From positions 1,145 to 65,144 of the IMG/VR virus record IMGVR_UViG_3300020414_001395: a DNA stretch of 64,000 nucleotides. One strand, given 5' to 3'. Both the position numbers and the translations under genes were made by a program. This document shows positions 1 to 64,000 of this stretch, one piece after another. Under the pieces are notes generated by a model, which was given only the letters and a program-made list of their open reading frames with translations, ran no database searches and was not told where the DNA came from. This DNA is from a virus. Its lineage: Duplodnaviria > Caudoviricetes. The first letter of the stretch is position 1. Every line of letters starts with the position of its first letter.

Positions 1-1
1 G

Positions 2-349
2 GTTCTCTTTGGGTCTGAAACGTCAGACCTTCCCCCCGCCTTTTTCAAGGGAGCGCAGTCGGTGCGTCTTCGCAGAGTGTACAATGTCCTTGTGTACAAT
101 GTCCAATGCGATGCAGTTGTGTTCGAGTCCCAACCTCCCTTCCATATTGATGCAGTTCTGAATCTCAGTACACTTGCAGACGTGCAAGCCGAACGAATCA
201 AGTTGCATCAATGGCAGAGACACTTACCGCATGAGGATGTGGGTTGGTGTGTACACGGCAATAGTTACTCCTTCCACCCTTTACCGAGGGCTTATGGCAA
301 CGAGTATGAGCTTGTGTGGTGGTTCGACTCCACCCTCTGCTACCATTAG
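2..349 (+). CDS. hypothetical early protein, 5'-truncated
   Basis: Frame open from position 2 to TAG at 347-349; codon style like other early genes; stop abuts hairpin repeat copy 1. Confidence 0.55.
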   Translation, partial: VLFGSETSDLPPAFFKGAQSVRLRRVYNVLVYNVQCDAVVFESQPPFHIDAVLNLSTLADVQAERIKLHQWQRHLPHEDVGWCVHGNSYSFHPLPRAYGNEYELVWWFDSTLCYH

Positions 350-409
350 TAGTGTGGTATATATACTCTCTCTGAACGTAGTGAAGAGAGTATATATACA
401 CACAATACT
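348..409. repeat. early intergenic hairpin repeat, copy 1
   Basis: GTATATATACTCTCT(357-371)-CTGAACGTAGTGA-AGAGAGTATATATAC(385-399); outer stem AGTAGTGTG/CACAATACT. Confidence 0.95.
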
Positions 410-440
410 TATCAATCATTCAAACTTCAATTCAATCACC

Positions 441-668
441 ATGCTACAAGACATGAACACACGGCAACTTGCCGAAGCAATTCAGGAGGACCTGAGCAAG
501 GTCACCCTCATCCTCAACTATGCTCCACGCCGAGATGTGGCACCCCTGATGTTCACATCATGTGCTGACTTGGAGGGTAAGCACTCATGTAAGACCCCTC
601 TTGCCACACTCCTGTCTAACATCGACGAGGCATCTGACCTCATCATCGAGAAAACTTACAAGCAATGA
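441..668 (+). CDS. hypothetical early protein (start reassigned to ATG 441, MLQDMNTRQL)
   Basis: ATG follows CAAACTTCAATTCAATCACC leader; the track ORF from 174 runs through the hairpin. Confidence 0.7.
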   Translation: MLQDMNTRQLAEAIQEDLSKVTLILNYAPRRDVAPLMFTSCADLEGKHSCKTPLATLLSNIDEASDLIIEKTYKQ

Positions 669-1261
669 AGCAGTACGCAGTAATCCACGCTGTCGCAGGA
701 CTCTTCGAGGGGTACTCCGACACCACCTGCGAGTTCTTCCCCAAGCGGGGATTCGCAGAGAAGCACATCAAGCAAATCCTCGACGGCTACCGCGTGGATG
801 AGATGTGCGTCAACATCGACCACCGAGAGGATGACATCTACGTCACCCTCACTCGTGACTACGAGGACTACCACGCTTGTGTACCATCAGACATGGAGCA
901 CGACGATTGGGTGGCCGACAACTACGACGACGTTAGTGTCGAGGTGCTCCGAATCATCGAGCTTGATATGTCCAACCGCTCCGACTCCACCGAGTCATGT
1001 TGGTTGACGTGGGACCAACAGGATGCTACCCAAGCATGGGACTACTTCCCCTTGTGTATGTCCTTGGTAGCTCGTGTGTCCTCTGATGTGATGGACAATG
1101 CAGGCCCGTACAGCGACCCCCTGTATCAGCTCACGGAGTTCATCTCCTCGGTGTACTACCGCAAGCACGCCTTCATCGACGTTGACGACTACGTGATGCA
1201 CGCTTTCCGAATCCCCAAACCCAAAAACTCTGACAGCTATGACGAAGAAACAACTGCTTGA
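665..1261 (+). CDS. hypothetical acidic early protein
   Basis: 198-aa ORF, ATGA overlap with upstream gene. Confidence 0.7.
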   Translation: MKQYAVIHAVAGLFEGYSDTTCEFFPKRGFAEKHIKQILDGYRVDEMCVNIDHREDDIYVTLTRDYEDYHACVPSDMEHDDWVADNYDDVSVEVLRIIELDMSNRSDSTESCWLTWDQQDATQAWDYFPLCMSLVARVSSDVMDNAGPYSDPLYQLTEFISSVYYRKHAFIDVDDYVMHAFRIPKPKNSDSYDEETTA

Positions 1262-1442
1262 CCTCATCGCACAATACCCTGACGATGCAGATATTATGAT
1301 TGACATACACGACACCGTGCTGTACGAAGACCTGTACGACTTCACGTTTGAGCCTGTCTCTTGGACTCGGTTTCACACGGACAACACATCAGAACAAATG
1401 CACGAGCTACGGCTCTGCCCAATCGAACACACAAATGAATAA
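1239..1442 (+). CDS. hypothetical protein
   Basis: 67-aa ORF in tightly packed operon. Confidence 0.6.
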   Translation: MTKKQLLDLIAQYPDDADIMIDIHDTVLYEDLYDFTFEPVSWTRFHTDNTSEQMHELRLCPIEHTNE

Positions 1443-1653
1443 CGAAACCTTATACGACCTGCGGTGCTACGTTAGCAACTGCTTCAACCACCGCGAAGGA
1501 GCTGGCGCATCCAGCGGATACATGATGCTCTCTCAGCTGATGAAAGAAGAGTACGACCTCACCAACAGCGACGTGGACGAGGTGGTCAGCGAAATCGAGG
1601 ACCTTGTGTCCAAGTTTATCATGAATGAATCCCCAAAATTTACAGAACAATGA
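1435..1653 (+). CDS. hypothetical protein (MNNETLYDL)
   Basis: Start moved to ATG 1435, overlapping upstream stop. Confidence 0.6.
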   Translation: MNNETLYDLRCYVSNCFNHREGAGASSGYMMLSQLMKEEYDLTNSDVDEVVSEIEDLVSKFIMNESPKFTEQ

Positions 1654-2438
1654 ACTCAGCACAAGAATCCAAGAACGAGCTCGACGCAGCTATCCGCTAC
1701 GCAGAGAACGCGATCTCATCTGCCAAGCAAACCATCGAGTCGATGGAGTTCCGTCAAGAGATGGCACAGAAGAACTACCAAGAGCAGACAGGTCGCGAAG
1801 CCGCCCTCCAAGCTGAGGTTGATGAACTGCGCGACATCAATCTTGAACTCAAAGAGAAGGTGCAGGCCCAGCTTGACGACATCGCTATGCTGAAGCAACA
1901 GCGCACCGTCAGGGCGGAGTCTCGTGATGAGGAAGTGGGTGCTCTCAAATCCACGATTGACGAGCTTGAATCCAAGGTGCAGGGTCAGTACGACGACATC
2001 CAAAAGTTGGAGTACGACCTCACCGCCAAGACAGCCCAAGCCAATGCTTGGAAGAAGAAGTACTACGACTTCAAGGAGACGCTCGTTCGAGCAGGTGACC
2101 CTCGTGTAGTTGACAAGCCCACCATGCCCGTCATCCCCAAGGCAGTAGCCATCGCCATCTTCCGTGAGGGCACGTTGTTTGGCGTAGAGGCCGCTTGCGA
2201 TGAGATTCAGGGTGAGAGCATCAACATCAGCGAAAGCGACTACGTCGGTGACTTCTCCATCTCATTCGAGCGTGACATCGACCTCGACGACCACATCGAC
2301 TTCGATTGGGTGCGTAGCAAGATTGGTGACTACGACGAAGGTAACGTCACTGCCAACCTCGAAGGGCTGTGTGCCAAGAACAACTTCGAGTGCCGCATCC
2401 ACGGCATCGACGACCAAGAAGAAAAGAAGAATGACTGA
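1650..2438 (+). CDS. coiled-coil hypothetical protein
   Basis: N-terminal ~140 aa heptad-rich (E/K/Q/L); ATGA overlap. Confidence 0.75.
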   Translation: MNSAQESKNELDAAIRYAENAISSAKQTIESMEFRQEMAQKNYQEQTGREAALQAEVDELRDINLELKEKVQAQLDDIAMLKQQRTVRAESRDEEVGALKSTIDELESKVQGQYDDIQKLEYDLTAKTAQANAWKKKYYDFKETLVRAGDPRVVDKPTMPVIPKAVAIAIFREGTLFGVEAACDEIQGESINISESDYVGDFSISFERDIDLDDHIDFDWVRSKIGDYDEGNVTANLEGLCAKNNFECRIHGIDDQEEKKND

Positions 2439-2622
2439 CGAACACATGGAGTATCTAGCCGAAGCCATCGAACGTAAGATGCAGGCATACGAGAAGCACG
2501 GCCGATCGCGTGACAAGATGATGCTTGACTGCATGCTCCGAGACTATGAAGCGAAACAACGATTAATACTACAAGATGAAAAACAGAAAGAAACGATTTC
2601 AGGTACGGTTCCACCTTGGTAA
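2431..2622 (+). CDS. hypothetical protein (MTDEHMEYL)
   Basis: ATG 2431 overlaps upstream stop. Confidence 0.55.
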   Translation: MTDEHMEYLAEAIERKMQAYEKHGRSRDKMMLDCMLRDYEAKQRLILQDEKQKETISGTVPPW

Positions 2623-3010
2623 AGGGCCGAACTACATGTGCTGGCAAGTGAAGGACTTCGGACTCAACCGAGCCGCCAACAACGGCAGGGCAGACATCGA
2701 CTACTACGCCCCGTCCAACGTGTCCCTTGAGCTAACCAACTGCGTGCTCAAGAACTCAGAAAAGACAGCCGCCAAAATCTTCAATGGCGAACACAAGACT
2801 GTGTGTGCATGGGTAGAGTGTGACATGGTCGATGTACACTACAAGAAAGACCCTGCGTTCAGCGAGGTAGACACAAAGAACCTGCGCAAGTACAAGTACA
2901 ACCCCAAGAAAAATATCCACTGGTTCACCAGCAAACAAGACAACGCAGACAACAAGCAACTATTTAAGATGCACACCAACAGCAGAGCACTATATGGACG
3001 AGTCAACTAA
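2576..3010 (+). CDS. hypothetical protein (VRFHLGKGPNYMCWQVK)
   Basis: 144-aa ORF, operon packing. Confidence 0.7.
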   Translation: MKNRKKRFQVRFHLGKGPNYMCWQVKDFGLNRAANNGRADIDYYAPSNVSLELTNCVLKNSEKTAAKIFNGEHKTVCAWVECDMVDVHYKKDPAFSEVDTKNLRKYKYNPKKNIHWFTSKQDNADNKQLFKMHTNSRALYGRVN

Positions 3011-3108
3011 GAACTTTCTGAAAACAATATGGAGAGGCCAGTACGGAAGCCCACGACAACGTCGGCGCCTTATGGAACGAGAACTAAACAGACTATACAA
3101 GAAAAAGA

Positions 3109-3489
3109 ATGACGCAAGAACAAGTGATGGAGTGGATGGAGAACTACCTCGACGGGACGAAAGCTGAGCAGACGGCCCTTGGTATGATTAAGATAGACAT
3201 CGAAGAGCATGGGTTTGAGAACTGGCTCAAGCTACCTGCCATCCCGATTGTGGAATGGTACGTAACCGCCATCGAAGAGGTGGCTGACCAGCTCATCGAA
3301 GACTATCAATCCATCAAGGGTGTCGAAGACATCATCGGGCAAGCAGGTATTGGGCAATCATATAAGCTCAAGGAGCCAGCAAGCCTTGTCGCCTTCAAGA
3401 ACGGAACCATGGACGTCGTCAACTCCATGCTCATCTACCTAACCACACAGGAAATGGCTAACGCATACTATGCAGAACACACAAACTAA
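3109..3489 (+). CDS. hypothetical protein
   Basis: 126-aa ORF with A-rich leader. Confidence 0.7.
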   Translation: MTQEQVMEWMENYLDGTKAEQTALGMIKIDIEEHGFENWLKLPAIPIVEWYVTAIEEVADQLIEDYQSIKGVEDIIGQAGIGQSYKLKEPASLVAFKNGTMDVVNSMLIYLTTQEMANAYYAEHTN

Positions 3490-3910
3490 AGATATGATGC
3501 TTGAGGTTCGTAGGGAATACGAGCAAAGGCAGGGATACGAGATTGACGACAAGTCAAGGCTCAACCACTATGTCCAAGACAGGGTGGCCCTCGCCAATGC
3601 ACTCAGGCCTTACGCTACGTACAAAGACATCGGGGAGATATTCGGAAAAGACCACGCCACGGTTATCCATTACTGCCGTGAGCACGAGGCCATGATGAAC
3701 TCCTACCCAAGCTACATGGTCAGGTACGAGAATGCACTCAGCCTCACAAGCAGGGTGTCCGATCGTATGGCCATTGCACCCAAGGTGCGTAACGTCAAGA
3801 GCAGGAACCTGCACGCAGAGCTCGCTACTATCAAGCGCACAATCAATAAGTTACAGAAATTTCAAAAGAAAATCGAAGACAAGTTAGGAATCAATGAAGA
3901 GGCTTCGTAA
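3470..3910 (+). CDS. DnaA C-terminal-like HTH DNA-binding protein
   Basis: YKDIGEIFGKDHATVIHY resembles the DnaA domain IV (IGxxFGxRDHxTVxH) motif; C-terminal coiled coil. Confidence 0.65.
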   Translation: MQNTQTKDMMLEVRREYEQRQGYEIDDKSRLNHYVQDRVALANALRPYATYKDIGEIFGKDHATVIHYCREHEAMMNSYPSYMVRYENALSLTSRVSDRMAIAPKVRNVKSRNLHAELATIKRTINKLQKFQKKIEDKLGINEEAS

Positions 3911-4076
3911 GTTCGCACAGCTGTTGCACGTCATCTGGGTGGAGGACATCCAGTACTGGGTCTATTGGAATACCATAGGCAAATGGCGTACAAACAAGCA
4001 CCTCAAAGAAGGCAGATGCCTTACATGTGGACACCTAATAGAGTCGGATAATTGTCATTGTCACACATTAATTTAA
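3894..4076 (+). CDS. small protein with C-terminal Cys/His cluster
   Basis: CLTCGH...CHCH. Confidence 0.5.
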   Translation: MKRLRKFAQLLHVIWVEDIQYWVYWNTIGKWRTNKHLKEGRCLTCGHLIESDNCHCHTLI

Positions 4077-4088
4077 TTCACTATCATC

Positions 4089-4643
4089 ATGTCGAACTAC
4101 AAGTTCAAGACCACGAACATCCGTGGTAAGCAGTACGTTGAAGTCAACGAACGCATCAAGTTCTTCCGTCAGGAAGACAGGTACAAAGACTGGACCATCG
4201 CAACCGAGTTCCCTATTCTAGAGAACGACGAGTGTGTATGCAAGGCCACCATCGCCAACGAGCAGGGTCGAGTCGTAGCTAATGGTCATGCTCACGAGGA
4301 GCGTGGCTCATCCAACATCAATAAAACTAGCTTCGTTGAAAACTGCGAAACATCAGCCATCGGGCGAGCCTTGGCCATGCTCGGAATCGGAATTGATACC
4401 TCTATCGCCTCAGCAAATGAGGTTAACGACGCCATCGCCAAGCAAGAAGAGATGGTCAACAATCCTCATGTACAGACGCTTTCGAAGAGACTCGACGCGC
4501 CAGTAGAGAACATCATGGACAAAGCGGTGTCCTACATCAAGACGCAGACTGACAAGAAGAAGGCATTTGATAGTATCACCAAGAAGTATGGTGAGCAACT
4601 CACAGAAAAGCAAGTGGCTGGGCTCAAGAAGTTCGTGCGATGA
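4089..4643 (+). CDS. single-strand annealing protein (Sak/Rad52-like)
   Basis: GKQYVEVNERI and ETSAIGRALAMLGIG motifs; next to exonuclease and SSB. Confidence 0.7.
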   Translation: MSNYKFKTTNIRGKQYVEVNERIKFFRQEDRYKDWTIATEFPILENDECVCKATIANEQGRVVANGHAHEERGSSNINKTSFVENCETSAIGRALAMLGIGIDTSIASANEVNDAIAKQEEMVNNPHVQTLSKRLDAPVENIMDKAVSYIKTQTDKKKAFDSITKKYGEQLTEKQVAGLKKFVR

Positions 4644-4924
4644 ACGTGAGCATCAACTCCTCAGGAGTCTTGATCCCTAACCCAGGCACAGGCAAAGACA
4701 ACAAGTTTCTGCCTTGGTCTATGGTCAACAAGGTGGTTGTTGCGCCTGCCATCAAGCACTGCACCAACAAGAAGTATGGATTGGATATGTACCTCGTCGA
4801 GAAGACTGTCAATGGCAGTCGACTCGAAGGGGTCTTCGAGACCAAGCGTGAAGCATTCAAGGCAGTAGATATCCACCTTATCAAAAACGGCAGAGAGCCA
4901 GAACTAATACTGAAGAAAGCATGA
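4640..4924 (+). CDS. hypothetical protein
   Basis: 94-aa ORF, ATGA overlaps. Confidence 0.55.
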   Translation: MNVSINSSGVLIPNPGTGKDNKFLPWSMVNKVVVAPAIKHCTNKKYGLDMYLVEKTVNGSRLEGVFETKREAFKAVDIHLIKNGREPELILKKA

Positions 4925-5685
4925 GCATGAGAGACCAGCTACAGGAGCGAGTGGGGAAGCCCCACCTCTCCTACTCTTCACTCAAGTACGCTCTTGGAGA
5001 CATGCGCCTCTGGGAGATGTACATGCGGGGTCAGCTCAAGAAAGAGTCAGAGGCCTTGAGCTTCGGCTCGCTCTATGACTTGCTTCTGTTTGAACCAGAA
5101 AAATTTGAAGATGTATATTTCGTTTTGGATGATACCGATATCGTTGATTCTATTGGCGGTAAGTACCCGCGCAATACTAAGCGCTATCGAGAGTGGAAAG
5201 CGGAACAGCTCCAGACGAATCCAGACAAGGAACTGGCTTCTACGGAGGACGTCAAGAAGGCGAAGGAGATGATTCAACGCCTCAAAGACTGCGGTGTGTA
5301 CGACAAGAGATTTGCTGGCGGCAAGTATCAAGTCGAGTTCAACGTGGATCTTGACGGCGTCCCGCTCAAGGGATTCCTTGACTGCCTTCAGGATGGATTC
5401 ATTGTGGACTCTAAGTCCTCTCGGTCCATCGAGAAGTTTAGGTACGACGTCAATAGCTGGAGCTATGACATCCAAGCCTACGTATACACTAAGGTATTTG
5501 ATATACCTGATTTCTATTGGGTGGTGCAGGAGAAGGCTTACCCCTTCTACCCAGCGGATGTGAAGTGTTCAGAGGAGACTCTGTTCCGAGGAGAGATGAA
5601 GTTCCACCAAGCCCTCGAAAACATTCAAGCATTCCTCAATGGCAACGAGCAAACCCAAAAGCACTACGCTGAATTTGTGGTGTAA
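4921..5685 (+). CDS. PD-(D/E)XK exonuclease, RecE/exonuclease VIII-like
   Basis: LSYSSLK, KGFLDCL, IVDSKS, YDIQAYVY motifs. Confidence 0.8.
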   Translation: MSMRDQLQERVGKPHLSYSSLKYALGDMRLWEMYMRGQLKKESEALSFGSLYDLLLFEPEKFEDVYFVLDDTDIVDSIGGKYPRNTKRYREWKAEQLQTNPDKELASTEDVKKAKEMIQRLKDCGVYDKRFAGGKYQVEFNVDLDGVPLKGFLDCLQDGFIVDSKSSRSIEKFRYDVNSWSYDIQAYVYTKVFDIPDFYWVVQEKAYPFYPADVKCSEETLFRGEMKFHQALENIQAFLNGNEQTQKHYAEFVV

Positions 5686-5689
5686 GATT

Positions 5690-5720
5690 TTGATTTACGG
5701 AACAGCATTCTATATTTTTG
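5690..5720 (+). promoter_or_regulatory. Bacteroidota-type sigma-A promoter
   Basis: TTGAT-N18-TATTTTTG upstream of SSB-like gene. Confidence 0.6.
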
Positions 5721-5748
5721 ATAACCTTTTTTACAATTTAATTCTATC

Positions 5749-6051
5749 ATGAGCGATAAGCAGTATGATTCAGTACTCGTAGGGTACGCCGAAGAGCCTC
5801 GTTACAACGACGAAGGCCAGTTGTTGAGCTGGAACGTCCGATTCAAGGACACCGAGCTCCAGGAGATGATCGAGAAGTACGCCACTTCTCGTAACGAACA
5901 AGGACAAGGGGGCAACCTCTACGTCACCATGTTCATGTCCAAGAACGGGAAGCCTTGCTGTCGTGTCTTCGATCCTAACAGCGCAGCTGCTAAGGAGAAG
6001 CGTGCAGCGAAAGCAGCCGAGACCTCTACGGAGGATGCACTCCCATTCTAA
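5749..6051 (+). CDS. single-stranded DNA-binding protein (putative)
   Basis: 100 aa, acidic-hydrophobic C-tail TEDALPF; recombination context. Confidence 0.6.
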   Translation: MSDKQYDSVLVGYAEEPRYNDEGQLLSWNVRFKDTELQEMIEKYATSRNEQGQGGNLYVTMFMSKNGKPCCRVFDPNSAAAKEKRAAKAAETSTEDALPF

Positions 6052-6070
6052 GGGAGCACCTATCTATTAC

Positions 6071-6328
6071 ATGACCGCTCGTGTCGCCTTCAAGAAACGG
6101 AAGGTTGTACACGAGCGTGTCGTGTGGATAGTTTCTGTGTTCGAGAATCCAAGTGACATCGCTTCGTATGACCACAAGACAATGTCCCGACTAGAGTTAG
6201 AGATATTCGGGAAGAACAGCAAGGCAGACAAGCACATCATCATTCGAGAGATTCTCACTAAAAAATTCATTTCACATTCAACACTACCGTTAGATGAACA
6301 CAAGGAACAAAATCAAATCAAAGTGTAA
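6071..6328 (+). CDS. hypothetical protein
   Basis: ATG 6071 in frame with track ORF 5963-6328; start uncertain. Confidence 0.5.
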   Translation: MTARVAFKKRKVVHERVVWIVSVFENPSDIASYDHKTMSRLELEIFGKNSKADKHIIIREILTKKFISHSTLPLDEHKEQNQIKV

Positions 6329-6659
6329 GGCGCTAGAGGATTTGCTCCTCCAGAAGAATGCCAAGTATGGTAATTCTGCACTTGAGCCGCTGAATGTATT
6401 CTCTGCGGCCAACGCTGTCGCAGGTATAAAGATGCGTATCGACGACAAACTCAAACGCATTAAGAACGCAGGTCTATGTGACGCAACGGAGGATACGTTG
6501 CAAGATCTGGCTGGTTACCTCATCCTCCTCATGATTGCCAAGGACAATGAAAGTCACGATATTCAAGAACGTATTCGACAAGAAAGCACCTCATCACATT
6601 CCACTACAGCAAGCGCTGGAGCGGATCCAGAATGGGAAGTCGAGTACGCTAGTATCTAA
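6294..6659 (+). CDS. DUF1599 / nucleotide-modification-associated domain protein
   Basis: LLLQKNAKYGNS...MRIDDKLKRI...DTLQDLAGYLIL pattern. Confidence 0.7.
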   Translation: MNTRNKIKSKCKALEDLLLQKNAKYGNSALEPLNVFSAANAVAGIKMRIDDKLKRIKNAGLCDATEDTLQDLAGYLILLMIAKDNESHDIQERIRQESTSSHSTTASAGADPEWEVEYASI

Positions 6660-8343
6660 GGTCCGAGATGGCGACAAAACCAAAAAGCAAGAGCTCCCCG
6701 TTGTTTGTTTCAGCGGGGAGTTTTCGTCTCGGTCTGATGAGGCGCTATTTGAGCATTCGGGTTTCATTATCCTCGACTTTGATCACGTGGATGTTGACGC
6801 GACCAAAAGGGCTCTTGCCACGGATGATTTTATTCACTCATGTTGGACATCGCCTAGTGGCCAAGGAGTCAAGGCTCTTGTCAAGGTTACGAACCCTGAG
6901 AGACACCGCGACCACTTCCGTGCGCTCGTCAAGTACTTCGAGAGAACACACGGACTTGAGCTAGACGAGTCGGGCATCAACGAGTCTCGCGCATGCTTTG
7001 AGTCCTTTGACCCAGACATCATCATCAAGGATGACTACCAGAAGTTTGGTCATTTTACTACTGAGCACGCAGAGGCCCAGACTCCAACCAACGAGGCTTA
7101 CGACCACACAGACTACATGAAGCTCAACCTTGCTTGCCGCATGATTCGGCAGGCTCAGGATGGGGAGAAGTGGATTACACTCAACCGAGCAGCTATTCTG
7201 TGCGGAGGATATGTAGCGGCTGGACGCATGGAAGAGGAGGAAGTTATCCGAGTCCTTTTTCGTGAGGTGTGCAAGCGCGACGTGGACAACGAGGACCACG
7301 CGAAGCAGACGATCATCGCTGGTGTCGAGAAGGGAAAGCAAACCCCGATCCGTGACATCATTGATGAGGAGAAGTCTGTCCAGCGTGAGATGTTGCTCAA
7401 CGACGGTGACATGTCGTTCATCTCTTCAGACGACGAGGACTTCCGTTGGATTGACGACTTCTCTCAGGGCAAGGTAGAGATTGGTTTGGACACAGGAGAC
7501 CCCAAGCTTGACGAGTACTTCCGCTACAAGAAGGAGTTCGTCATCGTGAACGGCCACTCCAACGTGGGCAAGACCACCACTATGCTCTACCTGATTGCAA
7601 ACTCAGCTGTACGTCACGGTTGGAAGTGGGTCATCTACTCGTCCGAGAACCGCACCGCATCCGTCAAGATGTCCCTGATGCAGTTTGCCATGGATAAGAA
7701 GGTGGCAGACATGACATACCTTGAGCGTAAGCAGGCGTACAAGTGGGTGCAGGAGCACTTCACTATCATCAACAACAACGCTGTGTACAGCTACAGCGAC
7801 ATTATCCTGTTCATGGAGAAGGTTATGCGTCAGCAACCTGTAGACGCCATCTTTGTCGACCCATACAACAGCCTCAAGCTGGACATGAAGGGCAGCAAGA
7901 TCGGTGTACACGACTACCACTACGAAGCCGCGTCTGAGTTCCTGACATTCAGCAAGGCCAACAATGTGGCTGTGTGGCTCAATATGCACGCCGTTACTGA
8001 GGCTCAGCGTCGCAAGGGTGACGACGGGTTGCCAGTGGCTCCGTATGCTGAGGACACAGAGGGTGGCGGAAAGTTCGTAAACAGAGCGGATTGCTTCATG
8101 ACAATTCACCGAAAGGTTCAAGCCATGGACCCTGACATCCGCAAAATGAGCGAGTTGCACATCCGAAAGGTGCGTGAGGTAGAAACAGGCGGGGCACCGA
8201 CCCCTCTGGAGGAGCCGTACCGCATTCAGATGAATCTTTCCCACACTGGATTCACAACAATGTTGGGCAAGAGGGCTCTGTATCAGCCGATTACGTTCAG
8301 CAAAGAATCAACAATGCCTATGAACATGAGTTTCTTGTCTTGA
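6547..8343 (+). CDS. primase-helicase: N-terminal VirE-N/BT4734-like primase-polymerase domain fused to DnaB-like helicase
   Basis: LPVVCFSGEF, IILDFDH, SPSGQGVK in N half; Walker A GHSNVGKT and VDPYN in C half. Confidence 0.85.
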   Translation: MKVTIFKNVFDKKAPHHIPLQQALERIQNGKSSTLVSKVRDGDKTKKQELPVVCFSGEFSSRSDEALFEHSGFIILDFDHVDVDATKRALATDDFIHSCWTSPSGQGVKALVKVTNPERHRDHFRALVKYFERTHGLELDESGINESRACFESFDPDIIIKDDYQKFGHFTTEHAEAQTPTNEAYDHTDYMKLNLACRMIRQAQDGEKWITLNRAAILCGGYVAAGRMEEEEVIRVLFREVCKRDVDNEDHAKQTIIAGVEKGKQTPIRDIIDEEKSVQREMLLNDGDMSFISSDDEDFRWIDDFSQGKVEIGLDTGDPKLDEYFRYKKEFVIVNGHSNVGKTTTMLYLIANSAVRHGWKWVIYSSENRTASVKMSLMQFAMDKKVADMTYLERKQAYKWVQEHFTIINNNAVYSYSDIILFMEKVMRQQPVDAIFVDPYNSLKLDMKGSKIGVHDYHYEAASEFLTFSKANNVAVWLNMHAVTEAQRRKGDDGLPVAPYAEDTEGGGKFVNRADCFMTIHRKVQAMDPDIRKMSELHIRKVREVETGGAPTPLEEPYRIQMNLSHTGFTTMLGKRALYQPITFSKESTMPMNMSFLS

Positions 8344-8370
8344 CTTTCAAAAAAATCCTTGGTACCTTCG
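8340..8370 (+). promoter_or_regulatory. Bacteroidota-type promoter
   Basis: TTGAC-N18-TACCTTCG, 3 nt before ATG 8374; same spacing as the promoters at 5690 and 60037. Confidence 0.55.
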
Positions 8371-8373
8371 GGT

Positions 8374-8832
8374 ATGAAGAAACGGACAAAGACTCCGAAG
8401 AGGCGTTCAGCCAAGAAAAAACATCTGGGGAGGTACGCTAGTTCGCTTGAGAAGTACTGTGCTGACCAGCTTAAAGAATACGGGTTAGCTTTCGATTATG
8501 AAGAACATCAGTTTGAACTGATGGAAAGGTTTCGATTCCCCAACAAGTATTTTAAGATGACTGCAAAGGGTAAGGAGATGACCGACAAGTCAGGGTCGGT
8601 CGTCCTCCCTATCACATACAAGCCTGATTTCGTGGGCAGGGATCACGATTGGATCATTGAGACAAAGGGATACCTTCCCTCTCACCACGACTTTCCTATG
8701 CGGTGGAAACTTTTTCTTCGGCATTTAGTTGGAAAGGACTCCAAGACGATTGTATTTTTAGCAAAGAACAGCGGTCAAGTTGACCATGCGATTCAAGAAA
8801 TCCTAAAATCAATCAAGAGTGGAGATATCTAA
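8374..8832 (+). CDS. T7 endonuclease I-like Holliday junction resolvase (putative)
   Basis: YKPDFV...IIETKG PD-(D/E)XK motif, basic N-terminus. Confidence 0.7.
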   Translation: MKKRTKTPKRRSAKKKHLGRYASSLEKYCADQLKEYGLAFDYEEHQFELMERFRFPNKYFKMTAKGKEMTDKSGSVVLPITYKPDFVGRDHDWIIETKGYLPSHHDFPMRWKLFLRHLVGKDSKTIVFLAKNSGQVDHAIQEILKSIKSGDI

Positions 8833-9031
8833 GCTCAGTTCCTATTACCATCTAGCATGTGATAGGATACATCAGATCGTGGACGATCTGTATGAAGCAA
8901 TACACGATGAGGTAGGCCTTCCAGTAGAGACATCAGAGGAAGTAGAAGAGGCGCTCAAAGATGTGAAGTCGTTGATCTGGCACGAGATCGACTTGATCAA
9001 AAGCGCTGTAGATGAGTTCGAAGGTAAGTAA
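8819..9031 (+). CDS. hypothetical acidic protein
   Basis: 70-aa ORF overlapping neighbours. Confidence 0.55.
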   Translation: MEISKLSSYYHLACDRIHQIVDDLYEAIHDEVGLPVETSEEVEEALKDVKSLIWHEIDLIKSAVDEFEGK

Positions 9032-9518
9032 CTCACGCAGGCGTTACTCAAACGCCACAGGAAGATGCGCCGAAGTTAGGTTCGTCAGAGCCGCCAGAAA
9101 CAAAGGCCTTACTGTCACCAAGTCTAGCCACACGGAGGATAGACACGATCACATAGACTACTGGCTTGCTCTCAGCGGCGACAAGAAGTGGGGGGTTGAT
9201 GTGAAGGGTAACAACTTGCCAGATGAGATCTGGTGCGAGTTTAAGAATGTTCAGGGGAATCCTGGGTGGATGTATGGGGGTGCAACAATTATTGCTTTTG
9301 ATATGCCTGAGGAGGGTGGGTTCGCGATCGTCGATCGAGAGGAGCTCGCCTTTTTTTGTGAGAAGCACGTAAGCAACGAAACGGTCACAGATAAGCGCTA
9401 TGCCTACCTAAAAAAGTACACGAGGAAAGACAGGGAGGATGTCATCACAATCCTTAAGTTACACGATCTCAAGAACTTACTGTCCTATAGAGTTTGGGAG
9501 TACGATAAGAGATATTAG
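9012..9518 (+). CDS. PD-(D/E)XK-fold nuclease-like protein
   Basis: HIDYWL...VDVKG...WCEFKN. Confidence 0.55.
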   Translation: MSSKVSNSRRRYSNATGRCAEVRFVRAARNKGLTVTKSSHTEDRHDHIDYWLALSGDKKWGVDVKGNNLPDEIWCEFKNVQGNPGWMYGGATIIAFDMPEEGGFAIVDREELAFFCEKHVSNETVTDKRYAYLKKYTRKDREDVITILKLHDLKNLLSYRVWEYDKRY

Positions 9519-9535
9519 GGTATCTTTACCGCCCC

Positions 9536-9742
9536 ATGAGAACAAACAGACACAAGAAGATCAAGATGAATATTGACAGATTGCTAGAAGCGAACGCCAA
9601 GTACCAGGCTAACAACGTGTGCGTAACCAACACGCCTGAGCAGCAGAAACAAATTAACGATTACTGCAACGAGAAATTCATTAAGCCCATTGAGGACATC
9701 GACCCTGAATGGTTCGGGATCATCAAGAAGCAGAGCGATTAA
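9536..9742 (+). CDS. hypothetical protein
   Basis: 68-aa ORF, last of plus-strand arm. Confidence 0.5.
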   Translation: MRTNRHKKIKMNIDRLLEANAKYQANNVCVTNTPEQQKQINDYCNEKFIKPIEDIDPEWFGIIKKQSD

Positions 9743-10311
9743 AACCAGTTGCTAGAGCCTAGAATAACCCAGCGAGTTCCAGTCCACATGACTGTCTTCC
9801 ATGATGCACGGCTAGTCACCTTATGAACTTCAGAACTGGTCATCCCCAGCGGGTACTCAGCTTCATGATTGAACAACCCTGGTAAGACATTAGGATTAAA
9901 AGCAGAGTTTAGAGGCGGCTTAACTCCAACGCAAAATATCTCCCCAGGAAGAAGCCTCTTAAAGTCATCTGATCTAACCCCTTTAAATGTATTTGGAAGT
10001 TGAAGCTTGACTGCTATTGATTCATAAAGGTTTATTTGTATACCATTAGCGTCACCACCCCAGTCCAAGGTTGTTTCGGAAGGGGCAGAGATGTCCTCGT
10101 CCACCAAGTATTCTCCCCCTTCATCCACAACAAAAGAAGCAACCGCCACTTCATTGCTCTGATTTACAACCAACGAACCCAGCAATCCTCCTGAGCTTTC
10201 AACTCTGTACTGCTTGCTTGAGCCTGTCTGCAAAAAAGTGGATTCATCCACTTTTTCAAAGTCGAGCTTATTGAATGTAGCCCTGCATATAGGGAATGTG
10301 CGTTTTCTCAT
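9739..10311 (-). CDS. hypothetical beta-rich protein
   Basis: 190 aa; C-terminal MWTGTRWVILGSS resembles ends of 10320 and 38155 products. Confidence 0.65.
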   Translation of the reverse strand: MRKRTFPICRATFNKLDFEKVDESTFLQTGSSKQYRVESSGGLLGSLVVNQSNEVAVASFVVDEGGEYLVDEDISAPSETTLDWGGDANGIQINLYESIAVKLQLPNTFKGVRSDDFKRLLPGEIFCVGVKPPLNSAFNPNVLPGLFNHEAEYPLGMTSSEVHKVTSRASWKTVMWTGTRWVILGSSNWF

Positions 10312-10319
10312 AAAACCTA

Positions 10320-10715
10320 TTAACTAGCACTGGTTAACCCAAGAGGAACCCAGTTTTTTCCATTCCAGAAACAAGTGAATACAGCCTGATTTGTCTGTCC
10401 AGACCCACCGTACTGAAGCTCGACCTCTCTGAAGTCAGCATCATTGTTAAATGGTCCGTACTGATCAGTAGAGTCACCAAGGACTACGATGCAAGAGAAG
10501 TCTCCAGTGTCCTTACCGACCTCGACCATGATGCCAGGAGTTTCTGGCTTGCCAAGCTTAATCTTTACAGCTCCTGCGGGGGCTGGCTGAATAAGAACCC
10601 TGCTTGTTCTCTTGTTCCATTCTTTGTCTGTCCCAGCAGAATCAATGACCTGTACTGCCTCTCTGTCGTCCATAAACAATGGGAAGACGTTTTTCTTATA
10701 GTGGTTAAGAGGCAT
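10320..10715 (-). CDS. paralogue of post-capsid gene 38155 (possible head decoration protein)
   Basis: KNVFPLFMDDR...FWNGKNW versus KNVFPLFLDGDR...FWNGSSW; start ATG 10715. Confidence 0.7.
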   Translation of the reverse strand: MPLNHYKKNVFPLFMDDREAVQVIDSAGTDKEWNKRTSRVLIQPAPAGAVKIKLGKPETPGIMVEVGKDTGDFSCIVVLGDSTDQYGPFNNDADFREVELQYGGSGQTNQAVFTCFWNGKNWVPLGLTSAS

Positions 10716-10731
10716 TTCTAATTCATTTCTA

Positions 10732-10739
10732 CAAATATA
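10732..10739 (-). promoter_or_regulatory. late-type promoter -7 element TATATTTG
   Basis: Exact motif, 5 nt before ATG-AAT-TAG micro-ORF and gene 10715. Confidence 0.6.
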
Positions 10740-10756
10740 CAAAAATCATATCTTCG

Positions 10757-10830
10757 CGTTGTTACACGGGTTAGTTAGCTGTGGAACTTCGCAATCTGTA
10801 GGAGGGGGGCACATAAGCCCTCCTCTTTTT
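10757..10830 (+). ncRNA. candidate small RNA (~70 nt)
   Basis: TATCTTCG -7-like element at 10749-10756, no ATG, ends in a GC hairpin plus T-tract. Confidence 0.3.
10801..10830 (+). terminator. intrinsic terminator
   Basis: GGAGGGGGGC-ACATAA-GCCCTCCTC-TTTTT. Confidence 0.65.
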
Positions 10831-10836
10831 GTTTCG

Positions 10837-10844
10837 TACATTTG
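10837..10844 (+). promoter_or_regulatory. -7 element TACATTTG
   Basis: TAnnTTTG 7 nt before ATG 10852. Confidence 0.55.
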
Positions 10845-10851
10845 CTGGTGA

Positions 10852-12585
10852 ATGAGAATACTTATCACCACCCTCCTTTGGGGGGCGCTTGTCATGGGCT
10901 ATGCCCAGGAGTGCTCCATCATGCACACCAAGAAGCAGCCATACGTCATGGGGCTTGAGAAGATGGTTGATGTGGACCTCGATGAGGTCGACACCGTTAC
11001 TCTACCTGTTGTGTTCCACATTGTACATACTGGGGCTGCACAAGAGAATAACGTATCTGACGAACAAATACTCTCTCAGCTCGACGTGCTGAATGAGGAG
11101 TTTGAGGACAGTAAGATTCAGTTCTGCATGGCTGTGCGCGACCCTGACGGCAACCCTACCAACGGAATTACTCGTTACGATGCAAGCTGGAATGATCAGT
11201 ATGTCTCACAGGGTGTTAGCAATGGCCAAATGGCTGGCGTAGGTTGGGATCAGGAGGCTATGAAGGAGTCTTCTGGCTGCTGGAATCCTGACGAGTACAT
11301 CAACTACTACGTTGTGTCCGAGATCAACGACAACGACGGCGGTAATGGCATCCAAGGGTTTGCTTACCTAGGGCCCACTGGCGATTGCAGGGACGGAGTT
11401 GTAGTGTTGTACAATGCTACAGGAACTGTTGGGGTTCAAAAGCCAGGAAGGACCTTGGGATTTACAGGGGTCCACGAGATGGGCCATCACCTTTCTTTGT
11501 GGCATACCTTCTCCAACACATCTTCATGTGGTTCAGAAACTAACTGCGAAACTCAGGGCGATCAGGTGTGCGACACTCCGCCTACGCTTTCGAATGTCTT
11601 TAGTTGCGACAATCCCGTTTGCTCTGACGCCCTCACAGAGAACTTTATGGATTACAGCCCAGAGACATGTAAAGACGCCTTTACCGTGGGGCAAGCTGAG
11701 CGCATGCACGAGCTGATACAAGGCAGCCGACAGGGGCTTGTAGACAATCTTTCCTGCGTGCCCGTAGTAGACTTTGACGTAACCGCTGGAGCTGCATACT
11801 ACCAGCAAGAGTGGTGCACTCCATACCAAGATATATGGGTGGATGTAATCAATCAGGGAACTCAAACTATTCCGCTTGTAGACGTTCAAATGTTTTGCAA
11901 CGGTCTGCAAGGGACTACAACCCTGTATGACTTGGCCCCTGGTTCAACTCAAGTGTTATTTGAATCAGTGTACGTGGATGGCGCTGAGGAATTTACAGTT
12001 CAAACAACATCTAGTGTTGATCAATTTCCAGAAAACGACGCATCATGGTGGCCTATTTCTGTTATTGATGGAGACCTTTTGGAGATAAAGGTTTCAACAG
12101 ATGTCTGGGCAAATGAAACCAGCTGGTGGCTGTATGACAGCAACTACGAGGTTGTGGCTCAGGATAGCGGATATCCTTTTGGATCAGTCGATTACCTTTA
12201 TGAGGCTTGCATCTATGACGAGTGCTACACGTTCGTAGTTCAGGACACTAACGGTGATGGATTCTGTCAAATTGATTTTGACAATGACGGAAGCTGCGAC
12301 ATAGGCGCCGAGGGCCTCGTGGCGACAGTAGGTCTTGATACTCTAGCGGCCACGGGATTCGGACTTGAGTTCTCTATGTGGGAGCAAACATTTTGCAACT
12401 CACTGCCTCAGTGCAATATGGACTACGACGGTGACGGATACATTGGCTCTCAAGATGTTCTGGAGCTGCTTGTAGACCTTGGGTGCGAAGGCAACTGCTA
12501 TACAGATCCCAACAACGACCAAATTGTAAACATCCAGGACTTGCTGCTTATGCTTGCGAGCACTGGACCATGCCCTGAAGAATGA
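10852..12585 (+). CDS. secreted M43 (pappalysin/ulilysin-like) zinc metalloprotease with C-terminal dockerin/EF-hand-like repeats
   Basis: Signal peptide; LPVVFHIVH; HEMGHHLSLWH zinc motif; NFMDYS Met-turn; DYDGDGYIGSQDVL and DPNNDQIVNIQDLL. Confidence 0.9.
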   Translation: MRILITTLLWGALVMGYAQECSIMHTKKQPYVMGLEKMVDVDLDEVDTVTLPVVFHIVHTGAAQENNVSDEQILSQLDVLNEEFEDSKIQFCMAVRDPDGNPTNGITRYDASWNDQYVSQGVSNGQMAGVGWDQEAMKESSGCWNPDEYINYYVVSEINDNDGGNGIQGFAYLGPTGDCRDGVVVLYNATGTVGVQKPGRTLGFTGVHEMGHHLSLWHTFSNTSSCGSETNCETQGDQVCDTPPTLSNVFSCDNPVCSDALTENFMDYSPETCKDAFTVGQAERMHELIQGSRQGLVDNLSCVPVVDFDVTAGAAYYQQEWCTPYQDIWVDVINQGTQTIPLVDVQMFCNGLQGTTTLYDLAPGSTQVLFESVYVDGAEEFTVQTTSSVDQFPENDASWWPISVIDGDLLEIKVSTDVWANETSWWLYDSNYEVVAQDSGYPFGSVDYLYEACIYDECYTFVVQDTNGDGFCQIDFDNDGSCDIGAEGLVATVGLDTLAATGFGLEFSMWEQTFCNSLPQCNMDYDGDGYIGSQDVLELLVDLGCEGNCYTDPNNDQIVNIQDLLLMLASTGPCPEE

Positions 12586-13490
12586 AAAAACTTTTACTTT
12601 TCTTTTTGCCCATACTAGGTTACGGGCAATGCGATATGGAGATACTGGGATTTGACCCCGTATCTACCGATTTGTTACTTGTCGTAAACGGGGGTCAGTG
12701 CGGAACCGAGGCTGACAGCATTGGTGAGTTTATACTCGCACTTGGATTTAACCCACCCCCTGACGTCTCACCGTGGCCTTGTTTTGGCAACGAAGACTGG
12801 ATGCTTCTGCTCTACCCGCTAGACTTTCCTGGGTTTGACATAGGCGAGGGGTCAGACAACATACTTCAGTCTGGAGACACCTTGCTCTTCAACATAGTCG
12901 AGGACACACCAATGGCAGGCAGTGGAACTCTTGCGTGCTGGGAGCAAGCCTTACAAGAGGGTATATTTTTTGACGACTGTATGGTGCTTACAATCATGCA
13001 GATCAATGACAGCGAGTGCATTGACGGATCGTGCGAAGGCCTCGCTGGTTTTCCCTACCCAGATGAAAACATATCCAACAACTGGCTTGAATTTTCTGTA
13101 GAGTCAGACGCATGCTCCCTTCCTCCTTGGCCGCAGCCGTCAGATCCAGAGCCCGTAGACAGCACTGATACGTCTGGCCCGCCGCCCATTGTAGACGATT
13201 GCCACGATCCCTGCATACACGTATCGAATGCCGTCACCCCCAACAACGATGGAGTGAACGACTACTGGAAGCCAATAACTAAGTCAGAGTGTTGGTTGAG
13301 GTGGGAGTGCACCGTGTACAACCGCTGGGGTCAAGTAGTTTGGCGCACAGATGATCCCAGAGAGGGATGGGATGGGTCTTCTGGATGGAGCTACGCACCA
13401 GATGGCGTTTACGTGTGGAGCATAAAGGGAACCACGTACAGATCAACAAAGGTAATCAGCGTGAGCGGACACCTTACGCTTTTTCGTTAA
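12582..13490 (+). CDS. secreted protein with T9SS type B (gliding motility-associated) C-terminal domain
   Basis: Signal peptide MKKLLLFFLP; NAVTPNNDGVND...VYNRWGQVVW...GWDG...PDGVYVW. Confidence 0.85.
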   Translation: MKKLLLFFLPILGYGQCDMEILGFDPVSTDLLLVVNGGQCGTEADSIGEFILALGFNPPPDVSPWPCFGNEDWMLLLYPLDFPGFDIGEGSDNILQSGDTLLFNIVEDTPMAGSGTLACWEQALQEGIFFDDCMVLTIMQINDSECIDGSCEGLAGFPYPDENISNNWLEFSVESDACSLPPWPQPSDPEPVDSTDTSGPPPIVDDCHDPCIHVSNAVTPNNDGVNDYWKPITKSECWLRWECTVYNRWGQVVWRTDDPREGWDGSSGWSYAPDGVYVWSIKGTTYRSTKVISVSGHLTLFR

Positions 13491-13852
13491 AAGTCGTTGA
13501 GCATGATGTCGTCTATGGCCTCCTGAACTTCGTCAGCAGTGGCCTCCATCGTCATCATGATGTTCGCTTGAAACCTTTCCTGTTCCTCTCCCTCGTTGAA
13601 AATAACAATCGTCGGGACGACAACAATCTTGTGCTCTATCTGAAGATCTGGAGCGGTAGCTATGTCCACGCGGGCAGTCTCGCAGTCGTTCAGGCTCTCT
13701 ATCCACGGCACACTGTTTTGTGAGTTAAACGATGCGTTGAACTCGACAACGCAGATTCCTGATCCGCAGATGTCTTTATCCTCTACAGGCGACACAGCGA
13801 TCGCCGCCAGCAATAATGCAAAAGATACACATAGGGTTGATACGAGCTTCAT
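13487..13852 (-). CDS. exported thioredoxin-fold protein lacking the CxxC active site
   Basis: Signal peptide; VVEFNASFN where WCxxC is expected; cis-Pro loop VVVPTIVIF...EGEE. Confidence 0.7.
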   Translation of the reverse strand: MKLVSTLCVSFALLLAAIAVSPVEDKDICGSGICVVEFNASFNSQNSVPWIESLNDCETARVDIATAPDLQIEHKIVVVPTIVIFNEGEEQERFQANIMMTMEATADEVQEAIDDIMLNDF

Positions 13853-13855
13853 GTG

Positions 13856-14140
13856 TCATTTTAGTTGATCAATTTTCTCCTCAATTCTCTTGATGTCCTC
13901 TTTGATTTCAGTTACGTCTTCCTGGGTTGTCATGATGGTCTGACGAACTAGCTGGTCCTTCATGTCGAACTCCATTCTGGTGATCTCTGGCTCGGCAGGG
14001 AGCGGTAACTCTTTGGCCTCAGCTATGTCAGCCTGCAGCGCGAACCACATCGCTACAACCGTTCCTATCCCCGCTGCTACCATCCCAAGGGTTTTGAGAT
14101 CTAGCGTTACCTTAGTGTCCTCCCCGATTTGCTGTGCCAT
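13856..14140 (-). CDS. single-TM protein with C-terminal coiled coil
   Basis: Start ATG 14140 (TAATG overlap); TM LGMVAAGIGTVVAMWFAL; EIKEDIKRIEEKIDQL. Confidence 0.7.
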   Translation of the reverse strand: MAQQIGEDTKVTLDLKTLGMVAAGIGTVVAMWFALQADIAEAKELPLPAEPEITRMEFDMKDQLVRQTIMTTQEDVTEIKEDIKRIEEKIDQLK

Positions 14141-15186
14141 TACAGTAGTATGTAGTTTATTCCGACAGAGAAGTCGTGCCACTCTCTGTTCCAGTATCTG
14201 TTGTATTTTCCTTCTGTAAATATACCAAGACTTTTGGTAAGCTTGGTTCCAAACACGAGGCCGAAGCCCACATCAACCCACTGGCTGCTATTAACAAAGT
14301 TGTGGTATGAGTACTCGTCTCCCGTGTCCAGGTGATAAGGCATAATATTGCCCCAGGAGTGCAGCCAAAAGTCTCTTTCGTAGTGGTAGAAGTCAAACCC
14401 CAAGACCACTGAGTAAAGCCATTGATTGTCTAGCTCTGATCTCTTTTGAGATACGTAATCATTGAGCACCTGAGGTATAACTACCTGCTCCCATACTGCC
14501 TGATCGTTAGCCACCATGTCACCATCAGGGGAGAAGAACTCGCCAGTATTGACATCAATCGTGTATCCCTGTTCTAGCGCCAGTGCAGTGTAGTGTATCT
14601 GGTTGTTTTCCAGCAGCCATATCTGCAATGGGTCGTACCCGTATGGTTGAGAAATCCTTTGGGCTACACCTGCGTTCAAAGAGAGCTTAGGCCCCAGCTT
14701 CAACCTGAGTCTTTCTGACGCCTCAAAGTATCTAACATCCGCAAATCCATCCTGCAGGTATTCAGCTTTTGCAACCCATCCGTCCGCGACGTATCTGGCA
14801 AAGTAGTCTTGATCAAGAAAGTTCTTGCCCTGCTGTCTGCGCCAGTCTGCTTCAGCTAAGAACTCAAACCCATCGTACTTACCAACCGTTGCTGCGTCAC
14901 CGTAAGTTTTCTCTGTCCCGTCGTAAAACACATTGGCCCTGTTCTCGTACCCAAATCTTGCGATCTTTCTTACCCCAAGAGTAAGGGAGTAGTCGAACGG
15001 AGTTTCTACAACTTCAGTGGTGAGCGGTCCTGTGGCCACAGAAAACACATCTCTGTCCGACACAGAGTTACCACCATTCACCGCAGCATAGAAGGTAGAT
15101 CTCCTTAGCACATCTTTGTAGAAGTCACTCTGACCAAACGCCAGAAGAGGCATGCAGATAAGTACAAGAGCTATAATCCTTTTCAT
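14140..15186 (-). CDS. probable outer-membrane beta-barrel protein
   Basis: Signal peptide; alternating aromatic strands; C-terminal FSVGINYILL. Confidence 0.55.
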   Translation of the reverse strand: MKRIIALVLICMPLLAFGQSDFYKDVLRRSTFYAAVNGGNSVSDRDVFSVATGPLTTEVVETPFDYSLTLGVRKIARFGYENRANVFYDGTEKTYGDAATVGKYDGFEFLAEADWRRQQGKNFLDQDYFARYVADGWVAKAEYLQDGFADVRYFEASERLRLKLGPKLSLNAGVAQRISQPYGYDPLQIWLLENNQIHYTALALEQGYTIDVNTGEFFSPDGDMVANDQAVWEQVVIPQVLNDYVSQKRSELDNQWLYSVVLGFDFYHYERDFWLHSWGNIMPYHLDTGDEYSYHNFVNSSQWVDVGFGLVFGTKLTKSLGIFTEGKYNRYWNREWHDFSVGINYILL

Positions 15187-17243
15187 TGTCTCACGATTGT
15201 TTCCCTCTTGATTCTGCCTTTGTAGTTGGCCATGATTACATACGGACCTGGAGAGGGCAGCTCAACTGTTCTCCCTGTCGTTGTTTCGACCTCCCTGCCC
15301 CTTGCATCAAACACAGTGACGATTGTACCTACAGGCGCCTGAATGTTTACAAAGCTTGATGTGGGATTAGGGTAGAATTGAATGGACGATCTTTCTGCTG
15401 TGCTTACCGACGTTACACCCTCGCCACAGTAGTCGTACATCTCTGCACACACCGCATCCCACGCTGTCTCGCAGCAGTAGGGGTCAACCTCAATCACCCA
15501 GGAGTAGCATTGGTCATTAGCCCAGTACGGTTCGCCTGGACCTGTGATGCAGCCAGCGTCATACACACAGTCATCAGTGGGGGTGTTGGCGTCCTCGTTG
15601 TAGTTGTATGCGTCGATATCCATACAGCCTTCAATAACAGGCAGGCATGAGTCTATATCTACGTTAGCCTCAGGATCGTAGTTCAAGGCCTCGGGGTCTG
15701 TGCATCCAAACACAGCAAGCGTAACGCAGCTGCCATCATCGTAGTCAGCCTCATATCCCTGAGTGTAGTATTCAAGATACCCCGCCTGCGTGCACCCTGC
15801 ATTGTAATAGCAGCTCTCGTCTTCGGTGTTTGCTTCAGGGCTGTAGTTCTGTGCGGTCTCGTCTGTGCATCCGTACATGAATGGCACACAGCTGGTCCCG
15901 CAGTACGGCATAAAGCTGTATACATTCCACTCTGGGTTCTTAAACGGCTGAAGCGACCCCTGCCCGTTATCAAAGAAAGGATTAAGTCCTTCTGCCAAGA
16001 GCGTGTCTCCAAGCTCGTTTGTAATCAGCACAGAGTTGTGAAGCGTCTGGAACTCTGTCTCTTGAGGCGGTTGTTGAGGCCCTCCGATTTCAAAGTAGTA
16101 CACGTCCACCTTTTCGTCGGAGTCAAGGATCAGATCCCATGACTGAGAGAACTCCCCAGGACCCATTGTAAAGATCCACTGAAGGTCTCCCTGCTTGATG
16201 CCTACGTGTGAGTTGCCCCACCCGTCCGCAGCTGCATCACCAAGTCTTATGGTGGTTGCGCAGGGGCTGTTCAAATCCGAGATGGTGGCAGTTGAGTCGT
16301 AGTTAAATGACTCTGGGTCCATGCACCCCCATGTGTGTAATATGAGGCAGTCCCCTGCCTCTGTAGCTTCTGGGTTGTAGTCAACGTAATCGTCGTCCAT
16401 GCAGCCCACTACAGGCTCTTCGATTTCACATGGCTCTACAAACACAGCTCCAGAGTAGTGAACGTTGCCGTCATTGTCTGAGTAGGCTAGATCCTCCAAC
16501 TCCCAGACAACCTCCTCATCGCATGCAGTGATGACCACGCCTCCGTCTTGACCACCGCTGGCCGATCCATTAAGGCCGTCTCCGTATGTGTCTGTCAGAA
16601 TCAGCTCAAAGCCAAGTGCAACGCAGAAGTCGTAAGTGTAAGTGGACAGCTGATCCCCAAAATTAAAGCCCCCTGGAAGAACCTGCTCGTAGAACTGACC
16701 GACAGCCAAGTCTACCAATGTAAATCCAGTTTCGTTAGGCCAGTTGTCTAGTGTCAACTCCATGGAGACAAAGGCTTGCCCCTCTGGGCATTCGCTTACG
16801 TTGCAGGTTCCGTCATCGGTGGTTGCCCATGGGTTGTAGTTGTTAGACGACTCGTCCGTGCATCCAGGTATGGGAAACTGACATGCCTCAAGAATAAATG
16901 GAACTGTGATCTGCTGTGTGTCAAAGTCGAACACAGAGATGTCCAAGCCACAGTCATTGTTTAGCTTGAACCATCCTTCCCCAAACCCGCAACAAATACC
17001 GTCCCCAAACGCATCGTTAACGACTAGGTTGTATTCGCCAGACGGCAGGGGGATGGTGTGCTCAGTGTATGTTGAGTCAGCGTATGGACCGCCAGATGCT
17101 AAAGACTCGTCAGAACCAACTTCATATATGCTCCAAGTGCTTTCTTCGCCGTATGCGTCGCTCTGAAACTCAAGCCTTACCCAGCTAGGCTGTGCTGCAG
17201 CCAATAGGGGCAAGAAAAACAACAGGGAAATTACCCGCTGCAT
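15183..17243 (-). CDS. secreted Cys-rich repeat protein with T9SS type A C-terminal sorting domain
   Basis: Signal peptide from ATG 17243; 7 GC(T/M)D..A.NY...A...D..C-type repeats; FYPNPTSSFVNI...VFDARGREV...GPYVI. Confidence 0.85.
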   Translation of the reverse strand: MQRVISLLFFLPLLAAAQPSWVRLEFQSDAYGEESTWSIYEVGSDESLASGGPYADSTYTEHTIPLPSGEYNLVVNDAFGDGICCGFGEGWFKLNNDCGLDISVFDFDTQQITVPFILEACQFPIPGCTDESSNNYNPWATTDDGTCNVSECPEGQAFVSMELTLDNWPNETGFTLVDLAVGQFYEQVLPGGFNFGDQLSTYTYDFCVALGFELILTDTYGDGLNGSASGGQDGGVVITACDEEVVWELEDLAYSDNDGNVHYSGAVFVEPCEIEEPVVGCMDDDYVDYNPEATEAGDCLILHTWGCMDPESFNYDSTATISDLNSPCATTIRLGDAAADGWGNSHVGIKQGDLQWIFTMGPGEFSQSWDLILDSDEKVDVYYFEIGGPQQPPQETEFQTLHNSVLITNELGDTLLAEGLNPFFDNGQGSLQPFKNPEWNVYSFMPYCGTSCVPFMYGCTDETAQNYSPEANTEDESCYYNAGCTQAGYLEYYTQGYEADYDDGSCVTLAVFGCTDPEALNYDPEANVDIDSCLPVIEGCMDIDAYNYNEDANTPTDDCVYDAGCITGPGEPYWANDQCYSWVIEVDPYCCETAWDAVCAEMYDYCGEGVTSVSTAERSSIQFYPNPTSSFVNIQAPVGTIVTVFDARGREVETTTGRTVELPSPGPYVIMANYKGRIKRETIVRQ

Positions 17244-17362
17244 GACTCGCAATCCTCTGGGTTGTCGATGTTGCAGGTGATCTCACCATCTTCAATCTTC
17301 TTCTCTTGCTTCTTGAGCTTGTCTTGATCAAGAAAGCTGATGTCGTCGAAATCTTCCTCCAT
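17231..17362 (-). CDS. 43-aa peptide ending in CNIDNPEDCESCSG (not in ORF track)
   Basis: MEEDFDDISFLDQDKLKKQEKKIEDGEITCNIDNPEDCESCSG; TAATG coupling to the holin. Confidence 0.7.
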   Translation of the reverse strand: MEEDFDDISFLDQDKLKKQEKKIEDGEITCNIDNPEDCESCSG

Positions 17363-17805
17363 TATTTTTTGGCTTTTTCAATGGTTCTTCCTGCGAAGTA
17401 TGCACCGAAAGAGGTGAGCATTAAGATCTCCAGCAAAGATACGTAACTATCTTTTACGTTAAATGGCCAACCATCCATGCTGTCTGCGACCATTGTAGCC
17501 ATAAACATGACCATTAGGCAGATCAATGTAACAGGTCTAATCAGCTTTGCAAGCTTGACATCACTACCCATGTCCGCCTTCCATCTTTCGCTTACATTGT
17601 TCTGAAACTGAACCTCTGCGTCGAGCATGGCCTTAGCTTCTGCAGGGTCAACATCAGGCTCCTTGTCTAACAGATTTTTTACCACGCCAAGGGCGCCTTG
17701 GTCTGGGAGCAGGTCCCCCACCGTATCCAGTACAGAGGGGGCCTTTTCTTTCAACCACTTGCCAAGGCCAGTGTCTTTGATTTTAGTCTTTTCTGGTTTG
17801 CTCAT
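17362..17805 (-). CDS. holin (3TM gene-transfer-release type)
   Basis: RWKADMGSD...IRPVTLI; two TM segments; YFAGRTIEKAKK basic tail. Confidence 0.7.
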   Translation of the reverse strand: MSKPEKTKIKDTGLGKWLKEKAPSVLDTVGDLLPDQGALGVVKNLLDKEPDVDPAEAKAMLDAEVQFQNNVSERWKADMGSDVKLAKLIRPVTLICLMVMFMATMVADSMDGWPFNVKDSYVSLLEILMLTSFGAYFAGRTIEKAKK

Positions 17806-20800
17806 ATCTCTTGTTGAATTTCATAACGATGCTTCTCTCTTTGTCTGCGAGCTCCTGCATCCTCTTCATTCTCTCTGTGTAGTCCTGTATCTCTAGAGCG
17901 TTTCTTCTCTGCTTTCTTAGGTTGCTCAGCTGCTTGTCGTAAATCTTCAAGACTTCAGACAAAGCGTAAACGCCCTTGTATCTGTCGGGGTCGTCCTTGC
18001 GTCTAGCTCTTTTCATTTCAGCCTTAAGCTCCATGATCTTTTGACGACGGGCCCTGTAATCCTCCACATCCATGTACTTGGATGGCTCTCCGTAAAGGAT
18101 TCTCAAGAAAGGAAGGTCGTTCGCCTCTATTTTTACTTCGTTGTCTGAAGCCTTTGCAGCAAGGCCTCTGACAGCCTCTCCCGTTCTGGTAACAAACTTG
18201 CCCGCGCCACCGATGAAGTACTCAAACAAGTACCACATCTTGTCGGGATTGAAGTCAAGGTCTCCCTTCACCTCCACAGATCCTCCAGTAGCTTCGTTCA
18301 TCCATCTGAAGAATTGCTGGACTGACTCGGGAGATCTAAACGACATTGATGACTCTGGCTGCTGCAACCCGTAAGGCAGATTCTCCTTGAATACAGGACC
18401 CCCAAAGTATGTCTCGTTGGTCATTATGTCTACGATAGGCTTAAACACCGTAGGAACCGCAGACTTACCAGCCTTCGTAAACAGGTCGCTAGATTGACCA
18501 AAGCTGATTGGAGAGAATGAGTTAATGAACGAAGACGTCAGTTGCATCATCGCTGTGTCAATCTCTTTGTGTCCAGCCCCAACTTCAACGGCACTGCTAC
18601 CCAGATTTGCAAACAAGCTGAATCCGTATGGGAGAGGGACCTTGTAGTAGTCTTTCCCGTTGGGGCGCATGATGATGAGGTTTCTTTCCTTGATGTAGTC
18701 TGGTATCTTGTTGTAGTACAACTCTCCATCTTCGTCCTCTCCAGACATCGCAAGAGACAGCATGGTCAGCATACCATTAAACACAGTAAGTGCCGCAGCC
18801 ATCTTCTGGGCGTTGTTCATGCGATCCTTAAACGCTCTCTTCGTGCCGTCTGGGTATGTTGGCTCCTTCAGCGTGAGAAGAGATCTTCCAAGCCTAGCTG
18901 TACCCTGCACAGATGCGTTGAAGAAAAGGTATACTGAGTTCAACAGCTGTCCGTACTCTCCAGACTTGTTGAAGTTTACAGTGATGTTCTTGGCAAGCTG
19001 AGCCGCCTTTTCTCTGCTAACCCCCTTCTCTCTGGCCGCGATGTAGGCCGACAGACGAATGCTGTTCTCGAATGCGTCGTTGACCCCCTCGATGGTTCTC
19101 GCAAACGCCTCTGCATTACCCAAAAGGGTCTGCATTCTTGTCTTGTCTGAAGTCTCAGACTCAAGCGCTGCGGCAATATCCGCGAGTGGCTTTGCATAGC
19201 TCCATCCAGTCTTGCCGCCGTCGTCCCTGAAGTCATTGTAGTACCTTTCAATCTCTGGGTTCTCTTTCAAGAACTTAGACAAGGCCTCAGGGGTCTCGGC
19301 CTTAACCAAAGCCTTCAGCGTCGCGGGAACCTTACGTATCATGTCTGCGACAATTGCGTCGCCTTCGATGATACCCCCTGGGATATCCGCTTCAGCCGCT
19401 GCATTAAAGATGGCTGATTGTATATCTCTTGAGAAGTTAGATATCATAAACTCTGGGTTCAGAGTTGTAAATGATCTTCTGAGCCAGTTTGATGGGGCTC
19501 TCAACATTCTTACAAAGACACTAGTCGCGGGGAGGTTCATATTCCTCAGGGTCTCAGCATAGCTGGCGTCCTTGAATCTTATGAACTTCTGCTCACCATC
19601 AACCCTCACGGATACTGAGTGTGGATCTTGAGAGGTCGCCTTAGATCCATCAACGATTCTCCATACCTTATCGTTAGGATTCTCCTTTACCAGCTCGTAC
19701 AGGGATTGCAAAGCTTCGTTTGTTCTTGCTTTGATGTGTACACTTGCGTTTTGCGCAATCACCTGAGCCAATATGTTTTCAGCCTGAGACTTACGACCTT
19801 CCGCTCTCTTTGTTGTTGGGCCAAACACAGACAGTCCAGCCCCACCCGTTGGGTAGGAAGAGGTAACCGAAGACTCCTCGTCGACAGCGATGCCAGACAA
19901 AGGCACGTAGCTATCAAACTGAGATTCAAAAGCATCAATGGCCTCCTGAGACTCAAGCCCAAACTCAACCATGGTGTCTCTTGTGTCTTGCTGTATATCC
20001 CTAACCATCTTGACTATTGCGTCAAGGGTAGATCTTTTGTCTGAAGGAATAGAGTCAATGATTGACCTAGCCTCCTCGTTTGTCATACCCGACCCGCTTT
20101 CTTCTTTTCCTTCGGTTCTCTCTTCTATGAGTGCGTTTCTTTCTGGGGCGTGAAGAGCATACAGGTAATCAGAAACCTCTTGAACAGAAACTCCACCTTC
20201 CTTCATGGCTTCCACAAGATCTTTCTGCTTATCATCAAGCTTCCTGAGATCCTCCGCAGCCTTTCCGTACATAAGCTCCTCGGCCATTTTGAAGTCCTGA
20301 GATTGATCTCTTACTCCACGGGCAGCCTCTACGTCTTCCTGCAGCTTAAATATGTCAACGTACTTGTCCTGAAGCCTTTTGATCCACTTATTTCTCCAAG
20401 TCTGGAAAGCAGTGAGATCAGAGACCTGCCAAGTGCCTTGGTCCGTTCTCACCGACTTCAGCCCTCTTACGTCTCTAATTGAGGCCTTTCCATTGACGTC
20501 CTGCACCTCTGCATTGACCTCATACTGGCTATATCTGTTAAGAGCCTCCGCCTTTGAGTATGGGTCTGATGCTCCCTCAAACTCCTTCTTTCTTTTTGTG
20601 TCTTTAGCTTTTCCTGAAATATCACCCCCGATAAAGTCTGGGTCAATCTTATCAAGAGTATACTGTTCCTTAAAAACCTCAAGAGATGTTGAATCTCCAT
20701 CGACTATTATAGCTCCAGTAAATCCATATCCAGAAAGATTCTTGACCCTCATGTTCTTGAGAACTACCTGGCCATAATTCTTAAGTATGTCTTGGTCGAT

Positions 20801-23800
20801 CTCGTATGTGAATCTTTTTCCGCCAAACAGCGTTGCGGCTTTTTGGGCTTTCAACGCTGGGTCGTTAAAGTATTCAGCAATTTGCTGATCTATCGTTCCT
20901 GACGTAGGGACGTCCCTACCCATCTCAAAGGCTTCGTGGGAGAAGTACTCCCCCATTACATCCTTGCCAAGGAAAGGCTTTCTAGCTTCGAACTGATCAG
21001 CCATCTTTGTGTGGTAGTTGATGAGTACATCAACTATTTCTTCAAACTGCTTTTGCGTCGTTACAGGAAGAACAAAGTCTGACGAAGAGAACAGTCTTGC
21101 GGTTTCTTCAGAGAGTCCTTCGAAGCCGTCGTTTTCTGCCATCCTAATCATCGTCCTCACCTTAGCTTTCGCGGCTGAAGTAAACTTATCATATATGGTG
21201 GGTCCAGAAATACCCACGTTCTTGTCTCTAGACCTTGCAATAAGGCCTCTCATCACAGCAACAAATACGTCTGGATTACCCTTTGTGGCTTTGTATGTGA
21301 GCGGAGCAAAGAGGCTTCCAAATTTGCCAGACATAGCAATGGCACTATCGGCCTTGTTCATTCTCGACCTCGCTCTCTTCTCCTCGTCCTTGAATCTTAT
21401 GTTGTTTGCCTTGTCAAAGATGGCCTGAGCTTGAGCCCTGTATCTCTCCATTCTTTTTCTTGCCATGGCGAGGTTTACGTGTGTCGAAACCACGGACTCA
21501 CCCTCTTTGAGCTCTTCAAGGTCCGCATCGTCCAAGTCCATTACAGCCCTGGGCCCAGAGGTTATACCTTTTTCTGTGTCAGGCATTGTTTTGTCGTACC
21601 CGCTAGTGGGAGAGAACAAACCCCTATAGTCCTCTAGGTTACCCTCCTGAAAATCTTTCATTTGATTTTCGGGCATCACGTAATCTGGATCCCCAAGGTC
21701 CTCCTTTTTGTACCTAATGGCGAACAGGCCAACGGTGTCTCCAGCCTCGGCGTCATCAAAAGGAACCATACCAGTGGCATTGACGAGGTCGCTGTCCTGA
21801 ACTCTGTTCAATGGAGCGTAAGCCCTAGACCTTCCACTATCATCAATTCGCTTCTCAATGTCCTCCTTGGTCAGCCCCATCTCAAGCGCTGCCTCAATAT
21901 TCTTCTTTGCTATTACTGCAATCCTGTAGTCCTGATCAGCTGTTCTTTCCATGCGCTCAGGCCCTGGGGGTTCGAACTGAAGGGCGTTGACATACCCGTT
22001 CCATGGAAGCTCTCTAAACAGCTTCCTAGACTCGTCTCTAATGTCTCTCGCTTGACGTCTTACCTCCTTTCTTTGATCTGAACGGTCAAATGCCTCTTTG
22101 CGCTTTTGCTGATTGTAGGTCAGGGGGACCTCCATGTAGACTGGATTTCCATCTCGGTCTACCTTTGGTCTCGGAGGGTTCACCTTGTACTTCTTCCCAT
22201 CCTTTATGAAATACATGTTTGCTATCCTGTCAGCCCTTTGGTTGCCAGTCTGCTTGTTGTACCAGTTTCTGAAGTGGAAGTAGTCGTTAACCTTGACTGA
22301 CTTTTGAGCTGAATACGTTGTGTATCTGCTGCTCGTCAATGGAGACTGACCAGGACCAAGGGACGGGTAGTTCGTGTAGAATATCTCTGTGTCCTTCAGG
22401 TAGTCAAAGTTTTTCTTCTGTCTAACGGACAGACGCCCCTGGAACATGTCTATACTTTCAGCGCCCTGCTCAAGCACATCTTCCTTAGGCGTTACTACAC
22501 CCTCAAAGCTGCCAAGCATGGCGTCCGCAGCTTTTGCGATACGAGCGTCAAACTCCTCTTGAGTTTCTGTTGGTCTCTTAGGTGCGACGTCGGGCTGAGC
22601 CTCTTGCTGAGGCTCCTCTTGAACCTCCTCTTGAGTTTCTTCTGCGGTGGCCGTTGCTGGCTCTGGCTCAACTGTTGTCTCCTGACCTTGAGCAGCCCTT
22701 CTGAATTTGTCCGCAAGATCAAACAGGCCTTCGTCCCCTTTGATGACGTTGCCTTTTACTCCAATGCCCTTAAACACTCGGTTAAACGCGGCTCTAATCT
22801 TGTCCTTTACAGAAAGGAACTGATCTGGGTTATTTGCGTATCTGACAAGAACAGATATGATTGACTCTTCCTGAAGGGTAGCATCGGGTCTGCCCTCATA
22901 GAACTTCTTTGTTTCTTCAAGTACGGCCTTAACTGCCTTGGCTCCTTTTGTTTTGCCTTTTGCAATCTTCTCCATCTCCCCATACAGCCGCTGTCTAGCC
23001 TCTGCGTCCTTTCCGATCACTCCCTCAAGCACTGCGTGACCAAACTCCTCAAAGGCGTCAATAGCCTCAGTGTTGTTGTTGAGGTGGATCGTATTTGTGT
23101 CCTTGTCGTAGTAACCGTATATAGCCCCCTTCTTATCCTGAAGGACTTTCATTTGAGCCTTCATCTCAGGGCTAATCGTGCCGAAAGATTCGTCAGTCTT
23201 ATGAAACTTAACCTTTGTCCCAAGCTTGTTTAGAACCCCGCCAAAGGCCTTGGTCATTTTGTTGATGGACGATGCAACAGCTATTGGTATCTGTCCAGCC
23301 CCGTCACCAACAACTTCAGTATCCTTCAAGTCCACCATCTGACCCTCGGCAACGTTGACCTCAAATACGTCCTCTGTCTCCTGCTCTACAGGCTTCTCGG
23401 TAACCTCTTCTTCGACTTGTGTCTCTGCCTCAGTCTCAGCTTCAGCTTCTGGCTCAGCCACAGTCCCAGGCTCCGTGACCTCGTCAAACAAAGACAGCTG
23501 CACAGCCTGCTGCTGCTGACCCTCTGGGGCTGCATCTGTTGCTTCAGGCACATTGTCGTGGGACTTTTTCTCTGACTCCTCTACCTTTCTAGTCTTAGCT
23601 GGCGACTTTTGCTCGCCTGCATCCTCAACCGTAGGCGGTGTCTCAACCTCTCTAGAGGTCTCCTCTTCTGCCTGTCTTTTTTCGACGGCCTGCTCCAGCT
23701 CTGCCTTTTTGTTGAGATTCTCTTCAAGTCTTTCTTCGATGGCCTGCCTCTCTTCTTGAGTGACTGGGTCTCCCGTCCAATGCTTTCCGCTCTTTAGTAT

Positions 23801-25639
23801 TTCCTGAGATCTAGCGATCTCTTGATTGTACTTGATTAGAGCTCCTTTTTCCTCTGGAGAAAAATCATCGTAAAGCTTAGCCTCCTCGTTAGTAATAACC
23901 TTGGCTGCCGCCATAGATTCAACAAGCTCCTTTTCTAGTTGTTGCTTTCTTACGGGATCTGTTTCGGACTCGTACCTCTTTCTCAGGCGAGCCATTTTTT
24001 CCATTACAACGGATCTCTGCGCCATGAACCTTGTATGACCCCTGTGAGAGGCAAGTGAGGTTACTGATATAGGACCAAATCCACCTGCCATACCAGCAAG
24101 TGCGGCATCTGCAACCTCATGGAAGTTTAGATCCCTTACGTTTCTGCCCATCATGATGTTGTCCACAGCGTCAATCGTCCAGTCCGCCACGGCCACTACA
24201 CCCTCTTCAAGGCCTTCTGCTGCCGTCCCCTTCAGTATTCTCTTGCTGAGTCCTTCGACAACCTCTCCGCTCATCTCCTTCTTGGCAGACTCTATGGCAG
24301 CCTTTCTAGATCCAGACCTCAAGCCCTGTACGGCATAGTCCGCACCAACCTTCATCTTCAAGAGAAGGGCGGCCATACCAACTTCTGCCGTGGCTCTAGC
24401 CGCAGATGTAAACGCAGCCTCAGATATGCTCATGTGAGGTGAGTAGGCTCTCGTGTTTCCGTAGCTCTCTCCAAACACATCAACAGCCATTACCGCAGGG
24501 TTCACAGCCATTTCAGCTATGGACTTCAGTCCATCAGCCATAACTCTTCCAGTCTCAAGAGACGTTGTGGCAAGGTAATCCCCGATAGAGATGTCTCCGT
24601 TCCACGCGGCCATAGTTCTTTCGGTAATCCCTTTCGAATATGCCTCCTCAGAAACGCCCAACCCCTCATAGAAAACCCTTTCTTTCTCTGAGTTTATTTG
24701 GTTGGTTTCTTTGATCTTATCCTGATAGTACTGAGAGGTAAAAGAATCTCCGTAAAGGTTTCTCATGCCGAGGCCTTCCCCATATACATCCGCTTGGAAG
24801 GCGGCCATCCCAGACACCATGTTGGAAATGCTGAGATCTCCCAAGAGAAGGCTTCCGTAGCCAACCTCTTCGTCGCGCATTCCTGGGATCTGTCGAATAA
24901 ACTCTTCAGTCTTTTGATCAAATTCCCTTTCGTCTCTCTCAGCTCTTTCTGCGGACTCCCTGAGGAACAAACCAAAGTCTGACTCACTGTTTATGTCGTA
25001 CTCAAGGTCAATACCAAGAGACTTGTTCATTTCGTTTGCTTTGCTCAAGGCCAGCTGATAGCTGTTCTTACCAAAGCCAATCATTTCGTTGCCAGCCTCT
25101 TGTATCTTGGCCAGGGTCTCTTGATCGTACTCTTCTTCAATGCTGAACTCGGGCAGCAAGTTGTTTCTTTGCGCCTCCTGCAAAGCCTTTGTTATGGCCT
25201 TGGGGTCATTAAAGTTGACAGCTCTTACCAGATTGTTTCCAAGCCTGCTGTTCATAACCCCGTTCATTGCCAGCTCGTCGTTCTGACGAATCTGAAAAAG
25301 ACGAGGATCAGCTATCGACTCTTGGGATCCAAGTGATTGGGGATCGGAATCCAAGGACTCCCCACTTAGTACGGATGGAGAATCTTTTTTTTTTAAGCCA
25401 TCATACGCCTCCCTCTGCTGCCTGAAGAGTTCGTCTCTTCTTTCTTTCTCCTGAAGAAATGCTTGACGCTCCTCTTCATGCCTCCGAATAAACTCGTTGG
25501 AAACGTCGGCAGGGTTGTACCCCACATACGACATGATCTCGACGATTCTGTTTGAATCGTATCCCTTCCTCTGAAGTGCATCAATTCCTTCCCCAACAGG
25601 TATTTGATTGTTGGTAGGTGTAGTAGAATCTCCGTTCAT
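17783..25639 (-). CDS. large polyvalent / internal virion (ejection) protein, 2618 aa, with C-terminal LPD38-like region
   Basis: NPEFMISNFSRD, AKNITVNFNKSG, LFFNASVQG, KVPLPYGF; zincin-like AFEEFGHAVL near residue 870; position after tail genes. Confidence 0.75.
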   Translation of the reverse strand: MNGDSTTPTNNQIPVGEGIDALQRKGYDSNRIVEIMSYVGYNPADVSNEFIRRHEEERQAFLQEKERRDELFRQQREAYDGLKKKDSPSVLSGESLDSDPQSLGSQESIADPRLFQIRQNDELAMNGVMNSRLGNNLVRAVNFNDPKAITKALQEAQRNNLLPEFSIEEEYDQETLAKIQEAGNEMIGFGKNSYQLALSKANEMNKSLGIDLEYDINSESDFGLFLRESAERAERDEREFDQKTEEFIRQIPGMRDEEVGYGSLLLGDLSISNMVSGMAAFQADVYGEGLGMRNLYGDSFTSQYYQDKIKETNQINSEKERVFYEGLGVSEEAYSKGITERTMAAWNGDISIGDYLATTSLETGRVMADGLKSIAEMAVNPAVMAVDVFGESYGNTRAYSPHMSISEAAFTSAARATAEVGMAALLLKMKVGADYAVQGLRSGSRKAAIESAKKEMSGEVVEGLSKRILKGTAAEGLEEGVVAVADWTIDAVDNIMMGRNVRDLNFHEVADAALAGMAGGFGPISVTSLASHRGHTRFMAQRSVVMEKMARLRKRYESETDPVRKQQLEKELVESMAAAKVITNEEAKLYDDFSPEEKGALIKYNQEIARSQEILKSGKHWTGDPVTQEERQAIEERLEENLNKKAELEQAVEKRQAEEETSREVETPPTVEDAGEQKSPAKTRKVEESEKKSHDNVPEATDAAPEGQQQQAVQLSLFDEVTEPGTVAEPEAEAETEAETQVEEEVTEKPVEQETEDVFEVNVAEGQMVDLKDTEVVGDGAGQIPIAVASSINKMTKAFGGVLNKLGTKVKFHKTDESFGTISPEMKAQMKVLQDKKGAIYGYYDKDTNTIHLNNNTEAIDAFEEFGHAVLEGVIGKDAEARQRLYGEMEKIAKGKTKGAKAVKAVLEETKKFYEGRPDATLQEESIISVLVRYANNPDQFLSVKDKIRAAFNRVFKGIGVKGNVIKGDEGLFDLADKFRRAAQGQETTVEPEPATATAEETQEEVQEEPQQEAQPDVAPKRPTETQEEFDARIAKAADAMLGSFEGVVTPKEDVLEQGAESIDMFQGRLSVRQKKNFDYLKDTEIFYTNYPSLGPGQSPLTSSRYTTYSAQKSVKVNDYFHFRNWYNKQTGNQRADRIANMYFIKDGKKYKVNPPRPKVDRDGNPVYMEVPLTYNQQKRKEAFDRSDQRKEVRRQARDIRDESRKLFRELPWNGYVNALQFEPPGPERMERTADQDYRIAVIAKKNIEAALEMGLTKEDIEKRIDDSGRSRAYAPLNRVQDSDLVNATGMVPFDDAEAGDTVGLFAIRYKKEDLGDPDYVMPENQMKDFQEGNLEDYRGLFSPTSGYDKTMPDTEKGITSGPRAVMDLDDADLEELKEGESVVSTHVNLAMARKRMERYRAQAQAIFDKANNIRFKDEEKRARSRMNKADSAIAMSGKFGSLFAPLTYKATKGNPDVFVAVMRGLIARSRDKNVGISGPTIYDKFTSAAKAKVRTMIRMAENDGFEGLSEETARLFSSSDFVLPVTTQKQFEEIVDVLINYHTKMADQFEARKPFLGKDVMGEYFSHEAFEMGRDVPTSGTIDQQIAEYFNDPALKAQKAATLFGGKRFTYEIDQDILKNYGQVVLKNMRVKNLSGYGFTGAIIVDGDSTSLEVFKEQYTLDKIDPDFIGGDISGKAKDTKRKKEFEGASDPYSKAEALNRYSQYEVNAEVQDVNGKASIRDVRGLKSVRTDQGTWQVSDLTAFQTWRNKWIKRLQDKYVDIFKLQEDVEAARGVRDQSQDFKMAEELMYGKAAEDLRKLDDKQKDLVEAMKEGGVSVQEVSDYLYALHAPERNALIEERTEGKEESGSGMTNEEARSIIDSIPSDKRSTLDAIVKMVRDIQQDTRDTMVEFGLESQEAIDAFESQFDSYVPLSGIAVDEESSVTSSYPTGGAGLSVFGPTTKRAEGRKSQAENILAQVIAQNASVHIKARTNEALQSLYELVKENPNDKVWRIVDGSKATSQDPHSVSVRVDGEQKFIRFKDASYAETLRNMNLPATSVFVRMLRAPSNWLRRSFTTLNPEFMISNFSRDIQSAIFNAAAEADIPGGIIEGDAIVADMIRKVPATLKALVKAETPEALSKFLKENPEIERYYNDFRDDGGKTGWSYAKPLADIAAALESETSDKTRMQTLLGNAEAFARTIEGVNDAFENSIRLSAYIAAREKGVSREKAAQLAKNITVNFNKSGEYGQLLNSVYLFFNASVQGTARLGRSLLTLKEPTYPDGTKRAFKDRMNNAQKMAAALTVFNGMLTMLSLAMSGEDEDGELYYNKIPDYIKERNLIIMRPNGKDYYKVPLPYGFSLFANLGSSAVEVGAGHKEIDTAMMQLTSSFINSFSPISFGQSSDLFTKAGKSAVPTVFKPIVDIMTNETYFGGPVFKENLPYGLQQPESSMSFRSPESVQQFFRWMNEATGGSVEVKGDLDFNPDKMWYLFEYFIGGAGKFVTRTGEAVRGLAAKASDNEVKIEANDLPFLRILYGEPSKYMDVEDYRARRQKIMELKAEMKRARRKDDPDRYKGVYALSEVLKIYDKQLSNLRKQRRNALEIQDYTERMKRMQELADKERSIVMKFNKRYEQTRKD

Positions 25640-25642
25640 TCT

Positions 25643-27262
25643 TTATTGATTTGTTGCGTCAGACCAAGCTGCGGAGGCATTTCTAGCTCTGTGAGCTTCA
25701 AGAAGCTTAAACGCTTCGGCGTTAGTCGCCTTTCCAGTGGCTGGATCAACTCCAAATATACGATTATATACCTCGTTTCCAAGGTCTCCATCGCCAGGAC
25801 CTATCGTTATGGTTCTGGGCGTTTTGTCGTCAAACTTCACTGGCCTACCATCAGCCATAACGGTACCTTTTTCCTGTGCTTCCTGAAGCGTGGGTGCGTA
25901 TCTAATTTTGTTATCCTCGTCCATGTACTTATACACCTCCGTAGGGACAACGTCAAATATTCTTGCCGTAATATCTCCCGTTCTTGGATCAATACCAAAA
26001 CCGTGAATTTCGTAGTCACCGCCATCAGCCATCATACTGGCCTCAACCTTTATGGGCTCCTTCATAGCCGTCATGGAGTATGAGAGAGCGCTTTCAGGCT
26101 GAGGACCAGTTTCTTGATCCCCAGACTCACCTAGTCCAGCAAACACATAGTTAGACTCCTCTTGATCTTCTTGATAGGCGTCACTAAGTCTCTTTTCCTT
26201 CAGCTTCTGATCAATGTCTTTTTTGGTTCTAGCGTACTCAACAAACTTCTCTCTTTCCGCATCAATAAGTCTCCAACCACTTCCGTCGTCTCCCCATACC
26301 GCATTCCAGTCTTCATCAGAGCCCTGAAAGATTTCTCTTGAGTTTGGGCCCAGCTGCCAAGCTTTCGGCTGATCTGTGTTCGGCTCAAAGAACTCAAACG
26401 CAGCACCTTCTCTTGCAGAGCCCTCAAGCCCAAAGCCACCAGCTCTTTCGCCAGTGTCTACGTAGTCCTCAAGTATCTGCAGGCGAAGTGCTTGACCGTT
26501 GCGATTACTATTCTCTGTGAGTGTGTTGTACTCCTTTCTCGCTTCCTCTGCTTTAAAGACACCACCTCCCCTGGCCAGTATTCTCCCCTGTACAGCCTCA
26601 TTCATGGCCGATGTCTGAAGATCGCCTATATCGGTCTTTTGTTGCTGTGGGATGTAGGCAGAAAAGTCCATGAGTTGAGGCGCCTCATCAAAAGGAATCA
26701 AGCCTTCTTCTGTCTGAACCATGATTTGACCATCCTGATAGACTATTTCCTTTCTGAAGGACTGGTCCATTTGAGCGACTGTAGAAGCATCAATGTCTTG
26801 ATACTCCATGCCGACTTCAAGGCCCGCATTGAGGTTGTCTCTCGTGGCTCTGTCTGCCACAGACAGCGTGTCAGCAAACTTTCTTTCTTCTGCAAGTTGA
26901 GTCTCTCTGTTCTTAAAGAAGTCGTACTTCTGGGTAAATTCTGCAATAAGAGACTGAGCCTCCACAGGGTCGTTTGCCTCTCTAATCTTAGCCTTCAATT
27001 CATTTGCAGCTTGTGTGAGCGCTGGAGCTGCATCGGGGCCTGCTGCAGCTATGTCAAATCCAGCAACAGTGTTGAGGTCTTCTCTCATCATGTTTTGAGA
27101 CCTCTCATATATTCTTCTAGCCTCCTTCTTCTTCGCTTGAAGAGATGCGTCAGCAGACCTAATAGCTCCCGCAATACCAGCACCCTGCTGAGCCACAAGT
27201 TGTTGCTGAGCTGAAGGGGCAGAGCCTCCCCCCTGTCCTCTTTGTCCTACTGGTACGTACAT
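25643..27262 (-). CDS. internal virion (ejection) protein, putative
   Basis: 539 aa, helical Q/A-rich N-terminus, directly upstream of giant protein. Confidence 0.6.
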   Translation of the reverse strand: MYVPVGQRGQGGGSAPSAQQQLVAQQGAGIAGAIRSADASLQAKKKEARRIYERSQNMMREDLNTVAGFDIAAAGPDAAPALTQAANELKAKIREANDPVEAQSLIAEFTQKYDFFKNRETQLAEERKFADTLSVADRATRDNLNAGLEVGMEYQDIDASTVAQMDQSFRKEIVYQDGQIMVQTEEGLIPFDEAPQLMDFSAYIPQQQKTDIGDLQTSAMNEAVQGRILARGGGVFKAEEARKEYNTLTENSNRNGQALRLQILEDYVDTGERAGGFGLEGSAREGAAFEFFEPNTDQPKAWQLGPNSREIFQGSDEDWNAVWGDDGSGWRLIDAEREKFVEYARTKKDIDQKLKEKRLSDAYQEDQEESNYVFAGLGESGDQETGPQPESALSYSMTAMKEPIKVEASMMADGGDYEIHGFGIDPRTGDITARIFDVVPTEVYKYMDEDNKIRYAPTLQEAQEKGTVMADGRPVKFDDKTPRTITIGPGDGDLGNEVYNRIFGVDPATGKATNAEAFKLLEAHRARNASAAWSDATNQ

Positions 27263-28221
27263 TAGTCTTGGAATTGAGGCTTAGACATCAAATCCTTCAT
27301 GAACTCAAGGAGGCCTTTTTCGTCGCCTTTTTTAATGAGCTTTTCCATCATTTCGGATTGATCTGGGTTGAACACCAGCTCTCCGCCTGTGAGTTCAGCC
27401 TCTTTCTTTCCGTCCTCCTCGTCGATGACAGCCTTCTTGTTGGTCTTGTGGTTAAACTCACCCTTGGTCTTGAAGCCTTCATCCGCCATATATCTCATGC
27501 CAGCCTCAGCTTTGATCTTAAGTCCGTGCTCACCATCGTCTCCTTCGCCTGGGTTTCCTGGCTCGAAGTCTTTAAGCAATGTTGCCAGCGCCGTGGCGGT
27601 CTGCATGCCGCTTGCGGATGCGGCAGGTCCAGCAGCTTGCTCCCTTTCAGCGAGATCGAGAAGCTCTCTTCTGCCTTCGTCTGCTGCCATAGCTCCTCTA
27701 TCCATAAGAAGCTGATCAATAGCTGACTGAAAGTCTTTTTCTTTCTCTGTAAGTGCAGCTCTCTGAGCGTCAGAAGCCGTCTTCATGCCAAGCACCTTGG
27801 CGCGACGCTCGTCGTCTCCCAGATTGAGTTGCTCCAGAGTATTTACAATTCCAGCAGCCGATCTTGGGTCGCCAGACTGCAGCGCAGAAACAATGTCGCT
27901 TCTTTGCTCTTGAAGTCTTTTATCTCCAGCCCCCAGCAAGGCTTCTGCAGCCTCCTTCTGAGCTTGAATGTAGTCTTCACTAGCTTGAGTCACTGCAGGT
28001 CTAGCACGCAGCTTCTCAAGCATCTTTTCGTATGACTTTCTGCCTGCTTCTTGTTGCTCAAGGGCAGCTGCTCTTCTTTCGTCAATACCAGCCTCAAGGC
28101 CTTTTCTTGCTCGGCCCCTTTCTAGGGCACCCGCCCCGAGTGTCAGGGCTGCTCTACCAAGCTTCTTTCCTTGGTCTGATTTTAAGAAGTCGAACATCTT
28201 GTCGAACGGAATATCTGCCAT
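27262..28221 (-). CDS. internal virion (ejection/pilot) protein, putative
   Basis: A/Q-rich helical body; GEFNHKTN...ELTGGELVFNPDQ C-terminus. Confidence 0.6.
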   Translation of the reverse strand: MADIPFDKMFDFLKSDQGKKLGRAALTLGAGALERGRARKGLEAGIDERRAAALEQQEAGRKSYEKMLEKLRARPAVTQASEDYIQAQKEAAEALLGAGDKRLQEQRSDIVSALQSGDPRSAAGIVNTLEQLNLGDDERRAKVLGMKTASDAQRAALTEKEKDFQSAIDQLLMDRGAMAADEGRRELLDLAEREQAAGPAASASGMQTATALATLLKDFEPGNPGEGDDGEHGLKIKAEAGMRYMADEGFKTKGEFNHKTNKKAVIDEEDGKKEAELTGGELVFNPDQSEMMEKLIKKGDEKGLLEFMKDLMSKPQFQD

Positions 28222-28226
28222 GATTG

Positions 28227-28234
28227 CAAAAGTA
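28227..28234 (-). promoter_or_regulatory. -7 element TACTTTTG
   Basis: 5 nt before ATG 28221. Confidence 0.55.
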
Positions 28235-28241
28235 ATAAATG

Positions 28242-29033
28242 TTATCTATCGTGGTCAAGGTCTGTAGGCTCGTAGTCAACGCTTACTGCGAAAACCTCAA
28301 AGTCGCCAGACCCAAGTGTAATAAGGGAGTCTGCAAACTGACCACGAGCTTGATCTCCATTAGAGTTAAGATAAACAAGAAACAGTGGTGTGCCAGCTGC
28401 AAAGTCAGGTGAGCCCTCAGCAAAGAACCCGTTCGCAAACACTCTAAGCATATCTGGTGAGGTCTCCTCGTCAAAGTTGGCTGGGTCGTTTACGACCACG
28501 GCCTCCTGACCAGTCCAAGAGTTGTCACCACCACCGTCAAGTGTGGTGAGCACTCCGAGCTCCTCAAACCCCTCTATGAGTTCTTCTGAGCCCGTTACGG
28601 TGCCCAAGTACTGGATGTTAGCTACAGTTCTTCTTTGCTCCCCAGGAACGCCTCCGTAAAGGATTCCGCCCTTGGCCTTCAGCGTTGTTAAAACAACAGT
28701 CTTGACTGTTGCATTGCCTGTGCCTGAGTTTGGCACAAATGTGTTTACACCTCCAATCTCGTTGATGTCTGGCGTCTCAATAGACAAGGCCTTGTATATC
28801 TTATTTGTAGATGGGTTATCATTAAACGTAATCCCAATTACACTAGGCACAGCCTCCTCACCATAAAACTCATTGTTAGTAGATGCAGACTCATCGTGCT
28901 TCCAAAACGGAGTAATGCCCGCCTGTGGGCACGACACATGGTGCTGCTGAATCCAAGCCATCATGGACGGAACGTAGCTTAGTCTTGTTGACCAAAAATT
29001 TTCGCTGTTGTTTAGGGCTACTGTCTGTCTCAT
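28242..29033 (-). CDS. tail protein (appears to be the detached C-terminal part of the stabilisation protein)
   Basis: Begins VALNNSENFWSTRLSYVP; FNDNPSTNKIYKALSIE; ATGA overlap. Confidence 0.6.
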   Translation of the reverse strand: MRQTVALNNSENFWSTRLSYVPSMMAWIQQHHVSCPQAGITPFWKHDESASTNNEFYGEEAVPSVIGITFNDNPSTNKIYKALSIETPDINEIGGVNTFVPNSGTGNATVKTVVLTTLKAKGGILYGGVPGEQRRTVANIQYLGTVTGSEELIEGFEELGVLTTLDGGGDNSWTGQEAVVVNDPANFDEETSPDMLRVFANGFFAEGSPDFAAGTPLFLVYLNSNGDQARGQFADSLITLGSGDFEVFAVSVDYEPTDLDHDR

Positions 29034-32000
29034 TCTAAATCTTCTGAGTTTAAGAATATGGCCTGAGTACCATCAAATGTAATCTCGTTGTCAAATTCAA
29101 TGCCGTCAACCTGAAAAACAGCAAGCATTGCGAGCAGGTCCTCGACACCTATTCCGCCGCTCTGGTTTACATCCAATCTTTGTCTCGTAGTCAAGGCATC
29201 TGCTATCTCTCCAGCAGAAAGCTGGACGGCAACCGTTTCCGTCACAACAGGAGCGTCGCCTCCTTCAGTGCCTGAGTCTGGATCAGCTACTGGGTTTGAC
29301 ACCGTGTCGTCCAAGTTATAGACGCTGAGGATAAAGGAGTCCTTTTCTGGGTCATAACCACCAACAACCTTGACTGGTCCAAGACCGTCGATCTCATCCT
29401 GTTCTGCAAGCTTAAACAAGCGTCTGAAGTAAGACTTCATGCCGAGATCAGAAACAACCTGTATGCCTGAGCCCCTGTTGAACCTGTAGACTTGCCTTTT
29501 AGACTTGCTAGCAAAGTATATCGTGTTGTCAACCTCACAAACCGACTCTGGGTTATTGTCACAGCCAAAATCGCCAGCATAGTACCCCTCAGTTCCAAGA
29601 ACGGCTTTGGCAGCCACAAGAGACTGAGCGTCTCCGAGGTCCGTAATGATGTTCCTGTTTACGGGAATAGAGCTGCACCTATTTGACTGTATGACAAAGA
29701 TTGAGTCATCAGTGTGAGCGATGTAGTTGATGTCCCCGTGCTCGATCGGCAAATCCTTAAACTGCCCCTTCGTTGGGTTAAAGGAGGTCAGAGTAAATAT
29801 CTTAGAAGCTGGGTTGTTCTTGTCAGAAAAAGTAATAGAAGAGCTTCTCACTGACTTTTGTTGATCAGGAAGAAACACTTTGAACTTGCCCTTTCCGTTT
29901 ACGTCAGAGTTAATGACCTTGTAGCTAAATCTATCAGACTCAGTGTAGTATGGGAACAGGTTTGAACTAGATGTCTGAGACGTGATAAGCGTTTCAAAGA
30001 AGCCAGAATCAATCGTTGAGAAATTCATAGGAACAGACCTCCACCAAGAATCTCCGTTCTTTATGGTTTTTTCCGTCGTAAAATCTCCTATGTCAAATAC
30101 ATTCCCAGTCTCGTAATATACAAGATTTTCTTCGTCAGATCCGAGCTTAGGCGAGTTTATCTCTACGACACATCTCTTGTTCCAGTTATGAGTTTGAGCG
30201 TTTATGTCGTTATCGCCAGCCAGAACATCCTCAAACGTAAACCCATTGGCATTGTAGTTGTTTTCAAGTACCAGGAACGCTCCAGTCTTTGCTGGGTGAG
30301 GCGCTTCGCCATCCTGCTCTACGTCGTACAGAGGATTGTCTGTTCCTTCGGACAGCGTGACCTGATCCACGATATTGAACTCGTAGTCTTGAGGGGCAAA
30401 AATTCTTGCTGTTGGCGTTTCGTAGTGAGAGACAATTCTTAACTTATCTCCTTGCCTGTACGTATATATGTCCTGAGACCCATCAACACTTCTGCCACCA
30501 TAAGACTTAGATAGAGATGCAGGGTGATCCTGAAGGTAATTTAGAGAAACATATATGTTTCCGCTTGCAGAATCTCCTTTTGACACGAACGCACCTGCGG
30601 TAGCGTACTGCAAGTACCTTGAGTAAGATGTTTGTCCAGAGTAAACGATCTGAAACTTCTTGGCCTCAGTCGGCACAGTTCCAGACAGAGTGATGGACAT
30701 ATATACAGCACCCTCACTCCCAGGAGCCCTTTCGCTGTACCAAGGCGCATTAACAGAACCTATTGGATGAACATTTGAAGGCCTTCCTCTGTCGTCGTAA
30801 AAGATCACACCAAAAGAGTGGTTTGCACCAGCCTTAAATGTTCTTCCAAGACCAACAGCTGGAGGCAAGATGTACATTTGAATGTTTCTTGCGTCAGCGT
30901 TAGGCAGCCCTAACTCGTAAGCCTGATCGTCATTCTCTCCGTCGTGGTGAGTTCCGCCATGACCATTGTCGTCGCTTCCTTCGATAGAGTCTACTGGCAA
31001 AAAAGCTCCAACATTTCCGTTTGAAGGCGGGAATGGTTCAGAACCATGAAGCAAGGGAAGACTTGCAGTAAAGCTTACAGGGTCATAATCTCCAGAATCA
31101 CTGCTGGCAATGCCTGAAGGAGAGTACTCACCTGAGTCTTGATCGAGAAACTTAGGGCTCTTAAGATTGTTTTCTGGATCTCCAAAGAACTGAATCCCAT
31201 GAGGAACGTTGTACCCCACAAGAAGATTGTTGCTAAGAGCTGGACCATAGACCCCTGGTGCGCTATCTGAATAGAACTGCTCTTCCCCATTTTGATCCTG
31301 AAATACATCAGCAAGTCCGAAAAGTGGGGCCGATCCAAGGTTTTGAATACCATTGACCCTTCCGTCGGTGCCGTAGCCGTTCTGCATGTAAGCAGTGTAG
31401 TTCCCATAGTGACTATTTGGGTGTGGAGAGAAGCCCCCTGGACCCCCTGCGCCGTCCATTAAGGAGTAAAGTGGTGTACCGTCAGGCTTCTGACCATCAA
31501 AAAATCTAGTAGGTCTATTTTGATTGTTGTAAAGCGAAGGCCACTGAGCTCTAGGCAAGAGGCCGCCAAAAACATCCCTCCATGGGGGCCTGTTGTCACC
31601 TTTTGCATCTCCCCTGTCATGAGGCAGAAAAAGATCTCTCTCCATCATTCCAGAAATCTTATCTCCAAGTCCGTCGGTATAATTCATTGGAACGCTGAAT
31701 CTAAAAAACTGATTCTGATCTTCAGGTGGTATTCCGCTTTCGAAAAGACCCAGGTTATTTCCCATGGCCCCAGCAAATTCACTTTCATTCAGAAGACCTG
31801 GGGTTCCAGTGATGCCAGAGGGAAAAAGACTTTTATTGACAAATCCAGATGGGTTAACAAGTCCGTTTTGAGATAGCCATGGTGAGTAGGCATACCAGTT
31901 GGATCCCTGCCACGGACGCCGCATACATGTCATTACAGAGCGATCGTCATCAGTCAAGTCAATAGACTTGATGTAGATGCCTATCCTATTCTTGGTGGCA

Positions 32001-34294
32001 GATTTTCTTTCTGCAAAGTTGCTTGTGTCTCCAGAAAAATTTTCGGTATCAGTGAGCTGTATACTGTAGTCGTCAGGCTCAGAGTATCCTTCATCCAGGT
32101 ACGTTCCAAACGTAACCTCAGCCTTATTTAGCACAAAGAAGCCTTTTATGACTTCCTGAGCGTCGTCACTGCTTTCGTTTAGAGGAATCCTTCCGCCTGT
32201 GAAGTCTCCCTCACCTCCCTGGTCGCCTACACCACCACCGCCTCCGCCTGAAGGATCAGAAACGCCTCCTCCTCCAGATCTATAGTCATTCTCAACGTCA
32301 GAGGCCGTAAAGCTTCTGACCACAGTAGTGACAAGCTTGCCTGTAGCTCCAGCATCTGAGAAGGTAGAGTTATCTACAAGACCAACATCAATGTTGTAAG
32401 AAAGGCTTTCTTGACTTGGAGGCGTTATGCTAGAAACATAATTATCAAGCTCGTTTGGGGAGGCTGGATCTCTGGAAGGTGTTTCTCCACTAATTATCAA
32501 AGCCAGAGCCCTACTTATGTTTTCCTTGCTCAGAGTGCCTTTCGATACGAAGGAACAGTTAATGGTAAAGGATTTACCTTGAACTATCAATGGGTTTCCA
32601 GCGCAAGTTCCAAAGTCCACTTTCGCATTTCCGCTGCCACTTGAAGTGTTTGTTGCAGGATCGGTAGCCCTCCAAGACCATCTTGTTTCTAGTTGCTCAC
32701 TGTTGTCATCCCTAAACGTTTTATTCACACCATCAGAACATGCAATAGGGATTCTCTTGAAGCTTTCCATCAAGCGCTTGATGAACTTTGCTCCGCTGTG
32801 TTCTGTGTTCTGCCACCAAAAGCCTTTTGGACCATTTGACACGTCGCTCTCTCCTACCGAGTTGTCTATATTTCCTGGCCCCCCCTCGTTAGTTCCATCA
32901 GAAAAGTTAAGGGCCCTAGAATTTCTTAGATATCCCTCGTTGCTAAAGTCATCACCCATTTGAGGGCTTTGATGATAAGAGTTTTCAGCGTTATATACGT
33001 GAAAGTTTTGCTTAGGGCTCACGGTGAATGAAAAGTTCACCAAAGATCCTTCTGGTATTGTTGGCTCCGTTATAGCGTCCGTATCAATAACAAAACCCAT
33101 ATTCTTGTTCTGAGCCCCTGACGAAGAGGTGTGAGGAGATGGAACGGTGGCAGGGGTAGCTGTTACTTCGTAAGTAGCAAAGTCTATTGGCCTGTCCTGT
33201 GGCTGCGGTGTAATTGTTGCAGAAATAGATGCCTGATCTCTGTTCTCCACGTAGTTACCGTACATCAACCTGTTGTCGATGATGGTTTGAGCCTGAGCCC
33301 TGTACGGAAGTGCATCAAAGTCCTTTGTCTGCACGTCCCTAGGAATGGCAGAGTTTACTTCGGTATTGTTAAACAGGTAATTAACTCCTGGAGCAACCTC
33401 AGACAGAAGGAACCAAGAGCCCGACTCGCCCCTCCTTCCAAGTATCTTAATACTTTCTACCTCGGAAGATATATCATCCTGAGGCACAGTAATGCGAAGA
33501 GCGTTGTTGGAGTTGAACAGAGACGAAGACCCGTTTGGGGTGTAGTTGAGATACCCAGGAGGCACAAAAACATCTGAGTAAGTAGATATAGCAGACTCGT
33601 TTGCGTCCTTGTAAACGCACTGGTAGGCAAACTGAAATCCTTCTATATTCAGGAACTCATTGCCAGTTACACTAGTGTCGTTCTCCCACTCAGCCGTTGG
33701 GGGGTCAATAGGAGTCTTTGTGCAAGCCAAAATGAAGTCAGCCTCGGTAGCCTCGTCAGCTGCCGATGGACCCTCATTGGTTATAGCCCTAAGGATGTTT
33801 AGCTTCTTGGGTTCATTCTTGTTGTCTGTAAAGAACAACATGGGAGTGTCCTCGTAGTCGCCATCTACGTCAACAAATCTTTGTTGCGTATAAGTGATGT
33901 CCGCCTTGACAAAGAGCGTGGGATCAAAATTAAAAGACGCAGAATTATATATGGTCACTACATCGTTGACGTCGTGATCGACAGGAAGGTATCCGTTCGG
34001 GTCGTAAGCATACACTCCATCCAGGGTCGTATTGTCAGGAACGTGGACAAAGAAGTATATAACATCGTACTTACTGTCTATGCACTTGCCGAGAACGTAC
34101 TTCACGCTCCCGTCCTCATCGAGCATATTCATAGCGAAGTTTGACTTGATGGGTTTGATAACCCCTCCGTTGCCTTCGCCCTGCCTACCATCCTCAGAGA
34201 TAGAGACATTCAGGGCTTCGAACATGTCCGCCTTGTCTCTAATCTTTGAGTCTGAAGACTTATTTAGCTTTCTAGGTAATCTCTTATCAATCAT
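29030..34294 (-). CDS. tail tubular / stabilisation (muzzle-like) protein, 1754 aa
   Basis: MLFFTDNKNEPKKLNI, FQFAYQCVYKD, NRLMYGNY, FKAGANHSFGVIFYDDRGR, YFASKSKRQVYRF. Confidence 0.75.
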   Translation of the reverse strand: MIDKRLPRKLNKSSDSKIRDKADMFEALNVSISEDGRQGEGNGGVIKPIKSNFAMNMLDEDGSVKYVLGKCIDSKYDVIYFFVHVPDNTTLDGVYAYDPNGYLPVDHDVNDVVTIYNSASFNFDPTLFVKADITYTQQRFVDVDGDYEDTPMLFFTDNKNEPKKLNILRAITNEGPSAADEATEADFILACTKTPIDPPTAEWENDTSVTGNEFLNIEGFQFAYQCVYKDANESAISTYSDVFVPPGYLNYTPNGSSSLFNSNNALRITVPQDDISSEVESIKILGRRGESGSWFLLSEVAPGVNYLFNNTEVNSAIPRDVQTKDFDALPYRAQAQTIIDNRLMYGNYVENRDQASISATITPQPQDRPIDFATYEVTATPATVPSPHTSSSGAQNKNMGFVIDTDAITEPTIPEGSLVNFSFTVSPKQNFHVYNAENSYHQSPQMGDDFSNEGYLRNSRALNFSDGTNEGGPGNIDNSVGESDVSNGPKGFWWQNTEHSGAKFIKRLMESFKRIPIACSDGVNKTFRDDNSEQLETRWSWRATDPATNTSSGSGNAKVDFGTCAGNPLIVQGKSFTINCSFVSKGTLSKENISRALALIISGETPSRDPASPNELDNYVSSITPPSQESLSYNIDVGLVDNSTFSDAGATGKLVTTVVRSFTASDVENDYRSGGGGVSDPSGGGGGGVGDQGGEGDFTGGRIPLNESSDDAQEVIKGFFVLNKAEVTFGTYLDEGYSEPDDYSIQLTDTENFSGDTSNFAERKSATKNRIGIYIKSIDLTDDDRSVMTCMRRPWQGSNWYAYSPWLSQNGLVNPSGFVNKSLFPSGITGTPGLLNESEFAGAMGNNLGLFESGIPPEDQNQFFRFSVPMNYTDGLGDKISGMMERDLFLPHDRGDAKGDNRPPWRDVFGGLLPRAQWPSLYNNQNRPTRFFDGQKPDGTPLYSLMDGAGGPGGFSPHPNSHYGNYTAYMQNGYGTDGRVNGIQNLGSAPLFGLADVFQDQNGEEQFYSDSAPGVYGPALSNNLLVGYNVPHGIQFFGDPENNLKSPKFLDQDSGEYSPSGIASSDSGDYDPVSFTASLPLLHGSEPFPPSNGNVGAFLPVDSIEGSDDNGHGGTHHDGENDDQAYELGLPNADARNIQMYILPPAVGLGRTFKAGANHSFGVIFYDDRGRPSNVHPIGSVNAPWYSERAPGSEGAVYMSITLSGTVPTEAKKFQIVYSGQTSYSRYLQYATAGAFVSKGDSASGNIYVSLNYLQDHPASLSKSYGGRSVDGSQDIYTYRQGDKLRIVSHYETPTARIFAPQDYEFNIVDQVTLSEGTDNPLYDVEQDGEAPHPAKTGAFLVLENNYNANGFTFEDVLAGDNDINAQTHNWNKRCVVEINSPKLGSDEENLVYYETGNVFDIGDFTTEKTIKNGDSWWRSVPMNFSTIDSGFFETLITSQTSSSNLFPYYTESDRFSYKVINSDVNGKGKFKVFLPDQQKSVRSSSITFSDKNNPASKIFTLTSFNPTKGQFKDLPIEHGDINYIAHTDDSIFVIQSNRCSSIPVNRNIITDLGDAQSLVAAKAVLGTEGYYAGDFGCDNNPESVCEVDNTIYFASKSKRQVYRFNRGSGIQVVSDLGMKSYFRRLFKLAEQDEIDGLGPVKVVGGYDPEKDSFILSVYNLDDTVSNPVADPDSGTEGGDAPVVTETVAVQLSAGEIADALTTRQRLDVNQSGGIGVEDLLAMLAVFQVDGIEFDNEITFDGTQAIFLNSEDLE

Positions 34295-35148
34295 CAGTAC
34301 TTAGGAGCTAGTTTGAAATTCTTACGAGTTATTCTCATTGCTTCATCCTTGGAGAAGTTGGAGAGCCTTCTGTTAGCCTTTCGTCGCTCGTTGTAGTACT
34401 CTGATCTAGCCCGAGCCTTCTCGTTGGCAGGGACAGTTGATTTTCTCTCACACAGCTTGTAGTGAATGTACGCTCTCAGGGCCTCCTCCGCATATACGTG
34501 GATCACAGGGTTAGTGGAGCGAGCTTCGTCAGCAATGTACTCCATGACAACCTCGCTGTAAGATCCATCCGTGTCGATTTCTATTCTGTTTTGATCAAGG
34601 TTGATTCTGTACTGACCATGCTTGTGTCCACCCCCAATGCCGTATAGACGACCAAGGGTTCCGTTGTACATGTAGTTTTCAAACACATAGTAGTCGTAAT
34701 CTTCAGATGAGTTTATATCTTCAGTCGTTGAGGACTTTGAGTCCTCCCTGTTGAGGACAAGGTTGCCCTCAATGGGTAAGGGCCCCTCTTCGCTATCCGA
34801 AGTAGACGTGCCTGCAGAAATCTTTCTAGAGTAATTAATGTGCTTATTTTCTCCAAAAATTTTGAGTATACCATCTGAGTCTACGACTCCAAGCTTAATC
34901 ATGTCAACGTAGTCGTCAGGAATAGCCACAGTGTTATTGGTCTTATCACATGTAAGCTTAAGACTTTTGACTCTACTAACTACATCAAAGCCAAGCTCTC
35001 TAATGCCCCTGAGCGCAAAGTTTCTAAGTGCGGCATCCGAGGCATTGGCAGCAAAGTCGTCAACATCTCTAGTTATCTTAAAGTCACTGATAATCTGGCT
35101 CAGTGGAACGTAATTCATTCCAGAGGCCGAAACGTCTTGATAAGCCAT
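34294..35148 (-). CDS. tail ring / adaptor protein
   Basis: 284 aa; position between head and tail genes; IPDDYVDMIKLG. Confidence 0.6.
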   Translation of the reverse strand: MAYQDVSASGMNYVPLSQIISDFKITRDVDDFAANASDAALRNFALRGIRELGFDVVSRVKSLKLTCDKTNNTVAIPDDYVDMIKLGVVDSDGILKIFGENKHINYSRKISAGTSTSDSEEGPLPIEGNLVLNREDSKSSTTEDINSSEDYDYYVFENYMYNGTLGRLYGIGGGHKHGQYRINLDQNRIEIDTDGSYSEVVMEYIADEARSTNPVIHVYAEEALRAYIHYKLCERKSTVPANEKARARSEYYNERRKANRRLSNFSKDEAMRITRKNFKLAPKY

Positions 35149-35918
35149 TATTTAACCTGTGTTTCTTGCGCAGAGTACTGAGCGATTACAGTATCCCTCA
35201 GTCTGACGCCAATCATTTTACAAATCTCAGCGATCACCTCTCCTATGTATCTAGTTGGAAGGTCAAAGTTCCTTGAGTTAGAAACGTCTGGAACAAAGAA
35301 TCCTTCCGTGTCGATCAAGTCTCCATTGATAGCCAGTCTAGGCTTAGAGTCGTAATCTACTTCCCCAAGGCTAAATCCGCCCAACGACGAAGCGTACACT
35401 GAAGCTGGCTGCCTATAGTAGGTCATGATAACGCTTCCGACTGATGTCGGGAACATTTCTATGTTTTTAGCCACCAGAGCCACTGGAAACAAGTCCGTTG
35501 GGGCTGAGAGCTTGCTGTTAAGTATGTGAGATATCTTAGATGAGTTGTAAACCAACTCTGCCTGTGTTCTCTCGTCATCATTAACTCTAATAGATATTAG
35601 CTTACAGAAATCCCCTGGCTTTCTAAAAACATTAGAATCACCTGTTATGGATGAATCTGAAGAAGTAGCTAGTACTTCCTCCACAATATATCTTGAGAGG
35701 TCGTCTTCAACGCCCCTGTAGGCAGACTCACCCTGAGATGCGTCTGCTCCTCTTGCCCTGAGGGAATAAGCCGCTGTAAGCTCCGAGTACATCTCCATAT
35801 AGACGTTCTCCTGCGCGATGGCAGCGAAAGAGTTAAAGACCTTTGGAGAAATGAATCCTTTCTGGTCTTTGTTGGCTAAATCCCTAACGGCGTTGTATAC
35901 TTCGACTACGCTGATCAT
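35148..35918 (-). CDS. head-tail connector / ring protein (start MISVVEVY)
   Basis: ANKDQKGFISPKVFNSFA...AQ; ATG 35918 lies 4 nt after TATATTTG. Confidence 0.6.
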   Translation of the reverse strand: MISVVEVYNAVRDLANKDQKGFISPKVFNSFAAIAQENVYMEMYSELTAAYSLRARGADASQGESAYRGVEDDLSRYIVEEVLATSSDSSITGDSNVFRKPGDFCKLISIRVNDDERTQAELVYNSSKISHILNSKLSAPTDLFPVALVAKNIEMFPTSVGSVIMTYYRQPASVYASSLGGFSLGEVDYDSKPRLAINGDLIDTEGFFVPDVSNSRNFDLPTRYIGEVIAEICKMIGVRLRDTVIAQYSAQETQVK

Positions 35919-35922
35919 ATCG

Positions 35923-35930
35923 CAAATATA
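35923..35930 (-). promoter_or_regulatory. late-type promoter -7 element TATATTTG
   Basis: Exact motif directly after the terminator T-tract. Confidence 0.6.
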
Positions 35931-35960
35931 CAAAAACAAAAAGGCCCCTTTCGGGGCCTT
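35931..35960 (-). terminator. intrinsic terminator
   Basis: AAGGCCCC-GAAA-GGGGCCTT-TTTGTTTTTG on minus strand. Confidence 0.8.
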
Positions 35961-35963
35961 CCT

Positions 35964-36794
35964 TTATGCTAGACGCTCTAGCCGATCTTCAATGTCGGCT
36001 AGTACGGTGGATCCTTTCTCCGTGAGGCAGAACCTCGTCAAAACGTCGGTGGGGTCTTGTCCCACTGGAACTGAAACAATCTGCGTGTTGGAATCAAACC
36101 ACTTGCAGGCGCTACGGTCCATTTTAATTATCTGATAATCAGCTGCTTGCTTGAGTATAGCGCGAGTTCTGACTGTCGGAGAATCAAAGGATTCGATAAA
36201 TTCTTTTGGCTTGCTCTTGGCGATACGCAACAGGTTGTGGCGAATCTCTGATGTAGGAGCGTTGATGTTCACTTTGAAGTACAGGGCAACTGCAAACAAG
36301 TCCGTGATATCTGTGTCACGAACCATGGCAACTGCATCTGTAACAAGAAACTCCTTTTCGAGCTCCTTCTCAGCGTCCACCTTCTTGTTAACCTCCTTGA
36401 ACTTGTTTCCACCGTTAGCGGCATTGCCTGGGTGAAGCTCCAAGAAACGTCGGAGGTTGGGTTGGTTCTTGTCCACAAAGATGCGACCGTTGCGGAAGAT
36501 CACAGACTTCTTCACGGCCTTGTCTCCCTGCTCGTCACTCCAAATAGAGTTCTCGTTAGGGCAGTAGCGAATCTCGCGAACACTGTCGGTCTCCTTGTCG
36601 TACACCGTCTCCCCCTGCTGAGGGAGCATGTATACGATTCCACCCCCACCCATGACTTCGAACTCCTTTCTTTCGTTAGGGTTCTCGTTGCGTACAATAG
36701 GTGGTCTCTTAGCCACCTTCTTCTCTGCGACTGGTGCAGCCGCAGCTTCGGTCTTTTTAGGGCGACCTGGGGCCCTTCTGGTTTGTTGTGCCAT
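35964..36794 (-). CDS. conserved structural-region protein
   Basis: 276 aa; AT-hook-like APGRPKK N-terminus; lies after the capsid operon. Confidence 0.7.
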   Translation of the reverse strand: MAQQTRRAPGRPKKTEAAAAPVAEKKVAKRPPIVRNENPNERKEFEVMGGGGIVYMLPQQGETVYDKETDSVREIRYCPNENSIWSDEQGDKAVKKSVIFRNGRIFVDKNQPNLRRFLELHPGNAANGGNKFKEVNKKVDAEKELEKEFLVTDAVAMVRDTDITDLFAVALYFKVNINAPTSEIRHNLLRIAKSKPKEFIESFDSPTVRTRAILKQAADYQIIKMDRSACKWFDSNTQIVSVPVGQDPTDVLTRFCLTEKGSTVLADIEDRLERLA

Positions 36795-36798
36795 TTAA

Positions 36799-38106
36799 TT
36801 AAGGTTTATAAAATTTAAATAAGTCAGTTGCTAATTTACTGCAAGATGCCGAACCGATGTCTTTTTCAATGACTCCGAATCTTGCAACACCACCCTTAAA
36901 GGCGAATGCTGTGTGATCTTTTACGGTTCCAAGCCTCTGGATCTTTAGTGGTCCATCAGTTCTGCCAGGAGTTGCGGCGGTTGCCTTTGCCCCAACCTCA
37001 GATAAAAATGAATCTGTCTTAGCCTCTATGAACGACACTATGTCCCCATTCCTGTTGTACATGTACAGGTTGTTGTTCTCATCTCTTCTGATTACAAAAA
37101 CCAATACGTGTTGGTAGTTTTCAGAGTCAGCGTCTGGGTAAATGTAGTTTACTGTACCATTTTCTGTGCCTGAAACACGAGCTGTTGCTGGCTCGCCAGT
37201 CATCGTATCGTGTCTTAAGGTGAAGTTACCGATTGACGTTGGCTTGTGCTTGTCGATATTGCCGCTTGAGTCCTGAGTTGTTTGGCCAATGGTGAATCCA
37301 AAAGACTGACCATCTGCATCAGAATACAGCGGGTGTGCTTCGTTTTGGTTCTGTGTGTAAACAACGTAAAGAGTGTAGTCGTTTGATGTGCTAAACTCAG
37401 GGACAATAAAGTGATCGGCGGCGTCAATAAAAGCAGACTTTTGAGAAAAAGCAAGCGGCTTTGCAATGGCGCAATGAGGGTCCCCAACATTAGACGCTAT
37501 GTTGTAGGCGCTTCCGCCTGTACCAGCATTGGCCCAAGCTGTAATCTCGTCGTCTGCAGCAAAAGAACTAAGGCCTTCGTGGTTGTAGTCTATCGTCGGT
37601 TGGTTATCTGCTATCCCATAATCTATACCCGCAATAGAGGTAGATGTAACGGTTATCCCTAAGTCTCCACTGGACCCAAGGAAGGTTTGAGTGCTTGACT
37701 CCCCAGTAAGTCTCTTGGTGGGGTTGATGTGAACCTTAGATTCAATCTTGCTGTCGTAAGACACAGGAGAGAACGTAGAGCTCTCATCAACTGCATCAAA
37801 CTTCATCACAGACTTACCTCCCTCACGAGAGATGAATGCGAGGATAGATTCTATGAGGTCTACCTCTTTGCCAATCTCACAAGGAATCTTTACTGAAGTC
37901 TTCTCAAGAGACTCACCGTCTGTGAGGTTGCTCTCTTCGTACTTAGTTGCCCCATTAAAGGAGAGTACGATATGGCCCTTACCCGCGCTTGCAAACGCTA
38001 GGCTATCGGCAGGAAGAGCGAGAACACTAAGGCCTTGTCCACTGTCCGACGCAGTGACACTAGAGGCGCTGATCTCTTCCTTTCTAAATAAGAAAAACTT
38101 TTTCAT
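36799..38106 (-). CDS. virion protein with LamG/concanavalin-like C-terminal region
   Basis: 435 aa; YTLYVVY, FVIRRD...LYMY, KIQRLG...FKGGVARFG. Confidence 0.55.
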   Translation of the reverse strand: MKKFFLFRKEEISASSVTASDSGQGLSVLALPADSLAFASAGKGHIVLSFNGATKYEESNLTDGESLEKTSVKIPCEIGKEVDLIESILAFISREGGKSVMKFDAVDESSTFSPVSYDSKIESKVHINPTKRLTGESSTQTFLGSSGDLGITVTSTSIAGIDYGIADNQPTIDYNHEGLSSFAADDEITAWANAGTGGSAYNIASNVGDPHCAIAKPLAFSQKSAFIDAADHFIVPEFSTSNDYTLYVVYTQNQNEAHPLYSDADGQSFGFTIGQTTQDSSGNIDKHKPTSIGNFTLRHDTMTGEPATARVSGTENGTVNYIYPDADSENYQHVLVFVIRRDENNNLYMYNRNGDIVSFIEAKTDSFLSEVGAKATAATPGRTDGPLKIQRLGTVKDHTAFAFKGGVARFGVIEKDIGSASCSKLATDLFKFYKP

Positions 38107-38111
38107 GCAAT

Positions 38112-38146
38112 TAAAATAAAAGGGGGAAGGACCATTTCCCTCCCCC
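38112..38146 (-). terminator. intrinsic terminator closing the capsid operon
   Basis: GGGGGAGGG-AAATGGT-CCTTCCCCC-TTTTATTTT. Confidence 0.7.
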
Positions 38147-38154
38147 AGTTATTA

Positions 38155-38499
38155 TTACGCCACTCCGTGTCCTGAAACAGAAGAAGCAAGAATCAGCCAT
38201 GATGAGCCGTTCCAAAACAACGTCGCGTGGTCACCCTTGTTAGACAGGGTGATTCCGTTAAAGTTGTTGCTTCCGTAGGGGTCAGGAGAAATGTTGATAA
38301 CTACATCGTCATTAGTGTTGCAAGCAATGTTCAACACCGTGCCAGTGATTGTTGCGCTACCCACTGCAATAGTAGAGGTAGAGTCAACTCTCATCTCGCT
38401 AGATGTACCATTCCAGTCTTCTGTAGTGTCCGTGACAACTTGTCTATCTCCGTCAAGAAAGAGCGGAAATACGTTCTTATCTGAATACTTTCCAGCCAT
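38155..38499 (-). CDS. post-capsid protein (possible head decoration)
   Basis: Directly downstream of MCP; paralogue at 10320. Confidence 0.65.
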   Translation of the reverse strand: MAGKYSDKNVFPLFLDGDRQVVTDTTEDWNGTSSEMRVDSTSTIAVGSATITGTVLNIACNTNDDVVINISPDPYGSNNFNGITLSNKGDHATLFWNGSSWLILASSVSGHGVA

Positions 38500-38522
38500 G
38501 ATTAAAGGTATTGTGAAGATCT

Positions 38523-38544
38523 GGGAAGGGCCGAAGCCCCTCCC
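38523..38544 (-). other. C(UUCG)G hairpin right after the MCP stop, no U-tract
   Basis: GGGAGGGGC-TTCG-GCCCTTCCC; possible mRNA stabiliser or leaky terminator. Confidence 0.6.
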
Positions 38545-38559
38545 GTCACCTCAGGTTTA

Positions 38560-39984
38560 TTATCCCTCGATCAAGACGTGCTGGTTAGCAGCTCTCGTGA
38601 TCAAGTTGATCTCAGAACGGTAGTGGAAGGTCATAACGTCCTTACCAGCGTCACCGTTGGTGTGACCCATGATTCCACCGCCAGTCACCCAGTGCTCCAA
38701 CTCACGGCTGTAGCCGTTAGAAGCCTTGTAGTTCATCTCCAACGCAGGAGCCTTAGTTCCAGAGCGTGGGTCAGTAACTTGGGTCATTGGGCACATAGCG
38801 CCTTGGATCTTAGTTGACGCACCAGCCAAAGTTGGGTCGTTCAACAACTTCCAGTCGTGCTTGTGGAAAGTGTATCCACCGCGAGTAAATGACTTAAAGC
38901 CGAGCTTCACAGCCAAGTCAGCGTCGTTGTTAAACGCACCGAACTGACCAGCCAAGCCAGCAGTCACCTGAGTAGCGATACCTGCAGCCAACATGTCGTC
39001 GATAGCGAGGTCTTGCTTTCTGTTCAAGTACATAGCGTACTCAGCAGGAGCGCCTTGCTTATCCAACTCGATGATGATGTCGTCGAAGTTAGAGAGAGTC
39101 AAAGGAGCAGCGTCAGCGCCAGTAGCGACCAAACCTCTGTCCTTGATGGCAGCGAAGTAACCTTCAGAACCAGCGACGCCACCTGGAGCGCTTGCGTGAT
39201 CGTGCAACTCACCGTACAACATCATCATTTCTCTGCGGTCCTCGAAGCGTCTGCGAGCTTCCTGCTCACCGTGCATGAACCATCTGTAGTCGCCATTGCC
39301 AATGTTCACGTAACCAATATTGGTCGCCTGAGAGCCGTTGACTTGGTAGCGATCCTTGATAATCATGAATGGATTCTTGTAACGCTTCAGCTCTGCCTGC
39401 ATGAAGTGCTCTGGCTGATTAGAGCCTTGCTCGTACAAGTTTCCGAGCAAAATAAACTCCTGACCAGAAGTAGAATCATCAGAAGCAGAGAAAGCCTCAC
39501 CGTCCAAACGAGCGAGCTCAACAACAGCAGCGTCAGCGCCAGCGTCAGCTCTGTGGTCGTCCATGACCAAGTAGCGAATACCAGTGACAGCGTTCATGAT
39601 GACATCACGAGTCTGCAAGAACTTAGTCGTTGCTGGGTCTTCTGTTGAGTCAGAAGTAATTGCGAAGTCAACCTTGTAGGCAGTGCCTGAAGAGTAAGTG
39701 TAGCTCAATCCAGTGATGGTTCTGTGGCGACGACCTTCTTCGAAGTATTCGATTTGGTCAGCAGCGCCTGCGTTGTTCACAGCGCCAGTGAGCTTCAAGA
39801 AGCCAGTGATACCTTGGTCGCCGTAGGTCTTGATCAAGAGATCACGGACCTCAGGCTTATTGACATCATCAGCTCCAGTCAACAAGTCGTTGAGGGCTGA
39901 GTATTTTTCGGGTGCAGCTCTAAATGCTGGCTTATATGCAGCTGCTGCTACACCTCCTGTGGGAGTACTTGGGCTAGTTGCCAT
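38560..39984 (-). CDS. major capsid protein
   Basis: 474 aa after scaffold; IEYFEEG, FMIIKDRYQVNGSQ, FEDRREMMMLYGE, GSEGYF, GFKSFTRGGYTFH. Confidence 0.85.
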   Translation of the reverse strand: MATSPSTPTGGVAAAAYKPAFRAAPEKYSALNDLLTGADDVNKPEVRDLLIKTYGDQGITGFLKLTGAVNNAGAADQIEYFEEGRRHRTITGLSYTYSSGTAYKVDFAITSDSTEDPATTKFLQTRDVIMNAVTGIRYLVMDDHRADAGADAAVVELARLDGEAFSASDDSTSGQEFILLGNLYEQGSNQPEHFMQAELKRYKNPFMIIKDRYQVNGSQATNIGYVNIGNGDYRWFMHGEQEARRRFEDRREMMMLYGELHDHASAPGGVAGSEGYFAAIKDRGLVATGADAAPLTLSNFDDIIIELDKQGAPAEYAMYLNRKQDLAIDDMLAAGIATQVTAGLAGQFGAFNNDADLAVKLGFKSFTRGGYTFHKHDWKLLNDPTLAGASTKIQGAMCPMTQVTDPRSGTKAPALEMNYKASNGYSRELEHWVTGGGIMGHTNGDAGKDVMTFHYRSEINLITRAANQHVLIEG

Positions 39985-39997
39985 AGTTTCTTAGTTT

Positions 39998-41092
39998 TTA
40001 GATTTTGAAAGTCATGCGACCCCCATCACCCATGATTTGTTTTAGTTGGGAAATGACAGGGTCTGCATTTTGGTTTTGTTGTCCGACCTGCGGTGTCTGA
40101 GCTTGTACGTTAGCCGCCTTGTCCACAATGCCGCGCTGACCATCGCCCATGCCCTGCCGATAAGCAGCAGAAACAATCTTGTCGATGTTGTCAATCACAG
40201 CTCTGTGTGAAGAGAGCATATCGTAATCCCAGCTACCATCCTCTCGGACGTAAGGATCAAAGTACTCGTCAAGTCGAGAGTTCTTGTCAACGAGCTGAGC
40301 CTTGTAATCGTCATCAAGGCCAAACGTGAAGGTGTTGTCATTGCCAAGGTCGAATTCCAACCCTGTCATGGCATCAACTTCTGTGACCATGTTTTTGATC
40401 CAAGTCTCGTCAAAGACGTCTTTTGCGTCAGGTGAATCCTTTTTCTCAGGGGCCATGTACTCATTGCGCATCGTCTCGATGTTAGTCTTGGCCTTCTGAG
40501 CGTCAATCTTCATCTGAAGCTTTGACAGCTGAACCTCTTCCTCCGAGTGGAGGTCGGGATCCACTTTGTACTTGCTATTAACAAGAGTGTTGATTTCATC
40601 AGTAGTCAAGCTTGGGTACTCCGTGGCAAGGTCTACACGAATAGCGGTAAAGTCGTCCATCTCGGACGGATCAAGCCGCTGGTATGCAAACCAATCTTCT
40701 GGAGCCCTTCCAGTCTCTTCTACAAAGCGAGAAATCGCCTCTATTCTCTCGTCAAGAGCATTTTGTTGAGGTGCAGCCAAGGCGTCAAAGTCACTAATCT
40801 CTCTTCCGAGCCTCTCGCTCAGGTAGTTGAGAACAGCGCCTTCGATATCCTCGTCGGCATATTCCTCTTGTTGTTCTTGTTGTGGTTGCTCATTCTGAAA
40901 CTCTTGCTGAGGTTCAGCGGGAGCAGCGTCTGGGTCTACATAAGAAGTCTCTTGGACAGGCTCTGGCGAATGCTCTTGAGCCGCTTCTTGTACTGGGTTC
41001 TGAGGCTCTTGTTGAGTCTCGCGTTCCATGCTTGCCTGCAACTCTTCTGGAGAGGAGGCAATCTCAAAGTTGGTGATGTTAGTTTCTTCCAT
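39998..41092 (-). CDS. capsid scaffolding protein
   Basis: Very acidic, E/Q/P-rich N-terminus, directly upstream of MCP. Confidence 0.7.
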   Translation of the reverse strand: MEETNITNFEIASSPEELQASMERETQQEPQNPVQEAAQEHSPEPVQETSYVDPDAAPAEPQQEFQNEQPQQEQQEEYADEDIEGAVLNYLSERLGREISDFDALAAPQQNALDERIEAISRFVEETGRAPEDWFAYQRLDPSEMDDFTAIRVDLATEYPSLTTDEINTLVNSKYKVDPDLHSEEEVQLSKLQMKIDAQKAKTNIETMRNEYMAPEKKDSPDAKDVFDETWIKNMVTEVDAMTGLEFDLGNDNTFTFGLDDDYKAQLVDKNSRLDEYFDPYVREDGSWDYDMLSSHRAVIDNIDKIVSAAYRQGMGDGQRGIVDKAANVQAQTPQVGQQNQNADPVISQLKQIMGDGGRMTFKI

Positions 41093-41116
41093 CTTAAATT
41101 AAATTATTGGTTTGAA

Positions 41117-41485
41117 TTACTTGAGGTAGCACAAAATCTGATCTCCCGAAGCGCCTGTTACAGATTTGAAATCTCCGTAAATGGTGTTTCCTGCAGCAGA
41201 AGGCAGAGTAGTGCTTACGTCGCTTCGTCTTTCGTAAAAACCAGCGTCGTGAGTTGTGTTAAGATTGTTTCCAGTCCTCTGCCCATCTGGGGTGTCTGCG
41301 TTTGCAAGGTGCGTGTTTCCGTCAGAACCATTAGCTCCAAGCTGCTCAAAAATCCCAGCGGCTTTTACGCTTACCGTAGTGTTTGTAGTTGATATTACCT
41401 GAATGGCAAAAATATCTGCTGTAACAGTCTCTGCTCCGTTGATGAGTGCAAATTGCTTAGGAAAGGAGTGTGTTGGATGCGCCAT
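41117..41485 (-). CDS. hypothetical virion protein
   Basis: 122 aa, T/G/A-rich; GNTIYGDFKSV. Confidence 0.6.
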   Translation of the reverse strand: MAHPTHSFPKQFALINGAETVTADIFAIQVISTTNTTVSVKAAGIFEQLGANGSDGNTHLANADTPDGQRTGNNLNTTHDAGFYERRSDVSTTLPSAAGNTIYGDFKSVTGASGDQILCYLK

Positions 41486-41487
41486 GA

Positions 41488-41883
41488 TTATCCGAGTTTA
41501 GCTTGTGTATCGTCGACACCAAACACTGCGTACTCAATAGTCAATCCAGCCTTAGCTGCAAAGACCTTGTAGTCCAAGTCTGGGTAAGCTGGCAAAAATG
41601 CAAACTCACCACCAGAGATCTTGGCAATGTTGGTTGTTCCGACGTAAAGTGTTACTGTGTGCTCTTTCTCTGAGGCAAGGTTTCTGACGTAGACGTAGGC
41701 TACATCCGTCTTATCGTTGGCCTTAGCTACAGTTACAGCATCTGCACCCTGAGCTGTACCCAAAACTTTGCTCCTAATATTGTGCCCAGAATCCGCCTTG
41801 GCAGAAAGCTGAGCCTCAAGAGCAAATGGGTAAGAAAGGGCGTTTTGACTAGAAAGAGTAAAAGAAGCTCTTATACTAGCCAT
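41488..41883 (-). CDS. small beta-rich virion protein (paralogue family)
   Basis: MASIRASFTLSS...YVYVRN...GEFAFLP. Confidence 0.65.
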   Translation of the reverse strand: MASIRASFTLSSQNALSYPFALEAQLSAKADSGHNIRSKVLGTAQGADAVTVAKANDKTDVAYVYVRNLASEKEHTVTLYVGTTNIAKISGGEFAFLPAYPDLDYKVFAAKAGLTIEYAVFGVDDTQAKLG

Positions 41884-42278
41884 TATGCTTCAAAGATAAG
41901 AGCGTACTCTACTGTGAACTCCGTAGAAACACTAGGAGTGATCTTAACGTCAGTAGTGCCGTCCCATGGAACAAAAGCCCAGTCACCTCCATACAGTCTT
42001 CCGATTGCTTGCGACCCAAAGGTCAACGTAGCAAATTCAGTAGCGTTTGAGGAAACTACTCTGACATAAACCTTGTGAGCCTTGGAATCAGTGTATTCAG
42101 AAGCAAGGAACAAGGTGTACTGAGCAGTGGCGGTGGTAGTCTTTCTACCGACACCAGTTGTTTGATCAAGTCCAGTTGAGACACCCGCCTTCCTCAAAGT
42201 CGTAGTCTGATTCAAAGACAATACGTCTCCAGTCAGATCAGGGCTGTTGAGAGTAAGTGTTGCAGTGGTTGTAGCCAT
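41883..42278 (-). CDS. small beta-rich virion protein (paralogue family)
   Basis: MATTTATLTLNS...KVYVRV...GDWAFVP...VEYALI. Confidence 0.65.
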   Translation of the reverse strand: MATTTATLTLNSPDLTGDVLSLNQTTTLRKAGVSTGLDQTTGVGRKTTTATAQYTLFLASEYTDSKAHKVYVRVVSSNATEFATLTFGSQAIGRLYGGDWAFVPWDGTTDVKITPSVSTEFTVEYALIFEA

Positions 42279-42306
42279 TTTAGAAAAAGATTGTGTTTGT
42301 TTTCCG

Positions 42307-42314
42307 CAAATATA
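42307..42314 (-). promoter_or_regulatory. late-type promoter -7 element TATATTTG
   Basis: 28 nt before ATG 42278; heads the capsid operon. Confidence 0.55.
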
Positions 42315-42319
42315 GGGAT

Positions 42320-42568
42320 TTATCGTTTCTTCTTTTTCACTCGATACCTAGACACACGACCCTTCTCTCTCTTTTCCTTTCTGGCCCTAGCTTTCTCTGC
42401 TGCAGTTAGTTCCGACGCAGTAACTGGAGTTTTACTTGAAATCCTTTTCGTGGGGCGGAACGTCCTATCCCCCTTTGAATAATCCTTATCTCCAGAGAGC
42501 GTTCTCCAGTCCTCTTTGAACCAACGCTTCAAGTTGAGTCCAGCCTGTGTTTTTCTGACCTTAGGCAT
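42320..42568 (-). CDS. small basic protein
   Basis: LKRWFKEDW...FRPTKRISSKTP; K/R-rich. Confidence 0.7.
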   Translation of the reverse strand: MPKVRKTQAGLNLKRWFKEDWRTLSGDKDYSKGDRTFRPTKRISSKTPVTASELTAAEKARARKEKREKGRVSRYRVKKKKR

Positions 42569-42714
42569 TACTTCTTGCTCTTGTTTCCCCAGTTGGCAGC
42601 ACCAACCTTACGGCACTTGGCCAACGCTCCAGATGCGTAAGCAGAGGGCCATACGCTATAGCGAGCCTTCACCTTGTGATAGCAAGCATCCTTCTTTACT
42701 TTCATTTTAGCCAT
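42568..42714 (-). CDS. small basic protein
   Basis: DACYHKVKARYSVWPSAYASGALAKCRK; start ATG 42714. Confidence 0.7.
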   Translation of the reverse strand: MAKMKVKKDACYHKVKARYSVWPSAYASGALAKCRKVGAANWGNKSKK

Positions 42715-42892
42715 GGCTTGCAGTTTTAAATTTCGCTTTGGCAACCGCGCCTGGATGAGGCTTGTATTCACCCTTCATCAGGAAGTAGCGTCCACGCTCT
42801 TCCATCCAATGATATCCCTGAGGTGGATCAACAGAAACAGTCTTCTGTGACACCTTGAGCTTCCCGCCCTTATTGTACTTTACAGTTTTCAT
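42707..42892 (-). CDS. small basic protein
   Basis: KYNKGGK...PPQGYHWM; start ATG 42892. Confidence 0.65.
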   Translation of the reverse strand: MKTVKYNKGGKLKVSQKTVSVDPPQGYHWMEERGRYFLMKGEYKPHPGAVAKAKFKTASHG

Positions 42893-43191
42893 CAGCAGCG
42901 ACATCTCCACTTACGCAGAGCTTTGTTGATTCTTGAGTTAGGGTCTCTAGACGTCTTGGCACTAGTAAGCCTTTTCTTCATTCCGCACATGCGAGAACAG
43001 AAGGACTTTCTTCTACCAGCTCTTTTACCCTTAGGGTTTGATTCCGTGACAGCAGTCTTAAGCTTGCTTCCAGGGTTGGCTCTGCGGTACGCAGCAACCC
43101 CCTTGGCCGTGAGTCCACCAGATCTACTCTTGTGAACCCCCATCTTCATTTTGGGCATTACGGCCTTACGCTTTTTCTTGACTTTAGGCAT
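42892..43191 (-). CDS. small basic protein (DUF6321-like)
   Basis: GGLTAKGVAAYRRANPGSKLK...RRKSFCSRM...DPNSRINKALRKW; ATG 43191. Confidence 0.75.
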   Translation of the reverse strand: MPKVKKKRKAVMPKMKMGVHKSRSGGLTAKGVAAYRRANPGSKLKTAVTESNPKGKRAGRRKSFCSRMCGMKKRLTSAKTSRDPNSRINKALRKWRCRC

Positions 43192-43195
43192 AATG

Positions 43196-43203
43196 CAAAT
43201 ATA
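43196..43203 (-). promoter_or_regulatory. late-type promoter -7 element TATATTTG
   Basis: 4 nt before ATG 43191, fused to terminator. Confidence 0.6.
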
Positions 43204-43228
43204 AAAAAAGAGGCCGAAGCCTCTTTTT
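43203..43228 (-). terminator. intrinsic terminator (bidirectional-looking)
   Basis: AAAAAGAGGC-TTCG-GCCTCTTTTTTT. Confidence 0.8.
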
Positions 43229-43248
43229 ATACATTTCGCCACAATTAT

Positions 43249-44718
43249 TTAAGCGCCACCGACTACATGCTGAAGCTGATTACACACCCTTCTTGTAATC
43301 TCGCCTTTTATGAATGGGACAGACATCCCCGTATTAGCGGTTCCGTTGTCAGCGTCAAATAGGTCTAAGGTCCCAGTATTTTCTATGGTTACGATAAATA
43401 AATCGTAGGCTCTGTTGAGTGAGTTGTTAGAAGTAAAATTGATTTCGAAAAACTTATCAGTAAGCCCTGAGTTTGCAAAATTAGCAGCAGTGAGGTCATG
43501 GAAGCCCATCAGCTCCCACTCTATGCTGTCGGGGTCAGGCTGCTCCAGGCCGCCAGCTTGGGCGGTTTTGGCCTGATAGATTCTTATTCTTGCAGAAATT
43601 CCATCGTCGTCCAGATCGAGGCCTGAGGATGCGTAGCTGGGGGCAAAGAAGAACGCCATGGAAAAGGTGTAAATCCTATTCGCGTTGGCTACTCCTGGAA
43701 GAACGCCCTCGTTGTGATGACAAGATATCCAGGACGCACCCCCCATGTCATTCGACTGAAGGTTATCAATACGCATCGCCCCCACATTACTCACTGTCCT
43801 TATGAACGTGTCTCCAATATCTGTAGATTGTGCAGTACCGTATCTTACGCCCTTGTTGTCTTTGTCGTTTATACTGGGCATCGCAAAAGGAGATCCTCCA
43901 CTTATGCCCCAAGTCTCTGTGCCAGGAGGTATGGTACCTGACGTTGAACTAGCGGTTGTTGGGAAGAACACAACCTCAAATGGAGTTGTTACACCAATCT
44001 CATTTATCAGTCTGCGTCTCAAAGAAAACTGCTCAAAGGAATCATCCCCATAAAGAGTTATCGAATCGGTGTAAAATACAGGAGTAGCAGGAGTTCCAGC
44101 CAAAAGCTCGGCTTCAGTAGGCCTGCTTTTTATCAAAACTGCATGCTCACCTGCATCTCCATCCTGAATTAGGTTTATATAAAGCTCACCATCTTCTGAC
44201 CCTGGAGTAGCATCAGATATCTTCGCGCCTATTTCAGAGTAAACCCTTTGACTCCCTGAGGAGTTTTTTGCCTTGTACTCAAGCACACCAAGCTTCTGGT
44301 TGGTCGCGCCCGTGTTGGCTCTCATCAACCTCATTACGGGGCCCGCCGTGTCGTCTCCTGAATAAACATTGTTTGCGGTGAGGTCTGATTGAACAGCAAA
44401 CAAAGGTGTAATACCCAGAAAAGCGCCAGTTGCAGTAAAGTTACATATTGCCGTCTCGAAGTTCGTGGAGAGCAACGAGTTCATGTATATGCTGGTTGCT
44501 GGTGGAACGCCATTAGAATTTCCATCAGAAGCCGACATGACGAACCTCAGCGGAACATTAGAGGTAGATAGACCCTGAGCGGGCGGATTTTCTGATGTAA
44601 AATTAAGCGTACCGCCTGTTGGAATCTTAAAAGATCTAATCTGATCAGTCTGAACCTGATCTGCGCTTCCGAAGTTTGATGTGTTCTCTTCGAATGCTAT
44701 TTTCTTCCATGTAGCCAA
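43249..44718 (-). CDS. tail fibre/spike protein, putative (TTG start)
   Basis: MATWKKIAF; G/S/T-rich, 489 aa. Confidence 0.6.
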   Translation of the reverse strand: MATWKKIAFEENTSNFGSADQVQTDQIRSFKIPTGGTLNFTSENPPAQGLSTSNVPLRFVMSASDGNSNGVPPATSIYMNSLLSTNFETAICNFTATGAFLGITPLFAVQSDLTANNVYSGDDTAGPVMRLMRANTGATNQKLGVLEYKAKNSSGSQRVYSEIGAKISDATPGSEDGELYINLIQDGDAGEHAVLIKSRPTEAELLAGTPATPVFYTDSITLYGDDSFEQFSLRRRLINEIGVTTPFEVVFFPTTASSTSGTIPPGTETWGISGGSPFAMPSINDKDNKGVRYGTAQSTDIGDTFIRTVSNVGAMRIDNLQSNDMGGASWISCHHNEGVLPGVANANRIYTFSMAFFFAPSYASSGLDLDDDGISARIRIYQAKTAQAGGLEQPDPDSIEWELMGFHDLTAANFANSGLTDKFFEINFTSNNSLNRAYDLFIVTIENTGTLDLFDADNGTANTGMSVPFIKGEITRRVCNQLQHVVGGA

Positions 44719-44733
44719 CTTGAGAGGTCTTTA

Positions 44734-44883
44734 TTATTTGGACTCCTGAAGCTTGGCGAGTCTCTCAAACTCTTTCTCGATCTTTCCAATGATTACAGAA
44801 ACGCGCTGAGCGTCACTAATTTTGATGGTACAACCATCCAGTGCCTGCTTAACAAACACCACTTCGTCGATAGTCAACTTCAT
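44734..44883 (-). CDS. 49-aa protein (possible fibre chaperone; not in ORF track)
   Basis: MKLTIDEVVFVKQALDGCTIKISDAQRVSVIIGKIEKEFERLAKLQESK. Confidence 0.6.
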   Translation of the reverse strand: MKLTIDEVVFVKQALDGCTIKISDAQRVSVIIGKIEKEFERLAKLQESK

Positions 44884-44884
44884 G

Positions 44885-45049
44885 TTACTTTGAATTTAAT
44901 TGATTAGTGAGCTTGTTGACAATGCTCGCTAACAAATGTACGTCTTTTCCCCTAAAAGTAGACTCGCTAATCGCCCACAAAAGGTGTTCAAGCTCCTCAG
45001 AGCTCAAGGTATCAGTAGAAACCTCTTTGCTTTTTCCAATAAGACCCAT
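44885..45049 (-). CDS. 54-aa protein (possible fibre chaperone; not in ORF track)
   Basis: MGLIGKSKEVSTDTLSSEELEHLLWAISESTFRGKDVHLLASIVNKLTNQLNSK. Confidence 0.6.
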   Translation of the reverse strand: MGLIGKSKEVSTDTLSSEELEHLLWAISESTFRGKDVHLLASIVNKLTNQLNSK

Positions 45050-45058
45050 CGAAGTAAA

Positions 45059-46354
45059 TTATTCTGCTACCTGAAGCCAGAGTTGACCACCAGAATTTGA
45101 TGTAAACAACAAAGCACCTGGGTTAATATCAACGCCGTTACCATCTTCATCCATGGCACCACTCTGAACATACATTACACCCACACCATAGGCGGGGGCG
45201 GGGTTGGCACCAGTAGAAACTTCCTCTTGAGCGATCTTCCACCCAAGGACTGAGTTGTTGTTTACACCACCCTGATCGTATCCAGTATATATGAATCTAC
45301 CGAGGTTTGCGTCGGCTGCAGTCCCAACATCAACGACGATACCTGCGCCGCCAGCGGATGCAGCAGACTGACCGAAACTTCCTGAGGATGTTGTACCCTC
45401 TGCGATTCTGATCGTTGAATCAGCAATGGTGGTAACCGTTGAGTTTACAGTGGTGGTAGTCCCCGCAACAGTAAGGTTTGGAACGCTGAGGGTACTAGAA
45501 TTTACGTCATACGTAACGTTAGCCCCAAGAGATCTCGGGTTGTAGTAATTGGTTGATTCAACGGTACTGTCGTGTCCGAGAAGATTTACAGTTCCAGCAA
45601 GACCTGATGGTGAAGAACCAAAAGTAGAGTTGGCTTTTACGGTATTGGCACCTGAAGCTCTACCAGCGAGGTCGCCCTTAAATCCGTTTTTAGAAAACAA
45701 AGCAGCACGGCCAGCGCCGTCAGTCTCAGTCGTGAGGTTACCATCAGTCGCATTAAGGTCAGTTTGGTTCATGTGAGTGAACGTCACACCATTAGCATCA
45801 AAAGTAAGCTCGTCGGCATCTCCATAAACTGCTGCAGCTCCACTGGTAACATCGCTTGCAAAGATTACAGGAAGTGGGTTTGCTTGAGTGTCCCCGTTTT
45901 GGACGTTGAGCGTAGTAGCACCACCTGCCGACTGCCACTTCAATCCAGTGGCCTCGGTATCGTCAGCTGTAAGAACAAAACCGTTAGCCCCCACACCCAG
46001 GTGAGTAGCCTCTCCAGCCGAGGTATAGCTTATGAGCTGACCTTTGGTGCCGTCAGCCATTTTAGCCAAAGTGACAGCTTCCTCGGCTATCTTACCCGTG
46101 GTGATGGCGAGATCTGAGATAGTTACAGCACCACCAGCGGTGATTGTATCAATGTCTCCACTAAGCGAGACGGCGAAAGGTGTTGAGCCTGCGCCTTGCC
46201 CAACAGCAATTTGACCAGCAGCTTGATCAAGGGTTTGAAGGGCTGTTCCACTGCTTACAATGTTACCAGCGGGCAAAGAATCTGCCCCAGTACCACCGTT
46301 ACCAATGGGCACTGTGTCGTTGCTAGTAAATATCTGTTTCCAAGTTGCTGCCAT
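45059..46354 (-). CDS. tail fibre protein
   Basis: VPIGNGGTGA, ITTGKIAEEAVTLAKMA, GANGFVLTAD, NLTVAGTTTTVNST fibre motifs. Confidence 0.75.
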   Translation of the reverse strand: MAATWKQIFTSNDTVPIGNGGTGADSLPAGNIVSSGTALQTLDQAAGQIAVGQGAGSTPFAVSLSGDIDTITAGGAVTISDLAITTGKIAEEAVTLAKMADGTKGQLISYTSAGEATHLGVGANGFVLTADDTEATGLKWQSAGGATTLNVQNGDTQANPLPVIFASDVTSGAAAVYGDADELTFDANGVTFTHMNQTDLNATDGNLTTETDGAGRAALFSKNGFKGDLAGRASGANTVKANSTFGSSPSGLAGTVNLLGHDSTVESTNYYNPRSLGANVTYDVNSSTLSVPNLTVAGTTTTVNSTVTTIADSTIRIAEGTTSSGSFGQSAASAGGAGIVVDVGTAADANLGRFIYTGYDQGGVNNNSVLGWKIAQEEVSTGANPAPAYGVGVMYVQSGAMDEDGNGVDINPGALLFTSNSGGQLWLQVAE

Positions 46355-46359
46355 TTTAT

Positions 46360-47061
46360 TTAGTTTTCAACCCCCACAAAGTAAGAATCTTGTGTTTGAT
46401 CATAATAAAAACCTCCTGCATGGGGGGTGGGAGCAGAAGAGTGAGATGCAAATATAGCTGTTTTTTCTTCATTCAATGTGAAGGCCTTTTCTTGGACGCC
46501 AGAAGATGTTGAGGTAAAGAAATCTATTTTACCAGCAACCCCAGCGCCAGAGGCCCCCACCTGAGTAAAGTCTATTTTAGGTCCCTGCTTAGAACCACTG
46601 TTGACCTGTATTCTGCCCATAATGGCAGAATCAGCATCTTGAGTTCCTACAAAACTTAGCTGAGGTCCCTGCTTTTTAAGACTAAGCGTTGAGAACTCTG
46701 GGTCTCCTGTCCATCCAGCATCGTAGTTGTCATCAGAGAGCTTGACCAAAGCGTTGTGCTCAAAGCCTCCACTAGGTATTCCGTTGGTGGCAGACAGTCC
46801 TGCCCAGTTACCCTCTGTCTCCCATTCAGAATCAGAGTTAGATGAGCTGGTATATACGTATGGGGTATCACCCACCACAGCTAGATACCCCTTAGTTCTG
46901 TACCTAGAAGTTATGGCCGATCTGCTAGAAATGTTTGTGAATACGCCAATGCCCTTGACAGGACTCTTACCAGTTTGATTAAACTGATTAGATCCGTCTG
47001 TAAGGTCTAGTACGGGGTAGGCCTGGTTAGAGTGCCTAACTTGTCCTGGAAACTCTGGCAT
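46360..47061 (-). CDS. tail-associated protein
   Basis: 233 aa in fibre cluster. Confidence 0.6.
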   Translation of the reverse strand: MPEFPGQVRHSNQAYPVLDLTDGSNQFNQTGKSPVKGIGVFTNISSRSAITSRYRTKGYLAVVGDTPYVYTSSSNSDSEWETEGNWAGLSATNGIPSGGFEHNALVKLSDDNYDAGWTGDPEFSTLSLKKQGPQLSFVGTQDADSAIMGRIQVNSGSKQGPKIDFTQVGASGAGVAGKIDFFTSTSSGVQEKAFTLNEEKTAIFASHSSAPTPHAGGFYYDQTQDSYFVGVEN

Positions 47062-47062
47062 A

Positions 47063-48292
47063 TTAGTTTAGCTTTACGGTGAGGGTAACTCCACTGTTAA
47101 AGGCACCAGTGTCGTTCGTTCTGTAAATATAATAACTGACTCCTACACCGTTAGAATTGGTTGCTGTGAACGTCCCATCCAAAACAAAGTCTGCCGTTAC
47201 ATCTGTAGATTGATTTTGGGTAACAGACTTAAGTGTCCCAAAGTCTGATGGAATCAACAAGAAAGTGTGATTACTGTCATTTTCATTGTCGACCGTCGTA
47301 GTAAGGTTAAACGATGATGAGCCTGGATCAGATTGCAATACCTCTGAAGAAAAATCAGCATAAACAGCAGTTGCAAGAGAATTTGAATCAACAACAGACG
47401 ACCCAGTACAAAGCCTTGTCGAATACCTCCAGTTAAAGTTGAAGATGTTACTCGTAATCGTCTTAGACGGAGAGGCACCCGACCCAACATCCACTAGCTG
47501 CATCTTAAAAGAGTCAGTAGCTGGAATGTTGTTTGTCGTAGCGTAAGAGGGGCTGAGGCTCAATCCCGTCTGTGTCGTTCTAGGCATGTTGGTCTGCCGA
47601 ACCTCATTGTCCATCAACAGCTTAACAGAGTTGTTTTGAATAAACTCAAAACTCTTGTCAATAGTGTATCCTATGGTAGATAGTATGATGGTAGAACCAA
47701 CTTCTACATTTTTACCTGACGTCATAGTCTGCGAGGATCCGTTGATAGAGCCAGTGAACCTATCTATTGTAAGAGTCGTGTACTGATAAGGGTTCAGTAT
47801 GCTATCAAGCACGCTTGTTATGCTGGTGCCTGCCTCGAAAGTAGAGCTTAATATGGTGTCAAAAGCCCCGTCGGTGTTGGTTACCTGTATCGCAAAGTCG
47901 AGAGCTTCGTCGCCAGGCCCTCCAGTGCCTGACTGATCAGCAAACTGAAAGTTATTCTCACCCTGGTTGTACACCAGGACCTGATTGCTTGTAGGGTCAC
48001 CGACGACATCAGCTAGATCTCTAAGCCTCATAGTGCCAAAAGCAGGGATGGCAGTAGCGACCTCAATCGTATTGAACAGTTCTTTTACTGTAGATGTAGT
48101 GCTAGACGCACTTGAGACAGCAAGAGATACTGAATCAGAGGATATGGATATAGACTCAGAAGAGGGGGAAGCTATATCTATTGAAAACGAGTTATCTGCA
48201 GCAGCTACTAATGTAGATACTGGAGCATCGTTAGCTATCGTGATTGATGCAGAAGAGCCACCACTCACCGTAATGGTCGGAGCATCTGCCAT
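47063..48292 (-). CDS. tail-associated S/T-rich protein
   Basis: LRDLADV...NQVLVYN fibre-like motif; 409 aa. Confidence 0.6.
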   Translation of the reverse strand: MADAPTITVSGGSSASITIANDAPVSTLVAAADNSFSIDIASPSSESISISSDSVSLAVSSASSTTSTVKELFNTIEVATAIPAFGTMRLRDLADVVGDPTSNQVLVYNQGENNFQFADQSGTGGPGDEALDFAIQVTNTDGAFDTILSSTFEAGTSITSVLDSILNPYQYTTLTIDRFTGSINGSSQTMTSGKNVEVGSTIILSTIGYTIDKSFEFIQNNSVKLLMDNEVRQTNMPRTTQTGLSLSPSYATTNNIPATDSFKMQLVDVGSGASPSKTITSNIFNFNWRYSTRLCTGSSVVDSNSLATAVYADFSSEVLQSDPGSSSFNLTTTVDNENDSNHTFLLIPSDFGTLKSVTQNQSTDVTADFVLDGTFTATNSNGVGVSYYIYRTNDTGAFNSGVTLTVKLN

Positions 48293-48294
48293 AA

Positions 48295-48792
48295 TTACTG
48301 CTTTCTTCTTCTCTCCTGTTGGGCCTCAGCAAACTCAGAGACATCTTCGTTTACAACAAAGGCTCCCTTGAGAATAGTAGTGTGAGTATCGGTGCCCTGG
48401 GCAGTCGCTGCAGGAATGACATACTGCAGATCGTAAACATATCTACCAGAGGGAACCTCCCTCATGACAGAGTCACCAATAAATATCGTGACTTGACCGC
48501 TGTCGTTTATGTTGGTCGTGCCCGAGTCTGTCCCATCAGACTCCATTGCATCAATATTGCCAACAGGACTTGATCCAGCAGGCTGACCTGCCACAGTACA
48601 CAGGAGAAGACCTTCAGAACCGTCCTGAAAGGCATTGTCTCTAACCTGCATGATAAACTTGTACTTGCCCGTTTTGAGCTGCAGGCCAGTACCCGCAGCA
48701 TCCTTCAGGGTTACGGTAAGGTTGAACGTATCACCTCTTCTGCAGGTGATGTTCAGGTCCTGTGCAATATCTAAGTTTACCTTTTTGGCCAT
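48295..48792 (-). CDS. BppU-like baseplate/fibre anchoring protein
   Basis: LNITCRRGDTFNLTVTLKD...GRYVYDLQ...ILKGAFVV. Confidence 0.6.
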   Translation of the reverse strand: MAKKVNLDIAQDLNITCRRGDTFNLTVTLKDAAGTGLQLKTGKYKFIMQVRDNAFQDGSEGLLLCTVAGQPAGSSPVGNIDAMESDGTDSGTTNINDSGQVTIFIGDSVMREVPSGRYVYDLQYVIPAATAQGTDTHTTILKGAFVVNEDVSEFAEAQQERRRKQ

Positions 48793-51248
48793 TACAATCC
48801 GAGTATTTCATCAATGTCTTCTGATCCAGGGCTCTCCTGCATCGGTTCTGCCATCTCACCTCTCTTGCCTTGTCTCTGAGAAATGAGCTTGCTTTGTTCT
48901 GAAGATTCTTTTTTGATGCGATCGTCCTTTCGATCCTCCTTAAGAACTTCGAGTTTTTCTTTGAACTCCTGATCCTCAGTTCTAAATCCGAGTGTAGCCT
49001 GAGCCCTGATGGTTTCAATCTCTTTTCTATACTCGTGTTTGACCTGCTCCAGCTGTATCTCAAGCTGATTCTTAAGCTGCATCTTCTGAGCCTCTATCTG
49101 GGCCTCCATCTGCATCTCTTGCTGCTTAGCTTGAGAAGCAGCCTGTGAAGCCTGCGCTTGCTGTTGTGCCTGCATCTGAGAGTTCTGCTGAGCTTGCTCC
49201 TGCATCTTCTTCATACGCTTCTGACGTCTAACAATCAAAAGACGCTCGGCCTGATTGATGTCTTTTAGCTGTCTAATAGCGATAGCATCCTCAAGATCCA
49301 ACTCTTTTTGTGAGAGAGATACTTGAATGTTTTGCTCAAGAAACTGACGCTCAGAGTCCTCCATCTCTTTCTGCACACTCACACCAAAGTTGTACATGGG
49401 GAGATCAGAGAAAGTAGAAAGGACTTTCATGTTTTCCTCTCCAATGGCGTTCTGGTAAGCCTTCATTAAAACAGACCCCGAAGGAATGATTTGAAGACAC
49501 TTGACAATGTCTTCGCAAACCTTCTTGAACAGTACCATAGATGCGTTAGTGATGTCGTAGATGGCATTGTTTCCTGCAGCAATAGCTTGCTCGCGAACGC
49601 CAACCAAAGCATCCCCCTTCGGAGAGCTTGCATCCATCGCCTCATTAACACCCGTAGCGTCTCTGATGAGTCGCAGGTAGTGATTGTAAATACCAATGAG
49701 TTCGTTTATGTTTCTAATGCTGTTTCCAATCTCACGGATAGGTGGGTTTTGGAAACCGCCTTCTGGGTCTTTGCTTCTGTAGTAGAAGACACCAGTTTGT
49801 TCGTAGATGTCGTGCAGCTCCAAAGGCTGAAGCTCCCCACCTTTACCGAGCTGAACATTCTCCAACCCCTCAATATCAATGATCAGGCCATCAGGCTTAG
49901 CCTTAGCGATAGCTTGCTGAATTTTAAGGTGTGTAATCTGAAGCATGTCTGCAAATCCCACACAGCTGTCAACCATCGACTTCGGAATCATTCTCCGAAT
50001 GTTTGTGGCAACAGCTGAGTAGGACAGTCGACACTTAGAAATGTCATGAATGTTTCTTGGCATATTCGCCTTCATGCCGTAGTCGTACATGAAGTTGGTG
50101 CCAATGATGTAGCTACCGCCGTAAACAGTGGCAATGTGCATCTTTCTTGGCTCGCGATCAAAGACGCTACCAGGCTTTTCTCTGTACTCGAATCCTTCGT
50201 AGAAGAAGAGCTTGTTTCCGTATCTGTTTTCCTTGTCCTCAAAGTGCATGCAGTCAACTGACATAAACTCAAAGTCAAGGACATCAATCATATACTCATC
50301 ATACCCAAAGATGTTTCTCTTAAGGTAGTCATCAAAGTATTGATGGCTGAGCTTGCTGGAGTCGTTTCCGTTTATGCCAGCAGCCCCCTGAGCCATCTTA
50401 GCGTAATCTTCTTCTGTAAACTGATCTCCAGCCAAGCGCTTTAGCTCCTGTATTGAGATCTTCTTAATGTGCCCAGCGTAAGTAAGGTCGTTGAGCCCAG
50501 GGTCTTCCGTGTAGCTGTGAACGAACATGCACGGATCAACGTATTCGGTCTTAATTCCGTAGTTGGGGTCGTTAGACCTCTTAACAACTGCCATGCCCAA
50601 GGCAACAAGGTCATTGACACACCTTCTGTAGATGCTGTCGTTGAAGTTGTTCCAAGAAAGCGTGAGGTTCGTGCCTATCTGTGCTGATATCTCAGCATCT
50701 GTCTTTAGGTTGGTTTCCAAAAAAATCTCTGCCTCCTCAAGCGTGTCTGGAAGTTCAGCTGGGTCTTTATCAAGAACCAGACCGCCAGTCTCAGCCTTAA
50801 GAGCTTCAAGCTCTGGCTTAATCTGAACTTGCGTTCTTATTCTCTGCTTCTCCTTGTTCTTCTCAGAAGAGGAGATGGGGTCAATAGCCTCAAGGTTGGG
50901 ATATGGGTTTCTTGAAAGAATCTTATTACCAACGATTCGAGAGAACTTTGGGAGTATAGGTACTGGCGTATAATCAAGATTCACGAGGCTGCCGTCAGCA
51001 GCGTTAGGGTCCATCGAAGTGAGAATCCTCTTATAGATATTCGTGTCTTGAGTACCGTTAGCGTAATCTCTGTTTCTCTCCCAGACTTTATTTCTCTTTC
51101 TGTAAAGAGATTCAGTGTCTTGCATTTTGCCCCACTGACCCTCAATGGCTTTAGCATACTTCAGGCCGTACTTTTTCCCCTGCTTTACATCCTGAGGAGC
51201 TAGTGGGTCTGGAAAGCTCTTGCTCTGCCTTTTGTTATTACCGTACAT
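48792..51248 (-). CDS. portal protein
   Basis: 818 aa directly after TerL; LDYTPVPILPKF, RDATGVNEAMDAS, Q-rich helical C-terminus. Confidence 0.85.
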   Translation of the reverse strand: MYGNNKRQSKSFPDPLAPQDVKQGKKYGLKYAKAIEGQWGKMQDTESLYRKRNKVWERNRDYANGTQDTNIYKRILTSMDPNAADGSLVNLDYTPVPILPKFSRIVGNKILSRNPYPNLEAIDPISSSEKNKEKQRIRTQVQIKPELEALKAETGGLVLDKDPAELPDTLEEAEIFLETNLKTDAEISAQIGTNLTLSWNNFNDSIYRRCVNDLVALGMAVVKRSNDPNYGIKTEYVDPCMFVHSYTEDPGLNDLTYAGHIKKISIQELKRLAGDQFTEEDYAKMAQGAAGINGNDSSKLSHQYFDDYLKRNIFGYDEYMIDVLDFEFMSVDCMHFEDKENRYGNKLFFYEGFEYREKPGSVFDREPRKMHIATVYGGSYIIGTNFMYDYGMKANMPRNIHDISKCRLSYSAVATNIRRMIPKSMVDSCVGFADMLQITHLKIQQAIAKAKPDGLIIDIEGLENVQLGKGGELQPLELHDIYEQTGVFYYRSKDPEGGFQNPPIREIGNSIRNINELIGIYNHYLRLIRDATGVNEAMDASSPKGDALVGVREQAIAAGNNAIYDITNASMVLFKKVCEDIVKCLQIIPSGSVLMKAYQNAIGEENMKVLSTFSDLPMYNFGVSVQKEMEDSERQFLEQNIQVSLSQKELDLEDAIAIRQLKDINQAERLLIVRRQKRMKKMQEQAQQNSQMQAQQQAQASQAASQAKQQEMQMEAQIEAQKMQLKNQLEIQLEQVKHEYRKEIETIRAQATLGFRTEDQEFKEKLEVLKEDRKDDRIKKESSEQSKLISQRQGKRGEMAEPMQESPGSEDIDEILGL

Positions 51249-51267
51249 CAGGGATTCTGCATTTTTG

Positions 51268-51275
51268 CAAATATA
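51268..51275 (-). promoter_or_regulatory. late-type promoter -7 element TATATTTG
   Basis: 5 nt before micro-ORF ATG CAG AAT CCC TGA, whose stop overlaps the portal ATG. Confidence 0.6.
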
Positions 51276-51290
51276 GAAATAATCTGATTG

Positions 51291-53402
51291 TTAGCCGATT
51301 GGCTTGTATCTCCTAAAGAACTTCTTCTCATCAAAGTTCACAGCCTCCTTTTTAGGCTTTGACTTTTGGGCACCAAGAAGAGCAAGACCCGAACTAATCG
51401 TAAGGTCAAACTTAGTACGGTCGTTGATCTTGAAGCCAATCCAATCCTCAAGAGTATCGTTAAAATACATCTTGCCGTACTCCCCCGTCTCTCTGTGCAT
51501 GCCAATGTGATCATGTACGTATGCTTCAATGGAATGTGCATGAGCTTGAATTACATCTTGTGAGTTTGATGGGATACCCTTGGTTTTGACATTGACCTTT
51601 GAGTTGGCGGCCCTCAGGTGAGAAGGCCTTGACATTAGATAACCGTCGTAACCTCTTGACTCAAAGTATCTTGCGATGCCGTACTTGTTGTTCTCAATTA
51701 ACAAAGGGTACCCGTAGAACACGGCAGCCATGAGGCAGTCTTCATAGAAGATCTTAGCCAAAGGTGGACGGGACGCATACTCCACTACAAACATGTTCGA
51801 TGGATGCTCCATGTGAAACTTGTTGTAGAGATGTAGCGCTCCTTTCGACCCCCGTCCATCGACGGTGGCGTCAAGGTCGTAGGAGTCAACCCCGCCTACC
51901 CCCAGCTCTGCATTAGGTGCAATACGTTTGCCTCTTTCTTCTTTCTTGATGTTCCTCAGCTCTTCGGGTGGCATCCAAGCAACCTTGAACCTGCCCTTAG
52001 GGTCAGGTTTAAAGACAACATGTGTGTCCTGCACACCGTCCTTCCAGACGAAGTTGCCTCTAACTACAGGGTTTGGAAAAAGATCATCATTGTATTGAAT
52101 CTGCTCGTAGATCTTTCCAATGTTGAACAGACTTCCGTCGATGCTGTCACGAAAGGCCTCATCCGTTGTAAACGGAAACTGCCTCGTCACCTCGTTAAGC
52201 TCAGAGGGGTCACTCCTGAGGCTCTCTCTCTCGTTCTTGAGATAGGTCTTAGCCCCGAATATGATGTCCTCACCATCAAGTCCTTCTATGACTTTGTCTG
52301 GGTCGTTGACGACTGGGTTACCGAACTTATCGAAGAATCCTTCTAGGGATTCAAATGCAGGTATAAAGAGTCTATATAGGCCACTCCTGGTCCTCCCATT
52401 CGCGTTCCTTTCCTCGGGGTCCGAATCCCTCCAAAGGTCCTTGTACTCTTTTCCTCCCTTGTCCATCGGATTTACGGTGCTTCCCACCATTGCTTTTCCG
52501 ACGACTCTTCGCCCGACGATCAAACACGTCCGCTGAATCCTCCAGGCGTCTCTTATGTCTGTAGGTTTTTCCCATTTCCCTGCCTCATCAAGATACAGGA
52601 GGTGAAGCTTCTCACCGTCATAAGCGTTGTTGGTAGTGTTCTTCCAGTTTATGACCGTATTAAGAGCCTCGCCCGTCTGCGTAGTCTTATTGTTCTTCGT
52701 GATTCTCTTACTCGGCTCGCGAAAAGCCAGCTCCATGCGCGGATTGGTCGTTCCATCCTGAATAGGTTTGAAGAAGAAGGGGTAGTGCCTGAACATCTGC
52801 ACAACCTTCTTCATGAATATATTCTCTTGGGCGTCCTTACCAGTCTTCGACTGTATCCCCAAGAGTTTGTCTTTTACTTGCGTGGCTTCGTCAAGCAATA
52901 CGGCAGAGCAGATGTTGGTGTATCCGCTCCGCCTGCACTTGGTATATAACTGCCCGATACATCGGGGGTCCGCCTCACACGCAGACAAATGTAAGAAAAT
53001 ATCTCTTTGGAACGAAAGGAAGCTCGGATAACCTATATCCATCCGAGTCCATTGGAGCATCATGTAGTGCCTGCCCGTAATATATGTAGGGACACCCCCA
53101 TTGTAAAACCAAAAGCCTTCACGCCTGCGGCGAAATTCCTCCTCGATATACGGAGAAAACTTCTGCCTGAACTCCCTAGGCATCTCGGCCCACTCATCCA
53201 TACTCTTAATCCTAGACAGCTCCTTAGGCATAGGAACTCTCTCCCACAACTGCAGGTCGTCTGGCTTTCCATGTCCTGCAATTTCTTTTTTGGGAGGCTG
53301 AGCGGGAAGTGCAATGTCCAACCCACCGATCCGAACAACTTCTCCTTTCGTACCGTGGGGGCAAATTGCGATAATATCCTGATCATCAGAATACTTGCCC
53401 AT
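51291..53402 (-). CDS. terL: terminase large subunit
   Basis: KCRRSGYT Walker A-like, LYLDEAGKW Walker B, GSTVN, GGVDSYD nuclease motif, KFDLTISSG. Confidence 0.92.
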   Translation of the reverse strand: MGKYSDDQDIIAICPHGTKGEVVRIGGLDIALPAQPPKKEIAGHGKPDDLQLWERVPMPKELSRIKSMDEWAEMPREFRQKFSPYIEEEFRRRREGFWFYNGGVPTYITGRHYMMLQWTRMDIGYPSFLSFQRDIFLHLSACEADPRCIGQLYTKCRRSGYTNICSAVLLDEATQVKDKLLGIQSKTGKDAQENIFMKKVVQMFRHYPFFFKPIQDGTTNPRMELAFREPSKRITKNNKTTQTGEALNTVINWKNTTNNAYDGEKLHLLYLDEAGKWEKPTDIRDAWRIQRTCLIVGRRVVGKAMVGSTVNPMDKGGKEYKDLWRDSDPEERNANGRTRSGLYRLFIPAFESLEGFFDKFGNPVVNDPDKVIEGLDGEDIIFGAKTYLKNERESLRSDPSELNEVTRQFPFTTDEAFRDSIDGSLFNIGKIYEQIQYNDDLFPNPVVRGNFVWKDGVQDTHVVFKPDPKGRFKVAWMPPEELRNIKKEERGKRIAPNAELGVGGVDSYDLDATVDGRGSKGALHLYNKFHMEHPSNMFVVEYASRPPLAKIFYEDCLMAAVFYGYPLLIENNKYGIARYFESRGYDGYLMSRPSHLRAANSKVNVKTKGIPSNSQDVIQAHAHSIEAYVHDHIGMHRETGEYGKMYFNDTLEDWIGFKINDRTKFDLTISSGLALLGAQKSKPKKEAVNFDEKKFFRRYKPIG

Positions 53403-53571
53403 ACCTATTGCTTCGGAAGCTTGGGGCGCCAGACTTAGGGTTCTTTAGCTCCATGTACTTGCCGCATGGACACTTGATGTCGTGGTAGGCCCCGTCGTTA
53501 CCAAACTTGATTGACACACCACTCTTAGACTCCTCATGCTGCTTCTCGCAGCCGCAAACGTAATCAGCCAT
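53386..53571 (-). CDS. zinc-ribbon protein (FmdB-like)
   Basis: YVCGC...KCPCG. Confidence 0.6.
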   Translation of the reverse strand: MADYVCGCEKQHEESKSGVSIKFGNDGAYHDIKCPCGKYMELKNPKSGAPSFRSNRYGQVF

Positions 53572-53573
53572 AA

Positions 53574-53705
53574 TTATCTTCCTTGACCAGCGTAAGGCTT
53601 CTTGTAAGATCTGGAGTTCTTGTTTTTAGACTGTTTCGTCTTTGCATGAACCCCCTTGCGCTTTACGCTTTTCGATTTATAAGTAGAAACTTGAACTTTA
53701 GCCAT
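53574..53705 (-). CDS. 43-aa highly basic peptide (not in ORF track)
   Basis: MAKVQVSTYKSKSVKRKGVHAKTKQSKNKNSRSYKKPYAGQGR. Confidence 0.65.
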   Translation of the reverse strand: MAKVQVSTYKSKSVKRKGVHAKTKQSKNKNSRSYKKPYAGQGR

Positions 53706-53719
53706 TTTATTAAATTTAG

Positions 53720-53793
53720 TACGCCCGCCAGGATTCGAACCTGGGACCGTCTGCTTAGAAGGCAGATGCTCTATCCAACTGAGCTACGAGCGC
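53720..53793 (-). tRNA. trnR-UCU: tRNA-Arg(UCU)
   Basis: GCGCTCG/CGGGCGT acceptor, GCTC/GAGC D-stem, TCTGC-CTTCTAA-GCAGA, TTCGAAT T-loop; CCA not encoded. Confidence 0.95.
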
Positions 53794-53799
53794 ATGCTC

Positions 53800-54027
53800 T
53801 TACCTACTGCGTCTTCGCCTAGGTCTATTGTTTGCTCTGTTCTGAGATTCGGGCTGAGGGGTGGTTCTGTCAGACGTGCCGACGTGCGCTTCGTCGAGAC
53901 CATCACCGTTACCGTATGTACCCTTACGGCGATTGATTCGGTTCAAAAAAGCACGGTACTTCTTGGCTTTTCCGCCCTTTCCGTACTTCGCATACTCCTT
54001 CTTATAGTCTCGCTTCTTGAGCTTCAT
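53800..54027 (-). CDS. basic, degenerate HNH-like protein
   Basis: RDYKKEY...GDGLDEAH...NRANN. Confidence 0.55.
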   Translation of the reverse strand: MKLKKRDYKKEYAKYGKGGKAKKYRAFLNRINRRKGTYGNGDGLDEAHVGTSDRTTPQPESQNRANNRPRRRRSR

Positions 54028-54031
54028 GGTA

Positions 54032-54039
54032 CAAATATA
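54032..54039 (-). promoter_or_regulatory. late-type promoter -7 element TATATTTG
   Basis: 4 nt before ATG 54027. Confidence 0.6.
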
Positions 54040-54047
54040 ATAAATTG

Positions 54048-54121
54048 TTGGGGCGGCGGGACTTGAACCCGCGACTTCCTGTGTATAAGACAGACGCTCT
54101 AACCAACTGAACTACGCCCCA
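54048..54121 (-). tRNA. trnI-UAU: tRNA-Ile(UAU)
   Basis: TGGGGCG/CGCCCCA acceptor, A73, TCTGT-CTTATAC-ACAGG anticodon arm (TAT at 54085-54087), GCGGG-TTCAAGT-CCCGC; CCA not encoded. Confidence 0.88.
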
Positions 54122-54252
54122 GTTGATAAGCCCATTATGCGTAGAGGGCCGCCTGACGAAAACCAACAACTCAGTCCTCGAACTCTTCGTTCCAGGATTC
54201 ATCCCAGAACTTAAAATCTATCTTGTTTTTTTGATACACGATTTCTTTCCAA

Positions 54253-54543
54253 TCATTTAGAGTATCTCTCAGCGAAACCTCCGCTGTAGTCTTTGGCTTC
54301 TTCGATTCCCCCATTTGTTTGTAGGTCTTTGATCATTTGCTCTAATCGCTGTCTCTCAACGATCAGCTCCTTGCAATCTGTGGCGGTTTGTTTGATGGAC
54401 TGAAGCTCCGCTTTACGTGCGCTCCCGTTGATCTCAGGATCAACAGGTTTCTTGACTTCGTCAATCATGTTATTGATAGCTGCTTCCATCGACCTCATCA
54501 GTCGCTCAGCGGCATCAATCGTTGTGAACTTCTTCTTCGACAT
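54253..54543 (-). CDS. helical protein, possible terminase small subunit
   Basis: 96 aa, coiled coil, upstream of terL; assignment from position only. Confidence 0.4.
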   Translation of the reverse strand: MSKKKFTTIDAAERLMRSMEAAINNMIDEVKKPVDPEINGSARKAELQSIKQTATDCKELIVERQRLEQMIKDLQTNGGIEEAKDYSGGFAERYSK

Positions 54544-55120
54544 AAAGAATATCTTCTGCTCGAACTCTAAAGTACTTAACGTCGTCTATAGTTATCTCGT
54601 AGTCTCGGTTCTTTTTAATGCCCACAACATCGCCACTACTGATCCCAAGCTCTTCAAGCCAAGGAGCGTCAAAAGCAATGCGAGCTTTGCGAACAGGAGA
54701 CTCGGTAAGCTTAACCACTTCGATGAGGTCGCTTTGCTCTCCAGGATCAGGACCCTCTTCAACAGGCGTGAGAAGAGCCCAACCGCCGAGAGTATATATG
54801 TGTCCACTTTTTGCACTCTTATATGCGATTGCTTGGTTGTTGATTGTGTGTTCTGCATCGTAGCGAACCAAGAAATGCTTCTCGTGTCCAGTCAGTACTT
54901 GACCCTCATTAAGTACAACTAGGTGGTGGAAGTATAGGGTGTCGCCTGGCTCTACGCCAGTATCGTGCTTAAGTGGGGCGCACACCACGGGACCCTCGGT
55001 CACTCGGTGCTTGAACTCATTAAACTTCGAGTCCACATAGAGCTCCAGGCCCCCATCAGTAGTTATCGTGTCTTTGATCTGCTTGTCTAGCTCGACAACG
55101 AATAAGTCAAGAGTCTTCAT
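54515..55120 (-). CDS. tandem GroES (cpn10)-like co-chaperonin
   Basis: TDGGLEL...GPVVCAP...VEPGDTLYF and GDVVGIKK...IDDVKYFRVRAEDIL. Confidence 0.7.
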   Translation of the reverse strand: MKTLDLFVVELDKQIKDTITTDGGLELYVDSKFNEFKHRVTEGPVVCAPLKHDTGVEPGDTLYFHHLVVLNEGQVLTGHEKHFLVRYDAEHTINNQAIAYKSAKSGHIYTLGGWALLTPVEEGPDPGEQSDLIEVVKLTESPVRKARIAFDAPWLEELGISSGDVVGIKKNRDYEITIDDVKYFRVRAEDILYVEEEVHND

Positions 55121-55274
55121 TTTTGTAGGGAAACATTTCGTTCAATTTGTCGCGTCGTTGATCGCAGCCGCAGTCCTCTGGGCCGTATTTCTCAAGAAGC
55201 TTTTTAATTCCAGCAGCTGTGGTGATCTTCTCTACTGTATCACCCAGTCCTTTACTCTTAGAAGTTGCAGTCAT
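55107..55274 (-). CDS. 55-aa CxC protein (not in ORF track)
   Basis: SKGLGDTVEKITTAAGIKK...DCGCDQRRDKLNEMFPY. Confidence 0.65.
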   Translation of the reverse strand: MTATSKSKGLGDTVEKITTAAGIKKLLEKYGPEDCGCDQRRDKLNEMFPYKNEDS

Positions 55275-55494
55275 ATTCTATAATACAAGGCATATCGTCG
55301 ACGCACTTCCACAAAACCTGTGAGTCGTCTCTCTGCAAATATACAAGGTATCTCTTCTTGTTGTACTTAAACAGGTGCTCGTCGTCCATAATGATGGTTG
55401 ACACCTCACCCCCGCCAGCTCTCATGCCGACGTAATAAGCCATGGCATCCTTCGGGTCTCTCCCGATGATGATCTTCCGTATAAGTCCGTCCAT
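55258..55494 (-). CDS. hypothetical protein
   Basis: LIRKIIIGRDPKDAMAYYVG. Confidence 0.65.
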   Translation of the reverse strand: MDGLIRKIIIGRDPKDAMAYYVGMRAGGGEVSTIIMDDEHLFKYNKKRYLVYLQRDDSQVLWKCVDDMPCIIEYDCNF

Positions 55495-55802
55495 TAGTTC
55501 AATGAAATGCCGAGGTCTCCAAGCAGGTCCTCTAGATCTGGCCCACCGTTCTGGTCCTCGTAAGTGTTTGATATAAACTTCACCATCTCCTCCATCTCTT
55601 CTTTAGACCCAAGGTTGTAGCTAAACAAGGCTTTCATCTGACTGGTGTCTTCGTCAATGGGTTCGAGAAGACCAGTGACGACTACAGACATGACTCTCTC
55701 CCTCATATTGTAGCGCTCAATCAAAACCTCCATTTGGCCGTGGAGCTGCTGCATCTCTAGTAGGAACTGATAGTCTTCTGTATCTTCGTTATCCATCATC
55801 AC
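55494..55802 (-). CDS. hypothetical acidic protein
   Basis: 102-aa ORF divergent from 55811. Confidence 0.6.
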   Translation of the reverse strand: MMMDNEDTEDYQFLLEMQQLHGQMEVLIERYNMRERVMSVVVTGLLEPIDEDTSQMKALFSYNLGSKEEMEEMVKFISNTYEDQNGGPDLEDLLGDLGISLN

Positions 55803-55810
55803 TTTATTTC

Positions 55811-56236
55811 ATGCCAAAAAGCGTAGTCTCAAAGAAGAAGCTTTTCAGAGAGTTTTCTAGATTAAATCAAAGGTACGTAAAAAACAACTACCTCAAGAGG
55901 CTGAGAACCACGGTGAAAAGCTTCTGCAGGGACAAGGATATCTTCGAGAAAGAACTCATGTTTTTGCTGTGGGCATACGACCTAGAGTTCTGGACGTTGA
56001 GGTATGCAGCAGAAGACTACGATTACTCAGAAAAGAAACTAGGTGAAAGGCTTGTGTATGAGCTAGTTAAGCAAGGTTATATCTACAAACACTTTGATAA
56101 GATGACCCCATCAAATACCATGGAGGACCACCTATTCAGAGAAGAAACGAAATACAACTACAGAGTCAGATATGCTATAACGCAAAAAGCCCGCTTGTTA
56201 GTGCAGGCTTTTTACAGATGTCTAGAGAATGATTAA
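55811..56236 (+). CDS. winged-helix DNA-binding protein, putative
   Basis: LVYELVKQGYIYK...YAITQKARLLV MarR-like wing; only plus-strand gene in late arm. Confidence 0.55.
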   Translation: MPKSVVSKKKLFREFSRLNQRYVKNNYLKRLRTTVKSFCRDKDIFEKELMFLLWAYDLEFWTLRYAAEDYDYSEKKLGERLVYELVKQGYIYKHFDKMTPSNTMEDHLFREETKYNYRVRYAITQKARLLVQAFYRCLEND

Positions 56237-56955
56237 CCCAAAGAAAAATCAAAGTTTGTAGAAATTGATGTTTTGGACGTGTTTTTGGCGCTAGGGAGGT
56301 GCCGAGCATAGACACCTGTGGCCGCTATTTGACCATTGTTCAAGTAGCTGTCTATTGGGACGAGAATAGAGTCCTGAGCAGCAACAGATTCGTTGTGCGG
56401 GAAGAAAGGCTCGTTATTCTGATTTACGAATACATTTTGGGCATAATTAAAAATGTCTAAAGAGATAAGCACCTCATTTTCTGATAGGGAGGCTATGCTG
56501 TTAATCTTTGGGGTTGTTTTAATTCTAAGCCCAGATTGGCTAATATTCCCGCTTCCGTTATCGCAACCAATGTACTTAGCCTTGTCTGAGGCGACTTCTA
56601 TAGTCTCAGCCAAGGAGGTCGGGATATTTGAAATAGGAACGTCTGCATACTGAGTGAAGTCTGGAATGTTTGTTCTGATCAAGAGCCCATTAAGGCCAAC
56701 CCTTGGATACACGGGGAAGCTGCATGTTTGAAAATCCCCAGTGCCAAGCATGCCGAGCACAGACTCAAGCGTTACATCACCAGTTACACCTGTGTAAGGA
56801 GTAAGGTCGAAGGCGATAGTGTTGGACAGTGGAATCCCTGGGATTAGATAGTCCCAAATGGTGTTCTGCATGGCTTTTACACTGCTTCCGCCTACATTAG
56901 ATCTTTGTCCTGATCCAGGGGATACCCTAGATGTTCTTCTTCTTCTGATTGCCAT
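56233..56955 (-). CDS. hypothetical protein
   Basis: 240 aa, Arg-rich N-terminus. Confidence 0.6.
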   Translation of the reverse strand: MAIRRRRTSRVSPGSGQRSNVGGSSVKAMQNTIWDYLIPGIPLSNTIAFDLTPYTGVTGDVTLESVLGMLGTGDFQTCSFPVYPRVGLNGLLIRTNIPDFTQYADVPISNIPTSLAETIEVASDKAKYIGCDNGSGNISQSGLRIKTTPKINSIASLSENEVLISLDIFNYAQNVFVNQNNEPFFPHNESVAAQDSILVPIDSYLNNGQIAATGVYARHLPSAKNTSKTSISTNFDFSLG

Positions 56956-56970
56956 TTGGTTTTTTCTTTT

Positions 56971-57234
56971 TTATTGCTGTGAAGGGGTGGCTTGCTCATC
57001 GCTGTACCAGTCGCCACTGATGTCGTTAACGATAGAAAGTATTTGAGTGTGAGTATATGAAGTTATCCCGTAGAGAGATCTGGGTTTGTTTCCATTCCAT
57101 GAGACAATAGCCATGTCGTCTCCATTGACGGATCTTCTGCAGCTAGATATAGAGCTCTGAAGAACTTCGTCAATCATATCTTCAGTGACTGACGAGTAGT
57201 CTACAATAGCGTATTTCCTGTTGTCTGGTACCAT
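56971..57234 (-). CDS. hypothetical virion-associated protein
   Basis: YAIVDYSSV...CRRSVNG...YTHTQIL. Confidence 0.6.
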   Translation of the reverse strand: MVPDNRKYAIVDYSSVTEDMIDEVLQSSISSCRRSVNGDDMAIVSWNGNKPRSLYGITSYTHTQILSIVNDISGDWYSDEQATPSQQ

Positions 57235-58091
57235 TAGTGAGATGATCTATCTGGAGAGTTGTACAATGTCATGTCTCTGTCATTTCCAGAAGAGTCTGGT
57301 TCAAGAGAGGTTGTGGAATCTGGATCATCACCCATCTTGTACCAAGCATAGAGATCATCCTTGCTTGTATAATCAGAGAAGTTTCGAGTGAAGTCAAATC
57401 CACTCAGCCCCTGGTTGTAGATGTAAGATATCTCGCTTGCGGAAAGCTCTGAGCTCCACATCGCTACTTCATTTAGGTCAAACTGATCGTAAATAGTGTT
57501 GTATCTCGCCATAGTCATCACCATATTGGAGTTAGCTGGACTAGAGCTATTAGATGCGTTGACAGAATTAGTGAGCTTAGTGACCGACACTGCTGCACCG
57601 TCCACATACAAAAGCGTCCTCCAGCTAGAACTAAAAGGCTTAATAGTTACAGCTATGTGGTGCCAAGTATCGTCGGTAAGATCATCAGCACTAACACTCT
57701 TAAAGTCGGCCCAAGTGGTAAAAGTGGAGGTGAAGATGTTTAGGTCTGACCTTACGATGACAATCCTGTTGGTTCCTGAGTCGTTTCTAGTCGCGATGTA
57801 AAAGCTACTGACGTCAGGCAGAGAAAAAGCATAACCCCCAATCATATAGCTGTACTGGTTGTTGGTTGCTGGGTAGAAGTCAGAGGATCTAACCCAGAAC
57901 GAAATGGTGCCGCCCGTCGTACCGATAGCATCCATGAACGTTTCGCTATTGCTACCAAGAAGCTCACCGTATTCGTTTACACCGTCAAACGCGAGGAACT
58001 TTGACCCACTATACTTTACGCGCTTGGGTCTTTTGTCGTTGGTTTGTGCTGCTGTAACTCCTAGTCCTAACATATCAGAGTCCTTTACCAA
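57234..58091 (-). CDS. LamG/concanavalin A-like lectin-fold virion protein
   Basis: FDGVNEY, TISFWV, WHHIAVT, LYVDG, LNEVAMWSSELSASEI, WYKMGD. Confidence 0.8.
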   Translation of the reverse strand: MVKDSDMLGLGVTAAQTNDKRPKRVKYSGSKFLAFDGVNEYGELLGSNSETFMDAIGTTGGTISFWVRSSDFYPATNNQYSYMIGGYAFSLPDVSSFYIATRNDSGTNRIVIVRSDLNIFTSTFTTWADFKSVSADDLTDDTWHHIAVTIKPFSSSWRTLLYVDGAAVSVTKLTNSVNASNSSSPANSNMVMTMARYNTIYDQFDLNEVAMWSSELSASEISYIYNQGLSGFDFTRNFSDYTSKDDLYAWYKMGDDPDSTTSLEPDSSGNDRDMTLYNSPDRSSH

Positions 58092-58575
58092 ATATCACTT
58101 CGTAGTACGTCTTCCCCTCATCATCGCGACAAGCTTTGAGACACCGACCACGATTAACCCCATCATAAACGAAAGAGACGTGAACCCAATCAGGATTATC
58201 GTTATCACCAAACTCCCAAATGAGTTGATCAAACGTAACATTGTTGAGTATCCAGCGGAAGATTTCACCGTTTGTACAGCGTCCGAATACGTCTGCGTCC
58301 AAATCAAGTGCTCTTCCTTCCACATGCTGACTGCGCTTCGAACCGCCGATAGCAGCGTTGAGCTCAGGCGAACGATAGCCGCTCGACACGCATATAGGGC
58401 ACCCGAAAGCGTCCCTAAGAGGTTGAAATACATGCTCTGCAGTCTTTCGTAAATTTTCTGTAACCCAATCATCAGGTGTATTATCTATTCCAAGTCTTTT
58501 AGCCGTGTTGCTTTTTGTCACCTCGGCGAGCGACAGATTTTTTGACAGCTTCATTATTGAGTCTTCGTTTTTCAT
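58075..58575 (-). CDS. peptidase M15A endolysin
   Basis: SSGYRSPELNAAIGG...SQHVEGRALD...DQLIWE...WVHVS. Confidence 0.88.
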   Translation of the reverse strand: MKNEDSIMKLSKNLSLAEVTKSNTAKRLGIDNTPDDWVTENLRKTAEHVFQPLRDAFGCPICVSSGYRSPELNAAIGGSKRSQHVEGRALDLDADVFGRCTNGEIFRWILNNVTFDQLIWEFGDNDNPDWVHVSFVYDGVNRGRCLKACRDDEGKTYYEVIFGKGL

Positions 58576-58636
58576 TTTCTACTCCAGGATCCTTTCGTTT
58601 CCTTATCGGATTGAAGTAGGTTTTTTTCACTTGACC

Positions 58637-59065
58637 TTACGCCGCCACAAATAGTTCAACGTTACATGAGGCAGAGTTGGCCACTGCTTTAATAGAGTCG
58701 ATGTTTGCCAGTGATGCCGTAGCAGCGCCAGAGTCATCATCGGTGTCCATGACCGTCTCGAACAACACAAAGGAGTCACCTGCTGAAAGCTTGACGAAGT
58801 ACTCGTCGTCTCCAGCGGTCATACGCAGTGTAATGAAGTTTGTGAGGTCCAAGTTCGTGATACGAACGTAGTCTACGCTGGAGTCAGCGAACTGACCTGC
58901 AGCCTCCGCCGTATCGAAAAGTACAAGAGATTGTTCTGAAGTCCCCACCTTTACGATACGTTGATCCAACTGGGTGATGCCAGTCATATCAATCGTGTTC
59001 GTAGACCCTCTTTCAGATCCGTTGAGAGTAATGCTCTCCTGTATAGTTACTGTAAGTGTTGCCAT
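58637..59065 (-). CDS. small beta-rich virion protein (paralogue family)
   Basis: MATLTVTIQESITLNG...DYVRITNLD...VELFVA. Confidence 0.65.
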   Translation of the reverse strand: MATLTVTIQESITLNGSERGSTNTIDMTGITQLDQRIVKVGTSEQSLVLFDTAEAAGQFADSSVDYVRITNLDLTNFITLRMTAGDDEYFVKLSAGDSFVLFETVMDTDDDSGAATASLANIDSIKAVANSASCNVELFVAA

Positions 59066-59841
59066 TATCTAGGGAGTCTAGCTCCGAGCATCGCTCTAAG
59101 CATTTTGAAGTCTTCAGCTGTGATCTTACCGTCGTTGTTCTTATCAAGCTTCTTCTGCCCTCCGACAAGACCACCCTTCTTAAGCAGCTTCATCTTGCCA
59201 CCATACTTAAATGGAAGGTTTCCGTACTGAGCGAGGTTGGCAGCCAGGTTAGGCCCTGTTGCCTCTGCATCGTAATCAAAGTTATCGTCAGGTGCAGCGT
59301 CAAACTCATCAATGGCTCCGAGCTCCATGTCATCAATAGACAGGTTTGGAGCACCGTAAGCATCAGATCCTGGGGTCTCCCCCATCCCCTTAAAGAAACC
59401 TGCTTCACCAAGAGCCTGTTGAACCTTTCTGGCTTTCTGAGCCTTCCCCAACAAGCCTTTCAACCCTCCCTTTCCTGCAGCCTTTAATGCGCCACCCTTA
59501 AGGGCTCCACCTTTAATGGCTGAGAGGGCAGCAGGCCCTCCAAATGCCAAGCCAGCAGCCAAAGCACCAGCAGCTATGCCTTTCTTTGCTCTGTCTTTCT
59601 GTACGTTTCTGAGGTAATCGAGTCTGTCAGCGCTCTGAGGTCCGTACTCATTGAGTCTACCTTCTCTTTCGAGCTTCTTGAGATATCTCTTCTCTTGTCT
59701 GAGTGCGCTACCCTTGGTATTGAAAAGGCCTCTATTGGCGAAAGCCATGTTGATGCCCCTGCCAGCGCCCTCCATATCTGAGTACTTGGCTTGAGAGTTT
59801 CCGAAGAAGCCCCCGCGCTTATAATTCTTGGTTACTTGCAT
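59065..59841 (-). CDS. G/A/K-rich protein with C-terminal EF-hand
   Basis: LDKNNDGKITAEDF; first gene of late arm. Confidence 0.65.
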   Translation of the reverse strand: MQVTKNYKRGGFFGNSQAKYSDMEGAGRGINMAFANRGLFNTKGSALRQEKRYLKKLEREGRLNEYGPQSADRLDYLRNVQKDRAKKGIAAGALAAGLAFGGPAALSAIKGGALKGGALKAAGKGGLKGLLGKAQKARKVQQALGEAGFFKGMGETPGSDAYGAPNLSIDDMELGAIDEFDAAPDDNFDYDAEATGPNLAANLAQYGNLPFKYGGKMKLLKKGGLVGGQKKLDKNNDGKITAEDFKMLRAMLGARLPR

Positions 59842-59846
59842 GAGTG

Positions 59847-59854
59847 CAAATATA
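59847..59854 (-). promoter_or_regulatory. late-type promoter -7 element TATATTTG
   Basis: 5 nt before ATG 59841. Confidence 0.6.
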
Positions 59855-60006
59855 ACCAGACTTTTTTTACTGACTTAGCCCGATCATAGGCCACATTTAC
59901 AGCTAAAACACTACTACCCTCGCGCCATAAAGAATAAGGATTCATCTGCGTACACGCAAAAAACCATCTTTGGGTGCTTTCTTTCATCTGAATCGCTTTG
60001 ATTCCG

Positions 60007-60037
60007 TAAAGGTATAAAGGAAAATTTGAAAAGTCAA
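60007..60037 (-). promoter_or_regulatory. Bacteroidota-type promoter pointing into the late arm
   Basis: TTGAC-N18-TACCTTTA; aligns position-for-position with the promoter at 8340. Confidence 0.5.
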
Positions 60038-60192
60038 TAGTCTAGCAACGCTTTAAGGCAAGGCCTCTAAGTTGCTGTAAGCGAAAGGGTTAGAGTTTTT
60101 CGTGTGAATTTGTTTCTGAAGGCAATAACCCAAGATCACGCTGAAAAAAGAGGGGAGTAACATTTACCGTGGGGATTATATATATCTATGAG

Positions 60193-60605
60193 CGTTAGGT
60201 CCGAAGGACCTAAACGGATTTCCAGACCCCACCCCCTCAAACTACTTCGTAGTTTGCGCATACATTTCAGCTTTTGCTCTACCTACTGACTTACAGTCAG
60301 TTAGGTAGCCTCAGCTCTAGCCACCGTTGAGGACCGCAGGATGGGACGTGCAGTCCAGCAGGGTGGGACAATCCCTCCCCAACCTCTCTAACCGACTTAC
60401 CCCTTCCCCTTATAGGGGAAACATTGACTCCGATTTGGTCGGCCTTCGCGATGGCTAACCTACGGATACAACTTGTTGTATCTCAGCGCGTTAGCAGCTT
60501 TCACTTCCACTACTACTACCCTTGGTAGTGTAGTGAGGACACTGAGGGTAGAGATATGTATTAGAATGAAAGAAACCTTTAGGTTTCATTCTAATACATT
60601 ATCTC
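60193..60605. other. non-coding cluster of six short inverted repeats plus one 24-bp stem at the strand switch (candidate terminus/origin/early control region)
   Basis: Stems at 60195-60213, 60238-60256, 60279-60308, 60404-60420, 60465-60482, 60508-60535, 60551-60605. Confidence 0.8.
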
Positions 60606-60612
60606 ATAAACC

Positions 60613-61176
60613 ATGGAAAGCTTCAACTTCTCCGATTGCCGTAAGGCAACCAACCAAGCCATCTTCCGTCCAACTGCGGCCCGCAAAGCTGCTGCAGCGA
60701 AGCTGCTGCAGGAGGCCTTGGACTTCATCAACAACCTCGAAGAGGTTGCCGAAAAGCCTTCGAAGAAGGCTGGCAAGAAGCGTCGTCGTAAGACGACGAA
60801 GAGAACACCTTCACAGAAGGTGGCAGATGCTCAAGACCGAGCCGCTCTCAAGACCAACGAAGTTGGTCCCATCAAGCCTTCGAAGAAGGCTAAGACAGCT
60901 TCCGTCAAGGAAGCTGCTGCCGCCGCTAAAGCGGTCAGCGTGGCCACGGGAGCCGCTGCTAAAGCAGCGAAGAAAGCTCAGCTGAAAGCTGAGGCTGAGG
61001 CCACTGAAGCTAAAGCTTCAAAGGTGGCTTCGAAGAAGCCAACTCAAGCCCAACGTTTGTCCTCTTTGGAGGACAAGATTGAGATGCTGACCAACCTCCT
61101 CGCCTTGCAGATGCAGGGTGAGCAGGGCACAAGCGTTGATGCTGTAAGCATCGAGGAACTCCCCTTCGAACTCTAA
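60613..61176 (+). CDS. Lys/Ala-rich histone H1-like protein, first early gene
   Basis: KPSKKA twice, KKRRRK, AAAAAKAV, AAKAAKKA; C-terminal helix and acidic IEELPFEL. Confidence 0.75.
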   Translation: MESFNFSDCRKATNQAIFRPTAARKAAAAKLLQEALDFINNLEEVAEKPSKKAGKKRRRKTTKRTPSQKVADAQDRAALKTNEVGPIKPSKKAKTASVKEAAAAAKAVSVATGAAAKAAKKAQLKAEAEATEAKASKVASKKPTQAQRLSSLEDKIEMLTNLLALQMQGEQGTSVDAVSIEELPFEL

Positions 61177-61186
61177 TTCATCGAAG

Positions 61187-61276
61187 ATGGACATCAACAT
61201 CATCCTTTACGCCGTGTGCCTTCCGCTCGCAATCGTGACGCTCGCCCTGCTTTGGGTCGATGCCAACTACGACTAA
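61187..61276 (+). CDS. 29-aa single-TM peptide
   Basis: MDINIILYAVCLPLAIVTLALLWVDANYD. Confidence 0.5.
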   Translation: MDINIILYAVCLPLAIVTLALLWVDANYD

Positions 61277-61282
61277 ACCCTT

Positions 61283-61346
61283 AGAGAGTCTTAGTATATA
61301 TACTCTCTCTGAACGTAGTGAAGAGAGTATATATACAAGACACTCT
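61283..61346. repeat. early intergenic hairpin repeat, copy 2
   Basis: 15-bp core 61294-61308/61322-61336; outer AGAGAGTCTT/AAGACACTCT. Confidence 0.95.
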
Positions 61347-61378
61347 TGAAACCTTTTTCAAACTTCAATTCAATCACC

Positions 61379-61525
61379 ATGCAGACATTTGCAGCTACCC
61401 GCCGTCAGCTTATCGCTGACCTCCTCGACCTCCACCTCTCCTTCGACGCAGTGCGTGCCACCGCTGAGTGGGACGAACTCACCTGCCTTGAGCAAATGAC
61501 CTTGGAGGACTTGATTGAGATGTAA
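61379..61525 (+). CDS. 48-aa hypothetical early protein
   Basis: MQTFAATRRQLIADLL...; CAAACTTCAATTCAATCACC leader. Confidence 0.6.
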   Translation: MQTFAATRRQLIADLLDLHLSFDAVRATAEWDELTCLEQMTLEDLIEM

Positions 61526-61533
61526 TCTCAAAT

Positions 61534-61591
61534 CTCAGGTACACTGACGAGCCTTGAGTAGGCGAAACACCACGAAAGTGGTGTCTGTATC
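61534..61591 (+). ncRNA. type I hammerhead ribozyme
   Basis: Stem I GGTACA/TGTATC; core CTGACGA; stem II GCCT-TGAGT-AGGC; GAAA; stem III ACACCAC-GAAA-GTGGTGT; GTC cleavage triplet (cut after 61585); loop II TGAG complementary to upstream CTCA. Confidence 0.92.
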
Positions 61592-61610
61592 AAACTTCAA
61601 TTCATCTACG

Positions 61611-62024
61611 ATGGACTATCAAAATCTCATGCTTCTGCGCTACATGAACGTGCAAAGCGGCAACGGATTCTCCGTTGACAAAGACCTCGACGGCTACAGC
61701 CCCGTGGTGGAGGCGTATGCAGTAGGCGGCGCGACTGAATCGGTTGAGATGATTGACAACAACTTGTTGTCATTCAACACCTTCCGAGAAATCATGGAAC
61801 TCAAGATTGAGTTCATCGAGAACACCGAACGTTACTTCCGTAACGTGGACCCCATCGGCAAGTACCAACAGGTAATCGGTGCTTGGGTGAACGACGACAA
61901 CTACGTCTACATCGAGGTCTCCGACATCGTGTTCGACCGCGAAGAGGCCATCGCCTTGGGTAAGGAGCGCGAAGAGGAGGCCATTTGGGACTTCAAGAAC
62001 AACTGCGAAATCAAACTCACATGA
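61611..62024 (+). CDS. hypothetical early protein (MDYQNLMLL)
   Basis: Start reassigned to ATG 61611; the track start 61554 lies inside the ribozyme. Confidence 0.7.
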   Translation: MDYQNLMLLRYMNVQSGNGFSVDKDLDGYSPVVEAYAVGGATESVEMIDNNLLSFNTFREIMELKIEFIENTERYFRNVDPIGKYQQVIGAWVNDDNYVYIEVSDIVFDREEAIALGKEREEEAIWDFKNNCEIKLT

Positions 62025-62248
62025 ACGTATGGGAACGCTACCCCAAGCGGGGCACGGCGAGCGATTGGCTCCCCAAGTCGGTACCAACCGACGAGTACCG
62101 AATGGTCTACTACTACGGCTTCGACCGAGACGACTGGAATGCGCTCACGTTCAAGGCGTGGTCACTCGACCATGCCAAGCAACGGGCACTCGACCTTGTG
62201 CCCGACGGACACAAAATCAAGTCTGTGAAACCTGTTGACAATCAGTAA
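62021..62248 (+). CDS. hypothetical early protein (MNVWERYP)
   Basis: ATGA overlap. Confidence 0.6.
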   Translation: MNVWERYPKRGTASDWLPKSVPTDEYRMVYYYGFDRDDWNALTFKAWSLDHAKQRALDLVPDGHKIKSVKPVDNQ

Positions 62249-62263
62249 CTTAAACCCTTTCAC

Positions 62264-62347
62264 ATGAACAAACGAATGAACCTAGCGTTCCTCGCGTTCC
62301 TTGCATGGATGGCCACGCTTTTGGTGGTGGCTCTCCTCCAATCCTAA
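62264..62347 (+). CDS. 27-aa single-TM peptide
   Basis: MNKRMNLAFLAFLAWMATLLVVALLQS. Confidence 0.5.
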   Translation: MNKRMNLAFLAFLAWMATLLVVALLQS

Positions 62348-62410
62348 GAGAGTGTTAGTATATATACTCTCTCTGAACGTAGTGAAGAGAGTATATATAC
62401 AACACCTCTC
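62348..62410. repeat. early intergenic hairpin repeat, copy 3
   Basis: 15-bp core 62358-62372/62386-62400; outer GAGAGTGTT/AACACCTCTC. Confidence 0.95.
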
Positions 62411-62435
62411 AATGTCAAACTTCAAATCCAATCTT

Positions 62436-62684
62436 ATGGACAACTTCTTCAAACGCCCCGTCGGAGCGGCGGTGCTCTACCTCAACGACTTCCACTTCGG
62501 CAAGAACCTCGCTGTGCTCAACCGAGCGGCTCGACTTGTGCCCAAGGACGTCAAGGGCTTTGCCTCCCTGCTCTCGGACACACCGAATGCAGACCCTGAC
62601 CACGTTCAGGACATCATCAACCTGCTCGACGACTACGCCAACGACGTAGACAACGACCTCATCTTCAACCTCAACAAGTCATGA
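62436..62684 (+). CDS. hypothetical early protein (MDNFFKRP; alternative in-frame ATG 62412)
   Basis: Follows CAAACTTCAA leader. Confidence 0.65.
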   Translation: MDNFFKRPVGAAVLYLNDFHFGKNLAVLNRAARLVPKDVKGFASLLSDTPNADPDHVQDIINLLDDYANDVDNDLIFNLNKS

Positions 62685-62992
62685 AATTCACACACTCCTT
62701 CAAACACACACTCCCCTTCGTATCAATGCGGACAGCCTACGACGTAGACCTCGATGCCGAGAAGAATGTGGAGATGGACACCTCGGTGTCGGTTGACCCT
62801 AACCACCAATATGGTGGTTGGTACGAAACCTACGACCTCGAAACAGGTGGTGACCGCTTCTATGCAGAGGGTGTACTCGAAGTGTACTTCGACGAAGATG
62901 GTCCACGGCTCACGGGCTACGATGGATGCTTTGAACTCCCTGAATACATCACCGATGCCCTCGAAGAGAAGGGCGTAATCATTGACCTATGA
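62681..62992 (+). CDS. hypothetical acidic early protein
   Basis: GWYETYD...YAEGVLE...LTGYDGCFELP. Confidence 0.65.
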   Translation: MKFTHSFKHTLPFVSMRTAYDVDLDAEKNVEMDTSVSVDPNHQYGGWYETYDLETGGDRFYAEGVLEVYFDEDGPRLTGYDGCFELPEYITDALEEKGVIIDL

Positions 62993-63144
62993 GAGAACTC
63001 ATTGCAAAGAATCAAATCAACAAGGACTGCCCCACCTGCAAGGGTGAGGGCTATGTCCTGACTGCGGTGTACTCACACCCAACCATCCCTGATGGGACGG
63101 AGCGTTACGAAGTATGCGACGAATGCAAACACAACAAGACATGA
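62989..63144 (+). CDS. 51-aa zinc-finger protein
   Basis: CPTCKGEG...CDEC. Confidence 0.55.
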   Translation: MRELIAKNQINKDCPTCKGEGYVLTAVYSHPTIPDGTERYEVCDECKHNKT

Positions 63145-63341
63145 CACAAGAACAATGCGAATCAGCAGTCAAGGCACTGCAAGAGTGCGGGTTCACCGCA
63201 TCCCATGTGATGGGCGCACCTGACGACCACGGCGTGTGGCTGGACGAGGTGTGGAACGACGAACTACAGGAAACACACAGCTTCCGCATCCATGACGAAG
63301 AAATCGAATGGTGGGGAGTAACCAACTCATTGAAGACATGA
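63141..63341 (+). CDS. hypothetical early protein (MTQEQCES)
   Basis: ATGA overlaps at both ends. Confidence 0.6.
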   Translation: MTQEQCESAVKALQECGFTASHVMGAPDDHGVWLDEVWNDELQETHSFRIHDEEIEWWGVTNSLKT

Positions 63342-63484
63342 CACAACACGAACGACTTTCCCTCCGACAGACCCACTGCGGTAGCTTTGAACGTGCGCTC
63401 ATCGAGGCGTGGTTCAAGGCAGACATGGGCAACAAGAAGACTCTCGAAGAGGCCTTCAAGAACACCAACTTCGACCTTACTTAG
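63338..63484 (+). CDS. 48-aa hypothetical early protein
   Basis: GSFERALIEAWFKADMGN; stop abuts hairpin copy 4. Confidence 0.6.
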   Translation: MTQHERLSLRQTHCGSFERALIEAWFKADMGNKKTLEEAFKNTNFDLT

Positions 63485-63544
63485 AGAGTGTTAGTATATA
63501 TCTCTCTCTGAACGTAGTGAAGAGAGATATATACAACACCTCTC
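63484..63544. repeat. early intergenic hairpin repeat, copy 4 (compensated 1-bp deletion)
   Basis: GTATATATCTCTCT(63494-63507)-CTGAACGTAGTGA-AGAGAGATATATAC(63521-63534). Confidence 0.95.
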
Positions 63545-63576
63545 AACAACATTGTCAAACTTCAAACTCCAAACCA

Positions 63577-63840
63577 ATGGACAACATCAAAGACATGACG
63601 AACGACGAGTTCGTCAGCCACCTCATGACGGGGTACAACAAGCACGGGGCACTCGTGCAAATGGTAGTCCTCGACTGCCTTCAGCGTGGTCTTGACCACT
63701 ACATCTCAGCCAAGGACGAAATCCTTGAGGATGAGCGCAAGCGCCGTGAGAACGGAGGCGGTATCTCCCTCATCAACATGGAGGCATGGGTCTCATGTTG
63801 TGAGGAAACACAACAACGAATCCAAGACAAGTACTCATGA
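63577..63840 (+). CDS. hypothetical early protein (MDNIKDMTN)
   Basis: Follows CAAACTTCAA leader. Confidence 0.65.
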   Translation: MDNIKDMTNDEFVSHLMTGYNKHGALVQMVVLDCLQRGLDHYISAKDEILEDERKRRENGGGISLINMEAWVSCCEETQQRIQDKYS

Positions 63841-64000
63841 TGCAACCACATACATGCCACAAGTGCGGAGGCGAAGGCATCTGCCTCGGCACCCAAGAGG
63901 TTGGGTACTCTACAAACCAAAACTACCTGATTCTGCACGACTTCGAGTGTGATAATTGCGAAGCAACGTGGGACGTAACATTTGAATTAACACCAACAGA
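63837..64000 (+). CDS. zinc-finger protein, 3'-truncated
   Basis: CHKCGGEG...CDNC; runs off the window end. Confidence 0.55.
   Translation, partial: MMQPHTCHKCGGEGICLGTQEVGYSTNQNYLILHDFECDNCEATWDVTFELTPT

Follow-up and report, generated by a model that had tools for sequence, protein, structure and literature searches.

Why does a phage that appears to be lytic carry, directly behind its holin, genes for exported proteins with the sorting domains of the Bacteroidota type IX secretion system (T9SS), and do these genes act together? The question is raised by positions 10852–17362 of a 64,000-nucleotide window (the whole stretch of DNA analysed) from the IMG/VR record IMGVR_UViG_3300020414_001395 (65 kb), where a first-pass annotation had read six proteins, P1–P6, as one cargo and envelope module. 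All six open reading frames are confirmed in their positions (Table 1), but the single module does not survive comparison with relatives, in which the cassettes assort separately within a hypervariable island. On balance, we favour the view that the region is an accessory island, running from the end of the late operon to the end of the replication module and holding three independent cassettes, among them T9SS-routed cargo.

Table 1. Features of the locus and associated lysis genes (positions in the window).
Feature	Position	Strand	Basis and remarks
P1, exported M43B (pappalysin/ulilysin-like) zinc metalloprotease	10852..12585	+	Pfam Peptidase_M43; Q-rule signal peptide
P2, predicted exported type B T9SS-CTD protein	12582..13490	+	CTD at 13218-13487; start overlaps P1 stop (ATGA)
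P3, exported thioredoxin-fold protein without CxxC	13487..13852	-	Family profile; always after P4
P4, 94-aa bitopic membrane protein	13856..14140	-	Short N-terminus, one TM helix, ~57-aa acidic coiled-coil tail
P5, predicted 12-strand outer-membrane beta-barrel	14140..15186	-	AF2 model; Q-rule signal peptide; coupled to P6 (ATGA)
P6, predicted exported 689-aa Cys-rich repeat protein with type A CTD	15183..17252	-	CTD at 15189-15374
Conserved acidic 43-aa ORF, ending CNIDNPEDCESCSG	17231..17362	-	TAATG on holin stop; overlaps P6 ATG
Holin	17362..17805	-	phrog_3427, 8.7e-23; last core gene of late operon, after 2618-aa virion protein
Probable endolysin (Peptidase_M15_3)	58075..58575	-	Pfam PF08291, 2.4e-19; ~40 kb from holin

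The phage and its variable island

The record is rated 100% complete by CheckV and contains the phage hallmark genes terminase, portal and primase/helicase. As the first-pass annotation had remarked, no integrase is visible: no tyrosine integrase was found in the whole of this complete record. The hosts of its TerL relatives are Flavobacterium, Cellulophaga, Tenacibaculum and Maribacter, and the best explanation of the source is a lytic marine Flavobacteriia-type podovirus-like phage. The region itself has no DNA match in the GenBank phages (INPHARED), and scans for sigma-70 promoters and terminators gave no more matches than expected from shuffling.

Four of the five signal peptides of the region (P1, P2, P5 and P6) end in a small residue followed by Gln, the Q-rule described for Bacteroidota signal peptides (PMC5837995). 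Among relatives the rule is obeyed by 33 of 37 cargo proteins, 17 of 19 P5 proteins and all 16 M43 proteins, and by none in nine cytoplasmic families. The signal peptides that had been proposed are thus of the Bacteroidota-style Sec type. From these Q-rule signal peptides and from the hosts of the relatives, we infer that the host of this phage possesses a T9SS.

The holin is identified by a family HMM match and by its distant homologues, which adjoin an endolysin or M15 peptidase gene in a Vibrio phage and in a Manatee Spring phage (NC_055735, MW202879); in a Vibrio phage, a coiled-coil protein also follows the holin homologue. On the minus strand the genes form a chain in the order holin, 43-aa ORF, P6, P5, P4 and P3, each junction being either an overlap (ATGA or TAATG) or a gap of 3 nt. 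The proposal that the minus-strand unit is translationally coupled to the holin therefore stands for the chain, but not as a direct link to P6, the 109 nt that separate the P6 start from the stop of the holin gene being filled by the conserved 43-aa ORF. This ORF is a backbone gene, kept also in relatives without cargo.

In 48 relatives, the island between the holin and primase/helicase genes measures 2.1–9.7 kb. The minus-strand genes occur as nested sets, with P4–P3 in 27 loci, P5–P4–P3 in 23 and P6–P5–P4–P3 in 20, such that P5 is never found without P4–P3, nor P6 without P5. The M43 gene, with or without the type B gene, is found on either strand among relatives. RNR genes occupy the same island in other relatives. 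These data and those below directly support the gene structures, the family matches and predicted folds, the synteny and the continuity of the assembly.

The P4–P3 pair, the P5 barrel and lysis

P4 is a transmembrane segment followed by a coiled coil, as the first reading had it. Its ORF is extendable to 14182; relatives start at M15 (14140), an ATG that overlaps the P5 stop (TAATG), and both start and layout were taken from 22 orthologue sequences. P4 is never found together with tmccB, tmccC or tmccD, the other small TM/coiled-coil genes located directly after the holin. Its only PHROG match is phrog_1009 (function not assigned; E ~0.002), a weak match that may reflect TM/coiled-coil composition. 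This family is common to P4 and tmccD, and tmccD in addition matches the Rz-like spanin family phrog_89 at 5.5e-5.

As a single sequence, P3 matches thioredoxin below the cut-off, and its family profile matches thioredoxin structures with an E value of 1.9e-7. In the alignment the cis-Pro (V79-P80) is invariant, and the position of WCGPC is taken by FNSQN or WNKGN (N-x-x-N). By profile and alignment, P3 is thus predicted to be a thioredoxin fold and not a redox enzyme; the fold that had been suggested is upheld, though CxxC is absent. P3 orthologues carry SPase I-type signal peptides, some of which obey the Q-rule. P4–P3 is mutually exclusive with the other post-holin membrane coiled-coil proteins and is therefore probably a lysis accessory pair, most likely spanin-like or holin-regulating. 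In this mechanism P4, as an inner-membrane coiled coil, and P3, as an exported redox-dead thioredoxin fold, would act together and fill the slot held by other small TM/coiled-coil proteins in sister phages. The pair thus seems to behave as a backbone lysis accessory and not as T9SS-related cargo.

P5 had been put forward as a probable outer-membrane β-barrel, and modelling agrees. Its AF2 model (pLDDT 73, pTM 0.70) contains 13 long strands, or 14 with a short one at 56–58. The top Foldseek and VIA-align matches are all outer-membrane barrels (Z up to 13.3), the best of them being the 12-strand barrels EstA, KdgM and NanC (Z 12.7–13.3). PorV, by comparison, is a 14-strand FadL-like barrel. The C-terminus of P5 reads G-[IL]-N-Y-x-hydrophobic-hydrophobic, and the combination of signal peptide, closed barrel and hydrophobic C-terminal strand predicts an outer-membrane barrel, which would insert into that membrane with 12 strands. 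No family match was found for P5 in Pfam, NCBIfam or PHROG, its 3629 relatives are likewise without any Pfam family, and its Atlas clusters are 100% viral. Neither P5 nor P6 has a protein match in the GenBank phages (INPHARED).

With inner-membrane P4, periplasmic P3 and outer-membrane P5, P6–P5–P4–P3 could instead be one non-canonical outer-membrane lysis device, a lipoprotein-free equivalent of spanins, in which T9SS-delivered P6 weakens or marks the surface. The coupling of these genes in one late-operon chain that directly follows the holin, their nested distribution and the Rz-like spanin matches of the positional analogues of P4 are all consistent with such a device. Furthermore, no o-spanin lipobox ORF was found in any minus-strand frame of 13300–17400. 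The outer-membrane enzymes OMPLA and LpxR are among the structural neighbours of P5 (Z ~11), but in its match list they rank no higher than ordinary porins and autotransporter barrels. P4–P3 occurs without P5 and P6 in at least 8 relatives, and P5 and P6 are both missing from about half of the family; lysis in this lineage therefore does not require them. We consequently regard the joint device as unlikely. It is quite unlikely, too, that an envelope-spanning device free of lipoprotein, composed of P4, P3 as adaptor and P5, replaces the Rz/Rz1 spanins while T9SS-exported late P6 breaks or masks the outer layer to free progeny. We thus retain P4–P3 as the probable lysis pair, to which the P6–P5 and M43–type B (P1–P2) cassettes would be add-ons.

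P5 is comparable in size to PorP/SprF barrels and lies ~650 bp from P2, and its translation is coupled to that of the type A cargo P6. Type B substrates usually rely on a cognate PorP/SprF shuttle, often encoded adjacently (PMC12618676, PMC9143113). These observations would fit P5 as a phage-supplied shuttle or anchor, PorV- or PorP/SprF-like, that frees P6 or P2 from host shuttles. However, the PorP_SprF (PF11751) and PorV (PF19572) HMMs have no match in the record, the former over the whole record at E≤10, and in hhalign comparisons with 12 PorP/SprF proteins the P5 family profile aligns over the signal peptide only, with a probability of 13%. Nor do the genes travel together, since P5 is present without any CTD protein in two loci (L022 and L039) and type B cargo is present without P5 in ~9. 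Host PorV, moreover, handles all type A CTDs (PMC12618676). A shuttle function of P5 is accordingly improbable, and P5 is better described as a barrel of the add-on P6–P5 cassette. P2 would then need a PorP/SprF-type shuttle of the host, and orphan type B substrates with a distant shuttle are indeed known (PMC12618676).

Sorting domains and the M43 protease

The C-terminus of P2 (residues 212–302 of 302) matches CHU_C (PF13585) at 60.5 bits (cut-off 27; 1.7e-16) and TIGR04131 at 45.1–48.2 bits (cut-off 35), and the protein starts with a signal peptide that reads ...ILGYG↓QCDM. The type B CTD claimed for P2 is therefore confirmed at family level. Among the 160 relatives of P2, nearly all carry PF13585. 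In the AF2 model, the CTD is predicted with a pLDDT of 81–93, while the passenger (about residues 17–180, followed by a Pro-rich linker) is of low confidence. Sequence searches find no solved relative of the passenger, Foldseek with the model, including its low-confidence passenger, returns generic Ig/FnIII chains only, and INPHARED matches, which come from two megaphage records and a single fecal contig, are confined to the CTD. By its CTD, P2 would take the type B route of the T9SS.

The type A CTD assigned to P6 holds for its family and is borderline in this copy. In whole-protein scans it scores 19.0 bits against a cut-off of 27 and 19.9 bits against one of 23, both below threshold, whereas a six-frame search with TIGR04183 gives 23.9 bits, just above 23. 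This last match covers model positions 2–71 of 72 and ends 2 residues before the stop of a protein whose probable start is M4 (position 17243) and whose N-terminal signal peptide reads ...LLAAA↓QPSW. P6 orthologues score 25–42 bits in 15 of 50 records, and P0317 has a type A CTD at 32.8 bits. PF18962 is carried by most database relatives of P6, and the Atlas clusters of P6 are viral, with Por_Secre_tail in 61–96% of members. PF26780 is listed on some P6 relatives. P6 contains six GC[TM]D...NY...C repeats and 30 Cys, and its passenger has no PDB sequence match. At least one CTD scores above cut-off in 23 of 50 related records, compared with 0 of 14 control genomes, which supports the view that both CTD classes are real at the family level. 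Late synthesis of P6 would be followed by Sec export and by signal peptidase I cleavage at a Gln, after which the T9SS of the host would take the protein across the outer membrane by way of the type A CTD. Export, display and late expression are what we infer for the region's proteins, as is every function given to them here.

CTDs are β-sandwiches and phage particles often carry Ig-like domains, so that the CTD-like domains might be reused Ig-like sandwiches, for example for virion or debris binding, and not T9SS substrates; the marginal type A score of P6 and the FnIII/Ig matches of the P2 model could be read in this sense. Against this, the domains lie at the extreme C-terminus of proteins that begin with cleavable Q-rule Sec signal peptides, a feature for which virion proteins have no need; the type B scores are well above the curated cut-offs in 14 relatives as well as in this phage; and P6 orthologues reach 42 bits. 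We find this explanation very improbable and keep the reading of both domains as T9SS sorting signals.

P1 had been called an M43 protease, which is borne out by a match to Peptidase_M43 (PF05572) of 63 bits (cut-off 23; 4e-17) across the full catalytic domain and by an intact zinc site (HEMGHHLSLWH, residues 208–218; HExxHxxxxxH). Residues 47–295 match the PDB structures of ulilysin (3lum, 4.3e-24) and mirolysin (3e-23). This catalytic domain (~47–295) is followed by middle β-rich domains and a C-terminal EF-hand/dockerin-like module, the EF-hand match at residues 523–541 being weak. P1 has no T9SS CTD, TIGR04183 matching only the CTD of P6 in the whole record, and hence there is no sign that P1 leaves the periplasm, where it probably acts unless carried by a partner. 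Long M43 orthologues end in tails (GVYILKW..KKVFVQ) that resemble the end of a type A CTD. These tails are not counted as CTDs here: candidates scored in a six-frame scan of the records concerned gave none at E≤0.001, and an NCBIfam scan including TIGR04183 (E≤0.1) was also negative.

That bacterial DNA was joined to a phage contig, by assembly chimera or host contamination, is suggested by the resemblance of the genes to a bacterial secretome and by the metagenomic contig having no terminal repeats, yet it has a negligible probability, given the recurrence of these genes, with the same phage genes on either side, in many independent IMG/VR contigs, a uniform GC content (0.48–0.49), even depth and bridging contigs in four runs from different samples and several studies, virus-only P5 and P6 families, and a best P1 match in GTDB genomes, in a Chitinophagales MAG, of only 35% identity. 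The region thus belongs to the phage, and a chimeric host insertion, which would have undone the first reading, is not seen.

Comparison with known systems

Tannerella forsythia secretes its protease mirolysin through the T9SS. The catalytic domain of P1 aligns over its full length with mirolysin and ulilysin (PDB 6r7w and 3lum; E ~1e-23) and keeps their HExxHxxxxxH motif. P1 differs in being phage-encoded and in having extra C-terminal domains, with a dockerin/EF-hand-like end; this copy has no CTD.

P5 resembles PorP/SprF and PorV as an outer-membrane barrel of similar size encoded beside CTD cargo (PMC12618676, PMC9143113), but shares no sequence or profile similarity with them, is predicted to be 12-stranded and does not co-vary with CTD genes. 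Phage-encoded outer-membrane barrels are also represented by the cyanophage family Phage_OMP (PF24653), a near feature-neighbour of P5 in the Atlas (score 0.93); this proximity is one of language-model features only, with no alignment, and concerns phages of another host phylum.

The layout of P4, an N-terminal TM helix and a periplasmic coiled coil encoded near the holin, resembles that of the i-spanin of Rz/Rz1 systems (Kongari et al. 2018, PMC6139136), and its positional analogues match Rz-like spanin PHROGs. In contrast to Rz/Rz1, there is no outer-membrane lipoprotein, the invariable partner of P4 is the exported thioredoxin fold P3, sometimes joined by P5, and P4 itself scores for no spanin family. 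With no canonical spanin pair visible here, P4–P3, the alternatives tmccB, tmccC and tmccD, and P5 are candidates for the outer-membrane lysis step of Bacteroidota phages.

The idea of phage T9SS cargo is already in print. Phage-encoded cargo has been described, in silico only, in 'Cryophage' (Bellas et al. 2020, PMC7468147), and ORFs with T9SS sorting domains have been found, also in silico, in crAss-BACON gut phage contigs (de Jonge et al. 2019, PMC6949934). As here, those phage genes have T9SS C-terminal sorting domains, lie in variable genome regions and have been proposed to use the host T9SS. What the present locus contributes is a large, conserved and virus-specific example mixed with likely lysis genes. 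If export occurs as predicted, abundant lytic marine phages would rebuild the cell surface of Flavobacteria-type hosts through the host T9SS, using virus-only proteins. An idea so far stated in passing (PMC7468147) thereby gains a concrete and conserved test case, with a defined island, type A as well as type B CTDs and hundreds of naturally occurring variants. In Cryophage, all the CTDs are of type A, and the passengers can be recognised as glycoside hydrolases and a PA14 protein (PMC7468147). The genes described here, by contrast, combine type A with type B domains on virus-only passenger families directly behind the holin, have links to both an outer-membrane barrel and an i-spanin-like pair, and belong to a very large marine family with thousands of relatives.

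Genome context and gene layout behind the holin

The region lies in a viral record of 65,144 bp (completeness 100% by CheckV, IMG/VR virus record), of which the window covers bases 1145-65144. Among its genes are those for the large terminase (phrog_6681, 6e-205), the portal (1e-197), a virion structural protein and a primase/helicase (2.5e-207), as well as for two nucleases, one an exonuclease and the other resolvase-like. Terminases of Flavobacterium 'elemo' podoviruses and of phages infecting Cellulophaga, Tenacibaculum and Maribacter are 41-48% identical to that of the window. Consistent with the first-pass annotation, which saw no integrase, tyrosine integrase HMMs give zero matches within the record. 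GC content is flat (0.47-0.50) over the region and its flanks.

The minus-strand gene run begins at a 2618-aa virion protein and continues through the holin, a 43-aa ORF, P6 (Cys-repeat protein), P5 (predicted outer-membrane barrel), P4 (transmembrane/coiled-coil protein) and P3 (thioredoxin fold). The last of these converges, with a 4-nt overlap, on the plus-strand pair formed by P1 (M43 protease) and P2, which carries a type B C-terminal sorting domain (CTD) of the T9SS (type IX secretion system). The minus unit had been described as translationally coupled to the holin; the coupling stands but is not direct, running solely through the 43-aa ORF. This acidic ORF, with the C-terminal end CNIDNPEDCESCSG, is kept in more than 25 relatives, cargo-free ones included (identity 58-100%); it directly follows the holin in most related contigs and lies upstream of the holin match, about 430 nt away, in five loci (L050, L056, L063, L067 and L074). 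Distant homologues of the phrog_3427 holin adjoin an endolysin or M15 peptidase.

Several neighbouring features are recorded alongside. The stop of the 2618-aa protein gene overlaps the holin start. Some 40 kb separate the holin from the probable M15 endolysin, which is found at the opposite end of the minus-strand gene block and adjoins a Laminin_G_3 (concanavalin-like) protein. The divergent genes u140 (-) and P1 (+) are separated by a strong GC-rich hairpin (11 pairs, with a T run behind it), located 25 nt upstream of where P1 starts.

Coordinates of the features discussed (positions in the window, or in the related IMG/VR locus where an L number is given)
Feature	Position	Strand	Remarks
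P1	10852-12585	+	M43B metalloprotease
P2	12582-13490	+	type B CTD; ATGA overlap with P1
Holin	17805-17362	-	phrog_3427
43-aa ORF	17362-17231	-	TAATG start on holin stop; stop 11 nt inside P6
P6	ATG 17243, end 15183	-	type A CTD, marginal in this copy
P5	15186-14140	-	ATGA overlap with P6
P4	14140-13856	-	TAATG overlap; M15 start backed by 22 orthologues
P3	13852-13487	-	3-nt gap after P4
P5 residues 71-108	about 14863-14976	-	best-conserved stretch of the P5 family: G71, R73, K74, F78, Y80, G90, E92, E108
35-nt piece inside P3	13542-13576
EF-hand/dockerin-like segments of P1	12400-12585	+	two segments
Hairpin	10800-10827	+
2618-aa protein	17783-25639	-	LPD38 (large polyvalent protein-associated) domain, residues 2309-2511
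Probable endolysin	58075-58575	-	Peptidase_M15_3, match 2.4e-19
Laminin_G_3 protein	57234-58091	-
258-aa protein	59065-59841	-
Longer M43 orthologues	L021:6098-8005, L040:9957-11855, L057:11589-13505, L070:11959-13857		tail GVYILKW..KKVFVQ
Ribonucleotide reductase / metallophosphoesterase-like genes	e.g. L008:11270-12937, L028:11757-13649

IMG/VR contains 237 relatives of the holin, and in the best 80 loci the region's genes are seen again within the same phage flanks. The exact P2 sequence is present on 33 contigs, and the 9 kb from 9500 to 18500 are nearly complete in 11 runs from 8 samples and 3 studies. Contig depth is even over the stretch in four runs, whose contigs bridge P1-P2, P2-P3 to P6, and P6-holin-virion protein. 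Shared flanks, P2-bearing contigs, even depth and bridging contigs together dismiss a chimeric host insertion, the case that the first-pass annotation had itself named against its proposal. Within P3, contigs end or diverge on either side of a 35-nt piece in three of four runs, which points to P3 alleles co-existing within the same samples.

Export signals, sorting domains and the predicted barrel

The signal peptides of P1, P2, P5 and P6 end in a small residue followed by Gln, the Bacteroidota 'Q-rule' of signal peptidase I substrates (PMC5837995, PMC10653852). By a simple rule applied to relatives, this pattern is found in 33 of 37 cargo proteins, 17 of 19 P5 proteins and all 16 M43 proteins, with 0 matches in nine cytoplasmic gene families of the same loci. 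At the sequence level, such peptides are evidence that the proteins are exported and that the host is one of the Bacteroidota; Q-rule phage proteins were earlier noted in Porphyromonas gingivalis prophages (PMC10367356).

P2 scores well above both curated cut-offs for the type B CTD, confirming the initial assignment. The type A CTD proposed for P6 is clear at family level (orthologues 25-42 bits; 32.8 bits in the P6-related protein P0317; PF18962 on most of 1049 P6 relatives) but marginal in the window copy (19-20 bits in whole-protein scans, 23.9 bits in a six-frame search). The P6 passenger contains six GC[TM]D..NY..C repeats and 30 Cys. Across 50 related records, a set with many fragments, type A matches exceed the cut-off in 15 and type B matches in 14 (union 23). 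Some CTD matches fall beyond the island's limits. In 14 control genomes, no CTD match is above cut-off. The ESM Atlas clusters of P5 and P6 have viral members only (100%), and neither protein has matches among GenBank phages. P5 and P6 are viral genes of long standing and were not captured from a host recently. The type B CTD of P2 is also matched in two uncultured megaphage records, LR745206.1 and LR756502.1 (634-642 kb; identity 31-33%, E 2e-9 and 3e-6), and therefore very large phages may possess type B sorting domains too.

The M43B metalloprotease P1 (Pfam score 63 bits) is intact and has the zinc motif HEMGHHLSLWH, and its whole catalytic domain matches ulilysin and mirolysin (E about 1e-23). 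Its C-terminal end is an EF-hand/dockerin-like module with two segments, DYDGDGYIGSQDVLELL and DPNNDQIVNIQDLLLML, and the window copy is without a CTD. Longer orthologues (632-638 aa) have ~50 extra C-terminal residues that resemble the strands with which a type A CTD ends, and the window P1 stops just short of them; TIGR04183 gives no score on these tails. Among M43 orthologues, Dockerin_1 and the GC-type dockerin model NF041540 are matched just under cut-off. A second phage protein, of 258 aa, shows weak Dockerin_1/EF-hand matches near its C-terminus; no cohesin partner was identified.

P5 has no sequence-family match. An AF2 model built from 31 diverse relatives is a closed barrel (pLDDT 73, pTM 0.70) whose neighbours are 12-strand outer-membrane barrels, namely the EstA autotransporter domain (Z 13.3), KdgM (13.0) and NanC (12.7); OpcA, Tsx, OMPLA and LpxR come next. 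Model and neighbours thus agree with the earlier prediction of a probable outer-membrane β-barrel. The best-conserved stretch, residues 71-108, is also the least confident loop of the model (pLDDT 26-32) and may be a partner-binding or plug segment. Type B substrates usually need cognate PorP/SprF shuttles, often encoded alongside, and type A CTDs use PorV (PMC12618676, PMC9143113). A shuttle role for P5 is unsupported, because PorP_SprF and PorV HMMs give zero matches across the record, the P5 family profile aligned in its signal peptide alone (probability 13%) when compared with a profile of 12 PorP/SprF proteins of one Chitinophagales genome, and P5 does not co-vary with CTD genes across related loci; the divergence of the barrel nevertheless leaves such a role a small probability.

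A variable island of separate cassettes

Among 48 relatives, the holin and the primase/helicase are between 2.1 and 9.7 kb apart. Clustering of 646 island ORFs resolves separately occurring cassettes, so that the single cargo and envelope module proposed at first reading does not hold. P4-P3 occurs in 27 loci (directly after the holin in at least 8), and larger sets are nested around it: P5-P4-P3 in 23 loci and P6-P5-P4-P3 in 20. Of the 18 loci with M43, some couple it with a type B protein on the opposite strand, and in the rest it stands by itself on the strand of the holin, immediately behind that gene or behind P3; type B proteins whose passengers are larger (410-591 aa) are found without M43. 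In other relatives the island contains ribonucleotide reductase genes, of class I (large and small subunit) or of the B12-dependent class II, and also a metallophosphoesterase-like gene. The site is a hot spot for accessory genes in general.

At profile level (E 1.9e-7), P3 shows the thioredoxin fold first assigned to it, with an invariant cis-Pro and N-x-x-N at the WCxxC site. P4 is a 94-aa protein with a single transmembrane helix and a coiled-coil tail. It never occurs together with tmccB (69 aa), tmccC (102 aa) or tmccD (99 aa), small transmembrane/coiled-coil families that occupy its slot after the holin. tmccD matches spanin PHROGs of the Rz-like kind (5.5e-5) and has phrog_1009 in common with P4, and tmccB matches spanin PHROGs weakly; in Vibrio phage 1.238.A, a 'coil containing protein' follows the holin homologue. 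Because of this mutual exclusion and these spanin matches, P4-P3 is read as a lysis accessory set, spanin-like or holin-regulating, that is interchangeable with several others, rather than as part of a T9SS cargo module. A canonical spanin pair is rejected, since no lipobox ORF is present on the minus strand between 13300 and 17400 and the signal peptides of P3 orthologues are of the SPase I type.

Proposed mechanism and comparison with known phages

We propose that P6, P5, P4 and P3 are produced together with the holin and that Sec would export P6, P5 and P3, but not P4, with cleavage at Gln. The type A CTD would then send P6 through the host T9SS, to be surface-attached or released by analogy with known type A cargo, and P5 would be taken up by the outer membrane. 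P4-P3 would act in the envelope, at lysis. P2 would follow the type B route and rely on a shuttle of the host, and P1, whose CTD may have been lost or never present, probably acts in the periplasm. We give this mechanism as a whole, with late P6-P3, T9SS-routed P6 and P2 and periplasmic P1, somewhat better than even chances. Exclusion, receptor clipping and adhesion, named at first reading, are candidate roles. If late co-transcription with the holin is true, a role during lysis or later would be favoured, and early superinfection exclusion less so.

Phage-encoded T9SS cargo is itself already reported in silico: Cryophage has three variable genes with type A domains, a 'unique occurrence' according to its authors (PMC7468147), and T9SS sorting-domain ORFs were noted near crAss-BACON genes (PMC6949934). 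Whereas Cryophage has type A domains, the window phage has both type A and type B. To these reports it adds a very large marine family with both CTD classes and virus-only passengers, a fixed location behind the holin, and linkage to a virus-only predicted outer-membrane barrel and a non-canonical spanin-like pair.

Follow-up and report, generated by a model that had tools for sequence, protein, structure and literature searches.

The window analysed here, that is, the whole stretch of 64,000 nucleotides of viral DNA, contains four copies of a long hairpin, hereafter hairpin A, which all lie on the + strand and share CTGAACGTAGTGA as an exact match. The hairpins and a predicted hammerhead ribozyme precede copies of a short CA-rich leader, as listed below.

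348..409, + strand: hairpin A copy 1, 3' of a tRNA-like non-coding region, with the leader from 420 and an ATG at 442; covariance-model match at 342-415, 78.9 bits
61283..61346, + strand: hairpin A copy 2, with a small ORF ending at 61277 upstream and the MQTFAAT gene (ATG 61379) downstream; covariance-model match at 61279-61350, 87.9 bits
61358..61381, + strand: CA-rich leader TCAAACTTCAA...ATG, with others at 420-444, 61590-61614, 62415-62439 and 63555-63580
61538..61591, + strand: predicted type I hammerhead ribozyme in a "hairpin slot" before the shared leader, from the RAGATH-1 alignment
62348..62410, + strand: hairpin A copy 3, immediately 3' of the TAA at 62345-62347, with the MDNFFKRP gene (ATG 62437) downstream; covariance-model match at 62343-62415, 96.2 bits
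62375..62385, + strand: tip GAACGTAGTGA of copy 3, with the same 11 nt at 374-384, 61311-61321 and 63510-63520
63484..63544, + strand: hairpin A copy 4, its base overlapping the TAG at 63482-63484, with the MDNIKDMTN gene (ATG 63578) downstream and a stem 1 bp shorter; covariance-model match at 63479-63549, 85.9 bits

A fifth hairpin A, identical to copy 4, occupies positions 1-80 of the genome, i.e., the start of the contig, outside the window. The ends of the contig are duplicates of 82.4% identity that start at a hairpin.

A preliminary description of this DNA had reported four copies in one orientation, and all their coordinates were confirmed, as were, by reading, the base missing from each arm of copy 4 (GTATATAT-C / G-ATATATAC), the palindrome GTATATATAC in each arm of copies 1-3, and the outer stems that diverge among copies yet remain complementary, with single bulges. 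Its claim that each copy adjoins a stop codon is correct for copies 2-4 (gaps of 5, 0 and -1 nt from the stop) and only formally true for copy 1, where the "stop" is the end of an open frame crossing the apparently non-coding, tRNA-like region; for the latter there was no ARAGORN or Rfam match, and its fold z was -0.05. RNA folding of the hairpin copies gave -27.8 to -30.6 kcal/mol (z from -4.8 to -6.4), none of 200 shuffles being as stable. The hairpin family is real and far from chance. Rfam searches of the hairpins and the whole window returned two tRNAs and a chance miRNA match only, with no family for hairpin A; BLAST against GenBank phages with the region and the hairpin as queries gave no relevant match, and a literature search with the repeat sequence no relevant report.

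Forty-five distinct relatives of hairpin A come from ~33 marine viral contigs, and further copies occur in unrelated phages. Their stems span 19-32 bp (mode 24), are almost perfectly Watson-Crick, carry (TA)n runs and are AT-rich, with 34% GC versus ~48% for the genome. In a formal covariation test on 36 distinct sequences, 97.1% of cells were paired, and pairing fell to 27-71% when the register was slid. Double-sided changes were seen at 12 pairs versus 5.0±1.2 in shuffles (0/500 had as many), and cognate outer arms formed 17.3 pairs versus 11.7 for non-cognate ones. This positive test, together with an identical 11-nt tip on wholly unrelated stems of unrelated phages, supports the earlier idea that both the structure and the tip sequence are under selection. 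The two arms differ in purine content (33% in the 5' arm, 68% in the 3' arm), and this asymmetry recurs in 27 of 28 distinct stems. Every stem change goes from one Watson-Crick pair to another, and G·U pairs number 0 among 919 stem cells; counted by eye for the G·U versus A·C asymmetry, used as an RNA-versus-DNA test, the stems hold three A·C and one G·U. The hammerhead homologues considered below, which are certainly RNA, have the same pattern and likewise lack one-sided changes, so that absent G·U is weak evidence against a role as RNA. A fold with each arm pairing on itself is possible only for the main variant, hence not conserved, and was rejected.

What had been described as an invariant 13-nt loop proved to be invariant inside this phage group, while elsewhere it reads GAACGAAGTGA and the flanking pair may be C-G instead of U-A. 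In variants with a 5' arm 2 nt shorter, the first CU of the loop pairs with AG, so that the open loop is at most 11 nt and probably structured. A structured cap, GA-AC-GNA-GU-GA, made up of tandem G·A, two base pairs and a GNA triloop, describes the "loop" better. In the copies of the window, such a tip would be built of putative non-canonical G·A/A·G pairs in tandem, followed by A-U and by a C-G closing a GUA triloop. The N of the triloop is the sole variable tip position among relatives, and the 2-bp helix of the tip covaries in the bacterial units discussed below (AC/GU to GC/GC to GU/AC). The idea that the loop pairs with the leader or the 3' end of 16S rRNA was rejected, since such pairing would reach 4 bp at most and is unconserved in divergent copies.

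Hairpin A has a well-defined position relative to genes. In 33 of 45 distinct copies, an upstream ORF has its stop no more than a few nt away from the first paired base, and 29 of 30 distinct long-stem copies, among them all nine from phages outside the core family, have a gene start on the same strand no more than 60 nt downstream. The leader starts 2-17 nt 3' of the stem, with variable spacing, and in relatives every junction element precedes it. Its 11-mer TCAAACTTCAA is present in five exact copies (nine matches with one mismatch allowed) versus 2.3 expected. The sense strand at the hairpins carries neither a sigma-70-type nor a Bacteroidota -33/-7 promoter motif. Nor does an intrinsic terminator appear there: no U-tract and no terminator-like site on the + strand were found at the hairpins, and T-runs, where present, are 10-15 nt away. 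An intrinsic terminator was rejected as the identity of hairpin A, given stems of 34% GC and no U-tract directly after them.

In relatives, the junctions before orthologous genes are filled by elements of several kinds, with the following counts.

MDNFFKRP gene junction: hairpin A 12, hairpin B 2, hammerhead 2
MDYQNLM gene junction: hammerhead 16, A' 2, tRNA-like 1
MQTFAAT gene junction: hairpin A 12, hairpin B 4

Only one of ~75 marked junctions is empty. Hairpin B is a second hairpin family without the G·A cap, which fills the same slots as hairpin A; its tip was absent from the 201 Flavobacteriaceae genomes searched. The hammerhead in the window (61538-61591) matched the Rfam RAGATH-1 hammerhead core with 23.7 bits and a local E of 0.029, and its predicted cut after the GUC at 61585 would create a new 5' end, UGUAUCAAACUUCAA... 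Across 21 distinct homologues, pairing extends to 99.4% of cells, the core is invariant and compensatory changes affect all three stems; judging from this comparison of sequences, we regard the hammerheads at these junctions as genuine. The only known activity of a hammerhead is RNA self-cleavage. A hammerhead is also present in the early operon of a cultured phage, Flavobacterium phage elemoA_7-9A. Hairpin A occupies the same junctions before the same leader, but without a catalytic core or an Rfam family. That it is itself a hammerhead was rejected: of the core it shows just the GA/GAA half, on one helix, and CUGANGA, the cleavage strand and an Rfam match are missing, whereas the neighbouring element at 61538-61591 has the CUGANGA ... 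GAAA core, three stems and an NUH cleavage site. For clustered hammerheads flanking prophage genes, a role in cutting polycistronic phage RNAs has been put forward (Perreault et al. 2011, PMC3088659), and the job proposed for them and for RAGATH motifs, the conversion of long phage transcripts into gene-length mRNAs, is the same as the one we suggest below for hairpin A. The ribozyme literature searched (including PMC3088659 and PMC6765202) offered no precedent for a plain hairpin replacing a ribozyme at orthologous junctions.

Overall, we would give about an even chance to hairpin A being an intercistronic processing or stability element of an early polycistronic RNA. Such RNA punctuation is favoured because the helix covaries, its arms are purine-asymmetric and the copies are sense and intercistronic, because the self-cleaving hammerheads swap with hairpins at orthologous junctions, and because U-tracts and promoter motifs are missing at the hairpins. 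According to this scenario, the host RNA polymerase would make long RNAs from the + strand early genes, so that flanking cistrons would be co-transcribed, and at each marked junction the RNA would fold into a near-perfect duplex of ~24 bp with a compact GA/GNA tip. This duplex would then be cut by a host nuclease specific for double strands, probably of the RNase III type, or would at least be a barrier to 3' exonucleases. As a result, the upstream cistron would be left with a protective 3' hairpin, and the downstream one would start near the shared, unstructured CA-rich leader, which may help to start translation in a Bacteroidota host poor in Shine-Dalgarno sequences. Hammerheads, the second hairpin family and tRNA-like ends might thus be alternative devices for one job.

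RNase III enzymes need a duplex of roughly two turns, and cutting of this type fits because stems of 19-32 bp reach that length. Intercistronic hairpins, several per operon, are known from the RNase III sites of T7/T3 early mRNAs and the Bs-RNase III sites of SP82. Out of the three analogies offered in the preliminary description, the T7-type intercistronic site is the best fit: hairpin A is sense and intercistronic (29/30), its duplex measures ~20 bp or more, and hammerheads share its junctions in relatives. The likeness to the T7/T3 and SP82 sites extends to stems of about two turns, small bulges and the 3' hairpin that would be left on the upstream message. In contrast to those sites, hairpin A has a tip conserved in nucleotides on unrelated stems, near-perfect AT-rich stems and a cleavage that is putative, and its host is a Bacteroidota bacterium with uncharacterised RNase III substrates. 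Since RNase III normally requires no conserved tip, the conservation of the tip is unexplained by an RNase III model. Against RNA punctuation, it also counts that the AT-rich stems fold equally well as DNA on both strands, that the tip is the core of proven ssDNA elements (Ssn-related motifs), and that the tip is found antisense within replication-initiator genes of other phages, where it is unable to act as RNA. Assembled contigs of ~90%-identical relatives from two seawater metatranscriptomes of one study all end in the repeated core, which is uninformative on RNA ends because assemblers break at repeats; a third RNA run searched yielded nothing.

Several of these objections favour a DNA-level explanation, a serious rival that we nevertheless consider fairly unlikely. 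The GA-capped tip would then be recognised as a module on ssDNA, as in bacterial Ssn-related motifs and at phage origins within initiator genes; among the early genes it would come into play once the non-template strand is exposed (for example in priming, R-loop-based replication or recombination), or else be a decoy or relic of host Ssn nuclease sites. NTS/SRM repeats are bound by Ssn nucleases only as ssDNA (PMC11893778). An SRM has a 5-bp stem within a GTCAT...ATC frame, which Ssn requires in order to bind and cut; SRMs function as ssDNA, flank ssn genes and are targets of GIY-YIG ssDNA nucleases (PMC11893778). The 17-nt tip TCT-GAACGTAGTGA-AGA is the core of bacterial tGTCATTCT-GAACGTAGTGA-AGAATCt units from at least 10 phyla, which fit the published NTS/SRM architecture, the tGTCATTCT...AGAATCt frame being found in 112 of 133 matches and the GTC flank in 160 of 185 units. 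Hairpin A shares with SRMs and Neisseria NTS this identical core, placed in a hairpin-forming inverted repeat (20-50 nt for SRMs), as well as the pyrimidine-rich 5' and purine-rich 3' halves that define the orientation. Furthermore, 127 of 201 genomes of the Flavobacteriaceae, the probable host family, have Ssn-like genes, and 66 of 99 other viral loci have the tip antisense within ORFs, whose representatives are replisome-organiser, O-like or DUF1376 initiators with the tip in their linker. The AT-rich stems with (TA)n runs and the lack of G·U pairs would also suit DNA. However, the phage hairpins have 15-25 extra bp replacing both flanks of an SRM. The conserved (C)GTCAT 5' flank and the C directly after the palindrome are absent, the two Ssn determinants (5' GTC, 3' C) being found in 0 of 99 viral loci and 0 of 45 core copies. 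No Ssn or GIY-YIG gene, linked or co-resident, was detected in the phage or any viral locus searched, and the strict SRM is rare in the host family (9 of 201 genomes). The long-stem copies, 29 of 30 of which are sense beside gene starts, are opposite to the antisense copies in initiator genes, and a DNA signal leaves both the replacement by hammerheads and the near-total filling of junctions unexplained. It is tempting to see in the GA-AC-GNA-GU-GA cap a universal "handle" of hairpins, common to bacterial Ssn sites, phage origins in initiator genes and phage early mRNAs. The phage hairpins would then be mimics of host Ssn sites, devoid of cleavage determinants, by which a host ssDNA nuclease is exploited or decoyed, or substrates of some cap-reading nuclease doing with an enzyme what the hammerhead does by itself; we think that this broader idea is unlikely.

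The identical 11-nt tip on unrelated stems of unrelated phages might mark a sequence-specific RNA operator, recognised by a protein of the phage or the host such as an antiterminator, a translational repressor or a dedicated endonuclease, or a new self-cleaving motif whose catalytic core includes the flanks. The GA-helix-GAA layout of the tip is that of hammerhead domain II, and the setting is ribozyme-associated, as with RAGATH motifs (PMC6765202). Nevertheless, the hammerhead CUGANGA core, the cleavage strand and any Rfam ribozyme match are missing, divergent copies revealed no conserved downstream partner sequence or pseudoknot, hairpin B fills the same slots without the G·A cap, and no co-occurring protein was identified; the probability of such an operator or motif is low. 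Less likely still is an N4-type DNA hairpin promoter, at which an injected phage RNA polymerase would start each early transcript. N4 early promoters are c(GNA)g triloop hairpins with a 5-7 bp stem. A c(GNA)g triloop is plausible in the tip of hairpin A, the elements precede genes in the early region, and the proteins packaged by the phage include giants of 2618 and 1754 aa. Yet the stems have 19-32 bp, the distance to the leader varies between 2 and 17 nt instead of fixing a start site, and the presence of hammerheads in the same slots implies that transcription reads through them. In addition, the 2618-aa protein has no DFDxD motif, a PDB sequence match was lacking, only LPD38 and unknown PHROGs were matched, and no phage RNA polymerase was detected by Pfam, PHROGs, a motif scan or a PDB sequence search, ~1,700 aa of the giant protein being without assignment. 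The N4 analogy made previously is therefore weak. The ~70-kb contigs that carry the tip were rejected as N4-like, the tip there being inside replication-initiator genes, and a resemblance to T7-like promoters (GTAGTGAAGAGAG) was dropped, as a single-subunit polymerase gene was not found.

PeSLs of T4-type phages combine a sigma-70 early promoter with a stem-loop and flank shuffled small ORFs. Hairpin A resembles them, and N4 promoters, as a small structured repeat upstream of early genes. The PeSL analogy put forward earlier survives in respect of cassette boundaries only: unlike a PeSL, hairpin A has no sigma-70 early promoter with it. Hairpin and leader might be PeSL-like recombination hot spots shuffling small early genes, or the hairpins tolerated palindromes kept perfect by template-switch repair, in either case with no role in expression. 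One and the same hairpin with its downstream gene does sit behind differing upstream genes across contigs, RNA- and DNA-library contigs of relatives join differing sequences exactly at the conserved core, the duplicated contig ends begin at a hairpin, and the stem changes are exclusively Watson-Crick to Watson-Crick. Still, we find a mere cassette boundary or selfish repeat improbable, as marked junctions are hardly ever left empty and unrelated kinds of element fill them, the same tip on unrelated stems means that copies were not transposed as units, and neither purine asymmetry nor sense orientation is expected of neutral palindromes. Besides, shuffling of cassettes is compatible with an expression role and does not exclude one.

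Our results demonstrate that hairpin A is an uncurated structured motif common in marine Bacteroidota phages. Its tip is linked both to the Ssn ssDNA-nuclease repeats, described only recently, and to probable origins of phage replication, a connection absent from PMC11893778 and from the literature searched. The early genes of this marine Flavobacteria phage are separated by long hairpins, which we believe are most likely an RNA "punctuation mark". The question of what purpose hammerhead ribozymes serve in bacteria and phages has long been open. Since a ribozyme, a tRNA-like end and two families of plain hairpins take each other's place at the same junctions before the same leader, this purpose becomes directly testable.

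Hairpin A, a long hairpin with a conserved tip, is a family that extends beyond a local repeat. The preliminary description reported four copies in one orientation, and the window indeed contains exactly four occurrences of CTGAACGTAGTGA, on the plus strand each time and at the hairpin positions; a fifth copy lies in the first 80 bases of the contig. The features under discussion are as follows.

348-409, plus strand: hairpin A, copy 1
61283-61346, plus strand: hairpin A, copy 2
62348-62410, plus strand: hairpin A, copy 3
63484-63544, plus strand: hairpin A, copy 4
61538-61591: type I hammerhead ribozyme directly 5' of the shared leader (Rfam RAGATH-1 core alignment, homologue covariation)
17783-25639, minus strand: 2618-aa virion-type protein; its matches, to unknown-function PHROGs and an LPD38 domain, are confined to the C-terminal ~900 aa

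Folding gives a long hairpin for every copy (-28 to -31 kcal/mol, z -4.8 to -6.4). The details of that description are also present in the sequence: the loss of one base from each arm in copy 4, outer stems that differ between copies yet stay complementary with single bulges, and the occurrence of GTATATATAC in each arm of copies 1-3. Another 38 stretches, drawn from about 33 other viral contigs, contain the 21-nt core, giving 45 distinct copies when those of the window's own genome are included. The proposed stem covariation is borne out by 36 distinct sequences aligned with a covariance model: pairing holds in 97.1% of cells, both partners change in 12 pairs (shuffles give 5.0±1.2, and 0/500 reach 12), and the number of compensatory cells is 57, compared with 13.4 for shuffles. 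Sliding the register by 1-3 columns lowers pairing to 27-71%. In an alignment-free test, outer arms form 17.3 pairs with their cognate and 11.7 with non-cognate partners. The same tip also sits on wholly different stems of 19-32 bp in contigs of unrelated phages (L010, L016, L040 and others). One contig, L011 (IMGVR_UViG_3300006919_002226, 9750 bp), is an inverted self-duplication with hairpin copies mirrored across strands, probably an assembly or amplification artefact.

The loop, which is better viewed as a structured cap, was described as invariant; this holds for CTGAACGTAGTGA in all four window copies; among further copies, the N of the triloop varies. In variants with a 5' arm two bases shorter, the first CU of the loop pairs with AG, and further copies, some in the same contigs and some in unrelated ones, have C-GAAC-GAA-GUGA-G or U-GAAC-GAA-GUGA-A. 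What stays constant is thus GA-AC-GNA-GU-GA, with N as its sole variable position. Such a cap fits tandem sheared G·A pairs, A-U and C-G pairs and a GNA triloop, the non-canonical pairs being inferred; in bacterial copies, its two Watson-Crick pairs covary (AC/GU, GC/GC, GU/AC).

The 65,144-bp IMG/VR record, of which the window covers bases 1145-65144, is rated complete by CheckV. Its terminase is nearest to those of Flavobacterium 'elemo' podoviruses (41% identity), Cellulophaga phages and an uncultured 60.8-kb podovirus (48%), and the genome also has genes for a portal, a BT4734-type primase-helicase and two giant virion proteins, one of 2618 aa (~1,700 aa of it unassigned) and one of 1754 aa; given these relatives and this gene set, the host is almost certainly a member of Flavobacteriia. 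Small plus-strand genes occupy 60.6-64 kb and 0.4-13.5 kb of the window, with minus-strand structural genes between. At the strand switch lie ~770 nt of structured non-coding DNA (59842-60612), with a hairpin of 55 nt at its end (about 60550-60604, -25 kcal/mol) that immediately precedes the first early gene; in relatives, this position is taken by a long hairpin pair of another kind (class C). The contig start and end (genome 1-505 and 64614-65130, the latter window 63470-63986) are 82.4% identical, both begin at a hairpin and encode the paralogous genes MENIKDMTN and MDNIKDMTN; they represent paralogues in tandem or, alternatively, variants from two strains that a circular assembly has joined.

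Hairpin A occupies a regular place between genes. In 33/45 distinct copies, the stop codon of the upstream ORF ends a few nucleotides from the first paired base, and 3' of the stem come a gap of 2-17 nt, the conserved CA-rich leader CAAACTTCAA and, about 20 nt further, an ATG. A same-strand gene starts within 60 nt of 29/30 distinct long-stem copies, and of 9/9 in phages outside the core family. Purines make up a fraction of 0.33 of the 5' arm and 0.68 of the 3' arm, an asymmetry seen in 27/28 distinct stems; a symmetric cruciform function would predict neither this nor the sense bias.

Site 61538-61591 is the only one in the window with the leader but without the big hairpin. Its core aligns to the Rfam RAGATH-1 hammerhead at a score below the Rfam gathering score, and its 21 distinct homologues show pairing in 99.4% of cells, compensatory changes in 3/3 stems and an invariant catalytic core, which confirms a hammerhead. 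The cultured Flavobacterium phage vB_FspP_elemoA_7-9A (L277, NC_055852.1) also has a full-length hammerhead of the RAGATH-1 type (17291-17371, minus strand; 27.8 bits, local E 0.006) in an early-operon gap; the ORF annotated over it on the opposite strand, gp68, is probably spurious. In related contigs, the element 5' of the leader is hairpin A, one of its near variants (A'), a second hairpin family (B/B'), a hammerhead or a tRNA-like 3' end, and orthologous downstream genes carry different elements in different genomes.

Elements at the junctions of four downstream genes
MDNFFKRP: A 12, B 2, hammerhead 2
MDYQNLM: hammerhead 16, A' 2, tRNA-like 1
MQTFAAT: A 12, B 4
MKQYAVIH: tRNA-like 3, B 2, B' 2

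Of ~75 marked junctions, just 1 is empty, and in some other gene families the junction never has an element. Just upstream of copy 1, the non-coding window 1-345 (genome about 1145-1490) contains two T-arm/acceptor-like 3' ends, GTTCGAGTCCCAAC... and GGTTCGACTCCACC...ACCA; the region has no ARAGORN or Rfam match and a fold z-score of -0.05, and similar ends sit directly before the leader in relatives. A limited literature search found no report of hairpins replacing hammerheads at orthologous phage junctions.

The 17-nt tip was also found in >120 bacterial loci that span at least 10 phyla, with about 70 matches expected by chance for a random 17-mer in this collection. Of 133 bacterial matches, 112 lie within one 27-nt unit, tGTCATTCT-GAACGTAGTGA-AGAATCt, found 185 times against once in a reversed-sequence control. 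The frame agrees with that of the Neisseria NTS and of the 'Ssn-related motifs' (SRM), hairpins bound by small GIY-YIG Ssn nucleases solely as ssDNA; these enzymes are inactive on RNA and dsDNA, require three bases 5' of the palindrome for cutting and a C immediately 3' of it for binding, and phages are mentioned there only in passing, for a recombinase targeting dRS3 (PMC11893778). At one locus, an Ssn-like gene is flanked by tip-bearing units; among 201 sampled Flavobacteriaceae genomes, 127 have Ssn-like genes and only 9 the strict unit. A Nitrospina MAG (L105, about 1000-1700) carries a head-to-tail array of 13 SRM units with a period of about 34 nt and the tips GAACGTAGTGA, GAACGCAGTGA and GAGCGCAGTGA. 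Phage and bacterial hairpins share the tip. Both flanking determinants, the bases 5' of the palindrome and the C 3' of it, are absent from the phage hairpins (0/45 core copies, 0/99 further viral loci), and no Ssn-like protein is encoded by the phage or any viral locus examined.

Within long ORFs of the 99 further viral loci, the tip lies antisense in 66 cases and sense in 19. Two antisense ORF clusters (28 and 25 members) resemble replication initiators, their scanned representatives matching Phage_rep_org_N, lambda-O-like and DnaD-like PHROGs and DUF1376/primosomal families. There the tip lies in-frame in the inter-domain linker and is read as SSLRSE; examples adjoining low-complexity repeats come from L280 (4062-4931, minus strand), L315, L329, L376 and about 50 other viral loci. 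An antisense cap cannot form in the mRNA, so any function in these genes must be at the DNA level. The lambda ori lies inside gene O, and by analogy the tip may mark origins.

For the intergenic long-stem hairpins, a role as single-stranded DNA is a less probable but serious rival, in favour of which the tip is common to Ssn-type hairpins, the stems are AT-rich with (TA)n (34% GC) and stable as DNA on both strands, and G·U pairs are absent from the alignment; this last argument is weak because the hammerheads likewise show no one-sided changes. That the hairpins are promoters is unlikely, since Pfam, PHROGs, motif and PDB sequence searches detected no polymerase in the phage, the stems far exceed those of N4 and the spacing from stem to leader varies. 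No common early motif was seen in phi14:2, a crAss-like phage with a known virion polymerase (preprint 10.1101/2020.03.07.982082). Sense orientation, the position between stop codon and leader, arm purine asymmetry, obligatory junction occupancy and ribozyme substitution favour a putative RNA role for the long-stem class of this window, a reading that we hold with evenly balanced confidence.

Rfam 15 has no family for hairpin A or the bacterial 27-nt unit. What hairpins and a self-cleaving ribozyme most simply have in common is a boundary function at the RNA level, the same as that proposed by Perreault et al. for clustered prophage hammerheads (PMC3088659). Hairpin A would be a variant of the hairpins that process or stabilise the early transcripts of phages between cistrons.

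Follow-up and report, generated by a model that had tools for sequence, protein, structure and literature searches.

Early genes are organised in cassettes with a shared leader

The plus-strand early region of a roughly 65-kb phage of marine Bacteroidota is occupied by cassettes built to a single plan, in which a structured boundary element is followed by the 11-nt leader UCAAACUUCAA, 10-11 unstructured G-poor bases, an AUG, and 1-5 small ORFs whose stops overlap the next starts. The boundary slot holds either a hammerhead ribozyme or a palindromic hairpin. Our best reading, which we put forward tentatively, is of a REP-like palindrome, now fixed between cistrons beside true ribozymes, in a shuffling system resembling the promoter-early stem-loop (PeSL) cassettes of other phages.

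The window analysed here is a 64,000-nt stretch, bases 1145-65144 of a 65,144-bp virus record. Exact CAAACTTCAA occurs in it five times, always on the plus strand (starts 421, 61359, 61591, 62416 and 63556), against a chance expectation of about 0.1 occurrences for any 10-mer in 64 kb. The spacing from leader to ATG is 10 nt at four copies and 11 nt at 63556 (ATGs at 441, 61379, 61611, 62436 and 63577), and the element on the 5' side is a 24-25-bp hairpin in 4/5 cases and a hammerhead in the remaining one. The original prediction that five early genes share this upstream architecture was borne out, as was its tally of four hairpins and one hammerhead, to which we add a sixth module of hairpin, leader and ATG at record bases 20-108, within the 1,144 bases preceding the window. 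The leader identity that it described before the genes at 441 and 61379 extends to a 26-nt sequence, TTCAAACTTCAATTCAATCACCATGC, that is the same at 419 and 61357. In minimum-energy RNA folds the leaders are unpaired, and the hairpins fold at about -30 kcal/mol.

The features listed in this paragraph and the 7-bp hairpin described below lie on the plus strand. Hairpin copy B (348..409; -27.8 kcal/mol, z -5.8) directly adjoins the stop codon of the preceding ORF (TAG, 346-348) and is followed by the leader UUCAAACUUCAA, 10 nt and ATG 441 (419..443), which opens the gene at 441-668 (MLQDMNTRQ...). Copy C (61283..61346; -29.8 kcal/mol, z -5.8) has the lower stem GAGAGUCUU/AAGACACUCU, a slot-specific stem that its orthologues in relatives also carry. 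It precedes a leader at 61357-61368 and a 48-aa gene at 61379-61525 (MQTFAATRRQLIADLL...), together 61357..61525, and in relatives this gene cluster has the main hairpin upstream 14 times and another hairpin four times. The hammerhead cassette begins with the type I ribozyme at 61538..61591 and continues through a leader at 61590-61600 and genes at 61611-62024, 62021-62248 and 62264-62347 (61590..62347); in 17/21 relatives a hammerhead likewise lies upstream of the 61611 gene cluster. Copy D (62348..62410; -30.6 kcal/mol, z -7.1) has the TAA stop at 62345-62347 at its base and heads a cassette (62414..63484) made up of a leader at 62414-62425 and five genes (62436-62684, 62681-62992, 62989-63144, 63141-63341 and 63338-63484) whose neighbouring starts and stops overlap (ATGA). 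Copy E (63484..63544; -29.5 kcal/mol, z -5.9) overlaps the TAG stop at 63482-63484 and, through a paired deletion, is one A-T pair shorter than the other copies. Its leader at 63554-63565 is followed by 11 nt and the gene at 63577-63840 (MDNIKDMTNDEF...), together 63554..63840, and a paralogous or variant copy of this gene module lies at the start of the record.

One slot holds a type I hammerhead ribozyme

The segments of the hammerhead run in the order GGUACA / CUGACGA / stem II / GAA / stem III / C17 and form three helices, with stem I (6 bp) open and containing a conserved G·U pair. The core has C3 U4 G5 A6 N7 G8 A9, G12 A13 A14, an A15.1-U16.1 pair and an H17 that is not G. As originally proposed, the last paired base of the ribozyme is the first C of the leader, with G61538 pairing to C61591. 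Six nucleotides 5' of stem I, a 7-bp hairpin, UUGAGAU-GUA-AUCUCAA (61515..61531), contains the TAA stop of the upstream gene and covaries in relatives (TTGATAT/ATATCAA, TTGACAT/ATGTCAA and TGGATAT/ATATCCA).

Across 26 distinct hammerhead copies from relatives, the core columns are invariant except for N7, which is C or U. The alignment has 98.9% of cells paired and both-sided changes in 9/17 pairs; 0/500 shuffles matched the observed score, and slid controls reached at most 54% paired. Exact UCAAACUUCAA directly follows the ribozyme in 24 of the 26 copies, the other two having variant leaders. The element scores below every Rfam gathering score, its only match being RAGATH-1-hammerhead (20.4 bits vs 56.3, E 3.3), because its stems are short and family-specific parts are missing. 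Conservation and covariation thus give good support to its identification as a canonical, genuine type I ribozyme, which would be expected to cleave itself between C61585 and U61586, the predicted site.

The hairpins are conserved palindromes with a DNA-like signature

The hairpin core CTCTCTCTGAACGTAGTGAAGAGAG is identical at 366, 61303, 62367 and 63502, and as RNA the four window copies fold at -27.8 to -30.6 kcal/mol (z-scores -5.8 to -7.1) into near-perfect duplexes of 24-25 bp with one bulge, their bases touching or overlapping the upstream stop codon. With five copies in the record, the hairpin is a multi-copy, intergenic palindrome situated behind stop codons, as REP-type elements are. 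Its arms are (TA)n-rich and Watson-Crick paired, and no U-tract is present. At the apex, CUGA-AC-GUA-GU-GAAG, tandem G·A pairs carry a C-GNA-G triloop.

One explanation for these features is that every hairpin is an RNA cutting site, either for host RNase III or for a nuclease that recognises the apex, so that hairpin and hammerhead would be equivalent and each message unit would begin with the standard leader. The near-perfect stems reach the roughly 20 bp of double-stranded length of an RNase III site, they stand where another cassette has a self-cleaving ribozyme, and precedents exist in Correia elements and in the RNase III sites of the T7 early region. However, RNase III does not need a conserved apex, and only 1/992 pairs in hairpin-family stems is G·U, while the rare mismatches on the sense strand are of the A·C and not the G·U type. 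This near-absence of G·U pairs, together with the A·C mismatches, fits a constraint at the level of DNA, or of both strands, better than one on the sense RNA. We therefore retain only part of the original prediction that all five elements are RNA-cutting sites: it gains from the invariant core and covariation of a genuine hammerhead, but it is weakened for the hairpins by their DNA-type apex and their stems. As a general account of the hairpins, cutting seems to us unlikely.

On our preferred reading, transcription would run through the hairpins, where the RNA may be cut or protected. Assembled contigs of relatives span the hairpin and the uncut hammerhead alike, possibly through DNA carry-over.

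Boundary elements and genes appear to be shuffled among relatives

Among relatives, we counted 48 leaders behind the main hairpin and 26 behind a hammerhead, with further leaders behind other hairpins. Structured element and leader together form a reusable unit that precedes many unrelated small genes, and hammerheads alone head at least seven gene families. Element type is mostly co-inherited with its gene. Before genes of the MDNFF family, the main hairpin is found 12 times, another hairpin twice and a hammerhead twice, so that loci at which hairpin and ribozyme replace each other do exist; we found the hairpin-to-hammerhead swap at only two loci, L058 and L064, and it may reflect one event. 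A further relative, L016, lacks the whole five-gene D cassette, precisely from one hairpin-leader repeat to the next. The E gene is joined there to a D-type hairpin with its spacer and leader, the product that a crossover within the repeat would give. The same junction occurs in L027 and L037. The MDNFF swaps and the L016 indel support interchangeability and repeat-mediated shuffling, in keeping with the suggestion that the direct repeats let modules be deleted or rearranged. The phage encodes recombination-type proteins, namely a RecE/ExoVIII-type exonuclease and a resolvase-like endonuclease.

This variation bears on the cutting-site explanation from both sides. Between hammerhead and leader, L016 carries a near-threshold tRNA-like element (28.3 bits against a gathering score of 29), which adds a further element of the RNA-processing type to this slot, and hairpins with other apices also fill the slot, which suggests that the duplex may matter more than its sequence. 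Against this, some relatives lack hairpin E and retain its gene (joint 63309 to 63584).

The same variation also invites the proposal that the hairpins are nothing but selfish palindromes, inserted without any part in expression, the leader being the family's standard early translation start region. The shared slot would then arise because the short gap behind a stop codon is the only place that tolerates insertions. Consistent with this, hairpin presence or absence differs among relatives, and the leader is also found directly behind a stop codon with no structured element upstream. However, slot-specific stem variants recur at orthologous positions in many relatives and are kept through compensatory changes, which points to a long-lived constraint and argues against recent insertion. 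Furthermore, the apex is invariant across all copies and the hammerheads of the same slots are clearly under selection. We regard pure selfishness as improbable.

The hairpin apex is widespread beyond these phages

We found the apex at more than 115 viral and more than 120 bacterial loci. In unrelated phages it sits on stems of 7 to 30 bp. In three Shine-Dalgarno-using phages unrelated to this one (L168, L227 and L191), it caps long covarying stems in the gaps between genes of one orientation, and downstream come a CA-rich leader, the ribosome-binding site and the ATG, an arrangement that again favours the cutting-site explanation. In about 20 unrelated phages the apex instead lies within the linker-coding part of replisome-organiser genes, beside short tandem repeats, always antisense to the mRNA and in frame, so that it reads SSLRSE or PSLRSG. 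In bacteria it is found in the ends of REPIN/MITE-like repeats of many phyla, including those of marine Flavobacteriaceae; these can form inverted pairs, in which TGTCATT-apex-AATC is followed, after a spacer, by its inverse, and at least 31/115 units have an inverted partner 19-82 nt away, whereas the phage copies are single hairpins. The apex also matches the Bpu element consensus of Cycas mitochondria.

These locations speak differently to each account. The antisense copies in coding DNA and those in bacterial repeat ends lie outside mRNA leaders and weigh against hairpins as cutting sites. In-frame copies in disordered organiser linkers, in the manner of the Rickettsia palindromic element, and the REPIN-like paired bacterial units are what selfish insertion would predict. 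The apex is not phage-specific; it appears to form the head of a palindromic DNA element of REP/REPIN/MITE-like type with cosmopolitan occurrence. Going further, the 15-nt apex, CUGA-NN-GNA-NN-GAAG, may be a universally recognised fold module, previously undescribed, that makes long palindromes into boundary signals for a conserved host factor (a nuclease, primase or transposase). In the phages it would punctuate early operons as the protein-dependent equivalent of the self-cleaving ribozyme, and it would also underlie REPIN-like repeats, the organiser-gene insertions and Bpu. We regard this conjecture as doubtful.

The early region lacks recognisable host promoters

The host-type promoter box TAnnTTTG is absent from the plus strand between 59,850 and 63,381, and the sigma-70-like matches sit on the minus strand, inside the palindrome arms. 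With no host early promoter directly after the stem-loop, we rejected a PeSL-type composite terminator/promoter cassette.

A different possibility is that the hairpins act as DNA, extruding as cruciform or hairpin start signals, whether N4-type early promoters or primase/origin signals. In the promoter version, hairpin and hammerhead could stand in for each other, since each would generate a fresh 5' end immediately upstream of the leader. The main apex, A-C-GTA-G-T, has the C-GNA-G triloop of the GCGNAGC class of mini-hairpin DNA, and its variants GCGTAGC, GCGAAGC and GCGCAGC fit the published motif exactly. A mini-hairpin apex of this kind reportedly has far greater stability in DNA than in RNA, and members of the class are reported from the primase sites of G4 and St-1, from RSF1010 ssiA and from the N4 early promoter hairpins (PMC13037366). 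The (TA)n-rich, purely Watson-Crick arms fit extrusion, all five hairpin copies head early cassettes in the same orientation, and the early region is without the host-type -7 box, compared with TATATTTG occurring 10 times before minus-strand genes. The organiser linkers with the apex near tandem repeats are where lambda-type origins lie, but those repeats may simply encode low-complexity acidic linkers. Moreover, stems of 7 to 30 bp leave the distance from loop to start unfixed, other apices fill the same slot, and an apex that bacterial repeats of many phyla and plant mitochondria also carry cannot serve as a promoter specific to phages. Sequence comparison, a weak means of detection here, revealed no RNA polymerase among the phage proteins. 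The 2618-aa and 1754-aa proteins have no sequence match to solved structures and belong to PHROG families of no known function, their homologues in Vibrio and Stx phages being annotated hypothetical. An N4-type hairpin promoter in the strict sense, with a 5-7 bp stem, was rejected: despite the C-GNA-G triloop, the stems measure 24-25 bp and no polymerase was detected. We judge the hairpins rather improbable as DNA start signals.

Model and implications

We return to our preferred reading, a palindrome fixed at cistron boundaries beside true ribozymes. The hammerhead would cut itself after C61585, giving a downstream message with a 5'-OH end five bases before the leader and an upstream RNA piece that ends in the folded ribozyme. 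The palindrome would be transcribed within the operon and act in the way of REP elements or of the RNase III hairpins in the T7 early region, blocking 3' exonucleases for the upstream unit and perhaps serving as a target for a double-strand RNase. Both elements would therefore delimit message units, by different chemistry. The hairpin-plus-leader repeats of about 80 nt would serve as crossover points through which cassettes are lost, gained or re-headed, as with PeSLs.

The role of phage hammerheads has been an untested idea since 2011. A single slot with one fixed leader, filled by a ribozyme, two kinds of hairpin or a tRNA-like element, is a clean natural experiment, and RNA ends from a single infection would tell whether ribozymes and hairpins are functionally equivalent. 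The fixed, G-poor, early-only leader is a candidate handle on early-gene translation or shut-off in a phylum not dependent on Shine-Dalgarno sequences. Finally, the 15-nt apex has the same letters in phages, in bacteria of many phyla and in a repeat of plant mitochondria, which suggests a palindromic element of very wide distribution that may be mobile.

Comparison with known systems

Perreault et al. 2011 described clustered hammerheads flanking prophage and phage genes, including a hammerhead 13 nt before an early start codon in the haloviruses HF1/HF2, and a 5' end has been mapped at a halovirus hammerhead (PMC3088659). Like those, the hammerheads here are intergenic, lie between small genes of the same orientation, with the next start codon a few bases downstream, and may cut a long phage transcript into gene-length messages, as proposed there. 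Unlike those, they are type I with a 6-bp stem I, are fused to a fixed 11-nt leader, share their slot with a palindromic hairpin family and occur in a host phylum not reliant on Shine-Dalgarno sequences.

The PeSL cassettes of T4-type phages combine a terminator with a sigma-70 early promoter (PMC2839356, PMC4122927). The modules described here resemble them as short repeated units of stem-loop plus regulatory sequence between small early genes of unknown function, and as repeats that border indels and replacements between relatives, as in L016, L027 and L037. They differ in having neither a host-type promoter motif nor a U-tract, in the conservation of a translated-region leader and in the alternation of ribozymes with hairpins.

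As multi-copy imperfect palindromes just behind stop codons inside operons, the hairpins recall REP/BIME/REPIN, Correia and ERIC elements. REP-type palindromes act as mRNA 3' barriers or as RNase III/E targets. Unlike REP/REPIN units, each phage copy is a lone hairpin whose long stem is specific to its slot. The C-GUA-G core of the apex fits the mini-hairpin DNA motif (PMC13037366, Hirao review; PMC3201870), but here the triloop is part of a fixed 15-mer that places it above tandem G·A pairs and caps stems of 7-30 bp. The Bpu elements of Cycas/Ginkgo mitochondria, as Chaw et al. 2008 are quoted in PMC8297867, number about 500 copies with AAGG terminal direct repeats. The 36-nt consensus given there holds CTGAGCGTAGCGAAG between pairing arms, which is the A-U to G-C apex variant of viral contigs, through either homology or convergence.

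In concept, structured elements that define message ends between cistrons are shared with T7 early RNase III sites and mitochondrial tRNA punctuation. T7 RNase III sites, however, have internal loops and no conserved apex. The original claim of novelty accordingly narrows, since hammerhead processing (PMC3088659) and cassette shuffling (PMC2839356) were already published; what is new is the mixed architecture, in which ribozymes and hairpins head the same kind of cassette.

Genome layout and probable host

The IMG/VR virus record spans 65,144 bp and is rated complete, the window covering bases 1145-65144. Its minus strand carries the terminase, portal and structural genes, and its plus strand carries small genes along with a BT4734-type primase-helicase, a RecE/ExoVIII-like exonuclease and a resolvase-like endonuclease. 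The phage encodes a CHU_C type IX secretion domain, and protein relatives are found in Maribacter, Cellulophaga and Flavobacterium phages. The Bacteroidota -7 box TATATTTG occurs ten times on the minus strand of the window (10732, 25753, 35923, 42307, 43196, 46449, 51268, 54032, 55336 and 59847), with several copies just 5' of gene starts, as at 59847 beside the ATG at 59841. The secretion domain, these boxes and the protein relatives together point to a host among the marine Bacteroidota. At the protein level Maribacter phage Panino is nearest (primase-helicases 33% identical), and no GenBank phage has DNA similarity to this one.

Two minus-strand tRNA genes (53720-53793 and 54048-54121) lie between late-strand genes, and in relatives ARAGORN calls the tRNAs as tRNA-Arg (tct) and tRNA-Ile (tat). 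A 2,618-aa protein (17783-25639, minus) contains an LPD38 ‘polyvalent protein’ domain. Over the last 900 residues it shares ~32% identity with giant hypothetical Vibrio phage proteins; records of Stx-converting, Ralstonia and Bacillus phages give weaker matches, and its first 1,700 residues are without detectable relatives.

The plus-strand early block begins past a gene-free, hairpin-rich region of 760 bp (59,850-60,610), runs off the end of the window and resumes at the start of the record. Taken up to the first early ATG (60613), this region (59850-60612) lies between divergent arms, is packed with inverted repeats, and ends in a different 20-bp hairpin (60545-60600) 10 nt 5' of that ATG; in relatives, the corresponding gene is headed by a two-hairpin element and the leader. 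The two ends of the record resemble each other, with record bases 1-510 and window positions 63470-64000 being ~80% identical over ~500 bp that span hairpin E, the leader, the MDNIKDM/MENIKDM gene and the next gene. This similarity reflects either tandem duplication of a cassette or an assembly begun in one strain and finished in another.

A shared leader heads the early cassettes

The early genes are arranged as cassettes with a shared, early-only leader. The original prediction held that five early genes have a common upstream architecture, and this is borne out: the exact leader CAAACTTCAA is present in five copies in the window, all on the plus strand, where ~0.1 would be expected by chance, and it stands 10 nt before the ATGs at 441, 61379, 61611 and 62436 and 11 nt before that at 63577. 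Four of these leaders are preceded by the main hairpin. All copies of it share the same 25-nt core, and the base of each hairpin touches or overlaps the stop codon upstream. Folded as RNA, the hairpins reach -27.8 to -30.6 kcal/mol (z-scores -5.8 to -7.1), and the segments from leader to start are unstructured. A sixth unit of hairpin, leader and ATG is present within the record's first 110 bases.

The fifth leader follows a different element. By its sequence, 61538-61591 (GGUACA-CUGACGA-GCCU(UGAGU)AGGC-GAA-ACACCAC(GAAA)GUGGUGU-C-UGUAUC) is a complete type I hammerhead ribozyme with a predicted cut after C61585. Rfam returns only a weak match to the RAGATH-1 hammerhead model (20.4 bits), and scanning related viral contigs with structure taken into account turned up 28 more copies. 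Among 26 distinct copies aligned, N7 is the only core position that varies, 98.9% of cells are paired, and both sides have changed in 9 of 17 pairs; this covariation was reached by none of 500 shuffles and collapses in slid controls. Stem I retains a G·U pair, which argues for selection at the RNA level. The 3' strand of stem I continues into the exact leader UCAAACUUCAA in 24 of the 26 copies and into variant leaders in two, and a small covarying hairpin holding the upstream stop codon lies 2-6 nt 5' of stem I. We regard the hammerhead as real and as fused to the leader, and infer that it cleaves itself. We rejected a scheme in which one hammerhead cuts the hairpin modules in trans; no arm-matching sites lie beside the leaders, and matches occur at the chance count.

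Hammerhead-headed modules, in the window (61600-61613) and in relatives, have an extra conserved box, CAUCUACG or CAUCUCCG, immediately 5' of the AUG. This box can fold into a small hairpin that takes in the start codon, and hairpin-headed modules are without it.

Exchange of elements and loss of a cassette in relatives

A 19-mer of the hairpin apex retrieved 53 viral loci, about half from relatives of this phage. In relatives, the leader lies behind the main hairpin in 48 cases and behind a hammerhead in 26, and it is also found behind hairpins with other apices (CTTCATTTATGAAG, CTGAATTTATGAAG, CTGAGTTTACGAAG) or just a stop codon. When the first gene behind each leader was clustered into families, the hammerhead headed at least seven and the main hairpin at least eight. 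The MKHHDLM family (window start 61611) is preceded by a hammerhead in 17 of 21 cases, the RRQLIADLL family (61379) by the main hairpin in 14 and another hairpin in four, and the MDNIKDM family (63577) by the main hairpin in 13 and by no element in one. Before the MDNFF family (62436) we find the main hairpin 12 times, another hairpin twice and a hammerhead twice (L058 and L064), the kind of hairpin/ribozyme replacement that the prediction proposed to look for in relatives. The elements are therefore interchangeable, though they mostly travel with their gene.

Deletion of modules by recombination between the repeats had also been raised as a possibility, and one related locus, L016, has undergone such a loss. 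It is without the entire five-gene D cassette (62436-63484 in the window), and at its junction a hairpin and spacer of the D type run into the E gene (63577), the mark of a crossover within the hairpin-leader repeat. Sequence comparison among relatives thus shows both hammerhead/hairpin swaps before one gene family and a repeat-bounded cassette loss.

L016 also contains a hammerhead with a ~110-nt insert in stem III (10983-11143). Behind it, ~10 nt 5' of the leader, comes a tRNA-like element (11184-11279) whose anticodon arm has gained 32 nt. The latter is near threshold, scoring 28.3 bits against the Rfam tRNA gathering score of 29, and with that exception no tRNAs were found in the early regions of 24 relatives. 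In the window, tRNA-like candidates at 100-347 were rejected: the GGTTCGACTCCACC...ACCA look-alikes belong to coding sequence, at the 3' end of an ORF, and neither ARAGORN nor Rfam finds a tRNA there. This ORF (60-348, plus) has a repeated C-terminal motif, VVFESQPPF / LVWWFDSTLCYH, whose DNA mimics a tRNA T-arm and CCA end; in some relatives it stops after the first motif, with the leader directly behind.

The hairpin apex beyond this phage

By its distribution, the hairpin apex is cosmopolitan and not phage-specific. The hairpin has no Rfam family, yielding just chance microRNA-like hairpin matches. The 15-mer CTGAACGTAGTGAAG occurs at more than 115 viral loci among the matches listed, and a 17-mer containing it at more than 120 bacterial genome loci in many phyla. 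Across variants, the conserved features are CUGA, a covarying 2-3-bp helix (AC/GU, GC/GC or GU/AC), mostly a G-N-A triloop, and GAAG. Unrelated phages (L168, L227 with three copies, L191, L024, L026, L018), several of them Shine-Dalgarno-using, place the apex between co-directional genes on long stems whose sequences are quite different, and behind it come a CA-rich leader, then a ribosome-binding site and then an ATG.

At ~20 loci the apex instead lies within a 250-375-aa ORF on the opposite strand, always in the frame that reads SSLRSE or PSLRSG, and flanked by 5-7 covarying pairs. Of ten such ORFs tested, six have the N-domain of a replisome organiser (Phage_rep_org_N, DUF1376, Lin1244_N). 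In these genes (L014, L032, L044, L139-L142, L152, L156, L157, L160, L163, L173 and others; for example L139:4065-4931, minus) the apex is antisense in the linker-coding part, adjoining short tandem repeats. It could mark an origin within the initiator gene, an arrangement like that of lambda. Just as well, it could be a palindrome inserted in frame into an acidic linker, comparable to the Rickettsia palindromic elements.

Bacteria, marine Flavobacteriaceae among them, carry the apex inside the unit TGTCATT-CTGAACGTAGTGAAG-AATC. A second, inverted copy often lies 19-82 nt from the first, and in this inverted pairing the units resemble REPIN/MITE elements. Each arm of these repeats (L235-L354, e.g. 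L253:5540-5620) has its own covarying mini-hairpin; besides Bacteroidota such as the marine Flavobacteriaceae, the taxa are Ignavibacteria, Clostridia, Planctomycetota, Chloroflexi, Nitrospina and cyanobacteria. In Cycas mitochondria, the published Bpu element (36 nt) has the core CTGAGCGTAGCGAAG with pairing flanks (PMC8297867). The Cycas/Ginkgo consensus holds this core in a hairpin, and the core is identical to the G-C apex variant in viral loci L098, L107, L111 and L112, a match that may reflect homology or convergence. The phage hairpins might be silent selfish DNA, a reading to which we assign a small probability.

What the hairpins may do

The C-GNA-G triloop of the apex belongs to a class of DNA mini-hairpins that reportedly occurs at the primase sites of G4 and St-1, at RSF1010 ssiA and in the N4 early promoter hairpins, and is far more stable as DNA than as RNA (PMC13037366). 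The hairpins could accordingly be DNA start signals. The plus strand of the early region (59,850-63,381) has no host-type promoter box, and a sigma-70 scan gave solely minus-strand matches within palindromes; no virion RNA polymerase was found by Pfam, PHROGs, PDB sequence search or annotated phage homologues. With neither host-type box nor phage polymerase detected, an N4-like promoter reading is possible but unsupported, and we consider start signals quite improbable.

A boundary role at the RNA level is favored by the slot being shared with the ribozyme and the tRNA-like element, by its tolerance of different hairpins, and by slot-specific stems being kept through compensatory change across relatives. 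Against a sense-RNA reading, family stems have 1 G·U in 992 pairs while neighbouring hammerheads retain one, the arms are rich in (TA)n, and the apex is a DNA-type one that lies antisense in organiser genes. Sense stems are without G·U, and apparent antisense G·U pairs are register shifts in CT/AG tracts; this scarcity is suggestive, not decisive, of a DNA-level constraint. U-tract terminators are absent behind the hairpins. Public RNA runs yielded only Logan assembled contigs from relatives (85-95% identity), which are without end information and may include DNA carry-over; they break inside the palindromes, as assemblers do.

We lean, tentatively, towards a composite reading that has somewhat under an even chance of being right: REP-like palindromes would have become fixed at cistron boundaries, where they may delimit message units alongside the ribozyme and act as recombination points. 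RNA cutting at every hairpin is an unlikely alternative.

Relation to known systems

Literature searches found no published account of the mixed architecture, fixed leader and shared apex, and a sequence-based search on bacterial repeat ends and mixed hammerhead/hairpin cassettes gave nothing relevant but the Bpu match. The processing of phage transcripts by hammerheads is already published, as is shuffling of the PeSL type, that of the promoter-early stem-loop cassettes of T4-type phages.
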